A stretch of 64,000 nucleotides of DNA from an uncultured bacterium. GTDB lineage: Bacteria; Patescibacteriota; Minisyncoccia; Phycocordibacterales; GWA1-40-21. Below the pieces are notes generated by a model. That model was not told the origin of the DNA, searched no databases, and saw nothing but the letters and a program-made list of their open reading frames with translations. The stretch covers positions 12,887 to 76,886 of the forward strand of contig CAWJAN010000005.1 of the NCBI GenBank assembly GCA_963840885.1, read 5' to 3'. Below, piece by piece: positions 1-64,000 of the stretch. A program made the position numbers and the translations under genes. Numbering within the stretch: position 1 is the stretch's first letter; each line of letters begins with the position of its first letter.

Positions 1-2
1 TA

Positions 3-812
3 ATAACTTCAAGTAAAATCGTTATCATATCATTAAATGAAGTCGATGCCGCAAAAGTTTCTTCAAGCGACCAGGTAACTCTGACTTTCGACGCACTGCC
101 AGGCATTACAGCCACAGGACATATACAATATATTGATCCGCTCGGAGTCGTAAGTTCCGGCGTCGTAAGCTATAACGTAAGTATCTCCATCGATGGAAGC
201 GATGACCAGATTAAAACAGGAATGACAGCAGAAGCTGCGATAATAACTGATTCAAAAACCGGAGTATTGACTGTTCCAAATTCTGCAATTAAAACTTCAG
301 GAAACAGGCAGTATGTTCTTGTCATAGATACGTCGACATCAACAGCGCAAAATTCGTCATCATCTTCTTCAACTTCAACGAGAGGATTTGGAAGATACGG
401 AAATGCTTCCGCAACGGGAACATTCGCATTTTCGTCATCTACTGCATTCTCTTCGTCTACAGCATATTCATCATCAACCAGAAGGATTGGAACTTCTTCT
501 TCCTCGACAAGAACATTTGGCGGCGCAGGAGCAGCCGGCGGATCGCTTACTGTGCCATCAACAACGCCGGTAAAAGAAATATTTATAACGACAGGCGTTA
601 CCGACAATACAAATACTGAAGTAACGAGCGGTTTGCAAGGAGGAGAAATGATAGTGGTAAGATCGACAACCGTAACAACAAGCACTACAAAAACCGCAGC
701 TTCTGCCGCAACATCCAGAACCACCGGAGGTTTTGGAGTCGGGGGCGGCGCAGGAGGGCTTGGAAGAGCACTCGGTGGAGGCAGCGTCGGAGTTGCCAGT
801 TTCGCAAGATAA
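3..812 (+). CDS. Efflux-transporter periplasmic adaptor subunit (HlyD/MacA family), 5'-truncated by the window edge; the C-terminal half carries S/T/G-rich low-complexity inserts
   Basis: Frame 3 is open from nt 3 with no stop. It translates to ...EVDAAKVSSSDQVTLTFDALPGITATGHIQYIDP...IKTGMTAEAAII..TVPNSAIKTSGNRQYVLVID, which is a typical adaptor C-terminal beta-barrel/MP domain. It sits directly upstream of ABC ATPase and permease genes. Confidence 0.7.
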   Translation: MTSSKIVIISLNEVDAAKVSSSDQVTLTFDALPGITATGHIQYIDPLGVVSSGVVSYNVSISIDGSDDQIKTGMTAEAAIITDSKTGVLTVPNSAIKTSGNRQYVLVIDTSTSTAQNSSSSSSTSTRGFGRYGNASATGTFAFSSSTAFSSSTAYSSSTRRIGTSSSSTRTFGGAGAAGGSLTVPSTTPVKEIFITTGVTDNTNTEVTSGLQGGEMIVVRSTTVTTSTTKTAASAATSRTTGGFGVGGGAGGLGRALGGGSVGVASFAR

Positions 813-846
813 ATTCAGTGATTCATGTTCTTAATCATCTTCAACA

Positions 847-1563
847 ATGATTGAATGCAAAAATATAGTTAAAATATACAAAAATGGAGACAGTGAAACC
901 CTTGCGGTAAATGGCGTTTCTTTTACGATAAACGATGGCGAATATGTCGCTATCATGGGTCCGTCAGGTTCAGGAAAATCTACTCTTATGCACATACTAG
1001 GCGCGCTCGATACTCCGACGTCCGGTCAATATTTTTTGGATAACAAAGATGTTTCAAAGCTCAGCGATGATGAGCTTGCCGATATACGAGGAAATAAAAT
1101 CGGTTTCGTTTTCCAGGCATTTAATCTCTTGCCTAGAACTACCGTACTTAGAAATGTAACTCTTCCTCTTATATATTTAAAATTCCCTAAGGAAAAAAGG
1201 GAAGCTATGGCAAAAAAATCCCTTAAATCTGCCGGACTTGAGGAAAACAGATGGGACCATCTTTCCAACCAATTATCCGGAGGACAGATACAAAGAGTTG
1301 CAATAGCCAGAGCCCTGGTAAATGATCCGTCTCTTGTGATGGCTGACGAACCGACAGGAAACCTAGACACGAAAACTGGTGAAATCGTATTGGAAACTTT
1401 TGAACAGCTCAACAAAAAAGAAGGGCACACTATTATTCTGATCACTCACGAACCGGACGTAGCGGAACATGCCGACAGGATAATACATATAAGGGACGGT
1501 AAAATTCTCAGCGACGAAAAAAATCACAAGAAAAGACATGCAAACACAAAGTTAGAAAATTAA
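847..1563 (+). CDS. ABC transporter ATP-binding protein (MacB/LolD-type)
   Basis: Walker [10 protein letters not shown], signature [15 protein letters not shown] and Walker [13 protein letters not shown] are present. It follows the adaptor and precedes the permease. Confidence 0.85.
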   Translation: MIECKNIVKIYKNGDSETLAVNGVSFTINDGEYVAIMGPSGSGKSTLMHILGALDTPTSGQYFLDNKDVSKLSDDELADIRGNKIGFVFQAFNLLPRTTVLRNVTLPLIYLKFPKEKREAMAKKSLKSAGLEENRWDHLSNQLSGGQIQRVAIARALVNDPSLVMADEPTGNLDTKTGEIVLETFEQLNKKEGHTIILITHEPDVAEHADRIIHIRDGKILSDEKNHKKRHANTKLEN

Positions 1564-1571
1564 AATAATTT

Positions 1572-2789
1572 ATGACAATACAAGATTTACTTCAAGAAAC
1601 TACATCGGCGCTTCTTTCGAACAAGGTGAGGACGGGCCTTACGATGCTTGGAATTGTCATAGGTATCGCTTCGGTTATTGCGATGCTTGCTGTCGGAAAC
1701 GGCGCGACGCAATCCATACAACAGCAAATACAATCTATCGGCTCTAATCTTGTCATAGTAAGTCCTGGAGCGCAGAAAAGCTTCAGCCAGGTGCGTACAA
1801 GCAGGGGAACGGCAAATACCCTTACAATGGATGATTCTGCTGCAATAGCTTCAGAAATACCAGATGCGGAAGCGGTAGCTCCAGCAGTAACGACACAAAA
1901 ACAAATCGTTTCTTCAGTATCAAATTCTAATACGCAAATAATCGGAACTGTTCCTATGTATACTCAGGTTAGAAACGTAAACCTTTCGGAAGGAACTTTC
2001 TTTACGGATGCTCAAGTCACATCCTTGGCTCGCGTTGCCATTATCGGCTCAACTACGGCGGCAGATCTTTATCCCAATGCGGATCCTGTGGGACAGATAC
2101 TCAGGATAAACGGAAACATATTTACTGTGATAGGCGTGGTTGCCGCAACTGGCGGAAATTCCGCAAACGCGAGTGATGATGTGGTTTATATTCCTATCAC
2201 CGTAGCTCAGCAATTTTTGACCGGCAATAAATACGTATCTTCGATAAACATAGAAGCCAATAGCCCTAATGCGGTCACCAATGTGCAAAACGAAGTTACA
2301 GCCCTTCTTCTTGCGCGTCATAATATAAGCGACCCGACAAAAGCGGATTTCAGCACGCTTAACCAATCGGATATTTTATCTACAGCATCGTCAGTCACTT
2401 CTACGATGACATATCTTCTGGCGGCGATTGCCGGCATATCTCTTCTTGTCGGAGGAATCGGCATCATGAACATGATGCTTACGACAGTTACCGAAAGGAC
2501 AAGAGAAATCGGCCTAAGAAAAGCTATCGGAGCAAAAGAAAAAGATATAAGAATGCAATTTTTATTTGAATCGATGATCCTTACGGTTTTGGGAGGAATC
2601 ATAGGAATCATTCTGGGTATGCTTATTTCCTATGTGCTGACGCTTACCGGCCTCTTGTCCGCTCAAGTATCGTTATTCTCGGTCATATTGTCATTCAGCG
2701 TCTCCGCAATCATAGGAATAGTGTTCGGATATTATCCGGCAGCGAGAGCATCGAGCCTCAATCCCATTGAAGCTCTCAGGTACGAATAA
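1572..2789 (+). CDS. ABC transporter permease (MacB/FtsX-type)
   Basis: N-terminal TM, a large periplasmic domain, and a C-terminal FtsX-like 3-TM bundle with REIGLRKAIGAKEKDI. Confidence 0.8.
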   Translation: MTIQDLLQETTSALLSNKVRTGLTMLGIVIGIASVIAMLAVGNGATQSIQQQIQSIGSNLVIVSPGAQKSFSQVRTSRGTANTLTMDDSAAIASEIPDAEAVAPAVTTQKQIVSSVSNSNTQIIGTVPMYTQVRNVNLSEGTFFTDAQVTSLARVAIIGSTTAADLYPNADPVGQILRINGNIFTVIGVVAATGGNSANASDDVVYIPITVAQQFLTGNKYVSSINIEANSPNAVTNVQNEVTALLLARHNISDPTKADFSTLNQSDILSTASSVTSTMTYLLAAIAGISLLVGGIGIMNMMLTTVTERTREIGLRKAIGAKEKDIRMQFLFESMILTVLGGIIGIILGMLISYVLTLTGLLSAQVSLFSVILSFSVSAIIGIVFGYYPAARASSLNPIEALRYE

Positions 2790-3704
2790 TCATTTGAACG
2801 AAAAAAGAGAGAGGAATTTCATCGGATCTATGGCTATGCCATTTATATGAACCGATAAATGCAAATGCGGCCCGCTTGCATAACCGGTAGCGCCTGAAAG
2901 GCCAATGATTTCTCCCTGCGTCACGATTTCACCGACATGAACATTTATTTTTGAAAGATGCATATAATATGTTTCAAGACCTAAGCCGTGATCTATAACT
3001 ATTGTCTCGCCATAATCAACAAAACTGCGCGCAAGAGTAACTATACCGCTGTTTGATGCGGAGACTGGCGTTCCGACATCGGCACGAAAATCCGTGCCCT
3101 TATGAACGATATCGTATGCGCCGCTGTCGCGCGAATAGCCATACGGATCAGTCACGGTATGATCCGGTACCGGAAAAATGAATGCGCCATTCCATAGCTC
3201 AGTCGTAGTGCTTTTGAGAGAAGCGAGCGATGCATTTTCTTGTCCAAGAGTGCTGACCACCTTGGCCTGGTTTGCGGCTGAATTTCCGCCGAGCTGCTCG
3301 GGAACCGGAAGCGATTCTGTTTCCAAAAGGCGCTGATGCACGGCGAGCGTTGCTGTTGCGACACGACCATCGGTCAGATCAGCTTCAATTTCAAAAGTGC
3401 CCGTAGCGGCATGAAGATCGATGCCAAGAAATGCGCTTGGTTTATCATCATATTCAAATAATGACGCTGGTGATCCATTAAACATAATAGTGCGCACTTC
3501 GGACATATTTGTTCCGTTTATTTCTACAAGTGCCGGATCTCCTTGCATTAATGATGATGGCATTACCGAAACAGAAAAAGCGCTTGAAGATGAGGAGGAA
3601 ATATTTGTCATCGTGGCAACGGAAAGAGTGCTTGTAGAGTGTGAGCCTAATATCCCTAAAATAAACGCCATTATTGTCGCATAAAGAAATTTCAGCATAA
3701 GCAT
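2790..3704 (-). CDS. M23 family metallopeptidase (LytM-like), secreted
   Basis: N-terminal signal peptide and an HLHLSVHINGIAIDP (HxH) motif. It is convergent with the permease gene. Confidence 0.75.
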   Translation of the reverse strand: MLMLKFLYATIMAFILGILGSHSTSTLSVATMTNISSSSSSAFSVSVMPSSLMQGDPALVEINGTNMSEVRTIMFNGSPASLFEYDDKPSAFLGIDLHAATGTFEIEADLTDGRVATATLAVHQRLLETESLPVPEQLGGNSAANQAKVVSTLGQENASLASLKSTTTELWNGAFIFPVPDHTVTDPYGYSRDSGAYDIVHKGTDFRADVGTPVSASNSGIVTLARSFVDYGETIVIDHGLGLETYYMHLSKINVHVGEIVTQGEIIGLSGATGYASGPHLHLSVHINGIAIDPMKFLSLFSFK

Positions 3705-3734
3705 ATGTCTTAAGTATACCGCAAAAATGGCAGT

Positions 3735-3763
3735 TTGACTGAATCGGCATAGTGGTGTATCAT
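3735..3763 (+). promoter_or_regulatory. Sigma70-like promoter for the RRM gene (TTGACT-N17-TATCAT)
   Basis: Hexamers were read directly from the sequence, about 95 nt upstream of the start codon. Confidence 0.35.
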
Positions 3764-3857
3764 TTATAGCGTTAAGAAATATCTTGAATGTTTGGAAGAA
3801 TAGTCATCTTTCTCCTCAAGTAAAGTCTTACGGTTAATAAGATAATTTAGTTTGTAA

Positions 3858-4124
3858 ATGAAGAAATTGTACGTAGGTGGTATTTCCTACAGCACCACAG
3901 ATAAAGGTCTTTCAGACGCTTTTTCTAAAGCTGGAGAAGTCGCATCGGCAGTCATCATAACCGACAAGATGACCGGAAGGTCAAAAGGTTTCGGTTTTGT
4001 CGAAATGACAACAGATGAAGCAGCTCAGGCCGCCATAGAAATGTGGAATGGCAAAGAGCTCGACGGAAGGAAACTCACCGTTAACGAAGCGAGACCAAAG
4101 GAGGAAAGACCAAGAAGATATTAA
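3858..4124 (+). CDS. RRM-type RNA-binding protein
   Basis: RNP-2 LYVGGI and RNP-1 KGFGFVEM motifs; 88 aa. Confidence 0.8.
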   Translation: MKKLYVGGISYSTTDKGLSDAFSKAGEVASAVIITDKMTGRSKGFGFVEMTTDEAAQAAIEMWNGKELDGRKLTVNEARPKEERPRRY

Positions 4125-4146
4125 TCTAACTTCTAGTTTTTTTAAG

Positions 4147-4180
4147 AAAAAGCGCGTCGCAAGGCGCGCTTTTTCTTTTT
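4147..4180 (+). terminator. Rho-independent terminator
   Basis: AGCGCG-tcgcaagg-CGCGCT stem-loop followed by a T tract. Confidence 0.6.
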
Positions 4181-4210
4181 TTACATATTTTCTGATACAA
4201 TCATAAAATT

Positions 4211-4921
4211 ATGAAGAATCTGATTTTCTTGGATACCGAAACGACCGGAAACGAGATAGGCAAAGACCGCTTATGCGAGGTCTGTTTTATGAATGACGGA
4301 AAAGTAAACACAGAATATTTCAAGCCGCCGGTGCCGGTTTCTGTAAAAGCAATGAGCATTACGCATATAACAAACAAGATGCTTTCCGATAAGAAACCAT
4401 TTATTGGAAGCAAGATGGCAAAAGAACTTCAAGGGTTGCTTAAAGACGGGATATTGGTGGCGCATAATGCTTCCTTCGATTGCTCCATGCTTGAAGCCGA
4501 AGGAATTTCCGTACCAAACAATATATGCACGCTCAGAGTAGCCAGATATCTTGATCCTGAAAATCTCATACCTGAATATAATCTTCAATTTCTCAGATAC
4601 TTCCTTGATCTTGATGTGGAAGGGCATTCTCATAATGCGGAAGATGATGTAAAAGTCCTGTATGCGCTTTTCCAAAGGCTTTTTTCAAAAATAAAAGAAA
4701 CAGAAAAAACAGAGGAGGAAGCCGTAGAAAAGATGGTGGAGATTTCAAAAACTCCGACTCTTTTTTATAAATTTAATTTCGGAAAATATGCCGGCGAACC
4801 GCTGGAAAACGTGATAAAAAAGGACAGGAAATATCTTGAATGGATGCTTGAACAGAAGATTAAAAGCCCGGCTAACGAGGAAGACTGGATTTATACGCTT
4901 AAGCATTATTTAAAAAAGTAA
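4211..4921 (+). CDS. DEDDh 3'-5' exonuclease (DnaQ-like) with a C-terminal extension
   Basis: Exo I FLDTETTG, Exo II HNASFDCSML and Exo III HSHNAEDDV motifs. Confidence 0.7.
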   Translation: MKNLIFLDTETTGNEIGKDRLCEVCFMNDGKVNTEYFKPPVPVSVKAMSITHITNKMLSDKKPFIGSKMAKELQGLLKDGILVAHNASFDCSMLEAEGISVPNNICTLRVARYLDPENLIPEYNLQFLRYFLDLDVEGHSHNAEDDVKVLYALFQRLFSKIKETEKTEEEAVEKMVEISKTPTLFYKFNFGKYAGEPLENVIKKDRKYLEWMLEQKIKSPANEEDWIYTLKHYLKK

Positions 4922-4975
4922 TTGATTGTGTTTTTTCTTCCAATTTCTGCAAAAATAATGTAGTCTTTAATTTCT

Positions 4976-6427
4976 ATGGCCGAACACGGTGAAATAGTAT
5001 TAAAATTTGAAAAAGTGTCTTTTGAATTTGGACACAACAAACAGATCTTGGAAGAGGTTGATTTTACATTGAGAAGGGGGGCGAAAGTCACCCTTATGGG
5101 ACAAAACGGGTCCGGTAAAAGTACTATTTTTAATCTAATCACGGGACATTTCAAACCAGAATCGGGAAAAATACATTTGCAAAATAAACTTACGATAGCC
5201 ACGGCCAAACAAGTCATTCCAAGAGCAGATGCGGAATTGACTGTGAAGGAATTTTTTGAAAAATGCTTTAAAAATAAGGTCTATAATATTGAACCAAAAA
5301 TTGAAGAGGTCCTGGAAGTGGTAAATCTTAAGGCTCCTATTGAAAGACTTGTTATGAGTTTCTCTGGCGGTCAGCAAGCCAGGCTTCTTCTCGCAAGTGC
5401 GCTTATTCAAAATCCTGATTTATTGCTTTTGGATGAGCCGACGAACAATTTGGATAAAGATGGAATAGCTCATCTTACAAAATTCCTGGTTGAATACGAA
5501 AAAACTTGCATTGTAATTTCTCACGACGCAGATTTTCTAAATGCATTTACGCACGGCGTTTTATATTTGGATGTTCATACAAAAAAAATTGAACAGTATA
5601 TGGGAAACTATTTTGATGTTATGGAGCAAATAACGGTAAGAATTGAAAAGGAAAATATGAAAAATGCCCAGCTTTCAAAGACAATTCAGGAAAATAAGGA
5701 GAAGGCAAACTTTTTTGCCATGAAAGGCGGGCAAATGAGGCTTGTGGCAAAAAGAATGAGAGAAAAAGCGGAAGAACTTGAAGAAGAAAAAGTAGATGTT
5801 AGGCTAGAAGACATAACCATACGCCCATTCAAAATACCTGCACAATACGTACTTGGAGAGATTGTTCACATATCCGAATTTTCAATTTTCAAAAATCATA
5901 AAAAAATTGCTCGAAAAGCAAATATCTCTTTGAAGAAAAATCAGCATCTTCTTTTAACGGGGCCAAACGGCATCGGAAAGTCTACTTTGCTTGAAGCTCT
6001 GGCAAAAGGAGATTCGAAGGGTGAAAAAATAGCTGAGGGCGTTAAGGTAGGGTATTACAGACAAGATTTTTCTACGCTAAATTTCGATCATACTATCTTT
6101 CAAGCGCTTATGTCTGTTATGGATAAAGATATGGAGCAGGAAATGCGATCAGTTGCGGCCGGATTTCTTATAACAGGAGATATGATTAACACAAAAATCG
6201 GCAGCCTTTCCGAAGGACAAAAAGGTTTGGTGGCCCTCGCACAGCTCGTGCTTTTAAAACCCGGGCTTCTCATACTTGATGAGCCGACAAACCACATAAA
6301 TTTCCGTCATTTGCCTATAATCGCAAAAGCTCTGAGTGAATACGAGGGCGCCATGATACTCGTAAGCCATGTTCCAGAATTTGTAAAACAAGTCAGAATT
6401 GACGAGGCTTTTAATTTGGAAAAATAG
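4976..6427 (+). CDS. ABC-F family ATPase (tandem ABC domains, no TM)
   Basis: Two Walker A boxes (GQNGSGKST, GPNGIGKST), two signatures (FSGGQQARL, LSEGQKGLV) and a charged linker between the domains. Confidence 0.8.
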   Translation: MAEHGEIVLKFEKVSFEFGHNKQILEEVDFTLRRGAKVTLMGQNGSGKSTIFNLITGHFKPESGKIHLQNKLTIATAKQVIPRADAELTVKEFFEKCFKNKVYNIEPKIEEVLEVVNLKAPIERLVMSFSGGQQARLLLASALIQNPDLLLLDEPTNNLDKDGIAHLTKFLVEYEKTCIVISHDADFLNAFTHGVLYLDVHTKKIEQYMGNYFDVMEQITVRIEKENMKNAQLSKTIQENKEKANFFAMKGGQMRLVAKRMREKAEELEEEKVDVRLEDITIRPFKIPAQYVLGEIVHISEFSIFKNHKKIARKANISLKKNQHLLLTGPNGIGKSTLLEALAKGDSKGEKIAEGVKVGYYRQDFSTLNFDHTIFQALMSVMDKDMEQEMRSVAAGFLITGDMINTKIGSLSEGQKGLVALAQLVLLKPGLLILDEPTNHINFRHLPIIAKALSEYEGAMILVSHVPEFVKQVRIDEAFNLEK

Positions 6428-6768
6428 AAATAAATACTAAAATTATTTGTATGAAAAAAGTTGAACTTACTTTTATGGTGGTTCCGGAATTTTTGAAAAG
6501 CCACTGTTACATAAAAAATCCGGTAAAGATAAGGGTTGTAGACCCTGAAGCTATTTTCCTCACAGACATCCTGGGTGAAAGTTGAAGGAAAATGATAAAA
6601 GCCGGCATACCTTTTTACTTTACCAAAAAACTGGCTGAGAAATTGATTAAAAAGGGGATTACGGTAAAAATTCCGTAGATATTTGCCTTTGATAAAATCT
6701 ATTTTGACAAAATATTTATTTGATATAGCATTTTAAACGGATCCGACTAACTAATTGGAGGTGGAAAA

Positions 6769-7047
6769 ATGGGAAGAGTCATGCTGTTTACTCCTTTTAC
6801 TGGCGATATGGAGAAAAACGCGGAGTATGCGGACAAATGCATTCGCGACTCTTTGTCTAAAGGCGAATCTCCGCTTTCAAGCCGTTTGCTTTTTGGCAAA
6901 ATCGGCATAAAAGCTGGACTTCTTTGGATAAAAGGTGCGGAACTCGTAGTGATATACGAAGATCTTGGCATAAGCAAGTGCATGGAACTCGGCATAGAAA
7001 GGGCGAGGATAGAAGGCTGTCCTTTCACATACCGGAGAATACTCTGA
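6769..7047 (+). CDS. Hypothetical protein (92 aa)
   Basis: Strong SD GGAGGTGG about 6 nt upstream and a terminator downstream. Confidence 0.4.
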   Translation: MGRVMLFTPFTGDMEKNAEYADKCIRDSLSKGESPLSSRLLFGKIGIKAGLLWIKGAELVVIYEDLGISKCMELGIERARIEGCPFTYRRIL

Positions 7048-7065
7048 CTTATGCGAAAAAACCAA

Positions 7066-7097
7066 AAGGCCGGCATTAATAGCTGGCCTTTTTTATT
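7066..7097 (+). terminator. Rho-independent terminator
   Basis: AAGGCCGGC...GCTGGCCTT stem with one mismatch, followed by a T tract. Confidence 0.45.
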
Positions 7098-7107
7098 TAT
7101 CAAATAA

Positions 7108-7136
7108 TTGACAAATTGCCGGTACTTTGCTATTAT
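7108..7136 (+). promoter_or_regulatory. Consensus sigma70 promoter TTGACA-N17-TATTAT for the DEAD-box helicase
   Basis: Perfect -35 hexamer, 17-nt spacer and a near-consensus -10 hexamer. Confidence 0.5.
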
Positions 7137-7294
7137 ATTTAAGTAAATAAATCTCCATCAGAGATTCATCTCACCGATTAAGCGTAAATGTTCAAATGTC
7201 GCAAAATCTGTGCGACATTTTTACATTTAATAAACTAATGCCTGTCTAAAATGATAGGCCAAAAAGCGGAAAAAAGCCGCTTTAAAACATCAAT

Positions 7295-8692
7295 ATGCGC
7301 AGAGTAATAAGGAATGTCGGATCTTTTGACAGATTCGACAATAAGAAATCCGGAAAATTCGGATTGCACAGAAAAAGCATAAGAGGCTCGGAATCAAAAT
7401 CCCGTGCTGATTTTGCAAGCAATAATCCTGGAAACGGACCGGCTCAGGCATCAGGTTCCTTTTCAGGAACAAGATACGGACACGGAAAACCTTCATTCGG
7501 TGGAAACAGGTTTTCCCGCGGATCAAGCTACGGAAAGCCGTCATTCGGCGGAAGAGGAGGATTTTCTAGGAACCGAAGAGGAAATGACGGATCAAATATC
7601 CATTTCTCAAAATTTATAAATAAGGCTGTTATCACAGAGGAAGTTTCAAAATTCGTTCCGGAACACCTTTTCAAGGATTTCAACATAGATGACAGGCTCA
7701 AGGCAAATATTTTTGCCAAGGGATACAATGAACCGACTCCGATTCAGGACAAGATAATTCCTCATGTGCTCAGGGGATCTGATGTCGTTGGCATAGCGAA
7801 TACGGGAACTGGAAAAACAGCCGCATTTCTCATACCACTCATACAAAAAGTCCTAATGAATCCAAAAGAAGAAATTCTTATCGTGGTTCCTACGAGAGAG
7901 CTGGCCCAGCAGATAGAAAGCGAACTCAAGAGCTTTACGGAAGGAATGAAAATATTTTCCGTATGCTGCGTCGGAGGCGCTCCTATAGGCAGGCAGATTT
8001 CAATGCTTAAGTATTGGAATAACTTCGTAATAGGAACTCCAGGAAGACTTAAGGATTTGGTAAACAGAAAAGTATTAAATCTTAAACCATTTTCAACTAT
8101 AGTATTGGACGAGGCAGACAGAATGCTTGATATGGGATTTATTGCGGATATGAAACTCATAATGTCCCAGATGTCGGCAAAAAGGCATACTCTGTTTTTC
8201 TCAGCAACGATGTCTAGAGAAATAGAGCAGCTTATCAAAGAATTTTTAAATAATCCCACGACTGTTTCCGTAAAAACCGGTGATACTTCAAAATCAGTAG
8301 ACCAGGATGTCGTAAGAATGAACGGAAAAGAAAAGATAGACGTCTTGCACGAGCTTCTGAACAATCCGGAACTTTCTAAAGTCCTGATATTCGGAAGAAC
8401 AAAGCATGGCGTTGAAAGGCTTTCAAAAACCCTCACGGAAAGAGGGTTCAAAGCAGATTCGATACATGGCGACAAAAACCAAGGAGCGAGACAAAGGGCT
8501 CTCGGCAAATTCAAAGACGATCATATAAAGATTCTTGTTGCTACAGACGTAGCCGCAAGGGGGCTTGATATACCCGATGTAACTCACGTAATAAACTATG
8601 ATATACCTGCTACATACGAAGATTATGTCCATAGAATAGGCAGAACCGGACGCGCTAACAAGAAAGGAAAAGCTCTGACATTCATAGGATAA
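7295..8692 (+). CDS. DEAD-box ATP-dependent RNA helicase with a ~120-aa N-terminal RGG/FGG-rich low-complexity extension
   Basis: Q-motif, AxxGxGKT (GTGKTAAF), DEAD, SAT and HRIGRTGRA motifs. Confidence 0.85.
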   Translation: MRRVIRNVGSFDRFDNKKSGKFGLHRKSIRGSESKSRADFASNNPGNGPAQASGSFSGTRYGHGKPSFGGNRFSRGSSYGKPSFGGRGGFSRNRRGNDGSNIHFSKFINKAVITEEVSKFVPEHLFKDFNIDDRLKANIFAKGYNEPTPIQDKIIPHVLRGSDVVGIANTGTGKTAAFLIPLIQKVLMNPKEEILIVVPTRELAQQIESELKSFTEGMKIFSVCCVGGAPIGRQISMLKYWNNFVIGTPGRLKDLVNRKVLNLKPFSTIVLDEADRMLDMGFIADMKLIMSQMSAKRHTLFFSATMSREIEQLIKEFLNNPTTVSVKTGDTSKSVDQDVVRMNGKEKIDVLHELLNNPELSKVLIFGRTKHGVERLSKTLTERGFKADSIHGDKNQGARQRALGKFKDDHIKILVATDVAARGLDIPDVTHVINYDIPATYEDYVHRIGRTGRANKKGKALTFIG

Positions 8693-8757
8693 TTGTGGCT
8701 TTAACCGGCCGGTTGTATAATTATACAAAGGTCGTTTAGAAAATTAATTATTTTCTT

Positions 8758-8970
8758 ATGTCAAAACTTAATTGGTTGGAATGGGTAGTGGTAGTCCTTG
8801 TTATCGTAGGATCGATAAACTGGGGACTTACCGCGCTCGGATGGAACTTGGTCGACTCAATCTTCGGAATGGGATCGACAGTTTCTCAAATAATTTACAT
8901 CTTAGTAGGCTTGTCCGGTATCTATATGATATTTACGGTCAAAAAACTCACAAAGCCTGCAGCAATGTAA
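8758..8970 (+). CDS. DUF378-family small membrane protein
   Basis: LVIVGSINWGLTALGWNLVDSIFG matches the DUF378 signature as recalled; two TM segments. Confidence 0.55.
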   Translation: MSKLNWLEWVVVVLVIVGSINWGLTALGWNLVDSIFGMGSTVSQIIYILVGLSGIYMIFTVKKLTKPAAM

Positions 8971-8991
8971 TATAGGCGACATTCTCAAAAA

Positions 8992-9025
8992 AACGGCCGG
9001 CCTCAAATGGTCCGGCCGTTTTTTC
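8992..9025 (+). terminator. Rho-independent terminator
   Basis: ACGGCCGGCC..GGTCCGGCCGT stem followed by a T tract. Confidence 0.6.
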
Positions 9026-9053
9026 GTATTCCAAATAAGGTATAATATTCTGG

Positions 9054-10928
9054 ATGAAGAAAACTCTGTCTTATTTTGATTTTGACAATATCCTGGCTTT
9101 TTTTCTTGTTGCCGTTCTCGCTTCTAATTATTTTGATTTTCTTAAATTTTCATACAGCGATTATATTCTGATTGCCGTAGCTATCATAGCTACGCTTCCT
9201 GTAATAAAGAGCGCTTATTATTCTGTCTTGGATAAAAAGATATCCGTTGACTTGCTTGCTGCAATAGCCCTGGTATTTTCTCTTTTGAGCTGGGAATGGG
9301 TTTCGGCGATATTCATAAACCTCATGCTTACCTCATCAAGAATACTTACCACATACAACCAGAACAAAGCAAGAAAAAACATACAAGCCCTTCTTAAACT
9401 GAAACCAAAAAAAACAAAAATCAAGAATTCCGAAGGAAAAATAATTGAGGTAAAGCCGGAATCCGTAAAGATCGGAGATACGGTAATAGTCGCTCTCGGA
9501 GAAAGGATTCCTATTGACGGCTCGGTCATAAGTGGAAGCGCAAGCATAGATGAATCTTCCCTTACAGGCGAATCAATGCCGGTATCTAAATCCGTAGGAG
9601 ATATGGCTTACAGCTCGACTCTGGTAGTTTCCGGCGGACTCGAAATAAAAGCAGAAAAAGTCGGCGCAGAAACGACTCTCGAAAAAATAATAGAACTGGT
9701 TGAAAAAGCCCAGATAGACAAGCCGGAGATAAGAACTTTCGCTGAAAAATTCGCAACCTGGTACATAGTTGTTATTTTCATTGCTTCCATAGCGGCTTAT
9801 TTCATAACGCGCAGCTTGTCCTTCGTTTTGGCTCTTATGCTTGTTGTCTGCGCTGACGATGTAGCCGTTGCTGTTCCTCTGGCTTTCCTTACGGCAATAG
9901 GATATGCGGCAAAAAATGGAGTAATAATAAAAGGAGCAAGCTTTATCGAGGCCCTTAAGGATGTAAAAGTCATATTCCTGGATAAGACCGGCACGCTTAC
10001 GAAAGGTATTCTCAATGTAGAAAAATTCGTTCCATGCAATAACTGCGATAAGGAAAAAATACTCAGGTATGCCGGAATGGTCTCTGTCTTTTCAAACCAC
10101 CCTATTTCAGAAGCCATAGAAAAATATGCGGAGAAAGAATACGTGGACGGACCTAATGAATATCTTCCATCTGATTTCAAAGAAGTGCAGGGAAGCGGAA
10201 TAGGCGCGAATATAGGAGATGAATTATTTTCTATGGGAAAAATTTCCTATATCGAAAACCTCGGGGTAAAAGTCAGCGAAGATTTTAAAAAAGAGATTCT
10301 TTCCGAAGAGGATAAGGGATACAACGTTACAGTGGCTTCTCTGGGCGATAAATTCGTCGGATACTTTATCCTTGCTGATGAAATAAAAGTTAATATTAAA
10401 AAAGAAATCGAGGAACTCAAAAAACTCGGGATTGAGAGGATAATAATGCTTACAGGAGACAACGAGAGGGTGGCGAAAAGAATATCTGAAACTCTTGGAA
10501 TAACCGAATATTATGCCGGGCTCTTGCCGGAACAAAAGCTTGATTTCATAAGAAAAACCTTGAGCAAAAAATACAAAACGATGATGGTTGGCGACGGAGT
10601 AAATGATGCTGCAGCGCTCAGTCTGGCTGATATAGGGGTCGCCATGGGGATGGTAGGCATGGATGTAACCATAGAATCCGCAGACATAGTGCTTATGAAA
10701 GACGATTTCTCCAAAATAACAAAGATCATACAGATGTCTCATTATGTTATGAAAATTTCAAGCCAGGATTTTATTATATGGGGTATTACCAATATTGTCG
10801 GACTTATCGGGGTATTCGCCGGAATACTCGGACCGAGCGGAGCCGCGGCATACAATTTCCTTACCGATTTTCTGCCTGTGGCGAATTCAGGCAGGATATT
10901 TTTCCTATATTTAGGCAGAAAAAAGTGA
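9054..10928 (+). CDS. P-type ATPase, P1B-like topology, with no N-terminal metal-binding domain and an atypical TM6 motif
   Basis: DKTGTLT phosphorylation motif and MVGDGVNDAAAL hinge. The TM6 region reads VVCADDVAVAVP where CopA has IACPCALGLATP. Confidence 0.8.
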   Translation: MKKTLSYFDFDNILAFFLVAVLASNYFDFLKFSYSDYILIAVAIIATLPVIKSAYYSVLDKKISVDLLAAIALVFSLLSWEWVSAIFINLMLTSSRILTTYNQNKARKNIQALLKLKPKKTKIKNSEGKIIEVKPESVKIGDTVIVALGERIPIDGSVISGSASIDESSLTGESMPVSKSVGDMAYSSTLVVSGGLEIKAEKVGAETTLEKIIELVEKAQIDKPEIRTFAEKFATWYIVVIFIASIAAYFITRSLSFVLALMLVVCADDVAVAVPLAFLTAIGYAAKNGVIIKGASFIEALKDVKVIFLDKTGTLTKGILNVEKFVPCNNCDKEKILRYAGMVSVFSNHPISEAIEKYAEKEYVDGPNEYLPSDFKEVQGSGIGANIGDELFSMGKISYIENLGVKVSEDFKKEILSEEDKGYNVTVASLGDKFVGYFILADEIKVNIKKEIEELKKLGIERIIMLTGDNERVAKRISETLGITEYYAGLLPEQKLDFIRKTLSKKYKTMMVGDGVNDAAALSLADIGVAMGMVGMDVTIESADIVLMKDDFSKITKIIQMSHYVMKISSQDFIIWGITNIVGLIGVFAGILGPSGAAAYNFLTDFLPVANSGRIFFLYLGRKK

Positions 10929-10943
10929 TATAATAAAAAAATT

Positions 10944-12047
10944 ATGGATCGGCAAGATAAAAAACAATACGGTTCGTTTGTTTTCATCTCCGTAATGCTT
11001 TCTTTGGTTTTGTCCTTTCAAGTTGCAAACGCATCAATAACTACTGATCTGTCGGCCGGAATAACAAGTGCCGTAAAATTCATAGTCCAGGACGTATTGG
11101 GCGGGGTTAAAAGCCAATTTTGCAACCTTTATTTGTCCGAAACACAGAACGGTGCCTGGAAACAGGGCGATATCCAGACAAATATAGGGGGAAAAATATG
11201 CCAAGGCTATACGCCGCCATTAAGTAATCCGATAAATTTAAATACCGCTCTGGACGCAAGCGGAACCGGCACCTCATTTGCTCCTTCTTCGTTGCCAGAT
11301 ACAAGCGGCACGGCAACATTCACTCCGCAAACAAGCACTCCCGGAGCGCTCATGGGAGATGTGACGGCAGAAGGCACAAATCTTGATTCTTACTCCATAA
11401 TATATTGGACTAACATAGAAAGGCAGAGCGAAGGAACAGGCCTTTCTTCTCTGAATGAAAACGGCGTGCTTGATTCCATTGCCGCGGAAAGGGTCAATGA
11501 CATGTTCAATAAAGGATACTTTGCCCATATTTCTCCGACAGGCGATAGCGCCTCAAAAGAAGCTGACTCTTTCGGATATGATTATATAAATCTAGGAGAA
11601 AATATAGCTCTTGGAAATTTCGGCGGATCCAGAGACCTCTTGCTTGCTTGGATGGCAAGCCCTGGACATAGGGCGAATATCTTGAATGCAAATTACACTG
11701 AAATAGGGGTTGCTGCGGTACAAGGAATGTATCAGGGACAAAAAGTTTGGATAGCTGCCCAGATTTTTGGAAGGCCAGTTTCAAGCTGCACCGAACCTGA
11801 AACCTCATTGAAATCCCAGATAGATGCCGGAAAAAGCACAGCGAGCGACCTGATGTCTCAGATACAGAGCCTGCAAACTGAAATAACCGCTATGGATAAA
11901 TCGAATGTAACGGAATATGATGCCAAAGTCGCAGATTATAATGCGCTTGCAAAACAGTACGACGATATGGCTGCGAGCGTAAAAAGCCTCGTGTCTGAAT
12001 ATAATACCGAGGTGCAAACATTTAACGACTGCATTAAATCAAAATAA
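10944..12047 (+). CDS. Secreted CAP/SCP/PR1-like domain protein with a C-terminal coiled-coil
   Basis: Signal peptide, then a GYFAHISPTG...ASPGHRANIL..YTEIGVA CAP core. Confidence 0.7.
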   Translation: MDRQDKKQYGSFVFISVMLSLVLSFQVANASITTDLSAGITSAVKFIVQDVLGGVKSQFCNLYLSETQNGAWKQGDIQTNIGGKICQGYTPPLSNPINLNTALDASGTGTSFAPSSLPDTSGTATFTPQTSTPGALMGDVTAEGTNLDSYSIIYWTNIERQSEGTGLSSLNENGVLDSIAAERVNDMFNKGYFAHISPTGDSASKEADSFGYDYINLGENIALGNFGGSRDLLLAWMASPGHRANILNANYTEIGVAAVQGMYQGQKVWIAAQIFGRPVSSCTEPETSLKSQIDAGKSTASDLMSQIQSLQTEITAMDKSNVTEYDAKVADYNALAKQYDDMAASVKSLVSEYNTEVQTFNDCIKSK

Positions 12048-12049
12048 AA

Positions 12050-12556
12050 ATGGTACTTGCGGCACATTCCATAGTAGGCGCAGCTCTTGCGAATATGTTT
12101 CCTGATAATCCGGCAGCCGGATTCTTGCTTGCATTTGCAAGCCATTACGTAATAGACGCCATTCCGCACAGGGAATACGATATAGAAGGATTCTTTGACG
12201 AAAAAAATAAAAAGTTCAATTCTGTTTTCAGCAGCCTCATATCACTCAAAAGATTCTTCATGATAGGCTCTGATTTCGGAATTGGAATAATATTATCGCT
12301 ATTGATTTTTGCGCGCGACGAAAAAAGCCTGATCGCCACGCTTCTCGGTATTTTGGGCGGGGTTTTGCCGGATGCGCTGCAATTTTTTTACTATAAGTAC
12401 AAAATCGAACCGTTTGTTTTCATACAGAAATACATACATGACGTATTCCATAGCCACGACAAGATGTATGACCGTCCGATACGCGGATATATAAACCAGA
12501 TAATTACGGTAGCAGTTTTTATACTGCTGTTTTTCTTGGTAAAGACTAAGCTCTGA
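12050..12556 (+). CDS. Hypothetical membrane protein, possibly YdjM/DUF457-like metal-dependent hydrolase
   Basis: Multiple TM segments and His/Asp residues in ASHYVIDAIPH; weak family call. Confidence 0.35.
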   Translation: MVLAAHSIVGAALANMFPDNPAAGFLLAFASHYVIDAIPHREYDIEGFFDEKNKKFNSVFSSLISLKRFFMIGSDFGIGIILSLLIFARDEKSLIATLLGILGGVLPDALQFFYYKYKIEPFVFIQKYIHDVFHSHDKMYDRPIRGYINQIITVAVFILLFFLVKTKL

Positions 12557-13235
12557 TAAGATCTTCAAGTTCTTCTCCTTCTATTTTCCTGTACTGTCCT
12601 GGATTCAAGTCGCCTAATCTTACGTTCATAAAACGGACTCTTTTAAGGGATTCTATAGGCAGGTTGAACGCATCACACATCCTCCTTATCTGATGTTTTT
12701 TGCCTTCCGAAAGAGTTATGGAAAAAACCTTGTCTGCGATAAGCTTTGTCCTGGCCGGCTTTGTTTCAAGATCTCCTTCGAGTTCCATGCCTCTTTCCAT
12801 TACTTTCAGCTGATGCGGTTTTACGGGAATCCTTGTCTTAACGATATATTCTTTTTCGTGATTATAGACAGGATTCAAAAGCTTATCTGTAATTCTTCCA
12901 TTGTCAGTAAGTATAAGCAGGCCTTCCGAATCCTTATCCAGCCTGCCGATAGGGAATATGCCTTTTATTCCTATCGAGCTCGCCACGTCCTTTTCTCCTT
13001 TTTTCTGCCTTACCGTTATAAGGCCTCTCGGCTTGTAATAAGCATAATAAGAAAAATCTTTTTTTATGCCGTTTTTAATTTCAACTTTGTCTTCGGAGCT
13101 CACTTTGTCTCCGAGCACTGCTTTTCTGCCGTTAACAAAAATCTTGCCGGCTTCTATAAGCCTGTCTATATGCCTTCTTGAAAGAGAGTGCTTGTCTGCC
13201 AAATATTTGTTTATCCTGGTCTTTTCCATAATCAC
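12546..13235 (-). CDS. rRNA pseudouridine synthase (RsuA/RluB family) with an S4 domain
   Basis: S4 motif at the N-terminus and the catalytic GRLDKDSEGLLILTDNG motif. Confidence 0.8.
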   Translation of the reverse strand: MIMEKTRINKYLADKHSLSRRHIDRLIEAGKIFVNGRKAVLGDKVSSEDKVEIKNGIKKDFSYYAYYKPRGLITVRQKKGEKDVASSIGIKGIFPIGRLDKDSEGLLILTDNGRITDKLLNPVYNHEKEYIVKTRIPVKPHQLKVMERGMELEGDLETKPARTKLIADKVFSITLSEGKKHQIRRMCDAFNLPIESLKRVRFMNVRLGDLNPGQYRKIEGEELEDLIRA

Positions 13236-13277
13236 GTCTAATCTAGCATCTTTAGCAAATATTTAAAACATGCTAGA

Positions 13278-13907
13278 ATGCTTTCCGTTATGATACCGCA
13301 TGTAGTTGCGCACGATACATTTTTCATAAGCACCGTGGAACAATTCTCATATCTGGGAATATTCTTTTTTGCTATTGCTTCCGGATACATAATACCGGTG
13401 CCAGAAGAAATAACCCTGCTCATTGTAGGATATATGGCAAGAATGCGGATAATCCACCTTACTCCGGCAATATTCATAATCATAATAGCCTTCATAATAG
13501 GAGATAATATCATCTACAGGCTCGTGCTTAAAAACAATAAATTTGTTGCTAAGCTCATACACGACGTGCTTTCTCTTAAGTTCATCGTCAGGAATAAAAA
13601 ATTCCTGGACAAGCATATACATCTGACAATATTCATCACTAGATTCTTCCCGTTTTTGCGCTTCGTGGGCCCGGTTTACGCCGGATATACAAAAGCGAAA
13701 GAAAGCATATTCCTGACATTCAATACTCTGGCTATAGCCATATATGCGCCAATGGTTATGCTTATAGGGTATTACTTCACAGGAAATTTCGGCCAGATAG
13801 CCGGACAAATAATGAGAGCTAGGCACGTAATAGTCGTGCTAGCATGGATAATAATCGGACTTATAATAACAAGGATAACCGACTACGTATTCAGGCAAAA
13901 CAATTAA
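13278..13907 (+). CDS. DedA/VTT-family membrane protein
   Basis: GYIIPVPEEITLLIVGYMA motif and multiple TM segments. Confidence 0.55.
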   Translation: MLSVMIPHVVAHDTFFISTVEQFSYLGIFFFAIASGYIIPVPEEITLLIVGYMARMRIIHLTPAIFIIIIAFIIGDNIIYRLVLKNNKFVAKLIHDVLSLKFIVRNKKFLDKHIHLTIFITRFFPFLRFVGPVYAGYTKAKESIFLTFNTLAIAIYAPMVMLIGYYFTGNFGQIAGQIMRARHVIVVLAWIIIGLIITRITDYVFRQNN

Positions 13908-13930
13908 AACGCCTTAGCGGCGTTTTAATT
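13899..13930. terminator. Bidirectional terminator hairpin between convergent genes
   Basis: AAAACGCC-ttag-CGGCGTTTT, with an A tract on one side and a T tract on the other. Confidence 0.45.
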
Positions 13931-14650
13931 TTAAGAGAGAATCGAAAAGTGAAAAGATTTTTGCATTATTTCCAGGACCTCATCCTCGGAATCAACTATT
14001 TTGTATATTTTTTCATCCTCTGCGCTTATGGTCTTATATTCTCTGCTGAGTTTTTCGTCTATGAGTTCCAGAACCGGTTTCCAGAAATCGCTTCCCACGA
14101 GTATAACCGGCCTTCTTTCGACTTTATTTGTCTGGATAAGCGTAACGAGCTCGAAAAATTCATCAAGTGTTCCGAAACCGCCAGGAAAATAAATGTAAGC
14201 CTGCGCGTAGAAAAAAAGCAGCGCTTTCCTGTCGAAAAAATATTCGAAATCTGCTGATTCCGTAACGTATTTGTTTGTCATCTGCTCCTTAGGAAGCTTT
14301 ATAGTTATTCCTAAAGATATTCCTCCGGCTTCATAGGCTCCGCGGTTTGCAGCCTCCATTATTCCAGGTCCTCCTCCGGTAACAACCGCATAATTAAGTT
14401 TTTTTACTATTTGGGAAGCTAAAGACCTGGCAAGCTGGTAAAACCTGTTATCTTCGGTGAATCTTGCGGAACCGAGAATGCTGACTGTTTTAGGATATTT
14501 TTTTATCAGATCGTAGCCTTTGCTTAATTCTACAATGCTTGTCCTTTTTCTTTTCCTTATAATTTTATCCATTCTCTCTAGGGTGAGAGGTCCGGATTCT
14601 ATCTGGTTTCCGTATTTTATGTTCTTATCGTTCGTAAAAAATCTTAACAT
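13931..14650 (-). CDS. LOG family protein (TIGR00730 Rossmann-fold nucleotide-binding)
   Basis: VVTGGGPGIMEAANRGA and PGGFGTLDEFFE motifs. Confidence 0.8.
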   Translation of the reverse strand: MLRFFTNDKNIKYGNQIESGPLTLERMDKIIRKRKRTSIVELSKGYDLIKKYPKTVSILGSARFTEDNRFYQLARSLASQIVKKLNYAVVTGGGPGIMEAANRGAYEAGGISLGITIKLPKEQMTNKYVTESADFEYFFDRKALLFFYAQAYIYFPGGFGTLDEFFELVTLIQTNKVERRPVILVGSDFWKPVLELIDEKLSREYKTISAEDEKIYKIVDSEDEVLEIMQKSFHFSILS

Positions 14651-14803
14651 GTGTTTTTTGGGAAAATTCTTATAAAATCGCCTGTAAATTATACCATAAA
14701 AGCTACAATAAACTTTTCAACACAGTATAATTGTTATTATTGGCTTCTTTGTTATAATTATGCCCATATTAGCAATTTAAAAAAACCATTATTTATCAAA
14801 ATT

Positions 14804-15265
14804 ATGATTGACAAAAAAACCGGAATAGCTGTAGCGATTTCCCTCACTGTCATTCTTCTAGCATTCGGCGGTGCAAATTATTTAACACAAATTTTCTCTG
14901 GTCAGGAAAATAACCAACAACAGACAGCTTCAGTGACACCACAAGATCAGCTTCAAATTCAGGACGTTGCCACAGGAACAGGAACTGTGGCCGTAGCAGG
15001 AAAACAGGTCACGGTAAACTATACCGGAGTCTTCGAAGACGGCACGAAATTCGACAGCTCCATCGACAGAGGCCAGCCTTTCACATTTACCCTCGGTGCA
15101 GGCCAGGTGATAAAAGGGTGGGATATCGGAGTCGAAGGAATGAAGGTCGGCGGAAAAAGAATCATAGTGGTTCCTCCTTCGCTCGGATACGGCGCAAACG
15201 ATTACGGGCCTATTCCTGGAAATTCGACTTTGATTTTCTACATAGAACTATTAGACGTAAAATAA
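14804..15265 (+). CDS. FKBP-type peptidyl-prolyl cis-trans isomerase, membrane-anchored or secreted
   Basis: GVFEDGTKFDSS...GQVIKGWDIGVEGMKVGGKR motifs. The start was moved to the internal ATG at 14804, just before the TM helix. Confidence 0.75.
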   Translation: MIDKKTGIAVAISLTVILLAFGGANYLTQIFSGQENNQQQTASVTPQDQLQIQDVATGTGTVAVAGKQVTVNYTGVFEDGTKFDSSIDRGQPFTFTLGAGQVIKGWDIGVEGMKVGGKRIIVVPPSLGYGANDYGPIPGNSTLIFYIELLDVK

Positions 15266-16552
<1,287 letters not shown>

Positions 16553-16571
16553 AAAGTGATAAAATAAGATT

Positions 16572-17330
16572 ATGTCAGAATACTATAAGCCGAATAGGGG
16601 AGCAGCGTGGAATTACGGCGGAAAGAACTGGAGATTGAGCCGTTCAAAAATAGACCTCTTCTTAGAATGTCCTCATTGTTTTTATCTGGATAATAAGCTC
16701 GGCGTCAAACGGGTGCCAGGATTTCCTTTCAATCTCAATTCCGCTGTAGACCATCTGTTGAAAAAAGAATTCGATTTTCACAGGGCGAAAGGAACCGGAC
16801 ATCCTCTTATGAAGAAGTACTGCTTGGATCTGATACCGTTCAAGAATGAAAAGATGGACGAATGGAGAGATTCACTCAGAAAAGGGGTCCAGTATTTTGA
16901 TACGAAAAACGGATTCACCGTATCTGGCGGAGTCGACGATATATGGGTAGATAAAAATGGTGATTTGACCGTCGTGGACTACAAAGCTACTTCTAAAGAC
17001 AAGGATATAGTTTCTCTGGATGAAAGCTGGCAGGATGGCTATAAAAGGCAGATGGAGGTATATCAATGGCTTCTCAGGAAAAACGGCTTCAAAGTTTCCG
17101 ACAGGGGATATTTTGTTTACTGCAACGGCAAAACCGACAAAGAAGCTTTTGACGCCAAACTCGAATTTGACGTAAATCTGGTTCCATATGACGGAAACGA
17201 TTCCTGGATTGAAAAAACGCTGGATGATATAAAAAAATGCCTGGAAGGCGGCACCTTGCCGGCTTCCAGCGAGAATTGCGATTACTGCTCATATTGCAAC
17301 TCAAGAAATGAAGCCGAAAAAAATAAATGA
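16572..17330 (+). CDS. PD-(D/E)XK nuclease, Cas4/RecB-like, with a Cys cluster (standalone)
   Basis: GGVDDIWVDKNGDLTVVDYK (D...D-x-K) motif, QMEVY (QxxxY) motif, N-terminal CPHC and C-terminal CDYCSYC. Confidence 0.55.
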   Translation: MSEYYKPNRGAAWNYGGKNWRLSRSKIDLFLECPHCFYLDNKLGVKRVPGFPFNLNSAVDHLLKKEFDFHRAKGTGHPLMKKYCLDLIPFKNEKMDEWRDSLRKGVQYFDTKNGFTVSGGVDDIWVDKNGDLTVVDYKATSKDKDIVSLDESWQDGYKRQMEVYQWLLRKNGFKVSDRGYFVYCNGKTDKEAFDAKLEFDVNLVPYDGNDSWIEKTLDDIKKCLEGGTLPASSENCDYCSYCNSRNEAEKNK

Positions 17331-18106
17331 AAACAGTAAAAATAATTTTTATAGCGCTTGCGGCATTATCGTTCGCACAAAATTCTTTTGCGGCTGATGC
17401 CAAGATAAATGCCGGAGTTTTGCCGAGCATCTGGTATTCCACCACCACTCCTTCCATCGATGAAAATATTGAAATATACGGGGGCATCCAAAACCATTCG
17501 GATTTGACGCTTTCTATTGAAGCTGTTTTTTATGTGGATGGAATGCCAAATTCAAAAATGATATTCATTTCCAATCCAAAAACGCTGATAGAAATATCAA
17601 GCCCTTGGACCGGTATATACGGCAATCATTCGATTCAGATAATATTGGACCGGATTTCAAGCGGCACTTCAACGGAAATGGCTACTAGTTCGCTAACTGC
17701 ATATGAAAGCGACAAAAACACTATAAATGTGTCGAATAATGTCACATTAGGATATATCGAAAATAGCGCCGTGGCTATAGCGGCAAATATGATAAGTTCT
17801 ATAGATAATTCCGCAAATAATCTGGCTGATCAGATAGAGACGCTCAAAAAGCCGGTTTCTGAAAATTCCGGCGCCGCTTATTCCGAAAATTCTCCGGAAT
17901 CGTCAGGTACTTCAGAAAATATTCAAATACCTGGAACCAGAAAGGTAACGCCAGCTTCCGTATTGTCGGCTGTCACTAATAGCAATATTTTCAAAACGGC
18001 ATACAATTATTTTATAGATTTTTTTAGCCTTATAATAAGGAACTGGGTGGTAAGCCTGGCCATACTTCTTTTTCTAATGTTTATTTTTAAATTCATGACA
18101 GGCTGA
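17327..18106 (+). CDS. Hypothetical secreted, membrane-anchored protein
   Basis: Signal peptide and a C-terminal TM segment. The start codon overlaps the upstream stop (ATGA). Confidence 0.45.
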   Translation: MKTVKIIFIALAALSFAQNSFAADAKINAGVLPSIWYSTTTPSIDENIEIYGGIQNHSDLTLSIEAVFYVDGMPNSKMIFISNPKTLIEISSPWTGIYGNHSIQIILDRISSGTSTEMATSSLTAYESDKNTINVSNNVTLGYIENSAVAIAANMISSIDNSANNLADQIETLKKPVSENSGAAYSENSPESSGTSENIQIPGTRKVTPASVLSAVTNSNIFKTAYNYFIDFFSLIIRNWVVSLAILLFLMFIFKFMTG

Positions 18107-18110
18107 TGCT

Positions 18111-18374
18111 ATGATTAAGAAAAAATATATAATTATACTTTTAGCTATTTTTCTCGTTCTTTCGGCTTTTGCGGCGTACTATATATATTATCTGAACATG
18201 GCCCACAGTACGTTCGAAAACTATTATGCTTTTCGTGGTTGCACAACCTTGGTTGAAAAAACCGATACTTATGGAATCTGTAATACAGATTCCGGACAAA
18301 CAATAAAAATAGTTAAATTCCAAAATGCATGGTATCTGGATGGCGACCTGCCATGCAGCTTTTTGTGTTTCTAG
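18111..18374 (+). CDS. Small Cys-containing membrane/secreted protein
   Basis: N-terminal TM segment and 4 Cys residues. Confidence 0.35.
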   Translation: MIKKKYIIILLAIFLVLSAFAAYYIYYLNMAHSTFENYYAFRGCTTLVEKTDTYGICNTDSGQTIKIVKFQNAWYLDGDLPCSFLCF

Positions 18375-18448
18375 TGGGCGATACAGGGTTCGAACCTGTG
18401 ACCTTGCGAATGTGAATCGCACGCTCTAACCAACTGAGCTAATCGCCC
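18375..18448 (-). tRNA. tRNA-Val (anticodon CAC)
   Basis: Manual fold of the reverse complement: GGGCGAT acceptor, GCTC/GAGC D-stem, TGCGA-TTCACAT-TCGCA anticodon arm, GTTCGAAC T-loop and discriminator A. Confidence 0.85.
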
Positions 18449-18485
18449 CGAATATTTTTTTGTAAATTTGCAAGCGCACCAAACT

Positions 18486-18509
18486 AGCCCAAACAGCTAA
18501 TCGCCCTAC
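18486..18509 (-). pseudogene. Remnant of the tRNA-Val 5' half (GGGCGATTAGCTG...)
   Basis: A 12-nt exact match to the tRNA-Val 5' end plus partial anticodon-arm similarity; no T-arm is present. Confidence 0.35.
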
Positions 18510-18593
18510 TCAAAAATTTATATCATGAAAAAAACTTTAATACTATTTTGATTTTTATCATATTATATAATATACTTTGCGGGTTATTATTTT

Positions 18594-18666
18594 GGGCCGC
18601 TAGCTCATTTGGTAGAGCGCATCCATGGCATGGATGAGGCGACCGGTTCGATCCCGGTGCGGTCCA
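18594..18666 (+). tRNA. tRNA-Ala (anticodon GGC)
   Basis: Manual fold with G3:U70, a CATCC-ATGGCAT-GGATG anticodon arm and a GGTTCGATCC T-arm. Confidence 0.85.
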
Positions 18667-18684
18667 CTAGGAGCGGATAATAAA

Positions 18685-18755
18685 GGGCCTATAGTATAGT
18701 GGTAGCACGCGTCATTCGCATTGACGAGACCCGGGTTCGACTCCCGGTAGGTCCA
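18685..18755 (+). tRNA. tRNA-Ala (anticodon CGC)
   Basis: Manual fold with G3:U70, a CGTCA-TTCGCAT-TGACG anticodon arm and a GGGTTCGACTCCCGG T-arm. Confidence 0.8.
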
Positions 18756-18798
18756 CATAAGAATAAAATGAAAAGCGGTTTTCATTTTATTCTTATGT
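18756..18798. repeat. Perfect 19-bp inverted repeat (hairpin) directly after tRNA-Ala
   Basis: CATAAGAATAAAATGAAAA-gcggt-TTTTCATTTTATTCTTATG. Confidence 0.55.
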
Positions 18799-18904
18799 GG
18801 ACGGCGTAGGTATATTTTGCACAGCAGTACAAAATACCGAGCCAGGGTCGTGAAAATTTTCGAGTGACAGCAAGAAAATTATTCCTGACCACAAGTTGAA
18901 TATT

Positions 18905-18976
18905 CGGAGCGTGGTGTAACGGTAACATATACGATTCGGGTTCGTATGACTCCGGGTTCAAATCCCGGCGCTCCGA
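18905..18976 (+). tRNA. tRNA-Pro (anticodon CGG)
   Basis: Manual fold with C1:G72, a TACGA-TTCGGGT-TCGTA anticodon arm and a GGGTTCAAATCCCGG T-arm. Confidence 0.85.
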
Positions 18977-19062
18977 CAATTAAATTTTTATTGACACCTC
19001 AAATCAAATAACATAAAGTTATTTGAAAGAGTTCTTAATTGAAATTTCAAAGGAGGTGCATT

Positions 19063-19272
19063 ATGTCTTCAAAAAAGAAAACTGCGCCTGCTTTTTTGCA
19101 GGATACGTGGATAAAAAATGAGCAGAGAGATGCAAAATTCGGCGATACTTTCCGGCCTCTATTGCTTCTTGGCGTAGCCACTATGTGTCCTTATTGCAAT
19201 ATGGTCATAAGCAATGAATATCTTCTTGACGGGCATGATTGCCCCGAGTGCAAGAAAAGGATCAAAGATTAA
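19063..19272 (+). CDS. Tiny zinc-ribbon protein (CxxC...CPxC), paralog 1
   Basis: SD AAAGGAGG 7 nt upstream. Contains CPYCNMVISNEYLLDGHDCPEC. Confidence 0.5.
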   Translation: MSSKKKTAPAFLQDTWIKNEQRDAKFGDTFRPLLLLGVATMCPYCNMVISNEYLLDGHDCPECKKRIKD

Positions 19273-19297
19273 TTATCTGTGGTCCTTTTTTGTTTGT

Positions 19298-19326
19298 TTG
19301 ACATGATATCTTATATAATTTAATAT
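19298..19326 (+). promoter_or_regulatory. Sigma70-like promoter TTGACA-N17-TAATAT for zinc-ribbon paralog 2
   Basis: Hexamers were read directly from the sequence. Confidence 0.4.
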
Positions 19327-19360
19327 AAAAGCTAGGATTATTCTGAAAAGGAGGCGCGCT

Positions 19361-19561
19361 ATGGTTTTTGAGTTTACTCAACCGGAGCCGCCACAACCAA
19401 CTGGCGGACCGGACAAATATATAACCGAAGAAGACAAAAAGTTTTGCCTAGGCAATCTATCTATCTTGATAGATGAGAAAAGGGCAGAGCGTTGCAGGGG
19501 ATGCAACCGAATAACAAGCAATGAGTATATGAATGCGTTTCATCATTGTCCGGATTGCTGA
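19361..19561 (+). CDS. Tiny zinc-ribbon protein, paralog 2
   Basis: SD AAAGGAGG upstream. CRGCNRITSNEYMNAFHHCPDC shares a C..CN..SNEY....HCP.C pattern with paralog 1. Confidence 0.5.
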   Translation: MVFEFTQPEPPQPTGGPDKYITEEDKKFCLGNLSILIDEKRAERCRGCNRITSNEYMNAFHHCPDC

Positions 19562-19651
19562 GTTGGTTATAAAAACAAGAGCCGGATTAAACCGGCTCTT
19601 TCCATTTGTTTCTTGTAAAAAAGATATGGTATAATTATTTTTAGAAAACAT

Positions 19652-21229
19652 ATGAGAAGCATTCTATATCACACTAAGCATTTCATAAAAAACAATAAGT
19701 GGTGGTCGGCTTTGATAGCCATCGTCCTTCTTATAGTAATCTATTTCGTTTTCGTTAAAAAACCTGCAAGCACCATAGGAAGCACCGTTACCGTAGAAAG
19801 CAGGAATATAACAGAAGAGGTGAGTGCGACCGGAAACGTCAAGCCGCTCTCCGATATAAGCATGGCTTTTGAAACCGGGGGCAAAGTTTCCGACATCGCC
19901 GTTTCAATAGGAGACAAAGTATCGGCCGGGCAATATCTGGCTTCGGTATCTAATTCTGACCTTTCCGCCGCAGTAGACCAGGCGAAAGCGAGCTTGAGTG
20001 CGGCAGAAGCCGACCTTGCAATACTGAAAAACGGCTCAACCCCTCAGCAAATAGCCGTGAGCCAATCACAAGAACAAGAAGCTCTCGGAAATTTTAATCA
20101 GGCAAAAAGTGCTCTTATAAACTCGATACAAGACGCATACACAAAATCGGATGATGCCGTAAGGAACAAGGCTGATTCCATGTTCGATAATCCAAGAAGC
20201 TCGACTCCGAAGCTAAGCTTTGACACGACGAATTCACAGCTGTCTATAAATGTAGATTTGGAGAGGGAAAATATCGAGAATACCCTTTTAGACTGGAACA
20301 ATTCCTCAGTAAATCTTACTCCTGATTCGGATTTGCAGTCTGCTGCGGATATCGCAAATCAAAACCTAGACTTGATCAAAAATTTCCTGAACGACGTGAA
20401 TCTTTCGCTTAACAGCGCCGTCATAAGTTCTTCCGTCACTGAAGACGTCATAAGCAGCTGGCAGGCAAGCATAGCAACGGCAAGGACAAACATAGCGCTT
20501 GCAATAAGCAATATGTCTTCGGCTTCAACCCAATACAATTCCATGGAATCACTTTTGAAAGTCGCGGAAGATCAGCTTACTCTCACAAAAGCTCCCGCCA
20601 CAGACAACCAGATAAAAGCTCAGCAAGCGTTAGTGGACCAGGCAGCGGCTAATGTTGAAAATGCAAAAGCAAAACTTGAAAAAACAATCATACGTTCTCC
20701 TATAGACGGAACCATTTCCAGAGTCGATACCGATGTCGGGGAAACGGTACAAAGCGGGGTAAATGTGATTTCTGTTATTTCTTACGGCGAATACGAAGTG
20801 GAGGCTTTTATTCCGGAAGCGGATATAGCTAAAGTAAAGATAGGCGATGTGGCTACTACAACGCTTGATGCTTATGGTTCGGATACTTTTTTCCAGATGA
20901 CAGTAATAAAAATAGATCCGGCGGAAACAGTCATAGAAGGCGTCCCTACATATAAGGTGACTTTGAAATTCGCATCAGATGACAGCAGGATAAAATCTGG
21001 TATGACAGCAAACCTCGACATACTTACAGGGCAAAAATATGGCGTGCTTGCGGTGCCAGCAAGATCAGTTTATTCTGTCGATACCCAAAAATACGCGCAG
21101 CTGGTGGATTCTGAAAATAAAATCGCTGATGTTCCGGTTCAAACTGGTATGCGCGGAGTCGACGGATACATAGAAATCATTTCCGGTTTAAAGGAGGGAG
21201 ATACAATTGTAGGATCTCCGAATATCTAA
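19652..21229 (+). CDS. Efflux-transporter periplasmic adaptor subunit (HlyD/MacA family)
   Basis: N-terminal TM, a long coiled-coil, and a C-terminal beta-barrel region (IIRSPIDGTISRV...LAVPARSVY). Confidence 0.8.
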   Translation: MRSILYHTKHFIKNNKWWSALIAIVLLIVIYFVFVKKPASTIGSTVTVESRNITEEVSATGNVKPLSDISMAFETGGKVSDIAVSIGDKVSAGQYLASVSNSDLSAAVDQAKASLSAAEADLAILKNGSTPQQIAVSQSQEQEALGNFNQAKSALINSIQDAYTKSDDAVRNKADSMFDNPRSSTPKLSFDTTNSQLSINVDLERENIENTLLDWNNSSVNLTPDSDLQSAADIANQNLDLIKNFLNDVNLSLNSAVISSSVTEDVISSWQASIATARTNIALAISNMSSASTQYNSMESLLKVAEDQLTLTKAPATDNQIKAQQALVDQAAANVENAKAKLEKTIIRSPIDGTISRVDTDVGETVQSGVNVISVISYGEYEVEAFIPEADIAKVKIGDVATTTLDAYGSDTFFQMTVIKIDPAETVIEGVPTYKVTLKFASDDSRIKSGMTANLDILTGQKYGVLAVPARSVYSVDTQKYAQLVDSENKIADVPVQTGMRGVDGYIEIISGLKEGDTIVGSPNI

Positions 21230-21233
21230 AGCA

Positions 21234-21953
21234 GTGGCTCTCATAGAGGTAAAAAATCTTTCCAAAGTCTACGATAATGAGGGCGTAAAAACCGACGCTC
21301 TTCACGATATAAACTTGAATGTAGAAAAAGGCGAGTTTCTTGCGATTATGGGCCCGTCCGGTTCCGGCAAATCGACATTGCTGCAGATACTCGGCCTTTT
21401 GGACAATCATACGCATGGCACATATCATTTCGCCGACAAAAACGTAAAGCTTTACGATGAAAATGAAATCGCAAAGATAAGGAATCAAAAAATGGGATTT
21501 GTTTTTCAGGCATTCAACCTGCTTCCGCATCTGACACTCATAGAAAACGTTAAGATGCCTCTTTTGTATTCTGATAAGCCGGAACATGAATGGGATAAGC
21601 GCGCGGAAGACGCTCTTATATCAGTAGGCCTCGGACACAGGCTCACTCATCAGGCATTCCAGCTATCAGGAGGAGAAAAACAGCGCGTAGCTATAGCTCG
21701 CGCCCTGGTTAACGATCCTGAAGTTATTTTTGCCGATGAGCCTACCGGAAACCTGGATTCAAAATCAGGACAAGCCGTCATAGAGATAATAGAAAAGCTC
21801 AATTCTGAGATGGGACATACGATAATTCTGATAACTCACGAAACGTATACCGCAGAATATGCCCAAAGGATAGTTAAGCTTCTTGACGGACAGATAGAAA
21901 GCGACCATAAGGTGAAAAACAGAAAAACTAGCCGTGATCATTTTATAAAATAA
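21234..21953 (+). CDS. ABC transporter ATP-binding protein (MacB-type), paralog of 847-1563
   Basis: [24 protein letters not shown] and [11 protein letters not shown] motifs; about 55% identical to the first ATPase by eye. Confidence 0.85.
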
Positions 21954-23191
21954 TGAAATTAAGACATAGCATCAAAACAGCGACCGAAGGGCTAATGACG
22001 CACAAATCTCGTTCCGCTCTTACTATTATAGGAATCGTAATCGGCATAACCTCGATAATCCTTGTCATGTCTCTAGGCCAAGGAGCGCAAAATCTGATTC
22101 TTGGAGAAGTAAACGGGCTTGGAGCAACGACTATAGCCGTGATACCTGGAAAAATTTCAAGCGGACCGTCCAGCTTCGCAACAACGCTTTCCGATTCTCT
22201 GAAGCAAAAAGATCTTACCGCTATAGAAACAAAAACAAATGTCCCGTATGCGACCCGCGTCATGCCCGTAATGATAAGCGGCGCAAATGCCGTATATGGA
22301 AATAAGGTTTATCAAGTCGGATTATTCGGCGGAACGCAGCTGATGCAACAGATTTTCAATATTACCGTTGGCAGGGGAGATTTTTTTACCGATGACGATG
22401 TTTTAAGCAATCAGGCCGTTGCGATAATAGGAAATGACGTGAAAGACCATTTATTCGACGGTGAAGATCCTCTTGGTCAGAAAATCAGGATAAACAATAC
22501 GACTTTCAAGATTATCGGAGTATTGCCTGCAAAAGGGCAGTCCGGTTTCGTAAATTTTGACAGCGGAGTTATTATGCCGTACACGACCGCCCAGCAATAC
22601 GTACTCGGCGTAAAATATTTCAGCCGTATTATTGTTGAGGCCGACTCGCAAGATCATATACAGGCTACAGCAGAAGATATAACCAATACATTGAGAAATT
22701 CTCATAATATTACCGATCCTGCAAATGATGATTTCACCGTAGAGACTCAGGCGGATATAGCTTCAACGCTAAATACCGTAACGACAGCCCTGACTGCATT
22801 CCTTGCGGCAGTTGCAGCCATATCCCTTATAGTGGGCGGAATAGGGATCATGAATATAATGCTCGTATCGGTTACAGAAAGAACGAGGGAAATCGGCCTA
22901 AGAAAAGCTCTAGGGGCAACAAACCATGACATACTGGTACAATTTCTTCTTGAAGCTGTAATGCTTACCGGCTCCGGAGGAATAATTGGGATTATTTTGG
23001 GAGGTTCATTATCTTTCATAATATCTCTCATACTTAAAAACGCACTCGGCCTGAATTGGCAGTTTGTTTTTCCTTGGAGCGCAGCCGTCCTCGGTATTGT
23101 TGTTGCAAGCCTTGTAGGACTTGTTTTCGGAATCTATCCGGCACGGCAGGCATCAAGAAGAAGCCCTATGGAAGCCCTGAGATACGAATAA
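21953..23191 (+). CDS. ABC transporter permease (MacB/FtsX-type)
   Basis: Same architecture as 1572-2789, with REIGLRKALGATNHDI. Confidence 0.8.
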   Translation: MKLRHSIKTATEGLMTHKSRSALTIIGIVIGITSIILVMSLGQGAQNLILGEVNGLGATTIAVIPGKISSGPSSFATTLSDSLKQKDLTAIETKTNVPYATRVMPVMISGANAVYGNKVYQVGLFGGTQLMQQIFNITVGRGDFFTDDDVLSNQAVAIIGNDVKDHLFDGEDPLGQKIRINNTTFKIIGVLPAKGQSGFVNFDSGVIMPYTTAQQYVLGVKYFSRIIVEADSQDHIQATAEDITNTLRNSHNITDPANDDFTVETQADIASTLNTVTTALTAFLAAVAAISLIVGGIGIMNIMLVSVTERTREIGLRKALGATNHDILVQFLLEAVMLTGSGGIIGIILGGSLSFIISLILKNALGLNWQFVFPWSAAVLGIVVASLVGLVFGIYPARQASRRSPMEALRYE

Positions 23192-23233
23192 TAAGCTTTA
23201 CACTTTTAAAATTTAATTTATACTTTAAAGACT

Positions 23234-23464
23234 ATGGGATTCTTCAAAAATTTAATGCTTAAGCAAGCGCTCAAAACGCAAGCGAAAGATATGCCGCCTG
23301 AACAAAAAGATAAGCTCATGGCCGCATTCGAAAAAGATCCGGCATTCTTCGAAAATATAGAAAAACAGATAAAAATGCGAATGAAGCAGGGGAAAGGGCA
23401 GTTCGAAGCTTCAATGGAAGTAATGAAAGAAAATCAGGATAAGCTAAGAAAATTGATGCAATAG
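23234..23464 (+). CDS. Small hypothetical charged/helical protein (76 aa)
   Basis: ORF followed by a strong terminator. Confidence 0.4.
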   Translation: MGFFKNLMLKQALKTQAKDMPPEQKDKLMAAFEKDPAFFENIEKQIKMRMKQGKGQFEASMEVMKENQDKLRKLMQ

Positions 23465-23480
23465 ATATATAAATTTAGAC

Positions 23481-23520
23481 AAAAAAATAAGGCCGTCTCT
23501 TTTGGAGACGGCCTTTTTGA
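23481..23520. terminator. Bidirectional rho-independent terminator
   Basis: AAGGCCGTCTC-tttt-GGAGACGGCCTT stem flanked by A and T tracts, lying between convergent genes. Confidence 0.6.
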
Positions 23521-23535
23521 ATCTTGAAACTACTA

Positions 23536-24546
23536 CTAAGGCCTTATTACGAGGCCGGCGTTCACGGAGAATTCCGCAAACGTCGAGGTGTCGACTGTGA
23601 AGGGAATACTGGTCACGCTCCCGAGCTTATACAGCTCTCCTGAAAACGTGAACCCGAATCCGTCCGTGATGGGAAAAATTGATCCCAACTCGAACACTAT
23701 CGAGCTTGCCGTATCCGTGTGAGGGAACGGTGTCCCACCGATCATCAACTTATTGTCGATACCAGCGAACTTCACGCCGAGTCCCGCGTAAGGAAGCCAA
23801 TGTTCATCCTTAACCGGATAAACCTTGGCCATAAGCTCCCATGAATCAGTGATTCCCACAGTTCCGATTGATGCCCCGTAAACTTTCTTTTCGAGGGACG
23901 TATTTCCGGAATCATGAGAGACCATCAGGCCGACCTTGCCGGCAATGATTCCTTCAACCGAGAACTTCTGGCCTACATTGCTCGAGCTAGTCGTGGAAAA
24001 TCCTTGCGGATCTTCCGACTGACTTCCAAAGCTTGCTGCCACTTGTTCCCAACTGAACTGAAACCATCTGTCGCTGAACTTCCGATCAACCGATTTCTCT
24101 TTCACCAATTTTGTCGGTGAAGGAGTCGGGCTTGCCGTCGGTGAAACTTTCGCTTCGACGACAATAATCGTTCGCGATTCCTTGAGGACCTCGTTGTTCC
24201 GAGTCGTCTTCGTGTACACGATGGTGAACATTCCGATCTTGGACGTATCGATCATGTTGATCGCTACGAGCTTGATCGGTCCGTCAACATCGCGCGGTCC
24301 GTGAGCAATCGCGCCTGGATCTACATACACTGAACCTTTCATCACAGTCACCGGATTCTGCCCGATGATCTCGATGTAAAATGGAAACAGCTTTTTCTTG
24401 TGCTTCACGATCTTCTTGTGAGTGCTTTTGGCACTCGCTGAAGTCGTGTCTTTGTAGGGCGGCGCTTCATAAGCATTCGCCGCCCTCGCAATCGAAAAGC
24501 TGAACCAGAACAGCATCATGGTGATGAGAAACGTAAGCTTCTTCAT
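23536..24546 (-). CDS. Secreted protein on a GC-rich (compositionally foreign) segment. It has an N-terminal Ig-like module homologous to the repeats of the giant protein, a P/T/S linker, and a C-terminal beta-strand-rich domain
   Basis: Signal peptide MKKLTFLITMMLFWFSFSIARA. The module FYIEIIGQNPVTVMKGSVYVDPGAIAHG...TIVYTKT aligns to the APVITILGSNP..Y.DAGA consensus. About 55-58% GC against a ~39% background. Confidence 0.6.
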   Translation of the reverse strand: MKKLTFLITMMLFWFSFSIARAANAYEAPPYKDTTSASAKSTHKKIVKHKKKLFPFYIEIIGQNPVTVMKGSVYVDPGAIAHGPRDVDGPIKLVAINMIDTSKIGMFTIVYTKTTRNNEVLKESRTIIVVEAKVSPTASPTPSPTKLVKEKSVDRKFSDRWFQFSWEQVAASFGSQSEDPQGFSTTSSSNVGQKFSVEGIIAGKVGLMVSHDSGNTSLEKKVYGASIGTVGITDSWELMAKVYPVKDEHWLPYAGLGVKFAGIDNKLMIGGTPFPHTDTASSIVFELGSIFPITDGFGFTFSGELYKLGSVTSIPFTVDTSTFAEFSVNAGLVIRP

Positions 24547-24777
24547 CTTGTACCTTCCTTCTTCCGGATTTTATCCGGAAAATTATTTAGTAGATTTTCA
24601 AAAAATTCAATTCGGTGAGACAAGAATCTTGCTTCACCATTGAAAAACTCCGTTCATAATAATAAACCATATATAAAAAATGTCAAGAGAGATTATGCAT
24701 GAAGGTATTATGATATTAGGGTAATAATTTATACTTTAAAGAAATATTAAATATATAAGACAAATGACAAAAACCCT

Positions 24778-24823
24778 TAAAGGACAAGGTATAATCTGTG
24801 TCCTTTATGAAAAATGTCCTTTA
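24778..24823. promoter_or_regulatory. Operator-like cluster of three copies of the 9-mer TGTCCTTTA (one inverted) flanking a TATAAT hexamer
   Basis: TAAAGGACA at 24778-86, TATAAT at 24790-95, TGTCCTTTA at 24799-807 and at 24815-23. Confidence 0.35.
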
Positions 24824-25121
24824 CTACAAATATTGGACTTACTATTAAACTAAAATGACGGCCTGCCGTTATCCTTGTAAGACCAGCCATGCGTAGGAAC
24901 TTGACGAAATTAAAAAAGTATTTGACAAATAAAATAAACGTGCTAATCTCATCTTTAAGCGGTTCTATATTCAGATAACAATCTAATCGATTATTTTGTT
25001 CTTTCACCTACTTGTTTTCTCGTGCGTTAAAAGGTTTTTCTAGGTTAGTTTTATTAAAAACACATCAAGTCGAAATCACTTATCCTTATAGGGATAAGTG
25101 TAAGTTTTTGCTTTTCAAGTT

Positions 25122-28100
25122 ATGACTACAAACAAAAGAAACATCATCAAAATGCTCAGCAACGTATTCATCGTTGTCCTTTTTGCTGTTTCTTTTTCTT
25201 CCGTAGCATATGCTGATTACTCAACCACGACCGTCTTAAACACAAGCGGGTCATTTGTAGTTCCGCAAGGAGTTACTGGGTTGACCTTTAGCGTTGTTGG
25301 CGGAGGAGGAGGAGGCGGCGGAGGAGCATTCACGTTCGCAGGCGGAGGAGGAGGATCGGCTTCTGCCATTTTAAATACAAATATCTCTGTAACACCAGGA
25401 CAGACGATTTCTTACACTGTAGGAAACGGCGGTAATGGCGGATACGGAGGCTCAATGCAATTTGCCGGAGGCAATGGAACAAATGGAGGTTCAACTTCAT
25501 TCGGTTCCACGACAGTATCCGGAGGATTCGGAGGCCAAGGTGCAGCTTATGGAAATCCATCAAGCGGCATCGGCGGACTTGCGGGAGGCATTGGAGGATC
25601 CAACGGAACAAACGGAGACACATTCTTTGGCCAGAGAGTCAAAGGTGGAAACGGGGGTTCTAACGCACTCGGAACGGCGGGAGTCGGAGGTTCCGGTAAT
25701 TCTTCATCGTATGTTCTTGCAACCGCAGGAACGAACGGTGCGGGAGGGGGAGGAGCAAGCGGATGGCAGTTCAACTCAAATGGCACAGCTGATGCTGGCG
25801 CCACTGGAGGAAACGGCTCAATCGTTGTTTCTTACTATGCAGATCTTACTGCCCCTGTAATTACAATTTTAGGATCAAATCCTGAAACAATAACAGTTGG
25901 CACTCCATACGCTGATGCCGGAGCTATAGCTCTCGACAATATCGATGGAACGACAACAGTCGCAACTGTTTCAAACAATGTTGATATAAACACTGTTGGA
26001 ACATACGAAGTTGTTTACTCTGCTACAGATACAGCAGGAAACAATTCAATGGCAACAAGGACGGTTAATGTTATCGCTGCTCCTGACACCATTGCACCTG
26101 TTATTACTATCCTGGGTTCTAATCCGGCAACCACAACCGTGGGATCAACATACGTTGATGCCGGAGCTACAGCCTTCGATAATGTCGACGGTACAACTAC
26201 TGTAAACATCGCCTCAAACGATGTAGACACAAATGCAACAGGAACATATTCTGTTGTTTATACTTCGACAGATTCTTCAGGAAACACGGCCACAGCAACA
26301 AGAGTTGTTATTGTGGGCGTAGCATCTCCAGTAGATACTACTGCTCCAACAGCACCTCTTATTTCAACGACAACGGCCGCAACCGGAACAATAACCCTCT
26401 CTGAGGATATTGCCTGGTTTGATTCAACTGATTTGGAATCCGGTGTAGCTTATTATCTCTATCTTTGGGATAACTCAAGCGCAACCGTGCTTTCAACTAC
26501 GACCGCGGGAGTCTCGACGACAACTTCGACAACTACCAACTTAACGGCATTTGGAACATATTGGTTCCATGTCGCAGCTGTTGATAATGCCGGAAACGTG
26601 TCCTTGACGACAACTTACGGTCCATTTCTGATTTCTGATTCAAATGTCCTTTATGTAAATTCAACCATCGGAGGAACACTTTACTCATTGTTTTCGCCAT
26701 CTCTTGCCGAAGCTGCAATAGCTTCTACGACAGGCGCAACAACAATAGTAAATTCGAGCATTTCCGTATGGTGGGACATAAACGATTCAAACGTAATAAA
26801 TACAACAGTAAACGATGTGGCGATGAACTTGGTTGATGCGACAAATTCAACACTTATCAATGACGATATCGGAAACTGCCAGATCATAAATTCTGACGTT
26901 GAAAATTATTACTTGAGAAATTGCTACGTGGCATTCTCTGTGCTTGATCCATCCACACTCTACTCGTTCACAAATTCAACGAGCACGAACTCACAGATCT
27001 ATGCTTCAAATATCGACAGTTCAACAATCGATCATTCATACGTGGCGACTTCGACTATCGGCAATTCGAACATTTCATTCTCGACAACGACTGATTCGAC
27101 CGTCGCTTCATCAACGATAAGCAACGGTTCGATTATTTCTTCTTCAACAGTGGAAATAAGCACTGTCGATAATTCAAATGTATCGTCTTCAACAGTAAGC
27201 ACGAGTACCGTCACCGATTCTTCAATAGTAAATTCTACATTTACGAACTCGGCTTCGGACAATTCAACAACGACTGATTCGGCTGTTGATACATCATCGC
27301 TTACAAATTCAACCGTAAGCTCAAGCTCCGCTACAAATTCGACGATAACCGATTCAACGCTTACAAACAGCACCTCGACTGATTCGACGATAACATCTTC
27401 GAATCTCGACACAGTTGTCGTTGCAAGCTCGACGATAGCAAGCTCGACGATAGCAGATGCAACAATTACCGATGCGATAATAATCGACAATACTATCTAC
27501 AGCGGCACGATCACATATAACGGAACAACAACCGTCATATCTACATCGACTCCGCTCGGAAGCCTTATCGAATATGCGCCGGTAGCAGCATTCTCTGTCG
27601 CTACAAGCAATCTTCAGATGAACATCACGGACAATACCGTCGACCTTAACAGCGGAACGGTATTTCCTGACAGCTGGACATATATGTGGGATTTCGGAGA
27701 CGGAACCTCGACAACAGTCCTTGCATCAACAACCGGACAAAACATATCTTATACGTACGCAACAAGCGGAACATATACGGTATCTTTGACCGTTACTGAC
27801 GGATACGGAAAAGTTTCCACGACTTCAAGCCAGGTAACCATAGTAAATAATCCTGATACGATTGCTCCAGTAATTACGATTCTCGGATCAAATCCGGACA
27901 GCGTAGTTGCTGGAACAACTTACACCGATGCAGGCGCAACAGCATTCGACAATGTAGACGGAACCACAACAGTGGCAACCATCTCTAACAATGTTGATAC
28001 TTTGACTCTCGGAACATACCAGGTTGTTTACTCGGCTACTGACACGGCAGGAAACAATGCGACAGCTACAAGAACTGTAAATGTAGTTTCTGCTCCGGAC

Positions 28101-30854
28101 ACGATTCCTCCGGTAATTACAATAAACGGATCGAGCACTGTAAACGTATTCCAAAACTCTACATATACGGATCAGGGCGCGACAGCATTCGACAATGTTG
28201 ATGGAACGACAAGTGTAAGCATCTCATTTAACGATGTAGATACTTCGGCTACCGGAACATATTCCGTCGTATATTCTTCAACCGATTCTTCAAGCAATAC
28301 GGCATATGCTACGAGAACCGTAGATGTCATCGGAGCGCCGGGCGACGTAGTTCCTCCAGTCATCACCATCACAAACGGAACGCCGACAACGGTTTTGCAG
28401 AATTCAACATATGTTGATGACGGCGCAACCGCATTCGATAACGTTGATGGTACGACTTCAGTTGCAACCATCTTCAATGATGTCGATACTGCAGCTACCG
28501 GAACATATTCAGTAGTCTATTCGGCAACGGATACTGCGGGAAATAATTCGCAGGCGACGAGGACGGTGGATGTTATTGCCGGACCAACCGACAATACGCC
28601 TCCAGTCATCACCATCACAAACGGAACGCCGACAACGGTTTTGCAGAATTCAACATATGTTGATGACGGCGCAACCGCATTCGATAACGTTGATGGTACG
28701 ACTTCAGTTGCAACCATCTTCAATGATGTCGATACTGCAGCTACCGGAACATATTCAGTAGTCTATTCGGCAACGGATACTGCGGGAAATAATTCGCAGG
28801 CGACGAGGAATGTAAATGTCGTCGAAGCTACAAGCTCAGACAATATTCCGCCTGTAATCACAATAATAAACGGAACACCTACAACTATCACAGTTGGTTC
28901 AGTTTATACGGATGCAGGAGCTACGGCATTCGACAATATTGATGGAACTACGACAGTAACGACAATCTCAAACAATGTTGATTCAAATACTGTCGGAACA
29001 TATCAGGTTGTCTACTCAGCCACAGACGTAGCTGGAAATAACGCAACGGCGACAAGAGACGTAAATGTCATAAGCGGAGCTTCCGACAATACGCCTCCAG
29101 TCATCACCATCACAAACGGAACGCCGACAACGGTTTTGCAGAATTCAACATATGTTGATGACGGCGCAACCGCATTCGATAACGTTGATGGTACGACTTC
29201 AGTTGCAACCATCTTCAATGATGTCGATACTGCAGCTACCGGAACATATTCAGTAGTCTATTCGGCAACGGATACTGCGGGAAATAATTCGCAGGCGACG
29301 AGGATAGTAAACGTAATCGATCAGGACACTGTTGCCCCAGTCATAACGATTCTTGGCAATAATCCGGAAACCATTACTCAGTACATGACATATACAGATG
29401 CAGGCGCAGTAGCATTCGATAATGTCGACGGTTCAACGACTGTAACGATAATCTCGAACAATGTTGATACTTCGGCAACTGGAACATATTCTGTCGTCTA
29501 CTCAGCAACCGATATGTCAGGCAATGCCGCAACGGCAACCAGAACAGTTAATGTTACAGCGGACACACAGGCACCTGTCATAACGATTCTCGGAAATAAT
29601 CCTGAGAATGTGTTGCTAAACTCAGTCTATACTGATGCAGGCGCAACGGCCTTCGACAATGTCGACGGCACGACAACAGTCAATGCCACAGGCACGGTAG
29701 ATACCGCAGCGACTGGCACATACCAAATCGTCTATTCATCGACTGATTCTTCAAGCAATACGGCATATGCTACGAGAACTGTAGATGTCATTGCAGCTTC
29801 AAGCTCGGCAAAACAGATTCTTTCCTTCGACTTCAACGGCCTATCACCTGCAGCAACGGGAACGATCAACCAGATTTCCGGAACTATAAATTTGACTGTT
29901 CCTTCAGGAACAAATGTTACAAATCTTGTTCCGACAATCTCATTGTCCGCAAGCGCAAGCGTCAATCCTGGATCAGGAGCGGCTAATGACTTCACAAATC
30001 CTGTCGTATATACGGTTACCGCCCAAGACCTTTCAACATCGACATACACGGTCACGGTAACAGTTGCGACAACATCGACATCGACGCCAGATACTACTGC
30101 TCCGGCAATAACGATACTCGGGTCAAATCCAGTAACGCTTACTGTCGGCTCGTCATACACTGATGCAGGCGCAACAGCATTCGACAATGTTGATGGCGTA
30201 ACAACTGTAACGATAGCTTCAAACGATGTTAATACTTCGATTGCAGGTTTGTATCATGTCGTATATACATCGACTGATTCTTCAAGCAACACTTCGTTTG
30301 CAACAAGAACAGTTAATATCATTTCGACAAGTTCAAACAGTGGGGGACAAGTAACTATATTCGGCGGAGTCCCTGGACCATACGTTCCACCGACAACTCC
30401 GACATATACCGAACCAACACCTTCAACACCAGTTGTAACCACACCGGAAACACCTGCAGCACCTACGACACCGCAAACGCCGGCAAACAATACGCCTTCC
30501 GCAGGAACGAATAACAGCATCTCCGGAACGGAAAGCTCGTCTGGCAATCAGGCAAGCGGCGCATCAAATGCTGGAAATTCCATAGATTCTGCACTTGGCG
30601 GAATAATAGGAACGACTGGTGAATCGCAGGGCGGAGGATCAACATCTGCGGAAACAGCTACGACCGCAGCATCAACGACCGCAAACTCGTCAAACAAGAG
30701 TTTGGTGGCAACAGTACTTGAAGGTTTGTCGAGCGCAAAAGCTCTCTGGACAATACTCATACTTTTGCTCATCGCAGTAGCTTCATACATAACTTTCAGA
30801 CACTATAGCGAAAACGAAAGCCAAAACCAAAGCCAAAATAAGAAAACTAAATAA
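25122..30854 (+). CDS. Giant (1910 aa) cell-surface protein. Architecture is signal/TM, Gly-rich region, tandem Ig-like (DUF5011/HYR-like) modules, PKD domain, S/T/N-rich beta-solenoid-like region, Pro/Thr stalk and a C-terminal TM anchor
   Basis: A single uninterrupted ORF. The motifs were read directly from the translation (see finding). Confidence 0.85.
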   Translation: MTTNKRNIIKMLSNVFIVVLFAVSFSSVAYADYSTTTVLNTSGSFVVPQGVTGLTFSVVGGGGGGGGGAFTFAGGGGGSASAILNTNISVTPGQTISYTVGNGGNGGYGGSMQFAGGNGTNGGSTSFGSTTVSGGFGGQGAAYGNPSSGIGGLAGGIGGSNGTNGDTFFGQRVKGGNGGSNALGTAGVGGSGNSSSYVLATAGTNGAGGGGASGWQFNSNGTADAGATGGNGSIVVSYYADLTAPVITILGSNPETITVGTPYADAGAIALDNIDGTTTVATVSNNVDINTVGTYEVVYSATDTAGNNSMATRTVNVIAAPDTIAPVITILGSNPATTTVGSTYVDAGATAFDNVDGTTTVNIASNDVDTNATGTYSVVYTSTDSSGNTATATRVVIVGVASPVDTTAPTAPLISTTTAATGTITLSEDIAWFDSTDLESGVAYYLYLWDNSSATVLSTTTAGVSTTTSTTTNLTAFGTYWFHVAAVDNAGNVSLTTTYGPFLISDSNVLYVNSTIGGTLYSLFSPSLAEAAIASTTGATTIVNSSISVWWDINDSNVINTTVNDVAMNLVDATNSTLINDDIGNCQIINSDVENYYLRNCYVAFSVLDPSTLYSFTNSTSTNSQIYASNIDSSTIDHSYVATSTIGNSNISFSTTTDSTVASSTISNGSIISSSTVEISTVDNSNVSSSTVSTSTVTDSSIVNSTFTNSASDNSTTTDSAVDTSSLTNSTVSSSSATNSTITDSTLTNSTSTDSTITSSNLDTVVVASSTIASSTIADATITDAIIIDNTIYSGTITYNGTTTVISTSTPLGSLIEYAPVAAFSVATSNLQMNITDNTVDLNSGTVFPDSWTYMWDFGDGTSTTVLASTTGQNISYTYATSGTYTVSLTVTDGYGKVSTTSSQVTIVNNPDTIAPVITILGSNPDSVVAGTTYTDAGATAFDNVDGTTTVATISNNVDTLTLGTYQVVYSATDTAGNNATATRTVNVVSAPDTIPPVITINGSSTVNVFQNSTYTDQGATAFDNVDGTTSVSISFNDVDTSATGTYSVVYSSTDSSSNTAYATRTVDVIGAPGDVVPPVITITNGTPTTVLQNSTYVDDGATAFDNVDGTTSVATIFNDVDTAATGTYSVVYSATDTAGNNSQATRTVDVIAGPTDNTPPVITITNGTPTTVLQNSTYVDDGATAFDNVDGTTSVATIFNDVDTAATGTYSVVYSATDTAGNNSQATRNVNVVEATSSDNIPPVITIINGTPTTITVGSVYTDAGATAFDNIDGTTTVTTISNNVDSNTVGTYQVVYSATDVAGNNATATRDVNVISGASDNTPPVITITNGTPTTVLQNSTYVDDGATAFDNVDGTTSVATIFNDVDTAATGTYSVVYSATDTAGNNSQATRIVNVIDQDTVAPVITILGNNPETITQYMTYTDAGAVAFDNVDGSTTVTIISNNVDTSATGTYSVVYSATDMSGNAATATRTVNVTADTQAPVITILGNNPENVLLNSVYTDAGATAFDNVDGTTTVNATGTVDTAATGTYQIVYSSTDSSSNTAYATRTVDVIAASSSAKQILSFDFNGLSPAATGTINQISGTINLTVPSGTNVTNLVPTISLSASASVNPGSGAANDFTNPVVYTVTAQDLSTSTYTVTVTVATTSTSTPDTTAPAITILGSNPVTLTVGSSYTDAGATAFDNVDGVTTVTIASNDVNTSIAGLYHVVYTSTDSSSNTSFATRTVNIISTSSNSGGQVTIFGGVPGPYVPPTTPTYTEPTPSTPVVTTPETPAAPTTPQTPANNTPSAGTNNSISGTESSSGNQASGASNAGNSIDSALGGIIGTTGESQGGGSTSAETATTAASTTANSSNKSLVATVLEGLSSAKALWTILILLLIAVASYITFRHYSENESQNQSQNKKTK
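28353..28562 (+). repeat. Intragenic direct repeat, copy A (~210 bp, identical to B and C)
   Basis: Begins CCTCCAGTCATCACCATCACAAACGG and ends GCAGGCGACGAGG. Confidence 0.8.
28599..28808 (+). repeat. Intragenic direct repeat, copy B
   Basis: Same sequence as copy A, offset by 246 nt (82 codons). Confidence 0.8.
29094..29303 (+). repeat. Intragenic direct repeat, copy C
   Basis: Same sequence, 495 nt downstream of copy B. Three identical antisense ORFs in the ORF track confirm the identity. Confidence 0.8.
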
Positions 30855-30880
30855 TATAGTCTAAGAAAGTTTTGTAAGAC

Positions 30881-30918
30881 AAAATCGCCGGCACAAAAAG
30901 TGCCGGCGATTTTGCTTT
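30881..30918 (+). terminator. Rho-independent terminator of the giant gene
   Basis: ATCGCCGGCAC-aaaaa-GTGCCGGCGAT 11-bp stem followed by a T tract. Confidence 0.65.
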
Positions 30919-30950
30919 ATAATTTTTTTAAAAATGCTAAAGTGATTCCT

Positions 30951-32048
30951 ATGTCATTATCGATAGGAATAGTCGGACTTCCAAATGTGGGAAAATCCAC
31001 TCTTTTCAACGCTCTCACTAGAAAGAGCGTTCTTGTCGCAAATTATCCTTTCGCAACTATAGATCCGTCTGTCGGCGTAGTTGCTGTGCCTGATGACAGG
31101 CTTTTCAAGCTTTCTGAATTTTCCAAATCGGCAAAAACCGTTCCGGCCGCAGTGGAGTTCGTTGATATCGCCGGGCTTGTGAAAGGCGCATCCGTTGGGG
31201 AAGGGCTTGGAAATAAATTCCTTACCAACATAAGAGAGACCGATGCGATAGCGGAAGTTGTCAGGATTTTTGAAGACGACAATATAATCCACGTCGCAAA
31301 TAAAATCGAGCCGCTCTCCGATATAGAAACGATAAATCTCGAGCTTATCTTGGCTGATCTGCAAACTGTTACAAAAAGACTTTCAAATCTTGGAAGCGAA
31401 ATCAAAAAGGGAAGCAAGGTTGCCATAATAGAAAATGGGGCGCTGGAAAGGCTTAAGACCGCCCTTGAAGCCGGGAAGCTCGCAAATACTGTAACGTTTG
31501 ATGAAAAAGAAAACGCCGAAATAAAAAAGCTTGGCCTTATCACCATGAAGCCCATCCTTTACGTTCTGAACAAAAAATCGGGAGGAAAAAATCTGGATGA
31601 AATGAATGACGGAAGATTTGCCGGACTTATAAAATTTTTTAAAGATAATAATTTCAAATATGTGGTTGTGGATGCGGGAATCGAGCAGGAGCTAAAAGAT
31701 ATGGAAGGGAAAGATAAGACAGAAATGCGCGAAGGGCTCGGAGTAAAAGATGACGGAATAAACGAACTTATAAAAGCCGGCTATGATTTGCTCGGCCTTA
31801 TCACTTATTTCACTACCGGAGAAGATGAAACCCGCGCCTGGACCATTAAAAAAGGATGGACGGCGCCGGAAGCAGGAACCGCCATTCACGGCGATTTCAA
31901 AGAAAAATTTGTTCGCGCCGAAGTTATTGAATGGAACAAATTGCTTGCCGCCGGCTCATATGGAGCGGCCCGCGAAAAAGGTTTGGTACGTACTGAAGGA
32001 AAAGAATATACCGTCAAAGATGGCGATGTCATAGAATTCAAAATATAA
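30951..32048 (+). CDS. ychF: Ribosome-binding ATPase YchF (Obg-family GTPase)
   Basis: MSLSIGIVGLPNVGKSTLFNALT and a C-terminal TGS domain. The start is at ATG 30951, downstream of the terminator. Confidence 0.85.
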   Translation: MSLSIGIVGLPNVGKSTLFNALTRKSVLVANYPFATIDPSVGVVAVPDDRLFKLSEFSKSAKTVPAAVEFVDIAGLVKGASVGEGLGNKFLTNIRETDAIAEVVRIFEDDNIIHVANKIEPLSDIETINLELILADLQTVTKRLSNLGSEIKKGSKVAIIENGALERLKTALEAGKLANTVTFDEKENAEIKKLGLITMKPILYVLNKKSGGKNLDEMNDGRFAGLIKFFKDNNFKYVVVDAGIEQELKDMEGKDKTEMREGLGVKDDGINELIKAGYDLLGLITYFTTGEDETRAWTIKKGWTAPEAGTAIHGDFKEKFVRAEVIEWNKLLAAGSYGAAREKGLVRTEGKEYTVKDGDVIEFKI

Positions 32049-32073
32049 AAAGCCCTCAGAACGAGGGCTTTCT
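32047..32073. terminator. Terminator hairpin
   Basis: AAAGCCCTC-agaac-GAGGGCTTT. Confidence 0.5.
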
Positions 32074-32286
32074 TGTAAAAAAATCATTTACAAATAATTC
32101 CAGCTGGATTTCTAATATTTCTTTTTTTGCGCTGCCGACATGGTCTATATCAAGAACAGGGGCAGACGATGATTTTTTGACTTCTTTGAAACCTCCTCCT
32201 ATGATATATGCGATAAAAGAAAAAATACCAAGAAAAGAGATTAATGCTGCCAAACCGCCAAAAAAACAAAGAATGTTATGGAACAT
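32056..32286 (-). CDS. Small membrane protein (76 aa)
   Basis: Two predicted TM helices; it lies downstream of the YibE/F gene on the minus strand. Confidence 0.3.
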   Translation of the reverse strand: MFHNILCFFGGLAALISFLGIFSFIAYIIGGGFKEVKKSSSAPVLDIDHVGSAKKEILEIQLELFVNDFFTRKPSF

Positions 32287-32368
32287 TTCAGGTCCTTTGA
32301 ATGCGAGGTGAAAAGAACGGAATGCTTTTTATATTATATTACTTTTTCCTGACGGAATAAAGTCCGTA

Positions 32369-33541
32369 TTAAAAATGGCTAGTATGAACTTTTTTAATTT
32401 TTTCTTCTTCTTTTTCAATCTCATCTTTGCCAGCCAAAGTCCTTTTTTTCTTCGCCAAAAGATTTATCGCTATGATTGTAGTAATCGGCACAGCAAGAAT
32501 TATTCCTATGGAACCCATCAGAATCCTTACGATTTCTGCGGAAAAAAGTTCTCTGTTCACTATATTAGCCGCACCAGCTGGATCGGAAACATAAAATAAA
32601 AGAAGCAGGGGAAGTGCAACGCCAACATAAGCTATCGCGAGAGTATTGACGAGAGCGCCTATATGCTCGCGGCCTATTCTTATTGCCCGTTCATAAATCT
32701 TGTTTTTTGAAACGTCCGGAGCAATACGCAGAAGCTCTTCCACGGCAATCGCCTGGCTTATCGCTATGTCGTATAAAACTCCGAGAAGGCCGATTATTAT
32801 TCCGCTAAATAAAATTCCGAGCATATCAATGGAGCCTTTGGTATTAAGATTCAAAAAAGTGGCTTCTTCCGTGCCGAAACCCGTAAGCCGCGTAAAATGC
32901 ACCGCCCAATATGACAGAAGTCCTGTAACCACAACCGTCACTATCATGCCAGCGACGGCGGCTGAGGTCGTCTTATTGAAGCCGTGAGTAATGTAAGACC
33001 CGACAATTATTATTATGGATGCAACACCTATGGTAATAAGGACTGGGGAATTGCCGTGTAAAATTCCCGGCAAGAGAACATAGAAAATAAGAATGAAGCT
33101 GAAGATAAGACTGAGAAGCCCGCGCAAGCCTTGGATTCCGCCGAACAATAAAAGTATTATCAAAAAAATAATTGCTAGCACTGCCAGCTGGGGAAGCCTG
33201 TATGGCTGGTCTACTGAATAATAATCTTTTCCGTCAAACTGGCTTGAGGTGTGGTTCAGGTAAAAAATTTCTCCAACATTAAGATTTATATAGTCGTTGT
33301 CTACTGTTACTGTCTGTCCAGCTTGGCTGCCTTCAAGCACTTTTACGTCTATGACCTGGGAAGTTTCCGTTATGTCCGTGCCTACGACTTGTTGGGTTCC
33401 CTGGCTTTCTATTTTAATCACCTGCGCCTTCACCACCTCTACCTTGTCCGGAACTACTTCGCCAGCGCTTTGTGCATGCACTATGCCTGAAAATGAAAAA
33501 GAGGAAAGAATAAGCAATCCTGTAAAAAATAATCTTTTCAT
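32369..33541 (-). CDS. YibE/F-like polytopic membrane protein with an N-terminal extracytoplasmic domain
   Basis: Signal peptide, a soluble domain of about 110 aa, then about 8 TM segments. The family call is by architecture and motif resemblance only. Confidence 0.45.
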   Translation of the reverse strand: MKRLFFTGLLILSSFSFSGIVHAQSAGEVVPDKVEVVKAQVIKIESQGTQQVVGTDITETSQVIDVKVLEGSQAGQTVTVDNDYINLNVGEIFYLNHTSSQFDGKDYYSVDQPYRLPQLAVLAIIFLIILLLFGGIQGLRGLLSLIFSFILIFYVLLPGILHGNSPVLITIGVASIIIIVGSYITHGFNKTTSAAVAGMIVTVVVTGLLSYWAVHFTRLTGFGTEEATFLNLNTKGSIDMLGILFSGIIIGLLGVLYDIAISQAIAVEELLRIAPDVSKNKIYERAIRIGREHIGALVNTLAIAYVGVALPLLLLFYVSDPAGAANIVNRELFSAEIVRILMGSIGIILAVPITTIIAINLLAKKKRTLAGKDEIEKEEEKIKKVHTSHF

Positions 33542-33670
33542 ATATGTAATATTAACTTTTTAAGAATATTTTGTATATGCATTTTTTCCGAACGACGCTT
33601 GCATATATGCTTATAAATGGTATTATCTTAACCGTAACTTTAACACTATTTTTAACCATAGGGGAAAGCA

Positions 33671-34405
33671 ATGAACCATTTATTACCGATTCTGCTGTCA
33701 GCTGCAACATTTGTTTCAACATTCATAGGCGGCCACATAGCAATCAGATACAAAAAGTGGCTTCACTATATAATGTGCTTTACCGCCGGAGTCCTTATCG
33801 GTGTCGTTGCATTCGATATCTTTCCGGAAATCGTCAGTATTATAAAGGAAAATAATTTCGATGCGACCGGCGTTTCAATCGCAGGCATTATCGGATTTAT
33901 TCTTTTCTTTATTTTTGAGACGAAAATCCTTATGCATCATTCGCATGAGGATGAGTACGGGGAGCATAAGCATCCGCATGTAGGCATAGCATCTGCTATT
34001 GCTCTTGCGGGACACAGCTTCATGGACGGCGTCGGCATCGGACTCGGATTTCAGGTAAATCAAGCTGTCGGTATTCTGGTCGCAATCGCAGTGATTGCCC
34101 ATGATTTCACGGACGGCATGAATACTGTGACACTTGTCCTCCTGAACAAAAATCACGAGAATACCGCAAAAAAGTTTTTGTATATAGATGCTATTGCGCC
34201 TATTCTCGGGGTTGTCTCAACATTGTTCTTCCATCTGCCGGAAAGCTTTTTGGTTTTGTACCTGGGCTTTTTTGCAGGATTCCTGTCTTACATAGGCGGG
34301 AGTGACATCCTGCCGGAAGCGCATAGCGAGGGAAGTTCTAATACAAAAATCGCTCTTACGCTTTTCGGCTTGCTCTTTATTTTCATCGTAACTCGTTTTG
34401 TATAA
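33671..34405 (+). CDS. ZIP-family divalent metal transporter (ZupT/GufA-like)
   Basis: His-rich loop HHSHEDEYGEHKHPH and the TM motifs AGHSFMDGVGIG and AHDFTDG. Confidence 0.7.
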   Translation: MNHLLPILLSAATFVSTFIGGHIAIRYKKWLHYIMCFTAGVLIGVVAFDIFPEIVSIIKENNFDATGVSIAGIIGFILFFIFETKILMHHSHEDEYGEHKHPHVGIASAIALAGHSFMDGVGIGLGFQVNQAVGILVAIAVIAHDFTDGMNTVTLVLLNKNHENTAKKFLYIDAIAPILGVVSTLFFHLPESFLVLYLGFFAGFLSYIGGSDILPEAHSEGSSNTKIALTLFGLLFIFIVTRFV

Positions 34406-34493
34406 ATGTTTTACGAAAAATCCATGCTTGTCTTTACGGCGGCATGGATTTTTTATTTTTTCAGGAAGTGATATAACATAAGATATAAAAAAG

Positions 34494-35636
34494 GTGGAAA
34501 AACAAGGAAAAAAAGTATTCGTCGGCCTTTCAGGCGGGGTGGACAGCTCCGTCTCTGCCGCACTACTCAAAAAAGCCGGGTATGATGTCACCGGTGTATT
34601 CATAAAGGTATGGCAGCCTGATATCGGAGAATGCACCTCGAAGCAGGACCGGCTCGATGCGATGCGTGTCTGTGCAAAGCTTGATATTCCATTCTTTACG
34701 CTTGATCTCGAAAAGGAATACAAGAATGAGATTATCGATTACATGATAGCCGAATACAAAGCCGGCAGGACGCCGAATCCTGATGTCATGTGCAACAAAT
34801 ATATAAAATTCGGAGGATTCTTCAGATGGGCATTACAGCAAGGCGCGGATTTTGTCGCTACCGGACACTACGCGCAAGTACGCAGAATTACAAACCCCAA
34901 TAATAATCATTCTCACATTCTTACGAATGAGGTATATGTATTCGAACTTCTGGCGGGCGCCGACAAAAATAAAGACCAGTCGTATTTCCTCTGGACGCTG
35001 ACACAGCATGAGCTTTCAAAGACGCTTTTTCCGATAGGCCATCTGGAAAAACCGGAAGTCAGGAAGCTTGCGGAAAAATTCGGCCTGGCGACGGCGATTA
35101 AAAAAGATAGCCAGGGACTTTGCTTCATCGGCAAAATAGACATGAAAGATTTTCTCAAGATGTATATAAAAGAAAAAAAAGGAAAAGTGCTGAACGAAAA
35201 GGGAAAAACTATAGGCGAGCATGACGGCGCATATTATCTGACAATAGGGCAGAGGCACGGATTTAAAATCACGGAAAAAACCCCGGAAGACAGCCCTTAT
35301 TACGTGGTTTCAAAAGATATAAAAAATAATACCGTCACGGTCTCGCAAAAACCGCCTGTCTCGGAAAAAGAATCAAATATCATTTCTCTTGAAAAAATAA
35401 GCTGGATATCCGGCAATGAACCAGACTTGTCGAAACCTGTCCGGCCAGGAAAATATTCGGCAAGAATCAGGTACAGGCAGCCGCTTGAGGAATGCAGAAT
35501 AGTTAAAAGTTCAAAGCCAAAAGCTGAAAATCTAGAACTTCATTTCACGAATCCGCAAAAAGCCGTAACGGAAGGCCAGTCTGCCGTAATTTACGACGGA
35601 GAAATCTGCCTGGGCGGAGGAATTATTTGCCAATAG
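34494..35636 (+). CDS. mnmA: tRNA 2-thiouridine(34) synthase
   Basis: PP-loop VFVGLSGGVDSSVSA and the conserved MnmA core. Confidence 0.85.
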   Translation: MEKQGKKVFVGLSGGVDSSVSAALLKKAGYDVTGVFIKVWQPDIGECTSKQDRLDAMRVCAKLDIPFFTLDLEKEYKNEIIDYMIAEYKAGRTPNPDVMCNKYIKFGGFFRWALQQGADFVATGHYAQVRRITNPNNNHSHILTNEVYVFELLAGADKNKDQSYFLWTLTQHELSKTLFPIGHLEKPEVRKLAEKFGLATAIKKDSQGLCFIGKIDMKDFLKMYIKEKKGKVLNEKGKTIGEHDGAYYLTIGQRHGFKITEKTPEDSPYYVVSKDIKNNTVTVSQKPPVSEKESNIISLEKISWISGNEPDLSKPVRPGKYSARIRYRQPLEECRIVKSSKPKAENLELHFTNPQKAVTEGQSAVIYDGEICLGGGIICQ

Positions 35637-35661
35637 GCTTTCGTTTGCTATTATAAACTAC

Positions 35662-36537
35662 ATGACAGACTTCTACGTAGTTAAATCGACAGGAGAAAAA
35701 CAGCTCTTTGACTATGGAAAGCTTGAGAGCTCGCTCCGCCGATCAGGTGCCGACGAACAGCTCATTGAAAGCATCGTCAAAGAAGTGAGCGAGACCGCCT
35801 ATGACGGAATGACGACAGAAGAAATCTACAAGAAAGCGTTCTCTATACTCCATCAAAAACATAATCCGGCAGCTATCAGATATTCTTTGAAAAAAGCCGT
35901 GGCCGAGCTCGGGCCTACAGGCTTTCCGTTCGAAAAATTCGTGGCGGAAATATTCAAAGCGCAAAATTATGAGACCCTTACAGACCAGATAATACACGGC
36001 AAATGCGTGGACCACGAGGTAGATGTAGTTGCCTGGAAAGACAATGACCTGATAATGTGCGAGGCAAAATTCCATACTGATTTCGCCTTGAAATCGGATC
36101 TTAAAGTGGCTCTTTACGTAAAAGCCAGATGGGACGATATTCTTGGAAAGCCATACACCTACGGCGGAAAGCAGCTTAAGCTTACGGAAGGGTGGCTCAT
36201 TACCAATACGAAATTCAGCTTATCGGCAATAAAATACGGCTCATGCATTCCGCTCTTCAAGCTTGTCGGATGGAATTATCCTTACGATAAGAATCTCCAT
36301 TACCTTATTGAAAAATACAATCTTATTCCGGTAACTGCGCTTACATCGATTAATACCGCTGAAAAAAACGCGGTAATAGCCAAAGGTATGATTCTTTCTA
36401 AGAATCTTCTTGATCCTAAAGTTTTCGAAGGGATGAGCTTCAGCGATGGAAAAATAAAAACCATACAGGATGAGGTGAAAGACCTGGTATCTCAGTCTGA
36501 GCTTCATTACGAACAAAGATACGGAAAGGCAAAATAA
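35662..36537 (+). CDS. ATP-cone domain fused to a Mrr-like (PD-(D/E)XK) restriction endonuclease domain
   Basis: The N-terminal ~90 aa match the ATP-cone pattern (VVKSTGEKQLFDYGKL...TTEEIYKKAF). Downstream is FEKFVAEIF...VDHEVDVVAW...CEAKFH (D..E.K). Confidence 0.6.
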   Translation: MTDFYVVKSTGEKQLFDYGKLESSLRRSGADEQLIESIVKEVSETAYDGMTTEEIYKKAFSILHQKHNPAAIRYSLKKAVAELGPTGFPFEKFVAEIFKAQNYETLTDQIIHGKCVDHEVDVVAWKDNDLIMCEAKFHTDFALKSDLKVALYVKARWDDILGKPYTYGGKQLKLTEGWLITNTKFSLSAIKYGSCIPLFKLVGWNYPYDKNLHYLIEKYNLIPVTALTSINTAEKNAVIAKGMILSKNLLDPKVFEGMSFSDGKIKTIQDEVKDLVSQSELHYEQRYGKAK

Positions 36538-36565
36538 AACCCCGCAAAATCTGCGGGGTTTCTTA
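36537..36565 (+). terminator. Rho-independent terminator
   Basis: AACCCCGCA-aaatct-GCGGGGTTT followed by a T tract. Confidence 0.6.
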
Positions 36566-36579
36566 ATATGAACGAAAGT

Positions 36580-36876
36580 TCAATTCTTGAAAGATTTGTA
36601 AAAAATCTTCAGGAATCTGAAAATGGTCCAGGAGCCAATGCAATAGCCGAAATTATACCAGCCGCCATTGTTATGGATTTCATATATCCCGACTTTGTCG
36701 GAAAAAAGCGAGATGATGAAAGCGACAGGCATTATGAATCCCTGCCACAAGCCATGCCAGAAACCAGCGATCTCGCAATTTGAATTGATGTAGCCTGTCA
36801 CATAGTCATGATCGGCAGCACATCCGCTTGAGAACAGAATATAAATGCATAGAGCAATCAGGCTTAATTTGAGCAT
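36580..36876 (-). CDS. Small lipoprotein (lipobox LFSSGC)
   Basis: SD GGAGGC 7 nt upstream. Preferred over the overlapping plus-strand ORF 36568-36783. Confidence 0.5.
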   Translation of the reverse strand: MLKLSLIALCIYILFSSGCAADHDYVTGYINSNCEIAGFWHGLWQGFIMPVAFIISLFSDKVGIYEIHNNGGWYNFGYCIGSWTIFRFLKIFYKSFKN

Positions 36877-36997
36877 TTCTTGCCTCCAATTTTTCAGAAA
36901 GAATTCTATTCGATATTATAGAATATAAATAATAATAAGTCAATATAAATATGGAGATTGTTCTGCCAGCCGAATACGGTTAAAATGATTTTAAACT

Positions 36998-37588
36998 ATG
37001 GAAACTAACGACGAGGCGCTTAAAAAAATCCGAGATGAGGTCTTGAATCTTAAAAATTCGCCATTATATGAATATAGGATTCAGAATAAATACTTTCCGG
37101 TAATCGGAGAAGGGAATCATAGCGCAAAAATAATGTTTGTGGGAGAAGCGCCTGGCCGCAACGAAGCGAAAAGCGGCAGGCCGTTTTTCGGAGCCGCAGG
37201 AAAAATCCTGGACAAGCTTCTGGAACATGCCGGAATAAAACGCGAAGATGTCTATATAACGAATATCGTAAAAGACAGGCCGGAAAACAACCGTGATCCG
37301 AAACCTGAAGAAATAAAAATCTACGGCCCGTTCCTCGACAGGCAAATTGAGATTATAAAGCCAGAAGTAATAGCGACTCTCGGAAGATATTCCATGGACT
37401 ATATAATGAGGAAGTTCGGGCTCGATTCCGAATTAGTCCCCATAAGCAAGGCGCACGGCAAGGAATTCGATACTGAAGCGAGTTATGGCCCTATAAAGAT
37501 AGCAGTCTTATATCATCCGGCAGTAGTGGTATATAATCCTACAAAGCTCGACGAGCTTAAGAAGGATTTTGAAATATTGAAGAAATAA
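36998..37588 (+). CDS. Uracil-DNA glycosylase, family 4
   Basis: GEGNHSAKIMFVGEAPGRNE..GRPFFGAAG motif. Confidence 0.8.
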   Translation: METNDEALKKIRDEVLNLKNSPLYEYRIQNKYFPVIGEGNHSAKIMFVGEAPGRNEAKSGRPFFGAAGKILDKLLEHAGIKREDVYITNIVKDRPENNRDPKPEEIKIYGPFLDRQIEIIKPEVIATLGRYSMDYIMRKFGLDSELVPISKAHGKEFDTEASYGPIKIAVLYHPAVVVYNPTKLDELKKDFEILKK

Positions 37589-37627
37589 AGCTATTATTTA
37601 TATATAACAATTAAACAAATAAAAAAC

Positions 37628-38218
37628 ATGAATTACGAACAGAAGAATTTCGATCACTTGCTAGGCCTCCCGGGCTTCAGCGACACGCTTTTAAAAAATC
37701 ATTTTACGCTCTACGGCGGCTATGTAACGAATTTCAATAAGCTTAATGACATACTTGTAGCCATGGAGAAAGATGGCAAATTCGGCACACCGGAATTTGC
37801 GGAACTCAATCGCCGGCTAGGATGGGAATTCAATGGCATGAGATTGCATGAATTATATTTCGGAAATATGACAAAAGATGACGCGAACAAGACAACGACC
37901 AAAGACAGCGCCTTTGAGAAAGCGCTCGTGAAAGAATTCGGCTCCTATGAAATGTGGGACAAAGATTTCAGGTCAATGGGAGGAATGCGCGGCATCGGCT
38001 GGGTTATTCTTTATTATGACGCCAAAGCCGGACGATTATTCAATGTCTGGATAAATGAGCATGATGCAGGACATCTATCCGGTGCAACGCCGCTCCTTGT
38101 CATGGATGTGTTCGAACACGCATTTATTACTGACTACGGGCTCAAAAAAGCGGATTATATCGAAAGCTTCGTGAAAGCCATAGACTGGAAAGAAGTCGAG
38201 AAAAGAATGGAAAAATAA
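37628..38218 (+). CDS. Fe/Mn superoxide dismutase family protein (divergent)
   Basis: PLLVMDVFEHAF aligns to PLLGLDVWEHAYY, ADYIESFVKAIDWKEV to PDYIKAFWNVVNWDEV, and LPGFSDTLLKNHF to LPYAYDALEPH. Four putative metal ligands (H, H, D, H) are retained, but the HHxKHH box is absent. Confidence 0.55.
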   Translation: MNYEQKNFDHLLGLPGFSDTLLKNHFTLYGGYVTNFNKLNDILVAMEKDGKFGTPEFAELNRRLGWEFNGMRLHELYFGNMTKDDANKTTTKDSAFEKALVKEFGSYEMWDKDFRSMGGMRGIGWVILYYDAKAGRLFNVWINEHDAGHLSGATPLLVMDVFEHAFITDYGLKKADYIESFVKAIDWKEVEKRMEK

Positions 38219-38227
38219 AAAATATTT

Positions 38228-38256
38228 AAAAACCGGGCTAAACGCCCGGTTTTGAC
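38228..38256 (+). terminator. Rho-independent terminator
   Basis: AACCGGGC-taaac-GCCCGGTT followed by a T tract. Confidence 0.6.
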
Positions 38257-38280
38257 ATTATATTTTTTACGTGTTAATAT
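38252..38280 (+). promoter_or_regulatory. Sigma70-like promoter TTGACA-N17-TAATAT for paralog A
   Basis: Hexamers were read directly from the sequence. Confidence 0.4.
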
Positions 38281-38321
38281 TATTATTGGAACATGTTTCA
38301 TATCAATTATGGAGGACTGTC

Positions 38322-38801
38322 ATGGCGGAAAACATCGGAATTCGTGAGTACATCGAAAAAAGATTAAATGCCTTAGAACCGATAGAAACTGCGCCCCGGC
38401 AATTTTCCCCGAATCAATGGGAAATTTTTATCGGGGTGATAACGAGCGAAAGGATTAAAAAAATATACCACTTGTCCAAAATTGTGCTTGGAGAGCTGGA
38501 GAAGCTTTCTTCAAGGCGCGATACGGCCATAAAAGATTCCATGAAAGAGGAAATCCGGCTGACATCATTTGATATAAACCGTCTTGATTGCGTCAAAAGA
38601 ATGCTTGATGCGGAATTCGAAGGGTCTTTGTATTACGAATTCCCGAAGATCAGGGATTATGCCGATTACGATCTCGGCATAGTCGTGCAAAAAGACTGGA
38701 AAGTAATTATATTAAAAAAGGAGATGATGGAAGCATTTTCTGAATTCATGATAGGGATGGAATTCAGGGAAAAATTCAGCGGCGGCTCATCAGTAAATTA
38801 G
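38322..38801 (+). CDS. Hypothetical protein, tandem paralog A (159 aa)
   Basis: SD GGAGGA 10 nt upstream of the ATG at 38322. It shares EIFIGVITSERIKKIYHLSKIVLGELEKL / DWKVIILKKE-type blocks with paralog B. Confidence 0.5.
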   Translation: MAENIGIREYIEKRLNALEPIETAPRQFSPNQWEIFIGVITSERIKKIYHLSKIVLGELEKLSSRRDTAIKDSMKEEIRLTSFDINRLDCVKRMLDAEFEGSLYYEFPKIRDYADYDLGIVVQKDWKVIILKKEMMEAFSEFMIGMEFREKFSGGSSVN

Positions 38802-38806
38802 CCATA

Positions 38807-38845
38807 TGCCGTTATTTACGGCCCGGAGAGAAATCTCCGGGTCTT
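38807..38845 (+). terminator. Rho-independent terminator (CCCGGAGA...TCTCCGGG)
   Basis: Hairpin followed by a T tract. It is nearly the same hairpin as the one at 39331-39372. Confidence 0.55.
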
Positions 38846-38865
38846 TTTATTTTTATAAAAAATAT

Positions 38866-38893
38866 TTGAAAATTATTTCATTAATGATAATAT
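38866..38893 (+). promoter_or_regulatory. Sigma70-like promoter TTGAAA-N16-TAATAT for paralog B
   Basis: Hexamers were read directly from the sequence. Confidence 0.4.
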
Positions 38894-38934
38894 TGCTTCC
38901 GGAAGTCGCAATTCTGGAACAGGAGGCGGAAAAA

Positions 38935-39330
38935 ATGATAACTCAGAAATATTTCAGTGAATTCCTGAAACGATTAACATCTATCGATCCGGATTTGTTT
39001 GTGCCGACGCAGGATATCATAAGCACGGATGCTTATTTCATAGGCATTATCAAAGATCCGGGAATCAAACAGGTTTACAGCTTTATCATGGAGCTTGAAA
39101 GAGAGCTTGAAGAAGCCATCAAATCCTCTCCGGAAAAAATAGAAAGGATAGAGTTTTTCATTGATGAATGCTGGCTTATATTCTGGGATTTTGCAAAAGT
39201 TGAATTCCCGCACATAAACAAAGTGCCAGAAGGCTCGGTATACATCTGCAGCGGATGGAAATTCGTTTTGGTTCCAAACGACGGACGAAAACCGGTTATG
39301 GCCAATAAGTTTCATCTTAATCAGAATTAA
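38935..39330 (+). CDS. Hypothetical protein, tandem paralog B (131 aa)
   Basis: SD GGAGGCGG upstream of the ATG at 38935. Contains AYFIGIIKDPGIKQVYSFIMELERELEEA / GWKFVLVPND. Confidence 0.5.
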   Translation: MITQKYFSEFLKRLTSIDPDLFVPTQDIISTDAYFIGIIKDPGIKQVYSFIMELERELEEAIKSSPEKIERIEFFIDECWLIFWDFAKVEFPHINKVPEGSVYICSGWKFVLVPNDGRKPVMANKFHLNQN

Positions 39331-39372
39331 GCATTCTGCCGGCCCGGAGATTAAACTCTCCGGGCCTTTTTA
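39331..39372 (+). terminator. Rho-independent terminator (GGCCCGGAGA...TCTCCGGGCC)
   Basis: Hairpin followed by a T tract. Confidence 0.55.
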
Positions 39373-39403
39373 ATATGAAGTTTTTTATGATATAAATACG
39401 CTT

Positions 39404-41200
39404 ATGAAATCGGACGAAATACGCGAAAGATACCTTAAATTCTTTGAAAAAAGAGGGCATAAAATAATCCCTTCGGCATCGCTTGTACCAGAAAATGATC
39501 CCTCATCTCTTTTTATAAGCGCAGGAATGCAGCCAATGGTTCCTTATCTGCTTGGTGCAAAACATCCGGCTGGCGTAAGGATAGTGGATGTCCAGAAATG
39601 CGTTAGAACAGGCGATATTGATGATGTGGGTGATAACCGCCACTGCACCTTCTTTGAAATGCTTGGAAACTGGTCGCTCGGCGATTACTTTAAAAAAGAA
39701 TCGATCGACTGGAGTTTGGAATTTATTACAAATAAAAAAGAAGGTTTGGGATTGGATCCGAAAAGGCTTTATGTCACGGTTTTCAAGGGCGAAGACGGAA
39801 TTCCGCGCGATGAAGAATCGATAAATATCTGGAAGGATACTTTTAAAAAACCTGGGATTGACGCGGAAGTGGCAGGTAAAGATGAATATATAAAAGACGA
39901 TATAAGAATTATTCCGCTTGGAAAAGATGATAATTTTTGGATTGCCGGAAATACCGGTCCATGCGGAGGAGACACTGAATTTTTTTACGATGTCCTGGGA
40001 AATGGAAAAGTTGAGGGTGATTTTCATGAATTGGTAAAATCCGGAAGAATCATTGAAATTTGGAATAATGTTTTCATGGAATTCAATAAAACTGCAGACG
40101 GCAAATATGAAAAGCTGGCAAAACCGAATGTGGATACTGGAATGGGACTAGAGAGAACGGCTGTTGTAATGCAAGGCAAGGATAATGTTTTTGAAACCGA
40201 TCTTTTCGAGCCTTTGATGTCTTACATTCATTCAAATTCTGAAAAATACGACGAAAGACTTGCAAGAATTGTTGCAGACCATATACGTTCCACAGTCTTC
40301 ATTATTTCTGACGGAGTAATGCCTGCAAATACAGAAGCGGGATACGTGCTCAGAAGAGTTTTGAGAAGAGCCATAAGATCGATAGATAATTTGAAACTTA
40401 AGGAAGAATCTATTTTTGATTTAGCCAAGATAGTTATAAAAAATTATTCCCATGCTTATCCGAGCCTGAAAACAAAAGAAAGCGAAATATTAGATGCAAT
40501 CAAAAAAGAAGATGCAAAATTCAGAGAAACTCTGGATAAGGGCCTAAAGGAATTCGAAAAAGGCACCAGTGCATTCGACTTGTTCCAGACCTACGGCTTT
40601 CCGCTTGAGATGACGCTTGAGCTGGCTATGGAAGAGGGAAGGCATATAGATGTGGATGAGTTTAACCGTAAGATGAAAGAACATCAGGAAATTTCTCGTG
40701 CAGGAAGCGAACAGAAATTCAAAGGCGGGCTTGCGAGCCACGGCGAGATGGAGACGAAATATCATACCGCGACCCATATGATGCTCGCGGCGCTTCAGAA
40801 AGTCCTAGGCGCGCCGATAGTCCAGAAGGGAAGCAATATCACTGCGGAAAGAATGCGCTTTGATTTCAACTGGCCGCAAAAGCTGACCAAAGAACAGATA
40901 AAAGGGGTGGAAGATATGGTAAATGAAAAAATCGCCGAGAAACTGCCGGTAGAAATGGTTGAGCTGCCGAAAGCCGAAGCGCAAAAAATCGCCACTACGC
41001 TCGCATTCGACCTTTCAAGCTACGGCGATATCGTAAAAGTTTATAAAATCGGCTATGTGCCGGAAATTGACAAAGCCTTCAGTATAGAATTCTGCGGCGG
41101 CCCGCATGTAAAAAATACAGGCGAGCTCGGGCATTTCAAAATCGCAAAAGAAGAGGCTGTAAGCGCAGGAGTAAGGAGAATAAAAGCTGTGCTTGAATAA
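39404..41200 (+). CDS. alaS: Alanine--tRNA ligase, short form (598 aa; catalytic, tRNA-recognition and editing domains present, C-Ala domain absent)
   Basis: N-terminal core FISAGMQPMVPY, editing-domain HxxxH (HTATHMM) and CGGPHV motifs. Confidence 0.85.
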   Translation: MKSDEIRERYLKFFEKRGHKIIPSASLVPENDPSSLFISAGMQPMVPYLLGAKHPAGVRIVDVQKCVRTGDIDDVGDNRHCTFFEMLGNWSLGDYFKKESIDWSLEFITNKKEGLGLDPKRLYVTVFKGEDGIPRDEESINIWKDTFKKPGIDAEVAGKDEYIKDDIRIIPLGKDDNFWIAGNTGPCGGDTEFFYDVLGNGKVEGDFHELVKSGRIIEIWNNVFMEFNKTADGKYEKLAKPNVDTGMGLERTAVVMQGKDNVFETDLFEPLMSYIHSNSEKYDERLARIVADHIRSTVFIISDGVMPANTEAGYVLRRVLRRAIRSIDNLKLKEESIFDLAKIVIKNYSHAYPSLKTKESEILDAIKKEDAKFRETLDKGLKEFEKGTSAFDLFQTYGFPLEMTLELAMEEGRHIDVDEFNRKMKEHQEISRAGSEQKFKGGLASHGEMETKYHTATHMMLAALQKVLGAPIVQKGSNITAERMRFDFNWPQKLTKEQIKGVEDMVNEKIAEKLPVEMVELPKAEAQKIATTLAFDLSSYGDIVKVYKIGYVPEIDKAFSIEFCGGPHVKNTGELGHFKIAKEEAVSAGVRRIKAVLE

Positions 41201-41204
41201 ATCA

Positions 41205-41245
41205 GTCTTCAAAAGCCGGCGCCCTAACTGGCGCCGGCTTTTGAT
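41205..41245 (+). terminator. Rho-independent terminator
   Basis: AAAAGCCGGCGCC-ctaact-GGCGCCGGCTTTT. Confidence 0.6.
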
Positions 41246-41266
41246 TTTAGCTTTCTGCTTGCTATA

Positions 41267-42448
41267 ATGTATGCAATGAGTATTTTTTCTTCCAAAAATA
41301 AATCTTCCTTATCTCTTGTTTTTGATTTGAGGGATTCATATGTCTCGATTGCCGCAATAAATTTCGTAAATGAAAGCAAGCCCGAAATAATATTATGTCA
41401 AAACTTTGAAATCAATCCGTCAAACCACGAAGATTACGGTAAATACACATCCTCCATGCTAAGTTCTGTAAAAGAAGGGATTCTGGCCGTTAGGAAAGAT
41501 CTGGCCAAAAAGGGAAGCAAAGAAAGCATAAGAAAATACCATTTCTTCATAGGATCTCCCTGGAGCGTTTCGGAAAGCAAAACCATAAAGATAATTAAAA
41601 ACAAAAAATTCGAAGTTACAAAAGAGATACTAGGAAAAATAGTCAGCGACGAGGAAGAAACGATAAAAAAGGATATGAGCACCAGCATAAAGCTGGAAAA
41701 CTGGAAAATCCTCGAAGAAAAAATCGTGGAGTTCAAGCTGAACGGCTATAAGGCAGAAAAGGTCTTCGACAAAAAGATAACCGAGCTCGAGGCCGAGCTC
41801 TTCGTCTCTTTCATTCCGGTAGAAGTCTATAAGGGCCTGTCAGATATAACTTCAGGCGGACATATAAAGACAACTATGAATTCGTCCATGCTTGCTTCAT
41901 ATATATTTTTTAGGGATCTTTATTCGGACAAAAATAATTTCATATGCGTGGATATAGGCAATTTCGTAACTGATATATTCTTCGTGAGAAACGATGTTAT
42001 ATCAGGAGCAGTATCTTTTCCGCTCGGAGAAAAAGATCTGATAAAAACCATGATGTCGCACGCCAAAATACCGGAAAGTTCGATAATGACATACATAAAT
42101 ATGATGTGCCACGGAGCCTGCGAAGAGGAAACCAAAAAAGAAACGAAGAGACTACTGAAAGAGAGCAAAAACATATGGCTGGAAAAGTTCAAGCTTGCTA
42201 TGTCGAAAATATCCTCGGAAACGGATATTCCAAAGAATATTTTCGTCATTGAAAATACAAATCTGGTAAGAGCCATGATGAAAGAGTTGTCTGACGAGGA
42301 TGTGAATATTATGGGAATGAAAATGGCTGTAGAACATATAAGCGAGGCGATGATAGACAATAATATCGAAAATGGAAAAGATTTTAAAAACGAGCCTTAT
42401 ATAAAGATAGATACGGTATTTTTGGATAAGATAATATTTAAAAAATAA
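41267..42448 (+). CDS. Actin-like ATPase-fold protein (FtsA/PilM-like), hypothetical
   Basis: Phosphate-1-like LVFDLRDSYVSIA and phosphate-2/adenosine-like FICVDIGNFVTDIFFV. The C-terminus (TVFLDKIIFKK) could be amphipathic. Confidence 0.4.
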   Translation: MYAMSIFSSKNKSSLSLVFDLRDSYVSIAAINFVNESKPEIILCQNFEINPSNHEDYGKYTSSMLSSVKEGILAVRKDLAKKGSKESIRKYHFFIGSPWSVSESKTIKIIKNKKFEVTKEILGKIVSDEEETIKKDMSTSIKLENWKILEEKIVEFKLNGYKAEKVFDKKITELEAELFVSFIPVEVYKGLSDITSGGHIKTTMNSSMLASYIFFRDLYSDKNNFICVDIGNFVTDIFFVRNDVISGAVSFPLGEKDLIKTMMSHAKIPESSIMTYINMMCHGACEEETKKETKRLLKESKNIWLEKFKLAMSKISSETDIPKNIFVIENTNLVRAMMKELSDEDVNIMGMKMAVEHISEAMIDNNIENGKDFKNEPYIKIDTVFLDKIIFKK

Positions 42449-42468
42449 AATTCAAACTTTTTAAACCC

Positions 42469-43827
42469 ATGGCTAGAAAAATAATACAGGACATCATAGT
42501 TAAAGATAAAAAAAACGACCATGCGTCGAAAAAGATCGAGGCCGAAAGGCATTTGTTTTTTAGGGAAAAAATATACGATAATAATGATGATGTATTTGCC
42601 AAAAAACTTAACGAGCTTAAAGATAAGGAGCATATGTTTGAAAAAAATGATGACTCGGAATTTCCTAAAGAAAAAGTTTCCAAAAACTCTGTTTATTTTC
42701 TATGGGCCCTTGGCTTTGCACTTATCGTCACAATAGTTTTCCTTCTGTCTTCTGTTTTTGCAACTGCAAAAATAATCATAACGCCGAAAAATACCGATTT
42801 AAGCATGAGTGATACATATACTGCAAGCGATAATAAAGATGCTGCCGGTCTTCATTATGAAATTATGACCGTGGAAAAAACGATGTCAAAATCCCTTCCT
42901 ACAAGCGGCGAGGAAAGCGTCGAAAGAAAAGCCATCGGAAAAGTCACCATATACAACAAATACAGCACCCAAACCCAGCGTCTGATAAACAATACGAGAT
43001 TGGAAACGCCTGACGGACTCATTTACAGGATAAGGGAATCTGTGGATGTTCCGGGAATGAGCGGTTCGACTCCGGGAAGCGTAACAGTAGATGTAATAGC
43101 CGATGAATCCGGCGACAAATACAATATGAATGTCAGCGACCTGAAAGGCGATTTCACGATTCCTGGATTTGCCGGCAGCCCGAAATTCGACGGATTTTTT
43201 GCAAGGATAAGTTCAGACATAACTGGTGGCTACATAGGAAATGTTAAAAGCGTATCAAACAATGATCTGACTGCCGGAAGAAACCAGCTGAAAAATGATT
43301 TGCAAACTGAACTCATAAAAGAAGTTTACGACCAGAAGCCGGACGGATACTTAATATTCGACAATAACTACTATACCGATATGAACGACCTGCCAGACAA
43401 TTCAAGCACTAGCGATTATTCCATCTCCGAAGACGGAACGATACATGCGATAATATTCAGCAGATCCGATTTAGCGGATTTCCTGGCAAAAAACAAGATA
43501 AGCGGTTTTGACGGATCAGAAGTCGATATCCTTCCCGGTGATGATTTCACTTCCTCAATTTCCGGCACAACGGCGCAGCCTTGGAACGAACATACTTTGA
43601 AAATAAGCTTTTCGGGAAATATCAAGATAGTCTGGGTTTACAATGGCGGCGACATAATAAGCGACATCGCAGGCCAGAATAAATCAGTAATACCGGCCAT
43701 TCTGGACAAATATAAGACTTCAGTGGAAGCGATAACTGCTAGCATAAATCCTTCCTGGGTAAAAACATTCCCCAAGAATCCTAAAAAAATAAGCATCGTT
43801 GACTCGGTTACGGGAAACTCCATATAA
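42469..43827 (+). CDS. Bitopic membrane protein with a ~70-aa cytoplasmic N-terminus, one TM and a ~350-aa extracytoplasmic domain. It is a possible partner of the actin-like ATPase
   Basis: TM segment YFLWALGFALIVTIVFLLSSVFA. Confidence 0.4.
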   Translation: MARKIIQDIIVKDKKNDHASKKIEAERHLFFREKIYDNNDDVFAKKLNELKDKEHMFEKNDDSEFPKEKVSKNSVYFLWALGFALIVTIVFLLSSVFATAKIIITPKNTDLSMSDTYTASDNKDAAGLHYEIMTVEKTMSKSLPTSGEESVERKAIGKVTIYNKYSTQTQRLINNTRLETPDGLIYRIRESVDVPGMSGSTPGSVTVDVIADESGDKYNMNVSDLKGDFTIPGFAGSPKFDGFFARISSDITGGYIGNVKSVSNNDLTAGRNQLKNDLQTELIKEVYDQKPDGYLIFDNNYYTDMNDLPDNSSTSDYSISEDGTIHAIIFSRSDLADFLAKNKISGFDGSEVDILPGDDFTSSISGTTAQPWNEHTLKISFSGNIKIVWVYNGGDIISDIAGQNKSVIPAILDKYKTSVEAITASINPSWVKTFPKNPKKISIVDSVTGNSI

Positions 43828-43878
43828 AAACTTGCAAATGCTGAAAAAGTTTGTTATTATCTTTTGGCCTTATAAATA

Positions 43879-44100
43879 ATGCAAGCGACGAAAAAAAATA
43901 AAGAAACATCCGTTGGAATTGTTCTTGAAGCATTTCCCAACACCATCTTCAAGATAAGACTCGAAAATGACAAAGGGGAAATACTGGCTTATTTGGCCGG
44001 TAAAATGAGGATGAACAGGATAAAAATCCTGGTCGGTGACAGAGTGGAAGTCCTGCTTGATGAATATGGAGGTAAGGGAAGAATAATAAGAAGGCTATAA
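43879..44100 (+). CDS. infA: Translation initiation factor IF-1
   Basis: S1-like OB fold with [18 protein letters not shown]. Confidence 0.9.
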
Positions 44101-44110
44101 TCTTAAAACA

Positions 44111-44227
44111 ATGAAAGTAAAGGCTTCAGTAAAAAAGATATGCGCTAAATGCAAGACTGTCAGAAGAAATGGCAGGGTTTTTGTCACATGCACATCTAAT
44201 CCACGCCATAAGCAGAGGCAGGGATAA
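44111..44227 (+). CDS. rpmJ: 50S ribosomal protein L36 (absent from the ORF track because it is under 60 aa)
   Basis: [38 protein letters not shown]. Confidence 0.85.
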
Positions 44228-44279
44228 AACAGTTGATTTTTAATAATAAAAATGCTAATGTAAGCATTCGTGCAATTTT

Positions 44280-44660
44280 ATGCGTATAGTAGGTATCACA
44301 ATCCCGGAAAACAAAAGATTGAAAGTCGGACTAACGGTTCTTTACGGAATCGGTCTTCCGCTTGCCAAACAGATACTTGAAAAATCAAAAGTCAATATAG
44401 ATAAAAAGCCGGCAGAACTTTCCGCAGAGGAAGAAAACAGGATAAAAAAGACCATAGAAGAGATAAAGATAGAGGGAGATCTTAAGAGAGAAGTCGGTTC
44501 CAATATAAAAAGGCTCAAGGATATAAAAGCATACAGGGGTATAAGGCATATAAGAAAGCTTCCTTCAAGAGGTCAGAGAACCAAGACAAATTCCAGGACA
44601 CTCAGAGGAAACAAGAGAGTCACTATGGGTACCGGAAGAAAGAAAGAAGAAAAGAAATAA
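44280..44660 (+). CDS. rpsM: 30S ribosomal protein S13
   Basis: GIGLPLAKQIL...YRGIRHIRKLPSRGQRTKTNSRT. Confidence 0.9.
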   Translation: MRIVGITIPENKRLKVGLTVLYGIGLPLAKQILEKSKVNIDKKPAELSAEEENRIKKTIEEIKIEGDLKREVGSNIKRLKDIKAYRGIRHIRKLPSRGQRTKTNSRTLRGNKRVTMGTGRKKEEKK

Positions 44661-44690
44661 CGTTAAAAATAAAAAAATTCCAAACGACCA

Positions 44691-45128
44691 ATGGGTAAGA
44701 AAAGAATAGTAAAAACAGAAGAAAAGACGGATGCCGCAAAACAAGGCGCCGTTGAGACAGCAAAAAAATCCTCGAAGAAAAAAATCGAGTCAGGCATTTT
44801 GTATGTCCAATCGACATACAATAACACCATGGTCCTCTTTACGGACAAATCCGGAAATGCTCTTCTTTCATCTTCTGCAGGGGCGCTCGGTTTTAAAGGC
44901 GCAAAAAAAGGAACTCCTTTTGCAGCCGCAAAAGTGGGTGAAACTCTCGGAGAAAAAGCTGCCGTACTCGGAGTAAAGGAAATAGATGTGGTCGTTAAAG
45001 GAGTCGGTTCTGGAAGAGAATCTGCCATAAGAGGTTTCGTTTCAAAAGGCATAAATATTACAAAGATAAAAGATGAGACCCCTGTTCCTCACAACGGACC
45101 TAAGCCTAAGAAACCTAGGAGAGTATAA
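44691..45128 (+). CDS. rpsK: 30S ribosomal protein S11
   Basis: ILYVQSTYNNTMVLFTD...GVGSGRESAIRG. Confidence 0.9.
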   Translation: MGKKRIVKTEEKTDAAKQGAVETAKKSSKKKIESGILYVQSTYNNTMVLFTDKSGNALLSSSAGALGFKGAKKGTPFAAAKVGETLGEKAAVLGVKEIDVVVKGVGSGRESAIRGFVSKGINITKIKDETPVPHNGPKPKKPRRV

Positions 45129-45141
45129 AATTTAAATAATC

Positions 45142-45744
45142 ATGAAAGTAGGTCCAAAATACAAAATAGCAAGAAGACTCGGGGCAAGCGTTTTTGACAA
45201 GACGCAGACACAGAAGTTTGCAATGAAAGCCGGGGCAAAAAAGACGTTCAAAAAAATGACCGGCTCCGATTTCGGAATCCAGCTTTTGGAAAAACAGAAA
45301 GCCAGAGTCACTTATGGCATCGGAGAAAAACAGTTCAAAAAGCTTGTCGAAGGAATAATCGCAAAAAAACTTCCTAATACCGGCGAATCTCTCATTCAAT
45401 CCCTGGAAACGAGGCTCGACAATACAATTTATAGGCTCGGATTTGCAAGCACCAGGCAAGCAGCAAGACAAATGGTCGGCCACGGACATATAAACGTAAA
45501 CGGAAAAAGGATGAATATTCCATCGCACAGGATAAAGATTGGCGATGTCATATCAATAAGAGAAGGCAGCCAGAAAAAAACCTTGTTCAGCAACTTAAAC
45601 GAAAAACTCAGGGAAACAAGGACGCCGTCATGGCTTTCGCTCGATGCGGCAAAGAGAGAAGCAAAAGTGCAAGGACTTCCGAAAATAGCGCCGAACGAGA
45701 TATCCTTCGACCTTTCCCAGATAATCCAGTTCTACAACAAGTAG
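45142..45744 (+). CDS. rpsD: 30S ribosomal protein S4
   Basis: KYKIARRLG...YRLGFASTRQAARQMVGHGHINVNG (S4 domain). Confidence 0.9.
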   Translation: MKVGPKYKIARRLGASVFDKTQTQKFAMKAGAKKTFKKMTGSDFGIQLLEKQKARVTYGIGEKQFKKLVEGIIAKKLPNTGESLIQSLETRLDNTIYRLGFASTRQAARQMVGHGHINVNGKRMNIPSHRIKIGDVISIREGSQKKTLFSNLNEKLRETRTPSWLSLDAAKREAKVQGLPKIAPNEISFDLSQIIQFYNK

Positions 45745-45800
45745 TTTAAAAAAGTTTATCAAAATTTATCAATAATTAATAACAAAGCGCTTTAAATAAT

Positions 45801-46757
45801 ATGGATCAATACAAAATATTATTGCCTTCAAAACCAAAAATCATCAAAGAGGATGATTTTTCCGGAGTCTATGAAATAGACGGCCTTTATCCTGGATACG
45901 GACACACGCTGGGAAATTCCTTGAGAAGAATAATCCTTTCTTCTATTCCAGGCGTCGCCATCACATCCGTAAAGATAAACGGTGTGGATCATGAATTTTC
46001 ATCAATAAAGGGCGTAAAGGAAGACGTCATAAGCATGATATTGAACCTTAAGAAAATAAGGTTTAAAGCCGTAAATGACGGAGAGCATACGGTTGAGCTA
46101 AAGGTAAAGGGAATAAAAGAAATTACCGCAGAAGACATAAAAGTCCCTGGACAGATAGAAGTCCTGAATCCAAATCAGTATATCGCTTCAATAACGGATA
46201 AAAACACCGAACTAAATATAGAAATGAAAATCCAGAAAGGACTTGGTTTTGTCCCGAGAGAAGTGATACAGAAAGAAAAGGTTGAGATAGGCACGATAGC
46301 ACTCGATGCGATTTTCACTCCAATAAGAAAAGTAAATTATGAGGTAGAAAATATGCGCGTAGGAGACAGGACGGACTTCAACAAGATAACCATATCCATA
46401 GACACCGACGGTTCCATCACGCCTAATGAAGCTCTTGAAAAATCCATAATGATAATGATAGAACAATTAAAGGCTATCGTAGGCTTCCAGGAACCAAAAG
46501 AGGAAATGGAAGAAAAAAAATCTGCCAAAAATGAAGACGAAGAGAAGGAGGCTGATTCGGATTTCCTCAAAACAAGGATAGAGGGCTTGGATTTGTCCGT
46601 AAGAACAGTAAACGCGCTTACAAAAGCAAATATTAGGACTGCCGGAGGACTTGCAAAAAAGAAAGAGAAGGATCTCGACGATATAGAAGGTCTTGGGGCA
46701 AAAGGAATACAGGAAATAAAAAAGATGCTTTCGAATTACGGAATAACGCTTAAATAA
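45801..46757 (+). CDS. rpoA: DNA-directed RNA polymerase alpha subunit
   Basis: N-terminal dimerisation domain GYGHTLGNSLRRILLSS and a C-terminal CTD helix-hairpin-helix. Confidence 0.9.
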   Translation: MDQYKILLPSKPKIIKEDDFSGVYEIDGLYPGYGHTLGNSLRRIILSSIPGVAITSVKINGVDHEFSSIKGVKEDVISMILNLKKIRFKAVNDGEHTVELKVKGIKEITAEDIKVPGQIEVLNPNQYIASITDKNTELNIEMKIQKGLGFVPREVIQKEKVEIGTIALDAIFTPIRKVNYEVENMRVGDRTDFNKITISIDTDGSITPNEALEKSIMIMIEQLKAIVGFQEPKEEMEEKKSAKNEDEEKEADSDFLKTRIEGLDLSVRTVNALTKANIRTAGGLAKKKEKDLDDIEGLGAKGIQEIKKMLSNYGITLK

Positions 46758-46761
46758 GAAT

Positions 46762-47109
46762 ATGCTTCACAGGAACAAGAACAAACAGCTTAGCAGGAAC
46801 AAAAACCAGAGAAACGCACTCATAAAGAGCCTTGCGGTATCTTTGGTTAAGCATGGAAAGATAACTACCACGGAAATAAAGGCTAAGGTATTGAAGCCTT
46901 TCGTGGAAAAACTCATAACAAAAGGGAAGGCTGGCGATCTGAGCGCAACAAGGCTTATAGCATCAAAAATAGGCGCAGCTTCCGCAAAGAAAATAATCAA
47001 AGAAATATCGCCTAAATACAAAGACAGGCAGGGAGGATATGCGAGGATTATTAAAATAAAGGCCAGAGTATCTGACGGCGCAAGAATGGCGCAGATAGAG
47101 TTTGTATAA
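46762..47109 (+). CDS. rplQ: 50S ribosomal protein L17
   Basis: HRNKNKQLSRNKNQRNALIKSLAVSLVKHGKITTT. Confidence 0.9.
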   Translation: MLHRNKNKQLSRNKNQRNALIKSLAVSLVKHGKITTTEIKAKVLKPFVEKLITKGKAGDLSATRLIASKIGAASAKKIIKEISPKYKDRQGGYARIIKIKARVSDGARMAQIEFV

Positions 47110-47125
47110 TTTTAAAAACAAAAAT

Positions 47126-47485
47126 ATGAACACAGAAAAGAAAACCTATAGAATAGATGCATCCGGAGCAAAAATCGGAAGAATCGCAAGCCAGGCGGCG
47201 AGCCTTTTGACCGGAAAAAATCTGGCCGAATATGCCAAGAACAAGGTTTTCAATACGGAAGTCATAATAGAAAATATCTCCAAGCTGGATATAGGTGAAA
47301 AAAAACTGGTTCAGAAAACTTACAAAAGATATTCCGGATATCCGGGAGGCCAGTCTGAAAAAAGCATGGAGCAGATAATAGACAAGAAGGGTAGATCGGC
47401 TATAGTCAGGATGGCTGTTCTCGGAATGCTCCCAAGAAACAAGCTGAGATCCAAGGTTATAAAAAACTTGACCCTTAAAGATTAA
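47126..47485 (+). CDS. rplM: 50S ribosomal protein L13
   Basis: RIDASGAKIGRIASQAASLLTGKN. The start was chosen as ATG 47126 (MNTEKK). Confidence 0.8.
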   Translation: MNTEKKTYRIDASGAKIGRIASQAASLLTGKNLAEYAKNKVFNTEVIIENISKLDIGEKKLVQKTYKRYSGYPGGQSEKSMEQIIDKKGRSAIVRMAVLGMLPRNKLRSKVIKNLTLKD

Positions 47486-47493
47486 TTAAAAAG

Positions 47494-47898
47494 ATGACGG
47501 ATACAAAACACAATTATATAGAAGCTGTTGGCAGGAGAAAGACTTCAGTCGCGAGAGTGAGGGCTGTTCCTGCTTCAAAAAATTCGTTTACAATAAACGG
47601 AGGGAAAAGCGTCGAGGATTATTTCAAAAACGAGGCACAGAGGATCAAGACTCTTGAATCATTAAAAAAGGCTGAAGCTCAGCCGCTTTCCGTAACGGTA
47701 AGGGTAAGCGGGGGAGGAATAAATTCTCAGGCCGAAGCGGTAAGACATGCTATAGCAAGAATCTTGATAAAACTGACGCCAGAGCTCAGAAAAACTCTCA
47801 AAAAAGCCGGATTCCTGAAAAGAGATCCGAGAGCGAAGGAAAGAAGAAAATTCGGTCTCAAGAAAGCAAGAAAAGCTCCTCAGTGGTCAAAGAGATAA
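47494..47898 (+). CDS. rpsI: 30S ribosomal protein S9
   Basis: GGGINSQAEAVRHAIARIL...RRKFGLKKARKAPQWSKR. Confidence 0.9.
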   Translation: MTDTKHNYIEAVGRRKTSVARVRAVPASKNSFTINGGKSVEDYFKNEAQRIKTLESLKKAEAQPLSVTVRVSGGGINSQAEAVRHAIARILIKLTPELRKTLKKAGFLKRDPRAKERRKFGLKKARKAPQWSKR

Positions 47899-47900
47899 AG

Positions 47901-47936
47901 AAAAACTCCCGGTTAATTCCGGGAGTTTTGTTTTTA
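47901..47936. terminator. Bidirectional terminator shared by rpsI (+) and the convergent bS21-like ORF (-)
   Basis: AAAAACTCCCGG-ttaatt-CCGGGAGTTTTGTTTTT. Confidence 0.6.
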
Positions 47937-48104
47937 GGAGAAAAATTCCTTTGTTTTCTTATAGCAATCGAATTCTATCCTTTCGTATTCTAGCTTAATC
48001 CTCCTGGCTTTCCTACTTACTTCGGTAACCTCCTTCAGGGTTTTTGCTTTCTCAAGCTTTTTCTTCAAACCCCTCAAGCTATTCGTCTGTTTATGTTCCG
48101 TCAA
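47934..48104 (-). CDS. Putative 30S ribosomal protein bS21-like small basic protein (56 aa, TTG start). It is not in the ORF track
   Basis: The reverse-strand translation is MTEHKQTNSLRGLKKKLEKAKTLKEVTEVSRKARRIKLEYERIEFDCYKKTKEFFS. SLRGLKKKLEKAKTLKEV aligns to the S21 core ALRRFKR..EK.G.L.E. and RRIKLEYER to RRREFYEKP. GGAGAG lies 4 nt upstream of the TTG, and a sigma70-like TTGACA-N17-ATAACT promoter lies upstream on the minus strand (TTGACA = revcomp of plus 48169-48174). The stop abuts the bidirectional terminator. Confidence 0.4.
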   Translation of the reverse strand: MTEHKQTNSLRGLKKKLEKAKTLKEVTEVSRKARRIKLEYERIEFDCYKKTKEFFS

Positions 48105-48204
48105 ATTTCTCTCCGATTTCCTGTCAAAATGTTCGTCTTATATGAAGTTATCATTTTACATAATGAATTGTCAATGAAATTTAAAATAAATCCCCGCACT
48201 TGAT

Positions 48205-48240
48205 TTCAGGTGGGGAATAAAAAAGCCCGCAACTTTTTGG
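48205..48240 (-). terminator. Rho-independent terminator (minus strand) for the gene at 48268-48474
   Basis: GCCCGC...GCGGGC stem with a T tract on the minus strand. Confidence 0.5.
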
Positions 48241-48267
48241 GAAGCGGGCTTGGAATCGGGAAATTTA

Positions 48268-48474
48268 TTATATTCCCATCCTTTTGGTGACATATTCGAT
48301 ATGCCGCCGTTGATTGGCGAGATCATCGACGATGAAATAAAATTTTTCCATCGCTTTGGCCTCGTCCTCGATAGCTTTGAGTTCTTCTTCGGTCTTAGCA
48401 TCGAATATACGATGCCGGAACTCCAGAACCTTCGGCTCTTGCACGGCAAACGGATCTTTTTTTTCTCCGTCCAT
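48268..48474 (-). CDS. Small hypothetical acidic protein (68 aa). The start was taken at the internal ATG, preceded by GGAGGC
   Basis: MDGEKKDPFAVQEPKVLEFRHRIF... It is divergent from grpE. Confidence 0.4.
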   Translation of the reverse strand: MDGEKKDPFAVQEPKVLEFRHRIFDAKTEEELKAIEDEAKAMEKFYFIVDDLANQRRHIEYVTKRMGI

Positions 48475-48598
48475 GATAATGCCTCCTGATTGGAACTGTA
48501 AACTTCTTAAATAGAATATCATAATTTAATACTTAAGTCAATACAAGACGGCCATAAAAAAATCCGCCTCCTTATAAATAAGGCTGGCGGCATTTGAT

Positions 48599-48735
48599 CT
48601 GTCCGGGGTTTTCTATTCATCCCTGGACTCTCTTGCCCAGGGTGTTTAATTCATCCCAGGGCGCACTTAACATTTCCCGGGGTCATTATATCTGTCCCAA
48701 TGGGTACGAGAGAAGTGATACTCTCTTTCTCCTTT
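48599..48735. promoter_or_regulatory. Array of six CC(C)NGGG palindromic motifs at roughly 16-21-bp spacing, plus an inverted repeat GAGAG-N8-CTCTC next to a TATAAT, in the divergent region upstream of grpE
   Basis: CCGGGG 48603, CCCTGG 48621, CCCAGGG 48637, CCCAGGG 48655, CCCGGGG 48676, CCCAATGGG 48696. TTCATCCC recurs, and TATAAT sits at 48740-45. Confidence 0.35.
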
Positions 48736-48807
48736 CTGCTATAATGATAGCATGATTGATATATATTGTCAAGCATAAAACTTGATTTTCTGTATATTGA
48801 TGGTAAA

Positions 48808-49416
48808 ATGGCTATAAATATGCACAAAAAAGACCCTAATAATGACGATATCGTATACGAGGAAAGCGAAAAAAAGGCCAAAAAACACGTCTCCGATGAT
48901 GTAGTTATGGACGATGAAAATGAAGCTCCTGAAGCTCTGGCCAAGAAGCTTAAAGAGAAAATCAAGATTCTTGAAAAAGAAAAACAGGAATATATGGACG
49001 GCTGGCAGAGAGAACGCGCCGATTTCATAAACTATAAGAAAAGAATAGAGGGTGAGAAAGCTGAGATAGTGAAATATGCCACAGAAAATCTTATTGCCGA
49101 CCTTATTCCTGTTTTCGACAGTTTTGAAATGGCATTTGCCAATAAAGAAGCCTGGGAAAAAGTTGATAAAAACTGGAGAACGGGAGTCGAATACATCCAT
49201 TCGCAGCTCGTCAAAGCTCTTGCCGATAACGGCTTCAAAGAAATCAATCCTATCGGCGAAAGATTTGATCCGAAATATCATGTAGCTGTAGAACATAAGG
49301 AAATTGAGGATAAGGAAAATGACGGGATAATAGTTCATGTTAAGAAAAAAGGTTATATGCTTAATGACAAAATAGTGATTGCCCCGCAGGTCGTTGTTGC
49401 CGAGTATAAAAAATAA
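48808..49416 (+). CDS. grpE: Nucleotide exchange factor GrpE
   Basis: Coiled-coil followed by DGWQRERADFINYKKR...LIPVFDSFEMA...INPIGERFDPKYH. The start codon is uncertain (48808 or 48820). Confidence 0.8.
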   Translation: MAINMHKKDPNNDDIVYEESEKKAKKHVSDDVVMDDENEAPEALAKKLKEKIKILEKEKQEYMDGWQRERADFINYKKRIEGEKAEIVKYATENLIADLIPVFDSFEMAFANKEAWEKVDKNWRTGVEYIHSQLVKALADNGFKEINPIGERFDPKYHVAVEHKEIEDKENDGIIVHVKKKGYMLNDKIVIAPQVVVAEYKK

Positions 49417-49431
49417 ACTATAATTAAAAAT

Positions 49432-49731
49432 ATGTTAGCCGTACAAAAACAGCATGGATATGCAAGAAAGATGGTCACATTGCCTAACGGGGCAAAGGCC
49501 TTTGTTGTTTTTGAACTTACCGAAATAAACGGCAAGATCACGGCTAAAGCTGTCTTTATAAAAGTTCTGGAACAGGCGGTGGAGAAAAATCCGGTGATGT
49601 TCATTTCCGGCGGAGCAGAGAAAAAAACTGTCAAACCCATAGTCAGCCCATTTTTTGCAGAAGTCGAAAATATTTTCAAGAATTTTTCATTCACAGTATC
49701 ACAACCCACAAGAGCTCCTGATTTTGAATAA
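49432..49731 (+). CDS. Hypothetical protein (99 aa) inserted between grpE and dnaK
   Basis: ORF with no recognisable motifs. Confidence 0.4.
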   Translation: MLAVQKQHGYARKMVTLPNGAKAFVVFELTEINGKITAKAVFIKVLEQAVEKNPVMFISGGAEKKTVKPIVSPFFAEVENIFKNFSFTVSQPTRAPDFE

Positions 49732-49813
49732 AAGGGAAATCGAGCCTTAAGCTTGATTCGTTTAAAAGTATTAGAAGTACTGATTTTTTAATTTAACTCA
49801 ATAAAATAAATAT

Positions 49814-51700
49814 ATGTCAAAAATAATAGGAATAGACTTGGGAACGACCTTTTCGGCAATGGCAGTAATGGAAGGAAATGCGCCAAAAATCATCGAAAAT
49901 GCCGAGGGAGCAAGGACCACGCCGTCCATTGTCGCAACTACAAAAACAGGCGAAAAGCTTGTCGGGCTTCTCGCAAGAAGGCAGGCTGTCACCAATCCGA
50001 AAAATACCATCTTCCAGATAAAAAGATTCATGGGACACCGGTTCGAAGATGCAGGAGTGCAGGCAGACAAAGCATCCGTTTCATTCGACATCCTGAAATC
50101 CGCAACTGGCGGAGTGGAAGTTGCAATGGCAGGCAAGAACTACAGGCCGGAAGAAATTTCCGCGATGATCCTGCAAAAGCTGAAAACTGATGCTGAAGCG
50201 AGGCTTGGAGAAAAAATCACTGATGCGGTCATCACAGTACCGGCGTATTTCAACGACTCGCAAAGGCAAGCTACCAAAGACGCCGGGCAGATCGCCGGGC
50301 TAAATGTCCTTAGGATAATAAACGAGCCTACCGCGGCAGCTCTTGCATACGGCCTCAATAAAAATAAGAACGAAAAAATTGCTGTGTACGATTTTGGAGG
50401 CGGAACATTCGATGTTTCTATCCTTGAAATCGGCGACTCTGTTGTGGAAGTCCGCTCGACAGACGGGGACTCGCATCTAGGAGGACGCGATATAGACAAG
50501 AAAATAGTTGATTGGCTGGCTGAACAGTTCCAGAAAGAAAACGGCATAGACTTGAGAAAAGACGCTCTTTCTTTGCAAAGGATTGATGAAGCGGCGGAAA
50601 AAGCGAAAATCGAACTTTCTACCGCGCTTGAAACTGAAATAAATATTCCGTTCGTCACGTCTGATGCAACTGGACCTAAGCACTTGCTCGTAAAAATGTC
50701 CCGCGCAACTTTAGAAAACCTTACCAAAGACCTGATAGACCGCTCTATTGAAATCGCCAAGAAAGCACTTGCCGCATCGCCGTTTAAAGTCGCAGATATA
50801 AATGAAGTCATAATGGTAGGCGGACAAACAAGGATGCCTGCCATCATAAAGGCTGTGAAAGATATTTTCGGCAAAGAGCCAAATCTTTCTGTAAACCCTG
50901 ATGAAGTCGTGGCTATGGGAGCCGCAGTCCAAGGCGGAATTTTGAGAGGAGACGTCAAAGACGTTTTGCTTCTTGATGTCATACCGCTATCGCTCGGCAT
51001 TGAAACAATGGGCGGAGTGGCTACGCATTTGGTTGAAAAAAATACGACAATTCCCACATCCAGAAGCCAAGTATTCTCAACCGCCGCCGACAATCAGACT
51101 TCCGTTGAAATACATATAGTCCAAGGAGAACGGCCGATGGCAAGCGACAATAAATCACTCGGAAGATTTATCTTAGATGGCATTCCGCCTGCGCCGCGCG
51201 GAATGCCGCAGGTGGAAGTCTCATTTGATGTAGATGCAAACGGGATCCTCAATGTAAAAGCAAAAGACAAGGCGTCAGGAAAAGAACAGTCTATCAGGAT
51301 TGAAGCTTCTTCGGGCCTGAAAAAAGAAGATATTGAAAAGATGAAAAAAGAAGCGGAAATGAACGCTGCGGAAGATGCGAAAAAGAAAGATTCAGTTGAA
51401 TCAAAAAATATCGCAGAGCAGATGATTTATACCGCGGAAAAAGCTATCAAAGATAATGGCGCAAAGATTCCAGCGGACGTCGTAAAAGGTGTCGAAGACA
51501 AGGTTGCCGATTTGAAAACGGTAAAAGATGGCGCTGATGTCGCGGCAATAAAAACAAAAACCGAGGCTCTTTCGGCAGAGATGCAGAAAATCGGTGAAGC
51601 GATGGCGAAAGCCCAGCAATCCGCTCCTGGACAAACCGGCGGGGATGAAAAGAAAGATGATAATGTTAAAGATGCGGATTACAAGGAAACCGGAAAATAA
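49814..51700 (+). CDS. dnaK: Molecular chaperone DnaK (Hsp70)
   Basis: [16 protein letters not shown] and the substrate-binding domain; acidic C-terminus. Confidence 0.95.
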
Positions 51701-51743
51701 TATCGCTAAATAGCTAACAGCTCCTCTGCTGACCAAAAATCTC

Positions 51744-52238
51744 ATGAACAATAAAATTAAAATCTTAACTACTGGTGGCACTATTGATTGCATAAGTATT
51801 GATCAATTAACAAATGTGTATACATTTGTTAATTCGCATATTCCAAAAATGTTAGAACATGCAAGATTGAATGATATTGTTGTTGATGAAATTATGATGA
51901 AGGATTCGCTCTTAATGAATGATATTGATAGAGAAAAAATTTCAAATAAATGTCAATCGTGTAGCGAGGATAAAATTGTTATAACTCACGGTACAGATAC
52001 AATGCCCGAAACTGCTAAATATTTAGGTGAACGTATCAAAGATAAAACAATTGTTCTTCTCGGGGCCATGATTCCTTACAACCAGAAAGATTCAGACGCA
52101 ATGTTTAATTTTGGTGCTGCAATTGCAAATGTTCAATTATTACCAAAAGGAGTCTATGTTTCTATGAATGGGAAGGTCTTCAATTGGGATAATGTCAAAA
52201 AGAATAAAGAACTTGGAATATTCGAAAAATTAAATTAA
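51744..52238 (+). CDS. L-asparaginase-family protein, N-terminal domain only (164 aa)
   Basis: [10 protein letters not shown] and ITHGTDTM catalytic motifs. It is markedly AT-rich (~30% GC) with TTA/AAT/ATT codon usage unlike its neighbours. Confidence 0.6.
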
Positions 52239-52240
52239 TC

Positions 52241-53335
52241 ATGACATCCAAAGACTACTACAAAATCCTCGGAGTCGATAAATCGGCTTCACATGAGGAC
52301 ATAAAAAAAGCTTTCCGAAAGCTTGCTCACGAGCATCACCCGGACAAAGGCGGAAACGCCGAGAAGTTCAAGGAGGCAAGTGAGGCGTATTCGGTATTGT
52401 CGGATGATTCAAAACGCGCGCAATACGATCAGTTTGGAAGCGCAGGTCCTGCCGGTAGCTCAGGATTTGGCGGCGGAGCTGGAGGATTCAATCCGCAGGA
52501 TTTCGGATTTGATTTTTCCGGCTTCCAGGGAGGAAACGGGCAGAATTTCGAATTCGACCTTGGCGACATATTCGGCGAATTTTTTGGCGGAGGAGGCGGG
52601 AGAAGCGCTCAAAGAAAAGGCAAAGACATATCCATAGATATGGAAATTCCTTTTTCCGAATCTGTTTTCGGAGCTGAAAAGAAAATAAAGCTTACGAAAA
52701 CTTCAAAATGCAATGAATGCGGAGGCACAGGAGGAAAACCGGGCACGGCAATGGAAACCTGCAGAACATGCTCCGGCAAAGGAAAAATTCGTGAGATGAA
52801 AAGATCTATATTCGGAACATTCGCTACCGAGCATATATGCAATGAATGCGGCGGCACGGGAAAAATTCCGAAAGAAAAATGTAATGTGTGCCATGGCGCA
52901 GGAATTCTAAGAAGGGAAGAGGAATTCAATGTAAATATTCCAGCCGATATAAACGATGGAGAAACCATACGCCTTGCCGGCGCAGGCGAAGCCATAAAAG
53001 AGGGTAAATCCGGAGACCTATATATACGCCTGCACGTGAGGCAAGATAAATTTTTCCACAAGGAAGGCAAGGATTTGGTGACGGAACTTAATATAAAACT
53101 GACGGATGCGATACTTGGCGCAAAATATGTCATAAAAACGCTTGATGGAGACATAGAGCTGAAAGTTCCGGAAGGCGCCGAATTCGGCCAAATATTGCGG
53201 ATAAAAGGCAAAGGAGTACCAATAACTCCGGCAAAAAGAGGCGACTTGCTTGTAAAACTCAATATAAAAATGCCTAGCCGACTTTCGCGAAAAGCCAAAG
53301 AGGATTTTGAGGATTTGAAGAAGGAGGGAATATAA
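52241..53335 (+). CDS. dnaJ: Molecular chaperone DnaJ
   Basis: J-domain HPD ([10 protein letters not shown]), G/F-rich region and four CxxCxGxG zinc-finger repeats. Confidence 0.9.
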
Positions 53336-53345
53336 AAAATATAAA

Positions 53346-53386
53346 TAAAGACGGATTTCACAAAGTGAAATCCGTCTTTATTTTTG
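53346..53386 (+). terminator. Rho-independent terminator
   Basis: AAGACGGATTTCAC-aaag-TGAAATCCGTCTT followed by a T tract. Confidence 0.6.
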
Positions 53387-53393
53387 TGTTATA

Positions 53394-55184
53394 ATGACAA
53401 AAAATATGCATAAATCGGAGAGTAATGCCAAAATCGGCCAGATTTTTAAGGAATTCTGGAAAGGAGTAAGGCCAAATAAATCTTTATTCTGGTTTTCTTT
53501 TGTCATGTTCTTTTTTTCTCAGTTTGTAAGCATTTTTGTGCCTCTTTACTATAAACAGTTTTTTGATGTTCTAGGAAGCCAGGCGGACAGATATTCGCTT
53601 TATTCTCAATTGGTAAACGTAATCCTAATAATCCTGGGTATCCATCTTTTAAATTGGATATTTTGGCGCACAGGCATGCTTTCCTACAATGTAATGCAAT
53701 CGAAAACCATTGCAAGGCTTAAGCAATATTCTTTTGAGAATACGATTCAGCATGCGCACAGTTTTTTTGCGAACAATTTCACCGGAAGCCTGGTGCAGAA
53801 AATAAACAGGTTTAGCCGATCATTTGAAGCGCTCTGCGACGTAACGGCTTTCAACATAATGCCGGTGATCATAAACATCGTTGGTTCCATTATTGTCACG
53901 TGGATTGTGGCTCCAGTGATATCAATAATAATCATGATATGGGTGGTACTCTTCGTGACTTTCAATCTGTTTTTTTCAAAATGGAGAATGAAGTTCAACC
54001 TTGCCGTGTCCGATGCCGACTCAAAAACTTCCGGATATCTTGCGGACGCAATGACAAACAACAATGCAGTATCTTTTTTCACCGGATTTTCATACGAAAA
54101 AAAGGGATTCCAGGATGTTTCAAACGACCAGGCGCAAAAAATGAGAAAATCCTGGCTTATGAGTGAAATAAACGATGCTACCTACGCATTCTTCATCATA
54201 TTCGTGGAATTTTTCGTCTTCTACTTCGTAATAAAATATTGGGAAAGAGGGCTCGCTACTATCGGTGTGTTCGTGCTTGCACAGACATACATCATCGGCC
54301 TTGCACAGCAGCTATGGGGGCTTTCCAGCGTCATAAGAAGGATTAACGAGAGCATTGCCGATTCAAAAGAGATGATAGACATACTCAACACACCTTTTGA
54401 AGTTCAGGATGTTCCGAATGCAAGAAATCTTACAATCCAAAAAGGTGAAATCGTTTTCAAAGATGTGTATTTCAATTTCAACGAAACTCGCGAGGTTCTT
54501 TCCGGAATAAATCTTTCCATTAAGCCCGGAGAAAAAATAGCTTTCATCGGCCCGTCAGGTGCCGGAAAAACCACTCTGGTAAGGCTCATCATGAGAGTCT
54601 ACGATCTGACCGCCGGTTCAATCTTAATCGATAATCAGAATATTAGTTCGGTTTCCCAGGAAAGTTTGCGCGAAAATATAAGTTTTGTTCCCCAAGATCC
54701 GGTGCTTTTTCACAGAACCTTAATGGACAATATAAGATACGGAAAAAGAGACGCTACCGATAAAGAAGTCATGGAAGCGGCGCGTCTTGCGCACTGTGAT
54801 GAATTTATAGATGTTTTGCCTTTGAAATACGATACATTTGTGGGAGAACGCGGAATAAAACTTTCCGGCGGAGAACGCCAAAGAGTCGCGATTGCAAGAG
54901 CCATATTGAAGAAAGCGTCGATACTTATACTCGACGAGGCGACATCGAGCTTGGATTCCCATTCCGAAGCTCTCATACAGGACGCGCTCGATAACTTAAT
55001 GCACAATTGCACTACAATCGTAATTGCACACCGCCTTTCCACCATCAGAAAAATGGACAGGATAATTTCCATACAGGGAGGAAAAATTGTTGAAGAGGGT
55101 ACTCACGCCGAGCTTGTTAAAAAGAAAAGCGGGCTTTATAAAAAATTATGGGATCTTCAGGTCAGCGGATTTATCAACGAATAA
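53394..55184 (+). CDS. ABC exporter, fused permease and ATPase (type I, MsbA-like)
   Basis: Six N-terminal TM segments, then [24 protein letters not shown] and ILDEATSSLD motifs. Confidence 0.85.
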   Translation: MTKNMHKSESNAKIGQIFKEFWKGVRPNKSLFWFSFVMFFFSQFVSIFVPLYYKQFFDVLGSQADRYSLYSQLVNVILIILGIHLLNWIFWRTGMLSYNVMQSKTIARLKQYSFENTIQHAHSFFANNFTGSLVQKINRFSRSFEALCDVTAFNIMPVIINIVGSIIVTWIVAPVISIIIMIWVVLFVTFNLFFSKWRMKFNLAVSDADSKTSGYLADAMTNNNAVSFFTGFSYEKKGFQDVSNDQAQKMRKSWLMSEINDATYAFFIIFVEFFVFYFVIKYWERGLATIGVFVLAQTYIIGLAQQLWGLSSVIRRINESIADSKEMIDILNTPFEVQDVPNARNLTIQKGEIVFKDVYFNFNETREVLSGINLSIKPGEKIAFIGPSGAGKTTLVRLIMRVYDLTAGSILIDNQNISSVSQESLRENISFVPQDPVLFHRTLMDNIRYGKRDATDKEVMEAARLAHCDEFIDVLPLKYDTFVGERGIKLSGGERQRVAIARAILKKASILILDEATSSLDSHSEALIQDALDNLMHNCTTIVIAHRLSTIRKMDRIISIQGGKIVEEGTHAELVKKKSGLYKKLWDLQVSGFINE

Positions 55185-55225
55185 AATCCCTTTAATTATC
55201 GGCCATAATTTGCTAATATTGTTGT

Positions 55226-56215
55226 ATGTCTAAAGAATCTGGCAGAAAAATACTCCTTTCCGGCGTAAAGCCGACGGGAACCGTGCATATAGGCAACTAT
55301 TTCGGCGCAATGAAGCAGTTCGTGGACCTGCAGAATGAATACGACTGCTATATCTTCATAGCCGATTATCATGCGATGACCACCGTCCAAAACAGAGACG
55401 AACTTTCCAAGGGAATCATCGACGTTGCATTGGATTACCTGGCTATCGGCCTTGATCCAAAAAAAATCGTGCTTTTCAAACAGTCCGATGTTCCGCAGGT
55501 CGCCGAGCTGACCTGGATCTTTAATTGCCTTACAACGGTTCCGTATCTGGAAAGAGCTCATGCATATAAAGACGCTGAGGCTAAAAACAAAGAAGTAAGT
55601 GCCGGCCTTTTCGATTATCCTATTCTCATGGCTTCCGATATTTTGATTCAGGATGCTGACGTCGTTCCTGTCGGCCAGGACCAAAAACAGCATATTGAAT
55701 ATGCGCGCGACACAGCGCAAAAATTCAACCGCGTTTATGGCGAGACTTTCAAATTGCCAGAGCCTCTCATACTTTCTCATGTAGAAACAGTTCCGGGAAC
55801 GGACGGCAGAAAAATGAGCAAGAGCTACGATAATGTCATCCCGCTTTTTGCCACAGATGATGAAATAAAAAAAGCGGTTATGAAAATCCCGACGGATTCC
55901 AAAGGCGTGAATGAGCCGAAAAACACGGATGAATCTATTCTTTTCGGCGTTCACAAGCTTTTCCTCGATGAAGATGGAATAAAAAACTTGAAAGAAAAAT
56001 ACGAAAAAAATGGAATAGGATATAAGGAAGCGAAAGAACTTCTCATAAATGATATGTCGGCATTTATAAAGCCTCTCAGGGAAAAAAGGGAAATGCTCAA
56101 AAAAGACATAGAAGCGGTTTTGGACATCCTGAAAGAAGGCGGGAAGCGCGCATCAATGAGAGCCGATAAGAAAATGGCTGAAGTCAGGGAGAAAGTAGGA
56201 TTAGAAATATATTAA
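55226..56215 (+). CDS. trpS: Tryptophan--tRNA ligase
   Basis: HIGH-class TGTVHIGNYFGAM and KMSKS motifs. Confidence 0.9.
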   Translation: MSKESGRKILLSGVKPTGTVHIGNYFGAMKQFVDLQNEYDCYIFIADYHAMTTVQNRDELSKGIIDVALDYLAIGLDPKKIVLFKQSDVPQVAELTWIFNCLTTVPYLERAHAYKDAEAKNKEVSAGLFDYPILMASDILIQDADVVPVGQDQKQHIEYARDTAQKFNRVYGETFKLPEPLILSHVETVPGTDGRKMSKSYDNVIPLFATDDEIKKAVMKIPTDSKGVNEPKNTDESILFGVHKLFLDEDGIKNLKEKYEKNGIGYKEAKELLINDMSAFIKPLREKREMLKKDIEAVLDILKEGGKRASMRADKKMAEVREKVGLEIY

Positions 56216-56222
56216 ATAATTT

Positions 56223-57620
56223 ATGCAAAGAACATACATTGGAGAACTCGGCAAAAAGACCGGAGAAGAAGTGAAAATCTGCGGCTGGGTAGATATAAGG
56301 CGCGATCACGGCAAGCTTATTTTTATAGATGCGCGCGATATGTCGGGAAAAGTCCAGATGGTGGCTTTGCCTAATCATAAAGAAGCGCACGAACTGGCCA
56401 ATAAAGTCAGGCCGGAATGGGTGATTGAAGTCACGGGAAAAGTAAATGCCAGGCCGGAAAAAATGATAAACAAGGACGAACCAAACGGCTCGGTTGAAAT
56501 TGAAATACTTTCCATGAATGTTCTGAACGAAGCCATTACTCCTGCGATAGATGTCCGCGGAGACGGAATGGATATAGGAGAAGATGCAAGGCTTAAATAC
56601 AGGTATCTTGATTTGAGAAGGCCGAGAATGCAGAAAAATATCCGAAACAGGTTCAAATTCGTCCAATCCGTCAGGAACTTTTTCGAAAAGAACGGATTTA
56701 CAGAAATAGAAACTCCGTCAATGACGGCTTCCACTCCTGAAGGCTCGAGGGATTTTATAATTCCATCGCGTCTTGAGCCGGGAAAATTTTACGCTCTTCC
56801 TCAATCGCCTCAGCAATACAAGCAGCTACTCATGGCTTCCGGCTTTGAAAAATATTTCCAATTCGCAAGATGCTACAGGGATGAAGACTCGCGAGGAGAC
56901 AGGCAGCCGGAATTCACGCAGATGGATCTTGAAATGAGCTTTGCTACAGAAGAAGAAGTGATGAATGTGAACGAAAAAGCCCTGATAGAAGCCGTTCAAA
57001 AACTTTATCCTCACAAAAAAATACAAGAAATTCCTTTTCCAAGGATTACCTACAAAGAAGCTATGGAAAAATACGGTTCGGACAAACCAGATATAAGAAA
57101 AGACAAAAATGACAATGAGCTCTTGGCTTTCGCATGGGTGGTTGATTTCCCGATGTTTGAAAAAGGAGATGATGGCAAATGGACGTTCACCCACAATCCT
57201 TTTTCAGGAACAAAACCGGAATCATTCAATGACCTGATGAATAAAGAAAATATAGAAAATATAATGGCGGCCCAATATGATATTACGCTAAACGGCAATG
57301 AAATCGGCGGCGGAAGCATCAGAAACCATAAGCCGGAAGCTCTTAAAAAAGTCTTTGAAATCATGGGATACGATAATGAAAGGATAGAAAAAAACTTCGG
57401 CCATATGCTTAAAGCTTTTGAGTCCGGCACGCCTCCGCATGGCGGAATAGCTTGGGGGCTCGACAGGCTTATGATGATTCTAGAAAACGAACCCAACATA
57501 AGAGAGGTTATAGCGTTTGCAAAAACAGGCGAAGGAAAAGATTTGATGGTGGATGCTCCATCTGAAGTTTCATCCGCACAGCTCAAAGAGCTTAGCATCG
57601 AAATCAAGAAGAAAAAATAA
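56223..57620 (+). CDS. aspS: Aspartate--tRNA ligase, bacterial-type motifs but lacking the GAD insertion domain (465 aa)
   Basis: Motif 2 FQFARCYRDEDSRGDRQPEFTQMDLEMSF, motif 3 GGGSIR, and FPRITYKEAMEKYGSDKPD running directly into LLAFAWVVDFPMFE. Confidence 0.85.
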   Translation: MQRTYIGELGKKTGEEVKICGWVDIRRDHGKLIFIDARDMSGKVQMVALPNHKEAHELANKVRPEWVIEVTGKVNARPEKMINKDEPNGSVEIEILSMNVLNEAITPAIDVRGDGMDIGEDARLKYRYLDLRRPRMQKNIRNRFKFVQSVRNFFEKNGFTEIETPSMTASTPEGSRDFIIPSRLEPGKFYALPQSPQQYKQLLMASGFEKYFQFARCYRDEDSRGDRQPEFTQMDLEMSFATEEEVMNVNEKALIEAVQKLYPHKKIQEIPFPRITYKEAMEKYGSDKPDIRKDKNDNELLAFAWVVDFPMFEKGDDGKWTFTHNPFSGTKPESFNDLMNKENIENIMAAQYDITLNGNEIGGGSIRNHKPEALKKVFEIMGYDNERIEKNFGHMLKAFESGTPPHGGIAWGLDRLMMILENEPNIREVIAFAKTGEGKDLMVDAPSEVSSAQLKELSIEIKKKK

Positions 57621-58006
57621 TGCAGGATTGTATTTTTTGTAAAATCATAGAAGGAAAAATTCCAAGTGCAAAAGTCTGGGAAGATGAAAAATATTTCGCC
57701 TTTCTCGACTCAAACCCGCTTAATCCCGGACATACTCTTCTTATGCCCAAAAAGCATGATGATTATGTTTTCGACTTGCCGGACGACGAATATACTGAGC
57801 TCATGCTAAAAGCCAAAACGCTGGCAAAAAAATTGAAAGAAAAAATCGGATCGAAAAAAATCGGGCTTATCGTTGAAGGATTCGGCGTTCCGCACGTACA
57901 CATTCACCTGGTGCCTATAAATCATGGCCATGAGCTGGATTCTTCACGTGCCAAGCCGGCAACTAAAGAAGAGCTCGATGAAGTATTGAAAATCATAAAC
58001 AGCTGA
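57620..58006 (+). CDS. HIT family protein
   Basis: Histidine triad HVHIHLVP. The start overlaps the aspS stop (TAATG). Confidence 0.8.
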   Translation: MQDCIFCKIIEGKIPSAKVWEDEKYFAFLDSNPLNPGHTLLMPKKHDDYVFDLPDDEYTELMLKAKTLAKKLKEKIGSKKIGLIVEGFGVPHVHIHLVPINHGHELDSSRAKPATKEELDEVLKIINS

Positions 58007-58755
58007 TGAAAGATAATAATCAATTCCAAATCAAAACCGAAGTTTTCGAAGGCCCTCTTGAGCTCCTGCTTTCGCTCATAGAAAAAAGAAAGCTGCTTAT
58101 AAACGACGTGTCGCTAGCCAAAGTCACGGACGACTTCATCTTATACCTGCAGAATAGGCAAGAATACTCGATAAAAGACGCTTCTGACTTCCTTGTCATC
58201 GCCGCGACTTTGCTACTCATAAAATCCAAATCGCTTTTGCCGACTCTTGACCTGACCGACGAAGAAAAATCGGATATAAACGACCTTGAACTCAAGCTGA
58301 AGATCTACAAGAAAATAAAAGAGCTTTCGGTCCATGTAAAAAACACGTTCGGAAAAAATATAATGTTTTTCCCAAATGTCAGAAAAATGGAACCTGTATT
58401 TTCCCCCGACTCTTCCATGACAAAAGAGAATCTGACAAACGCCATTTTCGGCGTAATAAAGAGTTTTCCTAAATTCGAGGTGAAGCCGAAAGTCAAGATT
58501 GCAAAAGTCATCTCGCTTGAAGAAATGATAGGCGACCTTACGAAAAGGATACAATCTTCGCTTAAGATGAGCTTCAGGGATTTTTCCGGAATGGGCCTGC
58601 CTGGCCAGGGCAAGGCGGACAGGGTGAATGTCATTGTTTCATTTCTCGCTATGCTTGAGCTCGTGAAGCAGGGTTTGATAGAAGCCGAGCAGAATGATAA
58701 ATTTGGAGATATAAATATGGAGACGAAGGAAGTCGGCGGAGTTCCGAGTTATTAA
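58006..58755 (+). CDS. scpA: Segregation and condensation protein A
   Basis: FEGPLELLLSLIEKRKLLINDVSLAKVTDDFILYL. Confidence 0.8.
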   Translation: MKDNNQFQIKTEVFEGPLELLLSLIEKRKLLINDVSLAKVTDDFILYLQNRQEYSIKDASDFLVIAATLLLIKSKSLLPTLDLTDEEKSDINDLELKLKIYKKIKELSVHVKNTFGKNIMFFPNVRKMEPVFSPDSSMTKENLTNAIFGVIKSFPKFEVKPKVKIAKVISLEEMIGDLTKRIQSSLKMSFRDFSGMGLPGQGKADRVNVIVSFLAMLELVKQGLIEAEQNDKFGDINMETKEVGGVPSY

Positions 58756-58769
58756 TAACAGAAATAAAA

Positions 58770-59366
58770 ATGTCAGAACAAAATTTAGAAAAACAAGTTG
58801 AAGCTATCCTATTTTGGTACGGCGAACCGGTAAAGATAAAAAAATTGGTGCAGATCTTAGAGAAAACCGAAGAGGAAATCTCTTCGGCTCTTAAAACCCT
58901 TGAATCAAGCTTGTCGGGCAGGGGAATAGCGCTTATTTCAAAAGACGATGAAGTCGCTCTCGGCACATCGAAGGATTTTTCAGATCTCATAGAAAAAATC
59001 ACGAAAGAAGAGCTGGTGAAAGACCTTGGGCGAGCCGGTCTTGAAACTCTTTCCATAATAATATATCAGGGGCCGATTTCTCGCGCCGAGATAGATTACA
59101 TAAGGGGCGTGCAGTCAAATTTCATCTTGAGAAATCTTATGATCCGCGGACTTGTGGAAAAAATACCGAATCCTAAAGACCAAAGAAGCTTCCTGTACAG
59201 GCCGACTTTCGACCTCCTGAATTATCTCGGAGTTTCAAAGATAGAAGATATGCCTGAATTCGAAAAAGCCAGGGCCGAAATAGAAAGCTATAAGAATTCC
59301 TCTAAAGAGGCCGCTCCTGTTGAAAACGAAGATTCCGCAAAAGAAGCTGTCGCGGAATCAGCATAA
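58770..59366 (+). CDS. scpB: Segregation and condensation protein B
   Basis: Tandem winged-helix pattern VEAILFWYGEPVKIKKLVQIL..., directly downstream of scpA. Confidence 0.8.
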   Translation: MSEQNLEKQVEAILFWYGEPVKIKKLVQILEKTEEEISSALKTLESSLSGRGIALISKDDEVALGTSKDFSDLIEKITKEELVKDLGRAGLETLSIIIYQGPISRAEIDYIRGVQSNFILRNLMIRGLVEKIPNPKDQRSFLYRPTFDLLNYLGVSKIEDMPEFEKARAEIESYKNSSKEAAPVENEDSAKEAVAESA

Positions 59367-59383
59367 TCTGATATAAATAATAC

Positions 59384-60307
59384 ATGCATCCTTTCGTATC
59401 TCTCAAAAAGGTTTTTGAAGTTTTTCTTTCAGCGATTTTAATATTGATTATTGCGTTCTTATTCGTTGTCATAGCAAATCAGGCGGGAAACGAGAAGATA
59501 GCGAAAAATGAAGCTGCGGATAATGCGCCATACGCTTCCAGCTTGTCAGAGATACAGGGAAAATCATTTTATGTCTACGATATATATTCGAATGAAGTTC
59601 TTTTTTCGAAAAACGAGCATGAAAGCCTTCCTCTCGCATCGATAACGAAACTGATGACCAGCCTTGTGGCTCTGGATATGATTCCTGAAACATCGACTGT
59701 AACCATAAGCGAAGGCGATGTTGCGCTCGGAAGCGGCACCGGGCTTGTCGTGGGAGAAAAATGGAAGCTAATAGATCTCATGGATTTCAGCTTAATCACT
59801 TCTTCAAATGACGGCATTCATGCCATAGCAATGCTAGCTGATTCGATAAGCGGAGAAAATATCGTAAGCCTCATGAATGAACGCGCAAAAACACTGGGGC
59901 TCGGCGATACCGTCTTTTACAATGTAACCGGCCTCGATGTAGACAATAATTTAAGCGGCGCATACAGCTCATCATATGATGTTTCCAAGCTCATAGAAAA
60001 TATACTCAGCATAAATCCTAGAATAATAAAAGAAACGCCAAATGTATCGGAAAAATTCATATCTGAAAGCGATATAGTGCATTATGCATCCAATACGGAT
60101 GAGGCCATAGATGCCATTCCTTCATTAATAGCATCCAAAACAGGATTTACCGATCTCGCCGGCGGTAATTTGGCGGTGGTATTCGACGGAGGATTCGATC
60201 ATCCAATAATAGCGGTGGTACTCGGCTCTACAGAATCCGGGCGCTTTACGGACATGGAAAATCTTGTTAACTTGTCGCTAAAAAAACTTTCGGCGGAAAA
60301 CAAATAA
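59384..60307 (+). CDS. D-alanyl-D-alanine carboxypeptidase (PBP5/DacA-like serine peptidase), membrane-anchored
   Basis: SxxK motif LASITKLMT, SxN motif (SSND) and KTG motif (SKTGFT). Confidence 0.75.
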   Translation: MHPFVSLKKVFEVFLSAILILIIAFLFVVIANQAGNEKIAKNEAADNAPYASSLSEIQGKSFYVYDIYSNEVLFSKNEHESLPLASITKLMTSLVALDMIPETSTVTISEGDVALGSGTGLVVGEKWKLIDLMDFSLITSSNDGIHAIAMLADSISGENIVSLMNERAKTLGLGDTVFYNVTGLDVDNNLSGAYSSSYDVSKLIENILSINPRIIKETPNVSEKFISESDIVHYASNTDEAIDAIPSLIASKTGFTDLAGGNLAVVFDGGFDHPIIAVVLGSTESGRFTDMENLVNLSLKKLSAENK

Positions 60308-60349
60308 AAAAAATTGTTTTTTGGCCAGAAAACCTTATAATTATCTTTT

Positions 60350-61435
60350 ATGGAAACAAACGTAATCAAAGTGATACTTCCTTCTGTGGTATCTTTCGTA
60401 ATAGGGGTGGCCTTTACGCCCATTCTTACGGACTTCCTGTATAAGCACAAACTATGGAAGAAAAAAAGCGTATCAAAGACCATTGATGGCAGGGAAGCGA
60501 CGATATCCGCATCCCTCCACAAGGATGAACAGAAAAAAACTCCGCGAATGGGAGGAATAGTGGTGTGGTTCTCTACATTTATAACTATTTCAGCAATATG
60601 GCTGCTGGCTGAAATGAATATAGGAAATGGAGTTTTTTCAAAATTGGATTTGCTTTCCAGAAACCAGACTTGGATTCCTCTCCTTACTCTTATTATAGGA
60701 GGGCTCATAGGCCTGATAGACGATTATCTTGTAACAAGAGAAACGCCTGAAGGCGGATATATCGGCGGGGGATTTTCGCTTAAAAAAAGGCTTCTTGCTG
60801 TGGGTATAATATCTTTTTTATGCGCCGCGTGGTTTTACTACAAGCTTGGCGTAATCGGCATAGGGACATTTTATACCGGCCAATTGATAAATATGGGAAT
60901 ATTCTTCATTCCTTTCTTTATGATAGTGGTTATAGCGATATATTCCGGAAGTGTCATAGACGGAATAGACGGCTTATCCGGGGGAATATTCGCAACCATG
61001 TTCTTCGCTTATGCGATAATAGCTTTCAATCAGCAGCAATTCAACCTGGCTGCATTCTGCACGACTCTTGTCGGAGCGATCCTTGCATTCCTCTGGTTCA
61101 ATATTCCGCCGGCAAGATATTATATGTCGGATACGGGAATGATGGGTCTTACCATCACGCTCGGAATCGTAGCGTTCATGACTGACGCTCTCGGAAACGG
61201 GCATGGAATACTCGTGCTGCCCATAATAGCTTTTCCTTTGGTAATCACTTCTGGCTCGAATATAATACAGCTTCTTTCAAAAAAATACCGCGGCAGAAAA
61301 GTTTTTCTGGTCGCTCCTCTTCATCACCACTTTGAAGCCATAGGCTGGCCAGCATATAAGGTGGTAATGAGATACTGGATTTTCGGCGCAATATGTTCCG
61401 TGCTCGGAGTAATACTCGCTCTTATAAAAATATAA
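60350..61435 (+). CDS. mraY: Phospho-N-acetylmuramoyl-pentapeptide transferase
   Basis: KTPRMGG, DDYL and GIDGLSGG motifs; about 10 TM segments. Confidence 0.9.
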   Translation: METNVIKVILPSVVSFVIGVAFTPILTDFLYKHKLWKKKSVSKTIDGREATISASLHKDEQKKTPRMGGIVVWFSTFITISAIWLLAEMNIGNGVFSKLDLLSRNQTWIPLLTLIIGGLIGLIDDYLVTRETPEGGYIGGGFSLKKRLLAVGIISFLCAAWFYYKLGVIGIGTFYTGQLINMGIFFIPFFMIVVIAIYSGSVIDGIDGLSGGIFATMFFAYAIIAFNQQQFNLAAFCTTLVGAILAFLWFNIPPARYYMSDTGMMGLTITLGIVAFMTDALGNGHGILVLPIIAFPLVITSGSNIIQLLSKKYRGRKVFLVAPLHHHFEAIGWPAYKVVMRYWIFGAICSVLGVILALIKI

Positions 61436-61445
61436 ATAAAAGCCG

Positions 61446-62546
61446 ATGATAAGGAAAAATGAAAGCGTAGACAGATTTTTTTTAACGATAAACATAATTC
61501 TCCTTGTCATAGGCTTCACGATTTTCTTATCGGCATCGCTCGGTATACTTGCCAATGATTCCGCCCAGTTCAGCTCAATCGTTTTCAAACAGGTTTTTTT
61601 CGGGATAATACTCGGGCTCGTAGCATGTTTTATTTTTTCCAGGATAAATTACAAGATATTAAAAAAATATTCTCTTGCGATTTTTATATTCTCAGCAATC
61701 CTGACTATCTTGGTGTTTATACCGCATATAGGAGCCACTATTAACGGCGCGAGAAGATGGATAATATTGTGGGGTTTTTCTTTCCAGCCCACATCAGTGC
61801 TGAGTTTCGGATTCATAGTTTATTGGGCCACATGGCTTTCTTATGCCAAAGAAAAGGTTTCTGAATTAAAATATGGGATACTGCCGCTTATTGCCATGCT
61901 TTCCCTGACAGGAATACTTCTTCTGCTTGAACCTGACACAGATTCCTTCATAGTGCTTGGAATGACCGGAGTGGCTATGCTTTGGTTTGCTGGAGGCAAG
62001 CTAAGGCATGTGATCTATCTGGGCATTGCCGCAATCGTATGCGTGGCCATATTGGCTCTCGCAAGGCCTTATGTGATGTCCAGGCTTAAATCTTTCATAG
62101 ATCCTTCGGCAAATTCGCAGACTTCAGGATATCAGCTTCAGCAATCGTCTATAGCCATAGGTTCTGGAGAAATGTTCGGAAAAGGACTAGGTCAAAGCAT
62201 TCAAAAATATAAATTCTTGCCGGAATCAATCAGTGATTCGGTCTTCGCAGTGCTTGGGGAAGAACTAGGATTTATCGGATCAGTCGGGGTAATAATATTA
62301 TTCCTGATTTTCATATTCCGCGGATTAAGGATAGCGATAAGCGCTCCGGATTCTTTCGGTGGACTTTTGGTGTCTGGAATTGTTATACTTATAACTGTCC
62401 AGTCTTTCACAAATATAGCCTCAATACTGGGCATAATTCCTTTTTCAGGCATTCCTTTGGCTTTTTTCAGCCAAGGCGGGACTTCGATGCTCGTAATGCT
62501 TGCCGAGATAGGGATAGTTCTGAATGTCTCGAGATTCAGCAAATAA
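61446..62546 (+). CDS. ftsW: SEDS-family peptidoglycan glycosyltransferase (FtsW/RodA)
   Basis: Polytopic, with SEDS blocks GARRWI and QLQQSSIAIGSGEMFGKGLGQS. It lies between mraY and murG. Confidence 0.85.
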   Translation: MIRKNESVDRFFLTINIILLVIGFTIFLSASLGILANDSAQFSSIVFKQVFFGIILGLVACFIFSRINYKILKKYSLAIFIFSAILTILVFIPHIGATINGARRWIILWGFSFQPTSVLSFGFIVYWATWLSYAKEKVSELKYGILPLIAMLSLTGILLLLEPDTDSFIVLGMTGVAMLWFAGGKLRHVIYLGIAAIVCVAILALARPYVMSRLKSFIDPSANSQTSGYQLQQSSIAIGSGEMFGKGLGQSIQKYKFLPESISDSVFAVLGEELGFIGSVGVIILFLIFIFRGLRIAISAPDSFGGLLVSGIVILITVQSFTNIASILGIIPFSGIPLAFFSQGGTSMLVMLAEIGIVLNVSRFSK

Positions 62547-62561
62547 ATCTTCGCACCGAAA

Positions 62562-64000
<1,439 letters not shown>

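Follow-up and report, generated by a model that had tools for sequence, protein, structure and literature searches.

The one-domain zinc-finger mu-proteins of Haloferax volcanii (Nagel et al., 2019; PMC6562870) are the closest known kind of protein to the two small gene products described here (ORF1 and ORF2). Of 16 deletion mutants in that set, 12 had condition-specific phenotypes, which indicates that such mini-proteins can matter. Like the mu-proteins, ORF1 and ORF2 are stand-alone proteins of fewer than 70 aa, encoded by single genes and made up of about one four-cysteine module with no enzymatic domain (PMC6562870). The mu-proteins differ, however, in being archaeal and in being defined by the motif C(P)XCG, whereas the present proteins combine CxxC and CPxC motifs without the glycine and have D-K-W-I-x-E-E as a conserved motif in the N-terminal part; no relationship in sequence between the two sets was detected. 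As the mu-proteins form a descriptive class, the likeness would seem to be one of kind and not of descent.

The most frequent weak match by sequence and by structure, although not a significant one, was to the N-terminal ribbon of AccD (PDB profile E about 0.4; Foldseek probability 0.44–0.54; rmsd 1.9–2.0 Å over 34 columns with 26–29% identity). The AccD ribbon binds nucleic acid. It differs from the present proteins in its spacing (x15 instead of x14) and in forming the N terminus of an enzyme subunit of approximately 300 aa, and we regard the resemblance as a lead only. Generic ribbon families such as DZR (PF12773), Zn_ribbon_3 (PF13248) and Zf_2nd_IFT121 (PF23145) share with ORF1 and ORF2 the arrangement of two knuckles some 14 residues apart around a beta-hairpin, yet ORF1, ORF2 and their orthologues score below the cut-offs of these families (at best 16.8 bits against 22.6, and 16.5 against 25). 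A further point of comparison is the neighbouring operon, which has precisely the components of a MacAB-type tripartite efflux system, namely an HlyD-family adaptor, an ABC ATPase and a permease with MacB_PCD and FtsX domains. To our knowledge, no described MacAB-type system has a small zinc-ribbon partner, and the small genes here differ from components of such systems in that a terminator lies between them and the operon and in that they persist where the operon is missing.

Gene order and expression signals

ORF1 (69 aa; 19063–19272) and ORF2 (66 aa; 19361–19561) lie on the plus strand of the 64,000-nucleotide stretch of DNA that was analysed (the window), at the coordinates given by the first-pass annotation. 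The upstream neighbours of ORF1 are four tRNA genes, Val(−), Ala, Ala and Pro(+), at 18374–18977, which were all that Rfam found over 18300–19750. Downstream on the same strand, at 19652–23191, Pfam confirmed the expected efflux operon (HlyD-like, PF13437/PF16576; ABC ATPase, PF00005, at 21234–21953; MacB-type permease). No anomaly of GC content or skew was seen around the small genes. The first-pass annotation had placed the beginning of the feature at 19039, which proves to be an in-frame TTG upstream of the ORF1 ATG; we place the start at the ATG (19063), since a Shine–Dalgarno sequence is present and the orthologue has the same start.

Each small gene is flanked by signals of its own. The Shine–Dalgarno sequence read from the DNA is AAAGGAGG in both cases, at 19049–19056 for ORF1 and at 19347–19354 for ORF2, with the ATG 6 nt further on. 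A consensus scan confirmed the promoter-like site TTGACA-N17-TAATAT proposed earlier for ORF2 (19298–19326) and added one for ORF1, TTGACA-N17-TAAAGT (18991–19019), that had gone unmentioned, although the scan as a whole gave 6 consensus matches, about equal to the 4.4 in shuffled sequence. A hairpin with a U-run at 19250–19293 overlaps the 3' end of ORF1 (−17.1 kcal/mol, z = −4.75), and a second terminator hairpin at 19577–19600 (−15.7 kcal/mol, z = −5.5), beginning after a gap of 15 nt from the ORF2 stop, stands between ORF2 and the HlyD gene, with the pump genes beyond. The perfect extended −10 element TGGTATAAT at 19627–19635, ahead of the HlyD gene and likewise read from the sequence, is assigned to the pump operon and not to the small genes.

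Many of these signals recur in two related lineages, one represented by the 3.6 kb metagenome contig L001, from JGI 3300036760, and the other by L006, to which L002 and L003 are near-identical. The window and L001 share 83% identity over the 88 nt that precede ORF1, with both hexamers, their spacing and most of the 5' untranslated region kept, in contrast to the saturated synonymous sites of the flanking genes; the AAGGAGG of the ORF1 Shine–Dalgarno sequence is also kept in L001. For ORF2, a TTGAC −35 element stands at the corresponding position in both L001 and L006, the orthologues have AGGAGG or GAGGAG as their Shine–Dalgarno sequences, and in L006 and L003 the counterpart of the pump's −10 element, TTGTTATAAT, follows the terminator. 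A hairpin with a U-run follows each small ORF in the window, L001 and L006, different in sequence and the same in position (the L001 equivalent of the ORF1 terminator has −14.8 kcal/mol, z = −4.7). Hairpins conserved in position, together with the promoter-like sites, support monocistronic units, and ORF1 and ORF2 each look like a transcription unit of their own, as the first-pass annotation had supposed. Judged by promoter strength as read from the consensus matches, the small proteins are probably well expressed. A shared operator at the conserved 5' untranslated word AAGAGTTCTTA was considered and dropped, as the word did not recur in the window beyond chance.

A rare family of small zinc-ribbon proteins

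ORF1 and ORF2 match each other by BLASTP with E = 1e-7 and 33% identity over 55 residues. The alignment spans ORF1 residues 9–63 and ORF2 residues 13–66, which is nearly the full length of both, and includes, beyond the ribbon, a D-x-W/Y-I motif, a glycine and a hydrophobic L-L stretch before the first cysteine knuckle; the statement that the two have different N termini was thus only partly right, while the proposal that they are paralogous was borne out. We consider it very probable that they are real paralogous zinc-ribbon genes. The ribbon reads C42-x2-C45-x14-C60-P-x-C63 in ORF1 and C45-x2-C48-x14-C63-P-D-C66 in ORF2, in which it ends exactly at the C terminus.

A word-indexed search of 5.8 billion proteins, made with two single-sequence queries and one alignment query, returned only the window's two proteins and the L001 pair, P0002 and P0004. 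When 1.84 billion cluster representatives were scanned with a HMMER profile (E ≤ 0.001), 13 matches were obtained. Nine of them, with E values between 3e-30 and 4e-4, are small proteins of full length: the window's own two; P0004 and P0006, which are of the ORF2 type; P0009, a protein of 99 aa with a Lys/Arg tail; and P0010, P0011, P0013 and P0014, a distant clade whose homology, by hhalign, extends over 59 columns (probability 98%, E = 9e-14). P0002 did not appear as a separate match in the profile scan, which is to be expected if P0001 stands for it in the same 50% cluster. It is the orthologue of ORF1 in L001 (68% identical), and those of ORF2 are P0004 in L001, P0006 in L002 and L003, and P0015 in L006, one residue different from P0006. 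Two further matches, P0005 and P0007, are long repeat proteins which met only profile positions 7–37 and 15–37, upstream of the ribbon, and were set aside as noise; P0008 and P0012 are membrane proteins with three ribbons each, which match DZR and have the spacing C-P-x-C-x4-S-x-D/E-F/Y-x6-C-P-x-C. No relative of ORF1 was found in the GTDB species-representative genomes, against which the HlyD-like protein gave one distant gammaproteobacterial match and nothing else; IMG/VR held no relative of either type, and when the window and all the loci were translated in six frames and scanned with an HMM, no additional paralogues came to light. The family is therefore very rare, with about nine true representative clusters among 1.84 billion, and it is unnamed. 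For all ten members, nothing in Pfam, NCBIfam, PHROGs or PADLOC rose above cut-off, in agreement with the earlier suggestion of an undescribed family, and the cut-offs of the curated zinc-ribbon families in Pfam and NCBIfam were reached by no match. The ribosomal zinc-ribbon models (L31, L32, L33, L36 and S14) gave no Pfam or NCBIfam match even at E up to 1, and the best result of a PDB profile search, a RING2 ribbon with E = 0.026, is not meaningful.

In the family alignment the C, C, P and C columns are invariant, and P, L, A and the fourth C are found in at least 90% of members. The family-wide signature can be written as C-x2(3)-C-x14-C-P-x-C with an upstream W/Y-I/L and hydrophobic stretch, lying no more than seven residues from the C terminus in all but P0009, with its basic tail. 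The form C-x2-C-x14-C-P-x-C occurs in ORF1, ORF2, P0002, P0006, P0010, P0011 and P0014; P0004 and P0013 have C-x3-C as the first knuckle, and in P0009 this knuckle is without its second cysteine. Of the longer signature described in the first-pass annotation, the cysteine framework is real, but the SNEY and H(D)CP elements are limited to this genome, the orthologues having SNNF or SKEN, and AKCP or KHCP, in their place. An anti-sigma role had also been suggested. A zinc-binding anti-sigma factor (ZAS) would have H-x3-C-x2-C and an adjacent, co-transcribed ECF sigma gene; no sigma-factor gene lies among the neighbours scanned (16572–24546), the histidine before the first knuckle is not conserved in the family, and this candidate was rejected.

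AF2 models built on the ten-sequence alignment are of medium confidence (pLDDT 70 for ORF1 and 72 for ORF2) and predict in both proteins a beta-hairpin between the knuckles (strands 39–41 and 48–50 in ORF1, 42–44 and 51–53 in ORF2), together with a pair of short helices and a disordered stretch of 10–20 residues at the N terminus. Both the cysteine pattern and the models thus give the two knuckles flanking a beta-hairpin that characterize a C4 zinc ribbon, and the pattern suggests that zinc is bound. Foldseek found nothing at E ≤ 0.001 in PDB or among the BFVD viral models, and no DNA-binding fold. The family proteins have no signal peptide or membrane segment (GRAVY −0.45 to −1.15, with no 19-residue window hydrophobic enough for a membrane helix). 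ORF1-type proteins are basic with Lys-rich ends (pI 8.4–10.0; 8.4 for ORF1 itself), the pI of P0009 is 10.5, and that of ORF2-type proteins is 5.2–7.7, with ORF2 acidic at 5.2; the acidic members of the ORF2 type fit poorly with a simple nucleic-acid-binding role.

The neighbouring pump and other explanations

The window, L001 and L006 share a common frame, in which the tRNA block is followed by the small genes, a gene for a 76-aa protein and a gene for a surface protein on the minus strand. Within this frame, the window has both small genes and the pump operon. L006, with L002 and L003, has the pump operon (55–74% identical to the window's) and an ORF2-type gene but no ORF1-type gene, in the order tRNA block, ORF2-type gene, pump, 76-aa gene and surface-protein gene, and with approximately 90 nt from tRNA-Pro to the ORF2-type start. 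In L001 the order is tRNA block, ORF1, ORF2, 76-aa gene and surface-protein gene, with just 156 nt between ORF2 and the 76-aa gene; the pump is missing at this locus, a statement that covers only the 3.6 kb contig and leaves room for a pump elsewhere in that genome. The 76-aa protein of the window is 88% identical to that of L001 against 80% with L006, and the surface protein 71% identical against 40% and 32% with L006 as the outside lineage. These identities make the window and L001 sisters, with L006 outside, from which it follows that the pump was most simply ancestral and was deleted in the L001 lineage, while both small genes were kept intact with their signals.

The five distant members of the family occur among quite other neighbours (HigB/MarR; cupin; sugar/glycosyl transferases; GroEL/LemA), and no pump genes lie near any of them. 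An accessory or regulator of the pump should show conserved co-occurrence across genomes, which was not found in this small sample. The functional link to the exporter drawn in the first-pass annotation finds no support: L001 has both genes and no operon, L006 has the operon and one gene, and the distant contexts are unrelated. Two observations had been named there as telling against the proposal. Absence of the ORFs from related genomes was not seen, as orthologues under purifying selection exist in two other lineages; absence of efflux genes was seen in part, a pump being present in the window, L006, L002 and L003 and missing at L001 and at the five distant loci. We conclude that the function of the small genes is probably independent of the pump, to judge from gene order, and the adjacency to the MacAB-like operon is best read as fortuitous, arising from how genes happen to be ordered in this lineage.

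The alternative that survives best makes the ORF2-type protein a cytoplasmic accessory or regulator dedicated to the MacAB-like pump, either as a DNA-binding repressor or activator of the operon or by binding the ABC ATPase, with ORF1 as a spare. Its appeal lies in the position of the ORF2-type gene directly upstream of the HlyD gene and on the same strand in two of the three close lineages (the window and L006/L002/L003), and in P0009, which has as neighbours a MarR regulator and a gene of 436 aa, cut and without an assigned kind. Against this, ORF2 of L001 keeps its promoter-like site, Shine–Dalgarno sequence and terminator with no pump at the locus, and its pN/pS in comparisons involving L001 (0.33–0.44) is no higher than that between the window and L006 (0.43). 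Between ORF2 and the pump genes lie a separate TGnTATAAT as well as a terminator, the five distant members have no pump nearby, and Foldseek gave no DNA-binding fold, so that we consider a dedicated pump regulator unlikely.

A second alternative is that a mobile element inserted at the tRNA cluster brought the genes as cargo or left them as remnants, such as a small zinc-ribbon regulator of phage type or an anti-defence protein. The four tRNA genes are immediately adjacent, gene content at the site differs among relatives, ORF2 evolves fast, and there is a weak match to phrog_23116 (E = 9e-4, over the ribbon only). On the other hand, no integrase, repeats or shift in composition were seen, IMG/VR and the BFVD models offered no relative and no significant viral match, respectively, and the genes are syntenic in three diverged lineages; a mobile origin is accordingly very unlikely.

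Two further explanations also start from the neighbouring operon, and both are highly improbable. The first, raised in the first-pass annotation, is that the proteins are exported substrates of the adaptor/ABC system; they would then be bacteriocin or RiPP precursors. They are small, rich in cysteine and adjacent to an exporter, and a GG at residues 15–16 is conserved in the ORF2 type, but this GG is missing in the ORF1 type and in the distant members, and neither a hydrophobic signal nor a leader sequence is present. Systems with double-glycine leaders have, besides the GG, a C39 exporter and/or modification enzymes, whereas the ABC ATPase here is a bare nucleotide-binding subunit of 239 aa in which Pfam matched no peptidase domain, and no peptide-modification family was found by Pfam in the neighbours scanned. 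Moreover, the proteins are conserved over their full length as a folded ribbon with no division into leader and core, and L001 keeps the genes without the exporter.

The second explanation is that ORF2 is an attenuation leader controlling the terminator before the pump operon, as the placing of that hairpin 15 nt past ORF2, with the pump genes next, might suggest. A length of 66 aa is great for a leader peptide, however, the sequence of which would be largely unconstrained, whereas purifying selection acts on ORF2, and other members of its family occur in unrelated settings; in addition, L001 has ORF2 and its terminator with no pump behind, and the pump has a −10 element of its own downstream of the terminator.

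The length, start and stop of the ORFs are conserved across the three lineages, pN/pS is 0.30 for ORF1 and 0.33–0.44 for ORF2 with synonymous sites saturated, and the identity of orthologues (40–68%) falls inside the range of the neighbouring genes (40–88%), all of which indicates that ORF1 and ORF2 are protein-coding genes under purifying selection. That these ORFs, very short and without database annotation as they are, might be no genes at all but chance likenesses of cysteine-containing frames is scarcely credible in the face of this conservation, which includes expression signals, and of nine true members in a scan of 1.84 billion proteins.

Duplication history and possible role

With the single-copy gene of L006, ORF1 gives a stronger match (E = 4e-11) than with the adjacent ORF2 (1e-7). 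Between the sisters, the window and L001, ORF1 shows 68% identity and ORF2 only 40%, whereas ORF2 is 53–55% identical to the outgroup L006, against the tree given by the neighbouring genes. These relationships are consistent with an ORF2-like ancestor that was duplicated in tandem, ORF1 afterwards coming under tighter constraint and ORF2 evolving faster in the lineages that have two copies. Alternatively, ORF1 may have been lost in the L006 lineage.

Our current working hypothesis is that ORF1 and ORF2 are separately transcribed genes whose products would be soluble cytoplasmic proteins of about 8 kDa, each with a partly disordered N-terminal part bearing a conserved P...D-K-W/Y-I-x-E-E, two short helices and a C-terminal C4 ribbon. 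Tandem duplication of the ORF2-like ancestor would have given rise to a basic, slowly evolving ORF1 and an acidic, fast-evolving ORF2, both acting independently of the neighbouring MacAB-like pump. Each protein would work by binding a macromolecular partner, with the ribbon serving as a rigid knob and the N-terminal motif as a second contact. As a single statement, that these are soluble, stand-alone, partner-binding zinc-ribbon mini-proteins, independent of the pump and duplicated, the hypothesis is one in which we have moderate confidence. For the basic ORF1 type and for P0009, with its Lys/Arg tail, the most likely partner would be nucleic acid or the machinery of transcription or translation; this suggestion, drawn from charge, Lys-rich tails, strong expression signals and the weak AccD-like resemblance, is a tentative one. 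It is tempting to go further and to speculate that in uncultivated bacteria with small genomes the proteins are abundant and either form part of the core gene-expression machinery (ribosome, RNA polymerase or RNA processing) or regulate it, with the role split between ORF1 and ORF2 after duplication, although we regard this extension as quite unlikely.

The family is a very rare and new one of a well-known kind of protein. Nothing in the finding points to a new kind of pump regulator or to an exported peptide, and adjacency to a MacAB-like operon is not a fit basis for annotating the small genes. If our reading is correct, ORF1 and ORF2 would add another small, lineage-restricted zinc-ribbon family to the uncharacterized mini-proteins of uncultivated bacteria, and would provide a tidy case of tandem duplication with unequal divergence; the finding would carry greater weight were the proteins shown to belong to the ribosome or to RNA polymerase in these organisms.

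Divergence of the zinc-ribbon genes

The ORF2 genes of the window (19361-19561), of the sister lineage represented by the metagenome contig L001 (1865-2068) and of the outgroup lineage L006 (721-927) were compared. Identity between the two sisters is 40%, whereas either of them shares 53-55% identity with the outgroup, in which an ORF2-type gene is found but no ORF1-type gene. That the sister ORF2 genes are less alike than either is to the outgroup suggests, from sequence comparison, that ORF2 evolves faster where its ORF1 paralogue co-occurs. A distant member of the zinc-ribbon family, P0009 (contig ENA ERZ27297709), is a protein of 99 aa with a strongly basic tail; the neighbours of its gene are, on one side, an oppositely oriented gene for a HigB toxin and, on the other, a MarR regulator gene followed by a cut gene of 436 aa.

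The tRNA block upstream of ORF1

Four tRNA genes (Val, Ala, Ala, Pro) form a block upstream of ORF1 in the window (18374-18977), and this block is also present in L001 (1015-1471) and L006 (152-628). Relative to the window and L006, the whole block is flipped as one unit in L001, and the genes flanking it there are unchanged in order and strand. Within the block of the window, an inverted repeat (18751-18802), whose 24-nt arms match perfectly and enclose a loop of 4 nt, begins inside tRNA-Ala(cgc) at its 3' end; possible readings of this element are a small insertion, a terminator or a signal for processing. In L006 (469-490 and 557-578), a second copy of the 5' half of tRNA-Pro precedes the intact gene by about 90 nt, and L003, a near-identical relative of L006, carries a tandem pair of tRNA-like 3' ends at positions 1-99.

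Pump genes and their downstream neighbour

Positions 280-3900 of L002, another near-identical relative of L006, are 92% identical to L006 980-4580, yet the alignment contains 15 gap openings over 3.9 kb, and the HlyD-like and ABC genes of L002 are fragmented into short ORFs. This fragmentation means either that the pump genes are decaying or that errors arose in sequencing. Downstream of the pump operon, a gene encoding a 76-aa protein (window 23234-23464) is the best conserved of the neighbourhood, with 80-88% identity across the three lineages and a pN/pS of 0.07-0.13; a Pfam scan of the protein gave no match. A second MacB-type permease gene of the window (1572-2789) is preceded by an ORF at 847-1563, and no zinc-ribbon family member was found in the window near this pair (847-2789).

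Other genes of the window

An ORF of 1910 aa (25122-30854) has a glycine-rich N-terminal part, a membrane anchor at its C-terminus and numerous Ig-like repeats that are nearly identical to one another; its smaller neighbour (23536-24546, minus strand) contains a Bact_surface_Ig-like domain. The alanyl-tRNA synthetase (39404-41200; 598 aa) and the aspartyl-tRNA synthetase (56223-57620; 465 aa) are both unusually short, which is consistent with an uncultivated bacterium of reduced genome.

Follow-up and report, generated by a model that had tools for sequence, protein, structure and literature searches.

A resident gene for a predicted Ig-like and beta-barrel surface protein with GC-rich third codon positions, paired with a giant adhesin gene in Paceibacteria-type CPR bacteria

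Introduction

OmpW, OprG and AlkL (PDB 2f1t, 2x27, 6qam) are small outer-membrane beta-barrels that possess a Sec signal peptide and lack an N-terminal Ig module or linker. Related barrels include the N-terminal transmembrane domain of OmpA and the adhesin barrels Opa, OmpX, Ail and NspA. The extra domain of OmpA is C-terminal and binds peptidoglycan, while the loops are the functional parts of Opa and Ail. In type V secretion, which includes the autotransporters and intimin/invasin, a barrel anchor is connected via a linker to an Ig-like or adhesive passenger. Type V barrels have 12 strands, and their linker is threaded through the pore. For CPR bacteria, the literature proposes a cell envelope that lacks an outer membrane (PMC6744442, PMC10160955).

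In this study, a gene found in a 64-kb stretch of DNA (64,000 nucleotides, referred to as the window) was compared with these systems. Its product, referred to as the target, is a 336-aa protein predicted to be secreted and to contain both an Ig-like module and a C-terminal barrel.

Domain Organization of the Target

The coding sequence (CDS) and the parts of its product were as follows.

23536..24546, minus strand: target CDS (336 aa; signal peptide, spacer, Ig-like module, Pro/Thr linker and predicted beta-barrel)
24481..24546, minus strand: Sec-type signal peptide, aa 1-22, MKKLTFLITMMLFWFSFSIARA, with cleavage after ARA and before AN, as read from the translation
24148..24384, minus strand: Ig-like module, aa 55-133, Pfam PF16403 Bact_surface_Ig-like (DUF5011)
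24109..24147, minus strand: Pro/Thr/Ser linker, aa 134-146, KVSPTASPTPSPT; the recombination breakpoint of relatives falls in this region
23539..24108, minus strand: predicted small antiparallel beta-barrel of the OmpW/OprG/OmpA type, aa 147-336, with 10 strand segments assigned by DSSP on the model

The position of the open reading frame agreed with an earlier sequence-only reading of this DNA, which had also described a signal peptide and an SPTASPTPSPT linker; both were present in the translation. The signal peptide (MKK, a hydrophobic core and ARA followed by A) was recognized by eye rather than by a dedicated predictor, and the N-terminal pattern was common to all family members. Similar to other bacterial surface Ig-like proteins, the target possesses a bona fide PF16403 domain (formerly DUF5011). 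The match covered the whole profile (1-71 of 71) at aa 58-129, with E=1e-9 and 38.7 bits against a gathering cut-off of 27. The identities between this module and all 11 modules of the adjacent giant protein ranged from 33 to 40% (BLASTP, E 1e-13 to 2e-9), which bears out the homology that had been proposed. Different from the giant protein with its 11 PF16403 modules, the target carries a single copy. Moreover, the target module has its own signature, GAIAHGPRxVDGPI, where the giant protein has GATAFDNVDGTT. Because this signature is shared with the orthologues P0002 and P0006 and not with the giant protein, the target module is an old separate lineage rather than a recent copy of a giant-protein repeat. 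The module was absent from some orthologues (P0005, P0007 and P0011).

Against the outer-membrane beta-barrel families (Pfam OMP_b-brl PF13505, OmpW PF03922 and OmpA TM), the target scored only 14.4 bits (cut-off 28.7, E 0.045). At the family level, however, OMP_b-brl was matched by 15 of the 22 members (best E 7e-8), and a profile of the 22 relatives matched OmpW, AlkL, OprG and OmpA of the PDB with E values from 1.4e-4 to 5e-3, of which the best belonged to OmpW/OprG/AlkL (1.4e-4 to 2e-3). AF2 modeling of the barrel alone, with an alignment of 22 remote relatives, yielded an all-beta model (pLDDT 89.7, pTM 0.79) that contained no helix of four or more residues; the full protein modeled with 5 sequences reached a pLDDT of 36.6. 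The Foldseek search with the barrel model returned 29 PDB matches with E<=1e-3, all of which were outer-membrane-embedded beta-barrels. OprG was the best match (E 1.2e-8, TM 0.69) and OmpW was also among the best; the matches to OmpW/OprG/AlkL as a group had E values of 1e-8 to 1e-6 and TM scores of 0.62-0.69. The predicted fold is a closed, all-antiparallel barrel of 8 or more strands. Thus, profile matches and predicted fold confirm at the family level the outer-membrane barrel suspected earlier, and the C-terminal 185 aa of the target are most probably a small barrel of the OmpW/OprG/OmpA type.

The target is comparable to OmpW, OprG and AlkL in its barrel length (about 185 aa) and shares with them the Sec signal peptide. 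Different from them, it carries an N-terminal Ig module and a linker, its barrel is only 13-16% identical to theirs and falls below the Pfam thresholds, and DSSP suggests up to 10 strand segments instead of 8. The target also ends with ...AGLVIRP and lacks the terminal aromatic residue, usually Phe, of the OMP beta-signal. A C-terminal Phe was found in 11 of the 22 family members in alignment A3, such as P0006 (...GLVARPF) and P0027 (...GLVMRPF).

The target barrel also resembled the OmpA N-terminal transmembrane domain and the Opa/OmpX/Ail/NspA barrels in both fold and profile, and two family members were named "opacity protein-like surface antigen" by JGI. By analogy with OmpA- and Opa-type barrels, the target could plausibly act as an adhesin or anchor at the surface. 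The extra domain of the target, however, is N-terminal and Ig-like, which distinguishes it from OmpA as well as from Opa and Ail. In its order of passenger, linker and C-terminal barrel the target is similar to classical autotransporters, and its Ig-like passenger resembles that of intimin. Its barrel is nevertheless too small (about 185 aa) and aligned best to the 8-stranded OprG and OmpW. The Autotransporter Pfam (PF03797) was not matched by the target and was matched weakly by 1 of the 22 relatives (E 0.002). Given the small barrel, the missing PF03797 match and a model without a helix for a pore linker, a type Va autotransporter was rejected.

Host Lineage and Conserved Neighbors

The DnaK of the organism was 88-89% identical to those of Paceibacterota/Patescibacteria MAGs, and the organism is a Paceibacteria-type CPR bacterium. 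The neighbors of the target included the following.

25122..30854, plus strand: giant surface protein of 1910 aa, divergent from the target, with signal/anchor, Gly-rich domain, 11 PF16403 Ig modules, PKD and C-terminal transmembrane helix
23234..23464, plus strand: 76-aa gene (MGFFKNL...), convergent with the target, with no known domain
18374..18977, no strand assigned: tRNA cluster Val-CAC, Ala-GGC, Ala-CGC and Pro-CGG, whose synteny with the locus extends to several lineages

The conserved arrangement consisted of the giant adhesin, the target, the 76-aa gene, and MacB/ABC/HlyD or PDDEXK genes plus the tRNA cluster, which is 4.6 kb from the target and itself within the conserved synteny. 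The divergent pairing with a giant Gly-rich/Ig adhesin was found in six more locus types (L001, L085, L088, L089, L091 and L093), in support of the earlier proposal that the two genes form a unit, and the 76-aa gene was adjacent to the target in eight locus types, some of them distant. The gene order was kept in L001, L002, L004, L085-87, L088, L089, L090, L091 and L093. The ten locus types with readable context were all low-GC Paceibacteria-type contigs, and at least one flanking gene was in the conserved arrangement wherever the contig was long enough.

The target family had 24 representatives among 1.84 billion proteins, and all those with readable context were beside the conserved flanking genes. 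The narrower family alignment retrieved 2 loci, one of them new, in the metagenome search. Word-indexed searches gave 7 hits with the full-length alignment, which was swamped by Ig-domain words, and 4 with the barrel alignment. NCBIfam offered nothing useful for the target.

Base Composition and Origin of the Target

The GC content of the target CDS was 50.3%, lower than the 55-58% given by the sequence-only reading, and the recount at 23561-23620 found 32 of 60 positions to be G or C instead of 35. The flanking genes had 38-46% GC; the previously stated 38-40% was right for the lower part of this range but not as a uniform value. The status of the target as a compositional outlier is nevertheless real, although its size had been overstated and it lies mainly in the third codon positions. 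The target was the highest-GC 1-kb stretch of the window (sliding GC: mean 41.6%, sd 2.6%; 99.9th percentile), and its GC3 was 0.617, compared with 0.423±0.048 in 49 other ORFs of the window (z ~4). GC1 (0.47) and GC2 (0.43) were ordinary. The codons enriched were mainly NNG and NNC (AAG, ATC, ACG, GCG, GTG and CCG). Almost every codon family took part in the shift (odds ratios 1.7-3.6), and the Gly box was unaffected. The excess was confined to the CDS, and the flanking intergenic DNA had 23-36% GC.

Several causes were rejected. Antisense to the target there was a single ORF of 68 aa, which was not conserved. An assembly chimera was dismissed, given that the identical GC step occurred in independent JGI, ENA and Logan assemblies. 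Nearly all genes of the window are on the plus strand and the target is among the few on the minus strand; an effect of strand or replication orientation was rejected, as the remaining minus-strand genes were ordinary (GC3 0.39-0.42 in the four tested).

The atypical GC and codon usage of the target are similar to those of horizontally acquired genes and genomic islands, and the view that grew out of the sequence-only reading is that the whole gene came recently from a donor or host of high GC, its GC being an un-ameliorated donor signature. As the top outlier of the window in both GC and GC3, the target invites such a view, lateral exchange does take place at this locus, and an ancient diderm origin is plausible for an OMP-type barrel, such barrels being typical of diderms. 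Different from genomic islands with patchy presence, however, the target was at the same place in all ten locus types examined, its orthologues lay in conserved synteny, it had no mobility genes, and its GC step was bounded exactly by the CDS. No integrase, transposase or insertion sequence was found among the ORFs at 19.6-32 kb, and the direct repeats flanking the target were short and at chance level. The amino-acid identities of the target between lineages were 53% at most and 50% at least, close to those of the neighboring MacB (55-56%), and the identity at fourfold sites was about 0.30, i.e., saturated. Given that the target has diverged like its neighbors and its synonymous sites are saturated, a donor composition should have decayed, and yet the atypical composition survives. 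In addition, the GC3 excess was greatest in the AT-richest genomes (0.74 vs. 0.25). The family alignment retrieved no relative from 185,579 species-representative genomes, tblastn retrieved none from phages and plasmids, and no high-GC homologues were found. The closest homologues came from the target's own lineage, the very outcome that the earlier reading had named as contrary to a foreign origin. Recent acquisition is thus largely refuted and very improbable. The target is an envelope gene that resides in a Paceibacteria-type CPR clade and is maintained there by vertical descent, and it is no recent import.

GC3 across Lineages, Expression Signals and Codon Usage

In ten of ten lineages GC3 of the target was above that of its neighbors, by 0.19-0.49 in seven. 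The values for target and neighbors were 0.62 and 0.42 in the window, 0.74 and about 0.25 in L001/L004, 0.71 and about 0.25 in L085, 0.54 and about 0.35 in L002, 0.51 and 0.17-0.30 in L089, 0.66 and 0.24-0.43 in L091, 0.56 and 0.20 in L093, 0.645 and about 0.56 in L090, 0.29 and about 0.2 in L088, and 0.61 and 0.525 in L095, where the comparison rested on one short neighbor. The GC-rich third positions are therefore a maintained, gene-specific property of the target, and the use of GC-rich codons is old and common to the whole lineage. A gene-specific and persistent GC3 excess of up to 0.49 warns against equating atypical GC with horizontal transfer. One lineage showed a queuosine-tRNA pattern, in which Phe and Ile were shifted but Asp, Asn and Tyr were not; it disappeared when six lineages were pooled, and the idea was rejected.

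The expression signals around the target were as follows.

24659..24686, minus strand: sigma-70-like promoter TTGACA-16-TATTAT (11/12), with the -35 box kept in 8 of 9 orthologous leaders
24599..24638, minus strand: leader stem-loop GGTGAAGCAAGATTCTTGTCTCACC (24638-24614) followed by a U-rich tract, near the predicted 5' end of the transcript
24553..24580, minus strand: second leader hairpin TTCCGGATAAAATCCGGAA, directly followed by the Shine-Dalgarno sequence AAGGAAGG
23489..23515, minus strand: intrinsic terminator with an 11-bp stem, 7 GC pairs and T7

Because of the intrinsic terminator, the target is a monocistronic unit. An analogous hairpin with U-tract was found in L088, L089, L090 and L093, and the leader stem-loop may serve as a 5' stabilizer or attenuator. 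The mRNA of ompA is a classic long-lived message that is stabilized by a 5' stem-loop, to which the leader hairpin of the target is a parallel.

The strong promoter and Shine-Dalgarno sequence would also suit translational selection, by which the target would be by far the most expressed gene of these tiny cells, with truly optimal G/C-ending codons, perhaps via the tRNA cluster with its CNN anticodons, or by which rare codons would throttle translation for export. The tRNAs Val-CAC, Ala-CGC and Pro-CGG are conserved near the locus, and the target is rich in GUG, GCG and CCG; a link between the cluster and the G-ending codons of the target is a hypothesis. The ribosomal-protein genes also lean slightly in the same direction for AAG, ATC, CAC and AAC. 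The ribosomal-protein genes and dnaK, however, had ordinary GC3 (0.34-0.50), their codon preferences correlated with those of the target at only r=0.21, and ACG, GTG and CCG were not preferred there; the genome's optimal-codon set was thus rejected as the source of the bias. Moreover, L091 lacks most of the tRNA cluster, and its target nevertheless had the high GC3 given above. Translational selection is accordingly rather improbable as the explanation.

Folding of the Coding Sequence

The target CDS was predicted to be about 0.07 kcal/mol per nt more stable than codon-shuffled controls (-0.068), the most extreme folding excess observed; for about 55 other genes of the window the difference from the shuffles mostly stayed within ±0.02 kcal/mol per nt, and the ZIP transporter gene of the window also showed excess structure. 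The z value against synonymous-codon shuffles was -8.8 (-5.6 on 900 nt with 40 shuffles), and the values against dinucleotide shuffles were -8.2 and -7.4. The excess, a new finding, recurred in 9 of 11 orthologues. Against synonymous-codon shuffles, the z values were -8.4 in L085, -8.0 in L004, -7.3 in L002, -7.1 in L089, -7.6 in L088, -11.3 in L093 and -5.6 in L090; two family members had little excess structure, namely L091 (-3.1) and L095 (-0.9). Given that synonymous shuffles preserve codon usage, codon choice alone cannot yield this excess, which further argues against translational selection.

The antisense strand likewise exceeded its shuffles in structure (z -5.4 and -6.5), which means that the extra complementarity is mostly strand-symmetric, and a purely sense-strand RNA signal was rejected. 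The excess complementarity could reflect a DNA-level or mutational process and not RNA selection. A specific conserved RNA structure was likewise rejected: the target of the window and that of L002 shared only 41 of 347 MFE pairs, and compensatory support was weak, with 20 of 44 pairs modestly above the permutation value of 13.7±2.4. Rfam gave no match within or around the target.

A hairpin origin at the DNA level, e.g., by quasi-palindrome template switching in a head-on, highly transcribed gene and with no RNA function, would account for complementarity on both strands, for helices that are not conserved individually and for the placement of the target among the few minus-strand genes. The other minus-strand genes do not share the property, however, and the three that were folded had z values of +0.9 to -0.6. 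The sense strand was also consistently the more structured one (-8.2 vs. -5.4 in whole-gene folds, and in five of seven 300-nt windows), and the property persists across lineages with saturated synonymous sites. We regard such an origin as highly improbable.

As a whole, the results are best read, with a confidence somewhat better than even, as those of a conserved partner of the giant adhesin whose synonymous sites are selected at the level of the nucleic acid, with mRNA stability as the probable selected trait. In E. coli, structure of the CDS correlates with mRNA abundance, and unpaired A/U-rich sites are cut by RNase E (PMC4619774). Similarly, the GC-rich third positions of the target accompany predicted, unusual intramolecular base pairing along the whole CDS, and the most likely cause would be selection for a heavily structured, A/U-poor and endonuclease-resistant mRNA. 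Such a message would be long-lived and abundant, a reading with which the conserved strong promoter, the 5' leader stem-loop, the strong Shine-Dalgarno sequence and the strong terminator would fit. The coupling of the GC3 excess with self-complementarity of the nucleic acid suggests that selection or some local process acts on the synonymous sites.

Envelope and Host Interface

With regard to the protein, the preferred reading is that it is exported via its Sec signal peptide, that the C-terminal barrel would serve as membrane anchor and is joined to the Ig module by the flexible Pro/Thr linker, and that the target and the giant Ig-repeat adhesin most likely work as one module at the cell surface or in host attachment. 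The existence of an OMP-type barrel family that is conserved in a CPR clade, and restricted to it, is at odds with the accepted absence of an outer membrane from these bacteria, and its constant pairing with the giant adhesin, the best candidate for host attachment, makes the family a testable handle on the CPR envelope and host interface.

The host lineage of the target, different from those of OmpW, OprG and AlkL, is presumed to lack an outer membrane; this, like the missing C-terminal aromatic residue, counts against a classical OMP barrel as membrane anchor in a CPR cell. Among the scanned ORFs of the window, i.e., all but about a dozen, no Omp85, Lpt or Lol genes were found.

A bolder proposal, which we consider improbable, is that a presumed single-membrane CPR clade keeps a private family of OmpW-like barrels outside its own envelope. 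The protein would be secreted and would enter the host's outer membrane spontaneously, where the Ig module could be a self-supplied docking site for the giant adhesin in a manner similar to Tir and intimin. The Ig module would be left exposed, given that an even-stranded barrel keeps its two termini on the side from which it inserts. By analogy with OmpW/AlkL, the inserted barrel might be a lateral conduit for host lipids, which CPR bacteria cannot make. Alternatively, and equally unexpected, these CPR bacteria would have a layer similar to an outer membrane. Under both readings, the GC-rich and hyper-structured mRNA would be a device dedicated to keeping this one message long-lived in a cell with very few ribosomes.

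Cassette Exchange of the Barrel

The barrel-coding 556 nt were replaced between contigs that were otherwise 91-96% identical. Thus, the barrel-coding part was swapped as a cassette between near-identical genomes within the clade, which, similar to the folding excess, is a new observation. Such replacement also speaks for a recombination hot spot with GC-biased gene conversion, in which frequent allelic exchange of a surface-antigen gene would push synonymous sites towards G/C, with the folding excess as a by-product or unrelated. The breadth of the codon shift described above and the independence of target GC3 from the GC3 of the host genome are consistent with gene conversion. The unswapped Ig part of L085 and L001, however, was 95.8% identical and equally GC3-rich (0.74), the GC step lay exactly at the start codon and at the stop/terminator with no tract gradient, and the Gly box was spared. 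Gene conversion also leaves the folding excess over composition-preserving shuffles unexplained, and the target of L088 had strong excess structure in spite of its low GC3. The effect sizes of GC-biased gene conversion reported for bacteria are far smaller. Gene conversion is therefore an unlikely explanation, and selection on synonymous sites is preferred. Given the exchange between close relatives, the barrel is the part of the target under diversifying pressure, and the swap suggests that it is exposed to diversifying selection by host receptors, phages or predators.

Domain Architecture and Lineage

The gene studied here and its divergent neighbor lie as follows:
23536–24546, minus strand: barrel gene (336 amino acid residues)
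25122–30854, plus strand: giant adhesin gene (1910 amino acid residues)

Three features of the barrel gene are unusual: the lineage that hosts it, a lasting GC3 excess coupled to excess folding, and cassette exchange of its barrel. The ORF is present as previously described, and its translation contains the signal peptide, the linker SPTASPTPSPT and all peptide strings quoted in the sequence-only reading. That reading was partly confirmed: its domain calls and proposed association with the giant adhesin were supported, while its foreign gene from a high-GC donor was not. Residues 58–129 match Pfam PF16403, the "bacterial surface Ig-like" domain, over its full length (E = 1e-9, exceeding the gathering score). 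Compared one by one with the 11 modules of the giant protein, this domain showed 33–40% identity, in line with the kinship noted earlier. Besides these modules, the giant protein has a Gly-rich domain at its N-terminus, a PKD domain, and a transmembrane helix at its C-terminus.

By itself, the C-terminal part of 185–190 residues gave only a sub-threshold match to OMP_b-brl (E = 0.045). The barrel family is very rare, with 5 clusters in 5.8 billion proteins. When 1.84 billion representatives were searched exhaustively with an HMM, 24 members were recovered, 22 of which were aligned for the profile and structure work. The 22-member profile matched OmpW, AlkL, OprG, and OmpA in the PDB (E = 1.4e-4 to 5e-3), and 15 of the 22 members matched Pfam OMP_b-brl (best E = 7e-8). 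The AlphaFold2 model of the barrel was confident and all-beta (pLDDT 89.7, pTM 0.79). All 29 PDB fold matches at E ≤ 1e-3 were outer-membrane-embedded barrels, led by OprG (E = 1e-8, TM 0.69), OmpW, and OmpA. Thus, family profile, Pfam matches and predicted fold bear out the earlier guess of a C-terminal beta-barrel. Different from classical OMPs and about half of the family, which end with Phe, the window protein ends with VIRP. In this protein, a known Ig domain is joined to a barrel that is a new form of the known OMP barrels, restricted to the clade. In the same HMM search, P0010, a protein of 2008 residues, matched profile positions 110–164 in 13 separate stretches and may be a repeat protein assembled from the hairpin unit of the barrel.

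The window also contains dnaK, dnaJ, grpE, ribosomal-protein genes, rpoA, and a short alaS, and its DnaK was 88–89% identical to those of Paceibacterota/Patescibacteria MAGs. The general proposal for CPR bacteria is that they have no outer membrane (PMC6744442; PMC10160955; PMC8871954), so one would not expect this lineage to conserve a barrel of the OMP type.

Composition and Synteny

The GC content of the barrel gene was 50.3%, not 55–58% as first estimated, and a recount of 23561–23620 gave 32 G+C of 60 instead of 35. The gene is the highest-GC 1-kb stretch of the window (99.9th percentile; window mean 41.6%, sd 2.6%). Its GC3 was 0.617 vs. 0.423 ± 0.048 in 49 other ORFs (z ~4), its GC1 and GC2 were ordinary, and the anomaly was almost wholly at third codon positions. 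A-ending codons were depleted, and NNG and NNC codons, such as AAG, ATC, ACG, GCG, GTG, and CCG, were enriched. When six lineages were pooled, nearly all codon families except the Gly box were shifted to G/C endings (odds ratios 1.7–3.6). The GC step fell at the start codon and the stop codon/terminator, and the intergenic flanks had 23–36% GC. Elsewhere in the window, the ORF at 222–812 (plus strand; GC2 0.685, GC3 0.305) is probably the shadow of a real gene on the opposite strand (170–724, minus).

All relatives with retrievable genomic context were on low-GC contigs, and one or more of the genes flanking each of them were arranged alike. The shared order is the divergent giant Gly-rich/Ig adhesin gene, the barrel gene, a convergent gene for 76 residues (MGFFKN...), and either MacB-ABC-HlyD genes or a PDDEXK nuclease gene with a tRNA cluster. 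This arrangement was kept even beside relatives only ~20–25% identical. GC3 of the barrel gene exceeded that of its neighbors in every lineage compared.

GC3 and folding excess of the barrel gene in the window and in the contigs (L numbers) carrying its relatives
Locus; GC3, barrel gene; GC3, neighbors; fold z vs. codon shuffles
Window; 0.62; 0.42; -8.8 (-5.6 for 900 nt and a different set of shuffles)
L001/L004; 0.74; ~0.25; -8.0 (L004)
L085; 0.71; ~0.25; -8.4
L002; 0.54; ~0.35; -7.3
L089; 0.51; 0.17–0.30; -7.1
L091; 0.66; 0.24–0.43; -3.1
L093; 0.56; 0.20; -11.3
L090; 0.645; ~0.56; -5.6
L088; 0.29; ~0.2; -7.6
L095; 0.61; 0.525; near zero (sole such case)

When the window was compared with the L001 lineage, identity was 50–53% for the barrel proteins and 55–56% for the neighboring MacB proteins; fourfold-degenerate sites were ~30% identical in both genes, which is saturation. 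Because of amelioration, the composition signature of a donor does not outlast saturated synonymous divergence. Thus, the GC3 excess must have been maintained in place. Horizontal acquisition, proposed previously as possibly from a high-GC donor, fails as a recent event by the refuting condition named with that proposal, as the closest homologs belong to the same lineage. No relatives were found in 185,579 representative genomes, phages, and plasmids, and no mobility genes or meaningful repeats were found flanking the gene.

The protein of L085 (JGI Ga0265297_10013435; NCBI protein MCK9629690.1) is labeled at NCBI as coming from a Bacteroidales MAG. Given its window-like gene order, ~39% GC, and the same tRNA cluster, this contig is probably mis-binned. 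In L001 (1749–7323 and 10754–12832), several ORFs stand in place of the giant, HlyD-like and barrel genes, reflecting either frameshift-type assembly errors or pseudogenization. In L091, the barrel gene and the 76-residue gene are separated by a small ORF (3466–3774, plus strand) whose N-terminus resembles that of a lipoprotein (..LSSCAGG..) and whose GC3 is raised, at 0.53.

Excess Folding of the Coding Sequence

The coding sequence of the barrel gene was far more self-complementary than its composition allows, which is a new observation. Its native MFE was ~0.07 kcal/mol per nt below that of shuffles permuting synonymous codons within the same gene; dinucleotide-preserving shuffles gave z = -8.2 and -7.4. 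This excess was the most extreme among ~55 window genes surveyed. Next in rank were the giant gene, in its 5' kilobase, and one ZIP transporter gene; most others were within ±0.02 kcal/mol per nt of shuffles. As the L088 gene was equally structured despite its low GC3, what is conserved seems to be pairing and not GC content itself. The antisense strand also exceeded shuffles (z = -5.4 and -6.5); the sense strand was the more structured of the two when the whole gene was folded, and also in five of the seven 300-nt windows.

The helices are mostly not conserved: the window and L002 genes shared only 41 of 347 pairs, and 20 of 44 pairs were compensatory vs. 13.7 ± 2.4 expected. We conclude that a generic structuredness of the coding sequence is maintained, most likely by selection on the mRNA. 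In Escherichia coli, there is a correlation between coding-sequence structure and the abundance of an mRNA, and A/U-rich sites are attacked by RNase E where they are unpaired (PMC4619774). Rival explanations for the maintained composition are biased gene conversion, a mutational process generating hairpins, and translational selection linked to the syntenic cluster of CNN-anticodon tRNAs. The genome's preferred codon set was rejected as the cause: GC3 was only 0.34–0.50 in nine ribosomal-protein/translation genes, rpoA, and dnaK, whose codon preferences correlated weakly with those of the barrel gene (r = 0.21).

The tRNA cluster (Val-CAC, Ala-GGC, Ala-CGC, and Pro-CGG) adjoins the locus and is conserved in several lineages:
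18374–18977: window
2118–2574: L002
9005–9481: L085
2003–2406: L090
Three of the four tRNAs read only G-ending codons (GUG, GCG, and CCG), which are among those most enriched in the barrel gene.

Other structured stretches were also observed. In the 5' kilobase of the giant gene (25122–26350, plus strand), z was -6.4 against codon shuffles and -3.3 to -6.1 in 300-nt sense-strand windows (-4.8 for the L085 counterpart). The ZIP-family transporter gene had the next-largest folding excess of a coding sequence in the window (33671–34405, plus strand; z -4.3 to -7.8, -0.045 kcal/mol per nt). Downstream of the tRNA cluster, 19001–19450 contains two small conserved ORFs (66–69 residues) and may hold structured RNA or terminators (300-nt fold z -1.6 to -6.6; below -6 on both strands for the 300-nt segment at 19301). 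Finally, z ranged from -4.5 to -7.5 on both strands at 30701–31150, where the giant gene ends and ychF starts.

Exchange of the Barrel Cassette

From the giant gene through the intergenic region and up to nt 430 of the barrel gene, L085 and L001 were 95.8% identical, and beyond the stop codon of the barrel gene 90.7%, whereas nucleotide similarity was not detectable in the 556 nt coding for the barrel. Likewise, the family proteins P0027 and P0003 were 94% identical in their N-terminal part and only 36% in the barrel. Thus, the barrel is swapped as a unit, a cassette of which one breakpoint lies in the linker and the other coincides with the stop codon. Such a pattern is expected of a surface-exposed part under diversifying selection. 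Only for this intra-clade exchange can one speak of "horizontal transfer" of the gene.

Expression Signals and Proposed Role

The promoter of the barrel gene is TTGACA-16-TATTAT, of which the -35 box is kept in eight of nine orthologous leaders. Just downstream, near the predicted 5' end, a stem-loop is followed by a U-tract (24599–24638, minus strand), as in the leaders of L088, L089, L090, and L093; it looks like a 5' stabilizing hairpin or a transcription attenuator. A second leader hairpin abuts a strong Shine-Dalgarno sequence, and a strong terminator follows the gene. These predicted signals fit a strongly expressed, stabilized monocistronic message.

The product is predicted to be Sec-exported; in it, a flexible linker connects the Ig module to a C-terminal barrel of the OmpW/OmpA type. 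It shares the Ig domain with the giant Ig-repeat adhesin, and the two genes are always encoded back-to-back, which supports the surface module suggested earlier. The barrel would serve as an anchor that fixes the Ig module to a lipid layer; together with the giant adhesin, the protein probably makes up a surface or attachment module. The lipid layer could be an unrecognized outer layer of these CPR cells or, after secretion of the protein, the outer membrane of a host. In a host membrane, a barrel with an even number of strands would keep its two termini on the insertion side and so leave the Ig module exposed. The window contains two ABC/MacB-type efflux sets, at 847–2789 and 19652–23191. The one adjoining the barrel gene includes an HlyD/YknX-like periplasmic adaptor; it is missing from the locus in L002, L090, and L091 and is thus not obligatory to the module.

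Follow-up and report, generated by a model that had tools for sequence, protein, structure and literature searches.

The closest described counterparts of the locus analysed here are the periscope proteins (Rib/alpha C/R28, SasG/Aap and Sgo_0707), whose DNA-identical repeats are proposed by Whelan et al. 2021 (PMC8201768) to enable intragenic recombination and a change in length. The screening threshold in that study was >50 residues with at least 80% identity. Fibrillar adhesins and Bap-like giant proteins are reported to have module arrays that are polymorphic between strains (PMC8286594; for Acinetobacter BAP, PMC4647330). For Helicobacter pylori CagY, recombination between direct repeats is described as always in-frame and as yielding variants of a surface-exposed protein (PMC2194252).

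The stretch of DNA that was analysed (64,000 nucleotides, hereafter the window) comes from a CPR (Paceibacteria-like) bacterium and encodes a repetitive surface protein with eleven modules, D1 to D11. Like the periscope proteins, it has an N-terminal non-repeat region, a putative C-terminal anchor and a putative stalk of tandem ~80-aa folded modules, mostly Ig-like, with DNA-identical repeats. With 246 nt (82 aa), its repeat unit differs little in length from that of R28 (237 nt, 79 aa; PMC7098570), and a predicted two-module structure matches the tandem Rib domains of 6s5y. The adjacent D5 and D6 units are identical at 72 of 82 residues (88%), which is above the PMC8201768 threshold for this one adjacent pair only; the median module identity across the array is 64% at the amino acid level. 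The protein differs from periscope proteins in several respects. Three of the eleven modules are homogenised, the rest resembling an ordinary multidomain protein, and the identical copies are not all adjacent. The modules belong to PF16403 and not to Rib, G5-E or SHIRT; a putative C-terminal transmembrane helix takes the place of LPXTG; and the organism that carries the gene is an uncultivated member of the CPR rather than a pathogen. With respect to the Rib/alpha C (Alp) family, the Pfam scan returned no Rib domain and no LPXTG motif was seen in the translation of the 1910-aa protein; the fold-level similarity to 6s5y is the sole link. Repeats of 246 bp were reportedly described for the alpha C protein by Madoff in 1996.

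The protein shares with fibrillar adhesins and Bap-like proteins the many Ig-like stalk modules joined with distinct non-repeat domains, whereas Gly_rich_2, an OmpL47-type barrel, an S/T-rich region, PKD and PF16403 occur together specifically in this CPR lineage. As in CagY, the direct repeats are intragenic, and here their offsets are all multiples of 3. CagY, in contrast, belongs to a type IV secretion system, has many more and shorter repeats, and has been shown experimentally to rearrange. That repetitive bacterial surface proteins contain identical in-frame modules is well documented and familiar.

In concerted evolution by gene conversion, paralogous units within a genome are more alike than they are to their positional orthologues. 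The array described here resembles this process in that respect and in its sharp-edged identity tracts inside diverged flanks; unlike array-wide concerted evolution, a subset of the array is concerned and the homogenisation is partial and very recent. The reading that we favour, with a probability of roughly 0.7, is that a D5-type core recently overwrote the cores of D6 and D8 via intragenic gene conversion. The locus would then represent a clean case of partial concerted evolution within a single gene, where a sister orthologue separates conversion from duplication, and it singles out a CPR surface protein whose length is a candidate for variation. Neither the biological point nor the one on genome quality discussed below alters current understanding.

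Domain organisation of the surface protein

The gene and its parts are as follows, all on the plus strand.

25122..30854, plus strand: gene for the repetitive surface protein, 1910 aa, the longest open reading frame in the window
25122..25214, plus strand: putative Sec signal peptide, aa 1-31, MTTNKRNIIKMLSNVFIVVLFAVSFSSVAYA, read from the translation
25245..25838, plus strand: glycine-rich domain PF21722, aa 42-239 (Pfam, E 3.2e-10)
25851..26321, plus strand: modules D1 and D2 (PF16403)
26418..26615, plus strand: OmpL47-type beta-barrel domain, aa 433-498 (NF047446, E 1e-19)
26979..27491, plus strand: Ser/Thr/Asn-rich degenerate repeat region, aa 620-790, delimited by composition
27666..27839, plus strand: PKD domain, aa 849-906 (Pfam)
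27864..29798, plus strand: central array D3-D10, eight PF16403 modules in tandem that repeat every 237-249 nt
30099..30326, plus strand: module D11, set off from the array by a non-Ig segment
30363..30500, plus strand: Pro/Thr-rich low-complexity spacer, read from the translation
30741..30797, plus strand: C-terminal hydrophobic helix ALWTILILLLIAVASYITF, then a basic tail; putative membrane anchor, read from the translation

Pfam identified PF16403 (Bact_surface_Ig-like, DUF5011) in 11 stretches (E 2.9e-153), together with Gly_rich_2 and PKD. The PF16403 profile scored 498.6 bits against a cut-off of 27, its best stretch covering profile positions 1-71 of 71, and the OmpL47-type barrel was recognised by NCBIfam. 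An identical protein (P0001) is present in a public collection, on a 77,089-bp contig.

The putative signal peptide consists of a basic N-terminal region, a hydrophobic core and an AYA motif. The glycine-rich domain, which is strongly conserved in the orthologue, putatively forms the membrane-distal end of the mature protein. The region at aa 620-790 is dominated by few residues (S50 T38 I18 N15 of 171), gave no Pfam match and contains a 15-nt tandem repeat at 27423-27455. The C-terminal hydrophobic helix is also conserved in the orthologue. From these features of the translation, the protein is probably surface-localised and membrane-anchored.

A two-module model was predicted by AlphaFold2 at a pLDDT of 90.4. 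It displays two all-beta modules of seven strands each, with a pTM of just 0.56, which makes the inter-domain orientation unreliable. In Foldseek, tandem Ig-like arrays match the model with E-values down to 3e-9; the match to the tandem Rib domains 6s5y has an E-value of 4e-6, 25% identity and a TM of 0.33.

Three identical module cores

Direct string comparison revealed that 28353-28562, 28599-28808 and 29094-29303 are the same at every nucleotide. The offsets of 246 and 495 nt are both divisible by 3, and the tract begins in frame 0 of the gene. This is in agreement with the sequence-only reading, which had described three identical, in-frame copies of ~210 bp. The stretch is organised as follows.

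28353..28563, plus strand: copy 1 of the identical tract (D5 core), 70 codons (PPVITI...QATR) and 1 nt more
28564..28598, plus strand: diverged last half-strand and linker following D5, TVDVIAGPTDNT
28599..28809, plus strand: copy 2 of the identical tract (D6 core), matching copy 3 from 28588 on
28810..29093, plus strand: linker, diverged D7 (core from 28848) and the linker preceding D8
29094..29304, plus strand: copy 3 of the identical tract (D8 core), matching copy 2 from 29083 on

By string comparison, the maximal exact tract is 211 nt long for the pairs 28353/28599 and 28353/29094, and 222 nt long for the pair 28588/29083; the final 11 nt of the post-D5 segment are common to the linker preceding D8. 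Tandem Repeats Finder reported an array at 28353-29304, with a period of 246 and 3.9 copies. At a per-site identity of ~65%, a perfect run of 211 nt has a probability of ~3e-40. The only other exact direct repeats of at least 25 nt in the 64-kb window, one of 35 nt and one of 29 nt, lie between other modules of the same gene.

All remaining module pairs share 55-74% of their nucleotides. Synonymous sites of the non-identical pairs are saturated: among the same residues, 12-32 codons are identical of 39-57. Just outside the tracts, 13-24 of 36 nt match (~36-67%, the linkers being about 50% identical), so the edges are sharp. The loss of identity at the 3' side falls on the exact same nucleotide in all three copies. 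In the AlphaFold2 model, the tract ends inside the last strand of the module, which places the edge at the DNA level and not at a domain boundary. The three copies agree at every one of their 45 four-fold-degenerate codons, compared with 42% identity at four-fold sites to the sister-species orthologue. The "very recent" origin proposed earlier is borne out by this comparison.

Origin of the identical cores

The orthologue from a sister species (P0002/L003) shares 68% amino acid identity with the 1910-aa protein. Its modules d2-d9 are colinear with D3-D10, eight against eight, and the alignment contains no module-sized gap. At the N-terminal module pair, two modules are found here and one in the orthologue, which lacks D1 (an 81-aa gap in P0002 lies opposite this module). 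Six of the eight linkers find their best match, by amino acid identity, at their own position in the orthologue. The linker after D6, NVNVVEATSSDNI, pairs with MVNVVEATTTDII at the equivalent position (69%), and the one after D8, IVNVIDQDTV, with TVNVIEQDTI (70%). An eight-module array in both species, with linkers that match by position, indicates that the identical copies are not added modules. D7, which is located between copies, was not overwritten and kept its orthology on this comparison: it shares 75% of its nucleotides with its positional orthologue d6, the top value in the matrix, and 64% with the identical repeat.

Intragenic conversion is recognised by a sharp-edged identity tract in diverged flanks, combined with positional orthologues in a sister lineage, and both were found. 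The D5-type core would have been copied non-reciprocally, in an old eight-module array, onto the existing cores of D6 and D8. At least two conversion events would be required, one of which would have included, between D6 and D8, 11 nt of the linker upstream as well. Core replacement would have left the diverged linkers in place, and these may have acted as a heterology barrier that fixed the tract edges. The direction of copying is suggested by the sequences: the repeat core is nearest to d4, the positional counterpart of D5 (72% nt identity over 210 nt; d5 reaches 66% and d7 65%), which points to D5 as the probable donor. Efficient homologous recombination is hard to start between modules that are ~65% identical, and the conversion model therefore needs recipients that were already partly similar.

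The sequence-only reading had left the choice between recent duplication and gene conversion. Conversion is favoured by the eight-module array of the orthologue and by the linker positions; duplication is disfavoured by flanking linkers of 36-67% identity and by one non-adjacent copy. If one module had been duplicated twice, two modules would have been added whose copies had not yet diverged. Copies 1 and 2 do adjoin with a 246-nt period, as a tandem duplication predicts, and module number does vary between the species at the N-terminal end, where D1 is missing from the orthologue. The central arrays of the two species, however, both count eight modules, and no gap the size of a module interrupts their alignment. 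Duplication of a 246-nt unit should also have copied its linker, whereas the 35-38-nt inter-core segments are ~50% identical and those after D6 and D8 match the orthologue linkers position for position; moreover, the old, orthologous D7 sits between copy 3 and the other copies. Duplication is thus highly unlikely. An effect of assembly or polishing, about which the caution of the sequence-only reading was reasonable, deserves more weight, though it is still rather improbable as the source of the identity. The true copies would be near-identical or of another number, and a single graph node, or polishing with multi-mapped reads, would have been threaded three times. A tract of 211-222 nt exceeds a 150-nt Illumina read and the usual k-mers, and the 237-nt repeat of the R28 gene could be neither assembled nor counted from 150-nt paired reads (PMC7098570). 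The common 3' end nucleotide of the three copies is explained as well by a collapsed node as by a heterology barrier. The sister-species contig L001 breaks within the same array, and the protein of the window is known from one contig only. On the other side, the unique linkers and D7 occur in an order colinear with an independently assembled orthologue, as expected of a correct path through the repeat, and other, unrelated assemblies of the same protein family also contain long exact tracts, all in frame (L007, 312/196/163 nt; L008, 396/221/171 nt; L009, 125/98 nt). Assemblers collapse near-identical sequence and cannot turn 65%-identical modules into identical ones. Even after a collapse, then, the true copies would have to be very much alike, which would leave the biological conclusion intact; the copy number, and perfect as against near-perfect identity, could reflect the assembler. 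A 1-kb stretch of this metagenome-assembled contig is thereby flagged, in which the copy number is untrustworthy without long reads.

The identity could also be held by selection on an RNA, a binding site or an antisense open reading frame, or be made by a diversity-generating retroelement (DGR) or silent-cassette variation, all of which we consider extremely improbable. Compared with shuffled sequence, the 211-nt tract has the more favourable fold (z = -3.4), yet similarly negative values characterise all eleven modules (-1.1 to -4.2) and are not specific to the repeat; Rfam gave no match in the gene and four tRNAs only in the window, and an RNA element was rejected. An antisense reading frame does occur three times (peptide ...KMVATEVVPSTLSNAVAPSSTYVEFCKTVVGVPFVMVMTGG at 28352-28468, 28598-28714 and 29093-29209), as had been reported from the sequence. 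Its use as confirmation does not hold, because it is the mirror image of the repeat and not independent evidence. Its start is non-ATG, the 'M' being a Leu codon that translation gives as L, and the antisense frame was likewise rejected. The template and the variable repeat of a DGR diverge at adenines, whereas the three copies here show no mismatches. BLASTN detected no additional repeat copy elsewhere in the 64-kb window that could serve as a silent cassette, and a scan of 40 neighbouring proteins revealed no reverse transcriptase; these candidates were also rejected.

Predicted length variation and shorter identity tracts

Identical copies are predicted to be substrates for the in-frame loss or gain of 82, 165 or 247 aa. 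Slippage or homologous recombination between them would remove or add one, two or three modules, changing the length of the stalk without switching the gene on or off. The earlier proposal of phase variation finds no support in the repeat spacing: every in-register recombination (246, 495 or 741 nt) preserves the frame, so only length variation is possible. That RecA mediates such exchange, as the sequence-only reading had it, is an assumption; in the alpha C protein, the best-studied analogue, repeat deletion is reported to be recA independent by a paper cited in PMC7098570.

Whether CPR cells may use a mechanism of the periscope type, in which ongoing conversion would hold a subset of stalk modules identical in their DNA and the population would steadily generate in-frame length variants of 8 to 14 modules, is a speculative extension that we regard as unlikely. 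Eight modules have been retained in the central array through a deep split, an observation that speaks against frequent fixed changes in length. An attached life on host cells is presumed for the CPR (Patescibacteria). If the extension were true, stalk variants of a major host-facing surface protein would tune its reach or escape recognition, and the periscope-protein concept would extend to an uncultivated, ultra-small bacterial lineage.

Searches for further copies of the locus covered several collections. Exact look-up in the contig index gave no record of the window protein or P0001, and the JGI metagenomes gave 0 matches to a 35-mer from the repeat. A scan of the GTDB species-representative genomes yielded one real relative, the sister species with contig L001, plus a weak Kurthia match. 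The metagenome scan with a two-sequence alignment returned the same sister contig and two distant loci. Similar exact in-frame tracts, of 98-396 nt, are carried by other members of the protein family, and module pairs at least 95% identical in protein occur in 10 of 105 homologues; this pattern in relatives counts in favour of conversion.

Shorter tracts of identity are present in this gene and its orthologue. The 3' end of D4 (28284..28318, plus strand) matches that of D10 (29745-29779) exactly over 35 nt (P ~2e-4), which can be read as an older, shorter conversion tract. In the orthologue itself, d4 and d7 are 93% identical over a tract of 122 nt. Together with the 35-nt and 29-nt tracts found here, this tract suggests earlier conversion in the lineage.

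Identical tracts in the giant gene

The giant ORF (25122-30854, plus strand) encodes a protein of 1910 aa with eleven PF16403 modules (Bact_surface_Ig-like, formerly DUF5011), numbered D1 to D11. After an N terminus that reads as signal-peptide-like, it consists of a glycine-rich domain (PF21722), two PF16403 modules, an OmpL47-type barrel, a Ser/Thr/Asn-rich region, a PKD domain, eight PF16403 modules in tandem (D3 to D10, the central array), a spacer with the eleventh module, and a Pro/Thr-rich stretch followed by a C-terminal hydrophobic helix and a basic tail. The AlphaFold2 model of D5-D6 shows two all-beta modules (pLDDT 90.4), matched in Foldseek by tandem Ig-like arrays (Moritella chitinase Ig domains, the tandem Rib domains 6s5y, SraP and cadherins). 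Rib-family membership was rejected, as the domain scan gives PF16403 and no Rib family. Named homologues are found in Minisyncoccia, Kaiserbacteria and Paceibacterota (all CPR), in DPANN archaea and in several non-CPR bacteria. RNA folding of most module segments (25851-30310, all eleven modules) is more stable than that of dinucleotide-shuffled controls (z -1.1 to -4.2), a general property of the module sequence.

The cores of three modules are identical:

28353-28562, copy 1, core of D5
28599-28808, copy 2, core of D6
29094-29303, copy 3, core of D8

String comparison of the assembled window bears out the three perfect in-frame tracts noticed in the sequence-only reading: both offsets (246 and 495 nt) divide by three, and the first base of the tract is in frame with the giant gene. 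The maximal exact match is 211 nt between copy 1 and either of the others, and 222 nt between copies 2 and 3 (from 28588 and 29083). Tandem Repeats Finder gives a 246-nt period across 28353-29304. The antisense peptide that had been cited as confirmation does recur in all three copies. It is nothing more than the repeat translated in reverse complement, with a Leu-codon start, and confirms nothing further.

The tract spans 70 codons (PPVITI...QATR). All remaining module pairs are 55-74% identical in nucleotide sequence, with saturated synonymous sites, and at the ~65% inter-module background a perfect 211-nt run has a probability of ~3e-40. The other exact direct repeats of at least 25 nt in the 64-kb window are one of 35 nt and one of 29 nt, both between other modules of the giant gene, and no copy of the tract was found by BLASTN in the window outside this gene. 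Just beyond the tracts, identity drops to 13-24 of 36 nt. At the 3' end it is lost at exactly one common nucleotide in all three copies, while at the 5' end D6 and D8 have 11 nt more in common than with D5. In the D5-D6 model the identity stops at R74, halfway along the final beta-strand (residues 69-79); the edge is therefore set at the DNA level and is not a domain boundary.

Origin of the identical tracts

The tracts are real, and their best explanation is a recent intragenic gene conversion within this repetitive surface protein of a CPR bacterium. Duplication had also been proposed, and the sister-species orthologue (P0002, encoded in locus L003) allows the two to be told apart. It is 68% identical to the giant protein in a colinear alignment, and its central array also comprises eight modules, without a module-sized gap. 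Six of the eight linkers have their best amino-acid identity at the same position in the orthologue, including those after D6 (window NVNVVEATSSDNI, orthologue MVNVVEATTTDII) and D8 (window IVNVIDQDTV, orthologue TVNVIEQDTI). The intervening module D7 shares 75% identity with its positional orthologue, the highest value in the matrix. The D6 and D8 positions are therefore older than the divergence of the two species, with replacement limited to their cores, which fits conversion and not duplication. Among the orthologue's modules the repeat core is nearest to d4, which corresponds in position to D5 (72% versus 66% and 65%), and this points to D5 as the probable donor. At four-fold-degenerate sites (45 such codons per copy), identity is 42% between species and 100% among the three copies; the copying events are thus very recent, as had been supposed. 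The cores of existing D6 and D8 modules would have been overwritten by copying, with D5 as the probable source, in at least two events. Confinement of the conversion by the ~50%-identical linkers would produce the common 3' edge and the 11-nt 5' difference.

Common edges would equally be explained by one assembly-graph repeat node with its minor variants merged, threaded three times. Such a node would account for a shared 3' nucleotide despite the two or more events needed, and the tract exceeds the 150-nt read length; reads of 150 nt were unable to resolve a 237-nt repeat (PMC7098570). However, the linkers are colinear with those of the orthologue, which speaks for a correct path through the repeat. 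The exact copy number, and identity that is perfect instead of near-perfect, are those of the assembled contig and may still be due to the assembler.

Module homogenization and predicted length variation

There are also tracts that are older and only partial. The orthologue contains a 122-nt tract of 93% identity between d4 and d7. In the giant gene, D4 and D10 have an exact match of 35 nt (28284-28318 and 29745-29779, within a ~47-nt stretch with one mismatch), and D3 and D11 one of 29 nt (at 27927 and 30162); both are probably what is left of older conversion tracts. Of 105 homologues that contain at least two modules, 10 include module pairs with a protein identity of 95% or more, the typical median being ~50%. 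The DNA was inspected for three homologues with near-identical pairs, and exact in-frame tracts were found in each: 312, 196 and 163 nt in L007, 396, 221 and 171 nt in L008, and 125 and 98 nt in L009, a Minisyncoccia metagenome-assembled genome. Patchy homogenization is therefore recurrent in multi-PF16403 proteins. L007 (ENA ERZ25067264, ctg822730_17x_l, 7400-8400), encoding a protein of 2830 aa with DUF285 and PF16403 domains, is a stronger case than the giant gene; its 312-nt repeat has an offset of 498 nt and the 196-nt and 163-nt repeats one of 249 nt. Its contig name resembles those given by long-read assemblers.

If the copies recombined or slipped against each other, 246, 495 or 741 nt would be removed or duplicated, equal to one, two or three modules and without loss of the reading frame. 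Of the length or phase variation that had been suggested, length variation is thus a possible outcome, by prediction only, and on/off phase variation is not. No same-species sequence for module counts was found, GTDB species representatives and JGI metagenomes included; between the sister species, the central array is constant at eight. D1 (25851-26093), whose nearest module is D3 (74% nt), has no counterpart in the orthologue (81-aa gap), and the N-terminal module number therefore differs: module gain or loss occurs in the giant gene, away from the identical copies. The Ser/Thr-rich region of the orthologue is 29 residues longer. In the alpha C protein, repeat deletion is recA independent, according to the title of a paper cited in PMC7098570.

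The closest known concept is the periscope protein, a surface protein with a stalk of DNA-identical tandem modules, for which length change by intragenic recombination has been proposed (PMC8201768). With 88% identity across 82 aa, the units D5 and D6 lie above the screening threshold of that study (repeats >50 residues, at least 80% identity). However, only three of the eleven modules are homogenized, the domain family and anchor are not those of periscope proteins, and no length variation was seen. By analogy, the giant gene may work like a periscope protein, rod-like stalk included, but it does not count as a proven one.

Gene neighbourhood and the sister contig

The giant gene is surrounded by ordinary bacterial housekeeping genes; the best named matches of DnaK are from Candidatus Paceibacterota (~88% identity). 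Together with the named homologues of the giant protein, this makes a CPR (Patescibacteria) bacterium the most likely source. Upstream of the giant gene lie:

19652-21229, HlyD-like adaptor
21234-21953, ABC ATPase
21953-23191, MacB/FtsX permease
23536-24546, minus strand, 336-aa protein with one PF16403 module

ORFs matching this set in size, order and strand are present in the sister species, and the set could serve to export the surface protein or act as its partner.

The truncated contig L001 (JALOCI010000080.1, 1-9632) belongs to the same species as L003, with only 11 differing positions across 2894 shared nt. It has the gene order of the window (HlyD, ABC ATPase, MacB permease, minus-strand small Ig protein, giant gene) and a giant protein ~65% identical. 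Deposited as 'Bacteroidales bacterium' bin 7, it is probably mis-binned or mislabelled. It ends inside the module array (L003 position 3106), at the exact start of a 173-nt tract of 82% identity between d3 and d9 (L003 3105-3277 and 4566-4738), which suggests a repeat-induced assembly break.

Elsewhere in the window, neither of two adjacent ORFs at 41267-43827 (393 and 452 aa) is matched in Pfam or NCBIfam, and a 291-aa protein (35662-36537) combines ATP-cone and Mrr-type restriction endonuclease domains, an unusual pairing. The alanyl-tRNA synthetase (39404-41200, 598 aa) and the aspartyl-tRNA synthetase (56223-57620, 465 aa, matching a 590-position model as two pieces) are much shorter than is typical of these enzymes in bacteria, as would fit a reduced CPR genome.

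Follow-up and report, generated by a model that had tools for sequence, protein, structure and literature searches.

Two short genes, here termed A and B, follow one another on the plus strand between a gene for a SOD-like protein and alaS in the window, i.e., the whole 64-kb stretch of DNA that was analyzed. Both open reading frames (ORFs) lie where an earlier reading of the DNA (hereafter the sequence-only reading) had placed them. Gene A (38322–38801) encodes a soluble protein of 159 aa with a pI of 5.4 that belongs to a tiny orphan family, and gene B (38935–39330) encodes a distant paralogue of 131 aa which, compared with A, lacks about 16 residues of the second hairpin helix as well as the C-terminal helix. 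The expression signals predicted for the two genes also lie on the plus strand. The terminator hairpin of the upstream SOD-like gene (38229–38253; −16.9 kcal/mol, z −4.5) has a T-tract that merges directly into the −35 box of A (TTTTGACA). The promoter of A (38252–38280) consists of TTGACA (38252–38257), a 17-nt spacer and the extended −10 element TGT-TAATAT (38272–38280), and is followed by a Shine-Dalgarno (SD) sequence, GGAGG (38311–38315), 6 nt 5′ of the ATG. Downstream of A lies the predicted terminator T1 (38820–38848), then the promoter of B (38866–38893; TTGAAA at 38866–38871, 16 nt, extended −10 element TGA-TAATAT) and the SD sequence of B, AGGAGG (38921–38926), 8 nt 5′ of its ATG. 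The predicted terminator T2 (39341–39371) completes the second unit. The boundary of the region is marked by the extended −10 element of alaS, TGA-TATAAA (39388–39396), which lies 7 nt 5′ of an ATG that has no SD sequence, an arrangement also seen in the related contigs L001, L003, L007, and L009.

The public gene call for B starts at position 38884 and yields 148 aa, which is probably too long; the start at 38935 is preferred since it is an ATG backed by an SD sequence and is in line with where the homologous proteins begin. The family is very small and has no homologue of known function, and the copy of A in L009 lacks its N-terminal half, all of which would fit one or both ORFs being non-functional, either as a pseudogene or as spurious ORFs in AT-rich DNA. 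Such an explanation is extremely improbable, as full-length ORFs are kept in five A lineages and three B lineages with conserved motifs, length, and expression signals, the substitutions in both genes follow a coding pattern (codon position 3 > 1 > 2), and AF2 predicts the structure of A with reasonable confidence (pLDDT 76, pTM 0.68). Duplicate contigs of the locus are almost identical and are too alike for polymorphism-based selection tests.

A sigma70-like promoter and a strong SD sequence had been assigned to each gene, and these signals are indeed present, both promoter sequences being close to the consensus. A promoter scan of the region returned 10 sites versus 7.1 expected, which is not above chance when taken alone, and the evidence for the promoters therefore lies in their conservation among relatives. 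The A promoter has the sigma70-type extended −10 arrangement TTGACA-N17-TGnTA[AG]TAT, and TTTTGACA together with TGnTA[AG]TAT is found 5′ of A, invariant and at equal spacing, in the window, L006, L001, L007, and L003, and also in L009. The fusion of the SOD-like terminator to the A promoter is common to all five lineages, and the promoter has remained invariant in them whereas approximately 60% of third codon positions differ. Elements of the TGATAnnAT type also occur 5′ of B in L006 and L007, where their alignment with the window element is ambiguous, and AGGAGGCGAAAG is also found 5′ of the L006 homologue of B. A and B are probably both expressed strongly and constitutively.

A and B are genuine paralogues, though distant ones. 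The protein blocks that the sequence-only reading had described as shared do align, although the similarity is marginal by BLASTP (24.3 bits, E 4e-4, 13 of 37 residues identical). The Smith-Waterman score of 65 exceeds those of all 2000 shuffles (mean 29.5, z 6.7; z 7.0 in a repeat test), and across lineages 8 of the 15 A–B pairs reach z ≥ 4.5 in shuffle tests. Profile-profile comparison by hhalign is far more decisive, with a probability of 93.6% and an E-value of 2.1e-7 over 108 collinear columns; the similarity is thus significant and collinear over most of the length. Furthermore, the profile matches are reciprocal: among the locus ORFs of at least 40 aa, the best non-self matches of the A profile are exactly the three B proteins, and those of the B profile are exactly the five full-length A proteins. 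In the predicted models, of which that of B has low confidence (pLDDT 56), the elements follow the same order, with a helix at residues 7–17, a hairpin starting at residue 43 and a C-terminal β-hairpin. Against homology, besides the marginal BLASTP result, a search of the 1.84-billion-protein library with the A profile retrieved no B protein at E ≤ 0.001.

The two terminators are much more alike than the proteins. T1 has the sequence GGCCCGGAGA-gaaa-TCTCCGGGTC plus T5 (−20.2 kcal/mol) and lies 18 nt behind the stop codon, while T2 reads GGCCCGGAGA-ttaaac-TCTCCGGGCC plus T5 (−22.2 kcal/mol) and lies 10 nt behind the stop codon; both fold with a z of about −5 against shuffles. Their near-identity, one of the observations of the sequence-only reading, is borne out by comparison with the other terminators of the window, as T1 and T2 rank first among the 190 pairs formed by 20 predicted terminators (score 23, next best 17, mean 7.3, z 7.8). 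A count of hairpin copies, which that reading had proposed, located exact occurrences of the hairpin 10-mer within the 64 kb only in T1 and T2, and matches to a degenerate hairpin pattern in 64 + 16 + 16 kb only behind A and B genes. A motif common to terminators genome-wide was rejected as an explanation, given the diversity of the remaining terminators in the window. In every related locus, the consensus core GCYCGRRG...CYYCGRGC plus T-tract stands behind A-type and B-type genes only. The consensus stem of eight terminators comprises 10 bp, and compensatory, double-sided changes are seen in 6 of these 10 pairs. T1 and T2 thus show both the sequence features and the covariation of intrinsic terminators, and homology between the two hairpins is evident.

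Orthologous terminators differ between clades while copies within one genome are more alike. T1 is almost the same as T2 in the window, and both terminator copies of L007 begin with AGTGCTCG, although the L007 case amounts to a few shared bases. These patterns suggest that the copies within one genome are homogenized, possibly through gene conversion or through selection that they share. Gene conversion within the same genome was also tested for the coding regions of A and B, and none was seen there.

Within the 133 nt that separate A from B, a hairpin (−20 kcal/mol) and its T-tract precede the promoter and SD sequence of B, and A and B are therefore predicted to be transcribed as separate units. 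The earlier statement that the pair is not an operon agrees with these sequence signals and has the standing of a prediction. Taken together, A and B probably represent two independent monocistronic units that originated from an old duplication of a whole cassette comprising promoter, SD sequence, gene, and terminator.

Information on the age of this duplication comes from related contigs, in which a conserved order of mnmA, ATP-cone/Mrr, UDG, SOD-like gene, A, and alaS is found. Identities of the SOD-like proteins separate the lineages into two clades, one with the window and L006 and another with L001, L003, and L007. Orthologues of B occur in the window, L006, and L007 and hence in both sub-clades; those of L006 and L007 are 39–40% identical to window B and have intact ORFs. 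Since B is present on both sides of the clade split, the duplication predates this split and is, on the sequence evidence, old rather than a recent local event. The claim of a duplicated cassette therefore stands, with its age corrected to ancient. The tandem arrangement was likewise found in the window but is not universal: B lies 3′ of A in L006, the order in L007 is B, a gene of 239 aa and A, and B was not found at the locus between the SOD-like gene, A, and alaS in L001, L003, and L009, where A adjoins alaS directly. The latter result refers to that locus only, and B may sit elsewhere in these genomes. In L007, further lineage-specific genes have accumulated in the DNA that separates the SOD-like gene from alaS.

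A recent, genome-specific tandem duplication of A, after which B diverged very fast or began to decay and the terminators persisted as a young remnant, would account for terminators that are almost identical next to coding sequences in the twilight zone. It would also fit the direct junction of A and alaS in L001, L003, and L009, and the fact that window B is nearer to window A (z 7.0) than to the A orthologues (z 1.6–2.7). This scenario is nevertheless very unlikely given the intact B orthologues both in the same clade and in the other one. The B genes moreover show a coding substitution pattern, and a general affinity of A and B from the same genome is not observed, as the B of L007 scores far higher against the A of the window (z 6.8) and of L003 (z 5.7) than against that of its own genome (z 1.3).

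The single terminator of L009 has a left flank resembling that of T1 and a right flank resembling that of T2. This composition suggests that B may have been lost by recombination between the direct terminator repeats. The same composition could be read in the opposite direction, with B as an unrelated, foreign promoter-gene-terminator module that was inserted at the terminator of A; the hairpin would then be a target-site duplication and the similarity of A and B fortuitous. Such an insertion would match the exact boundaries of the 521-bp B unit, which is flanked by two direct copies of the hairpin, and there is a precedent in the other lineage-specific genes between the SOD-like gene and alaS in L007. 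It is, however, quite improbable, since A and B show profile-profile homology and reciprocal profile matches, and since the first helix and the start of the hairpin fall at identical positions in the independent models of the two proteins. Furthermore, the immediate neighbors are genes for a SOD-like protein, UDG and AlaRS with no recombinase among them, and relatives of A or B were not found on viral contigs or in phage genomes. The base composition of the A/B region shows no anomaly, the GC content of B being equal to that of A and the surroundings, and a foreign island was rejected on these grounds.

The restriction of the hairpin to this family raises the question of whether it serves more than termination. 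It would then be a cis element particular to the family, either as the site of a trans-acting factor (possibly A or B themselves, in autoregulation or mRNA stabilization) or as a recombination site for the gain and loss of cassettes. The hairpin sequence was kept while the proteins fell to 25–50% identity and about 60% of third codon positions came to differ; it accompanies A and B genes alone, the remaining terminators of the window being diverse, and copies within a genome are closer to each other than orthologous copies of different clades. All of these observations are also compatible with a strong terminator of the ordinary kind that is subject to purifying selection and, now and then, to gene conversion. 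A GC-rich stem, a T-tract, a position 10–18 nt behind the stop codon and covariation that preserves the pairing rather than the sequence are ordinary terminator traits, and neither protein has an RNA-binding signature, with family pI values ranging from 5.0 to 9.4. A role as cis element is therefore considered unlikely. A broader proposal, in which A and B have a previously unseen fold and form self-contained promoter-gene-hairpin modules whose co-evolving 3′ hairpin is functional beyond termination, is less probable still. In such modules, the hairpin would be a site bound by A or B for autoregulation at the 3′ end, or a recombination site by which the module was duplicated, moved (in L007), and excised (in L009). 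If true, the recombination option would represent a promoter-carrying analogue of cassette systems in an uncultured bacterium with a small genome.

The sequence-only reading had recognized no known domain, and none emerged from database searches. Profile search among 1.84 billion representatives yielded four relatives, and the family is known from only a few related uncultured bacteria. A metagenome scan with the A alignment found L008 again, and the first B alignment had no match there. The B family may be under-counted, as A was searched more thoroughly and even the L007 orthologue of B escaped the word-indexed search. For A, B, and all family members, there was no match at curated thresholds in Pfam, NCBIfam, PHROGs, or PADLOC, and a sequence search of the PDB with both profiles gave nothing significant. 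Matches below threshold were inconsistent: pre-PUA_NIP7 appeared in two of six members and phrog_7099 in one of six, and PDC-S21 and Pox_A_type_inc were also seen. The pre-PUA_NIP7 matches (PF17833) concern two of the six A-family members and cover residues 108–146, that is the β-hairpin and the next helix. They reach at best 19.4 bits compared with a gathering score of 23.1, cover about 40 of the 80 profile positions, and have no counterpart in window A or in any B protein. A lead to the HhH-GPD/endonuclease III family, which came from the contig scan (L002, an Acidobacteriaceae EndoIII-like ORF), was rejected as an artifact of the 8-mer seed DAEFEGSL. An A profile rebuilt without the seed-bearing sequences scored −0.9 bits against this lead, and the model of A contains β-strands as opposed to the all-helical HhH-GPD fold. 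Foldseek comparison of the A model with the PDB and BFVD returned no match at E ≤ 0.001; the best hits were generic helical hairpins (SerRS arm, GINS, ferritin-like, and designed proteins) with E > 0.03.

The AF2 model of A comprises helices at residues 7–17, 43–71, and 75–106 and strands at 35–39, 118–122, and 127–132. For B, a single-sequence model places helices at 7–17, 43–64, and 66–83 and strands at 102–106 and 109–113. In both proteins, a helical hairpin, some 60 residues long in A and some 40 in B, would be clamped at its base by a small sheet of three strands, one of them N-terminal and the other two C-terminal. The conserved motifs GEIVIGVIT-ER-KK, RLDCVKR-LDAEF-GSLYYEFPKIKDY, and VQKDWKVVV map to this base, while the tip of the hairpin varies in length and sequence, which suggests that the base is the working surface. 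As a tentative proposal, based on a single AF2 model (pLDDT 76) for which no significant structural neighbor was found, A and B may be soluble cytoplasmic proteins whose base is a module for protein-protein interaction or oligomerization. If so, A and B may form homo-oligomers or hetero-oligomers.

If the old cassette duplication is correct, the locus offers a clean natural example of the duplication of an entire expression cassette, in which the proteins drifted past pairwise recognition while promoter and terminator were kept, with the terminators apparently homogenized per genome. A further gain is an orphan family, very small and evolving fast, for which neither sequence nor fold searches gave a match and which is fixed at a conserved housekeeping locus of an uncultured lineage. 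As an instance of old gene duplication, the locus is neat but fairly ordinary, and no long-standing question is opened by it. The practical yield is modest and consists of a corrected start codon for B, family alignments covering five A and three B lineages, and conserved promoter and terminator sequences that could be used as expression parts or lineage markers.

Among known systems, prefoldin and Skp, the “jellyfish” chaperones, and the Gre/DksA factors resemble A and B in having a long antiparallel helical hairpin on a small β-sheet base, and A and B are likewise small (130–160 aa) and soluble. This is an analogy only, as none of these proteins was among the top 50 Foldseek matches of A and no sequence match was obtained. 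In addition, Gre/DksA carry a catalytic acidic tip whereas the tip of A and B is variable rather than conserved, and Skp has a signal peptide, which A and B lack.

At the level of gene organization, a toxin-antitoxin pair was rejected: the two genes are paralogous, a terminator and a promoter lie between them, A stands without B at the locus in L001 and L003, and PADLOC and Pfam identified no toxin-antitoxin family in A or B. Integron cassettes are similar in that they combine a short gene with a 3′-terminal imperfect inverted repeat, are present as all-or-none units and leave a copy of the repeat on each side. In contrast to these, A and B have their own promoters and a terminator-like hairpin with T-tract, and inspection of sequence and neighbors revealed no attC-type R/L core sites and no nearby intI. 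The flanks are of the housekeeping type (SOD-like, UDG, ATP-cone/Mrr, AlaRS), and an integron gene cassette was rejected accordingly.

Phage morons, described for HK97 and HK022, are extra promoter-gene-terminator modules located between two conserved genes. B, too, is an autonomous module flanked by two conserved genes, A and alaS, and some relatives lack it at this position. It differs from morons by its location in a bacterial housekeeping region, its typical composition and the lack of relatives in the phage and viral sets searched, and B is a paralogue of its neighbor rather than foreign DNA. A further parallel is found in ordinary tandem paralogues, where two homologous genes on the same strand each have their own −35/−10 elements, SD sequence, and GC-rich hairpin with T-tract, and where regulatory signals are copied along with the gene. 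The A/B pair departs from this pattern in three respects: similarity of the coding sequences is now at the edge of what can be detected, yet the terminators of the same genome are nearly identical, the hairpin type is restricted to the A/B family, and the pair is variably present and arranged among close relatives.

Genes A (38322–38801, 159 aa) and B (38935–39330, 131 aa) are neighbours on the plus strand within the stretch 38228–39372, a region of unremarkable GC content. Upstream of A lie TTGACA, a spacer of 17 nt and TGT-TAATAT, followed by a Shine-Dalgarno (SD) sequence GGAGG 6 nt before the ATG; B has TTGAAA, 16 nt and TGA-TAATAT, then AGGAGG 8 nt before its ATG. Hairpin T1 (GGCCCGGAGA-gaaa-TCTCCGGGTC-TTTTT, −20.2 kcal/mol) starts 18 nt past A and hairpin T2 (GGCCCGGAGA-ttaaac-TCTCCGGGCC-TTTTT, −22.2 kcal/mol) 10 nt past B, each with a folding z of about −5 relative to shuffled sequences. 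The promoter scan by itself is at background level (10 sites versus 7.1 expected), and support for the promoters comes from comparison with relatives: the motif TTTTGACA-N17-TGnTA[AG]TAT is invariant upstream of A in all five lineages, where the T-tract of a SOD-like gene's terminator runs straight into it, and the same promoter occurs on L009, a 907-bp contig of a related genome. As the sequence-only reading had proposed, each gene has its own promoter, SD and terminator, and the two would form separate units; an A/B operon is rejected on these signals. Because promoters and SDs are near-consensus, both genes are probably abundantly expressed. In the public annotation, B (P0003) is 148 aa long, additionally covers 38884–38934 and opens at an ATG within the −10 box of the B promoter. 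Since the SD-backed ATG at 38935 agrees with the N-termini of the B orthologues on L006 and L007, the annotated start probably lies 17 codons too far upstream.

A and B are distant paralogues. Pairwise BLASTP is only marginal (E 4e-4, 13/37 identical), but the Smith-Waterman score of 65 is higher than that of any of 2000 shuffled B sequences (mean 29.5, z 6.7), and profiles built with the collected orthologues of both proteins match with a probability of 93.6% (E 2.1e-7) over 108 collinear columns, nearly the whole of B. In a search of every ORF of 40 aa or more in the window and related loci, the A profile had exactly the three B proteins as its best non-self matches, and the B profile exactly the five A proteins of full length. 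Of 15 A–B pairs taken across lineages, 8 reach z ≥ 4.5, same-genome pairs not being favoured over cross-genome pairs. The AlphaFold model of A is usable (6 sequences; pLDDT 75.9, pTM 0.68) and comprises a helix (7–17), a strand (35–39), a long helical hairpin (43–71/75–106), a short helix, a beta-hairpin (118–122/127–132) and a low-confidence C-terminal helix. The single-sequence model of B is poor (pLDDT 56) and has the same order of elements: helix 7–17, hairpin 43–64/66–83 and beta-hairpin 102–106/109–113. Compared with A, the second hairpin helix of B is shorter and the C-terminal helix is absent.

The near-identity of the two terminators was assessed against every hairpin-plus-T-tract candidate in the 64-kb window. 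The stems of these candidates are diverse, and among the 190 pairs formed by the 20 candidates used for scoring, T1/T2 ranks highest with a score of 23 (z 7.8); the runner-up scores 17, and the mean is 7.3. No further copy of the exact 10-mer of T1/T2 occurs within the window, and their resemblance is thus no genome-wide habit. Two other predicted terminators (7194–7220 and 36539–36559) have an 11-nt string, CGCAAAATCTG, in common across stem and loop. In the window and its relatives, all eight terminators after A-type or B-type genes align as one hairpin family with the core GCYCGRRG...CYYCGRGC followed by at least four T, and 6 of the 10 pairs in the consensus stem show compensatory double changes. 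A degenerate pattern of this hairpin matches only behind A/B genes (in the 64 kb of the window, 16 kb each of L003 and L007, and the short contigs). The terminator has thus travelled with the gene since duplication, which lends substance to the term “cassette”. The copies are more alike within one genome than orthologous copies are between clades: T1 and T2 share GGCCCGGAGA, both copies on L007 start with AGTGCTCG[AG]G, and those on L001 and L003 read AAGCCCGAG. This likeness, which involves few bases in L007, may reflect concerted evolution by gene conversion or shared selection.

The A/B family is extremely small. For A, a word-indexed search of 5.8 billion proteins returned one relative, and an exhaustive profile search across 1.84 billion representatives returned four; for B, the word-indexed search returned none. 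Viral contigs and phage genomes contained no relatives. On the relatives’ contigs, the order mnmA, ATP-cone/Mrr-like, UDG, SOD-like (Sod_Fe_C), A and alaS is kept, followed by two unknown genes, infA and ribosomal protein genes. By identity of their SOD-like proteins, the genomes fall into two clades, {window, L006} (77–78%) and {L001, L003, L007} (74–82%), with 53–63% between them. A lies directly between the SOD-like gene and alaS on L001 and L003. L006 carries the A orthologue, behind it the same terminator stem (GGCCCGGAGA...) and an SD, and then a B orthologue truncated by the contig end. On L007 (the same as L008), the B orthologue is full-length (135 aa; 40% identity with window B) and lies upstream of A. 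With B present in both clades, the duplication is older than their split, and B has disappeared from this locus, or has been relocated, in some lineages. The sequence-only reading is confirmed in its observation and supported in its interpretation as a duplicated cassette, but needs correcting on the age of the duplication, which is ancient and common to a small clade.

The order on L007 is SOD-like gene, B, a 239-aa signal-peptide protein with a weak Gcw_chp match, A, a 55-aa ORF, a 218-aa gene on the opposite strand and alaS; with its SOD-like-to-alaS interval grown to five genes (6413–9402), the site behaves there as a small hotspot of lineage-specific genes. The single terminator of L009 matches window T1 in its left flank (GTTTACGG), and its right flank is identical at 41 of 44 positions to window T2 plus the alaS promoter. 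Deletion of the 521-bp B unit by recombination between the direct hairpin repeats would be expected to leave such a product, which could also represent the unduplicated state. On L009 (1–520), the A promoter is intact and the A gene behind it lacks the N-terminal ~78 codons (85-aa ORF); past the terminator and alaS-type promoter, a 28-codon ORF resembles the alaS 5′ end (MQSGEIRETRQNL...), its TGA overlapping the real alaS ATG (ATGA). Either a rearrangement scar or a coupled upstream ORF could explain this arrangement.

The alaS gene itself has no SD, and an extended −10 (TGnTATAAA or TGnTATATT) ending 6–7 nt before its ATG is kept in four lineages (window 39388–39406; L001 2270–2300; L003 8520–8549; L007 9380–9404), which suggests a leaderless mRNA with a promoter abutting the preceding terminator. 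Downstream (41267–43827), two conserved genes of 393 and 452 aa, syntenic in L003 and L007, have no Pfam match. Neither does the 98-aa ORF at 36580–36876, whose N-terminus is lipoprotein-like (LFSSGC lipobox) and which is the sole minus-strand gene in an otherwise co-directional run.

Substitutions in A and B follow a coding pattern (codon position 3 > 1 > 2), and both genes evolve much faster than their neighbours: between the window and L006, identity is 48% for A and 39% for B as opposed to 77% for the SOD-like protein. A appears to have diverged unusually fast in L003 (8001–8468), being 29% identical to that of L007 (8001–8489), where the adjoining SOD-like proteins share 82%. The L003 protein has lost the conserved Cys and has Tyr in place of Trp126, and no B is seen at that locus.

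As in the sequence-only reading, A and B match no known domain: no family member reached threshold in Pfam, NCBIfam, PHROG or PADLOC, and PDB sequence searches with A/B profiles gave no match. When the A model was compared with PDB and BFVD by Foldseek, nothing reached E ≤ 0.001, and the hits were generic helical hairpins only. An EndoIII/HhH-GPD-like ORF of an Acidobacteriaceae MAG (L002 5920–6687) was rejected as a seed artefact, the octapeptide DAEFEGSL being shared with A without homology. A and B proteins are soluble and lack hydrophobic segments; their pI lies between 5.0 and 9.4. Conserved parts are the hairpin base and the strands (GEIVIGVIT-ER-KK, RLDCVKR-LDAEF-GSLYYEFPKIKDY, VQKDWKVVV), whereas sequence and length both vary at the hairpin tip. 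This pattern speaks against an active tip of the Gre/DksA kind and would rather place the working surface at the globular base. The leading proposal, of low confidence, is that A and B are small modules for interaction or oligomerisation, acting as homo-oligomer or A/B hetero-oligomer.

As separate sigma70 units with intrinsic terminators, A and B are a case of ordinary tandem paralogy. A toxin–antitoxin pair is rejected, since the two are paralogues in separate units and A is also found alone, as is an integron cassette, given their own promoters, the T-tract terminator and the lack of an integrase among the neighbours. Phage “morons” consist of a promoter, a gene and a terminator between conserved genes; the B unit is formally alike but differs in its housekeeping region, its native composition and its paralogy to its own neighbour. 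A and B represent a new, very small orphan family within a familiar genetic arrangement, unusual in lacking any fold match and in having a family-specific conserved terminator that is alike within each genome.
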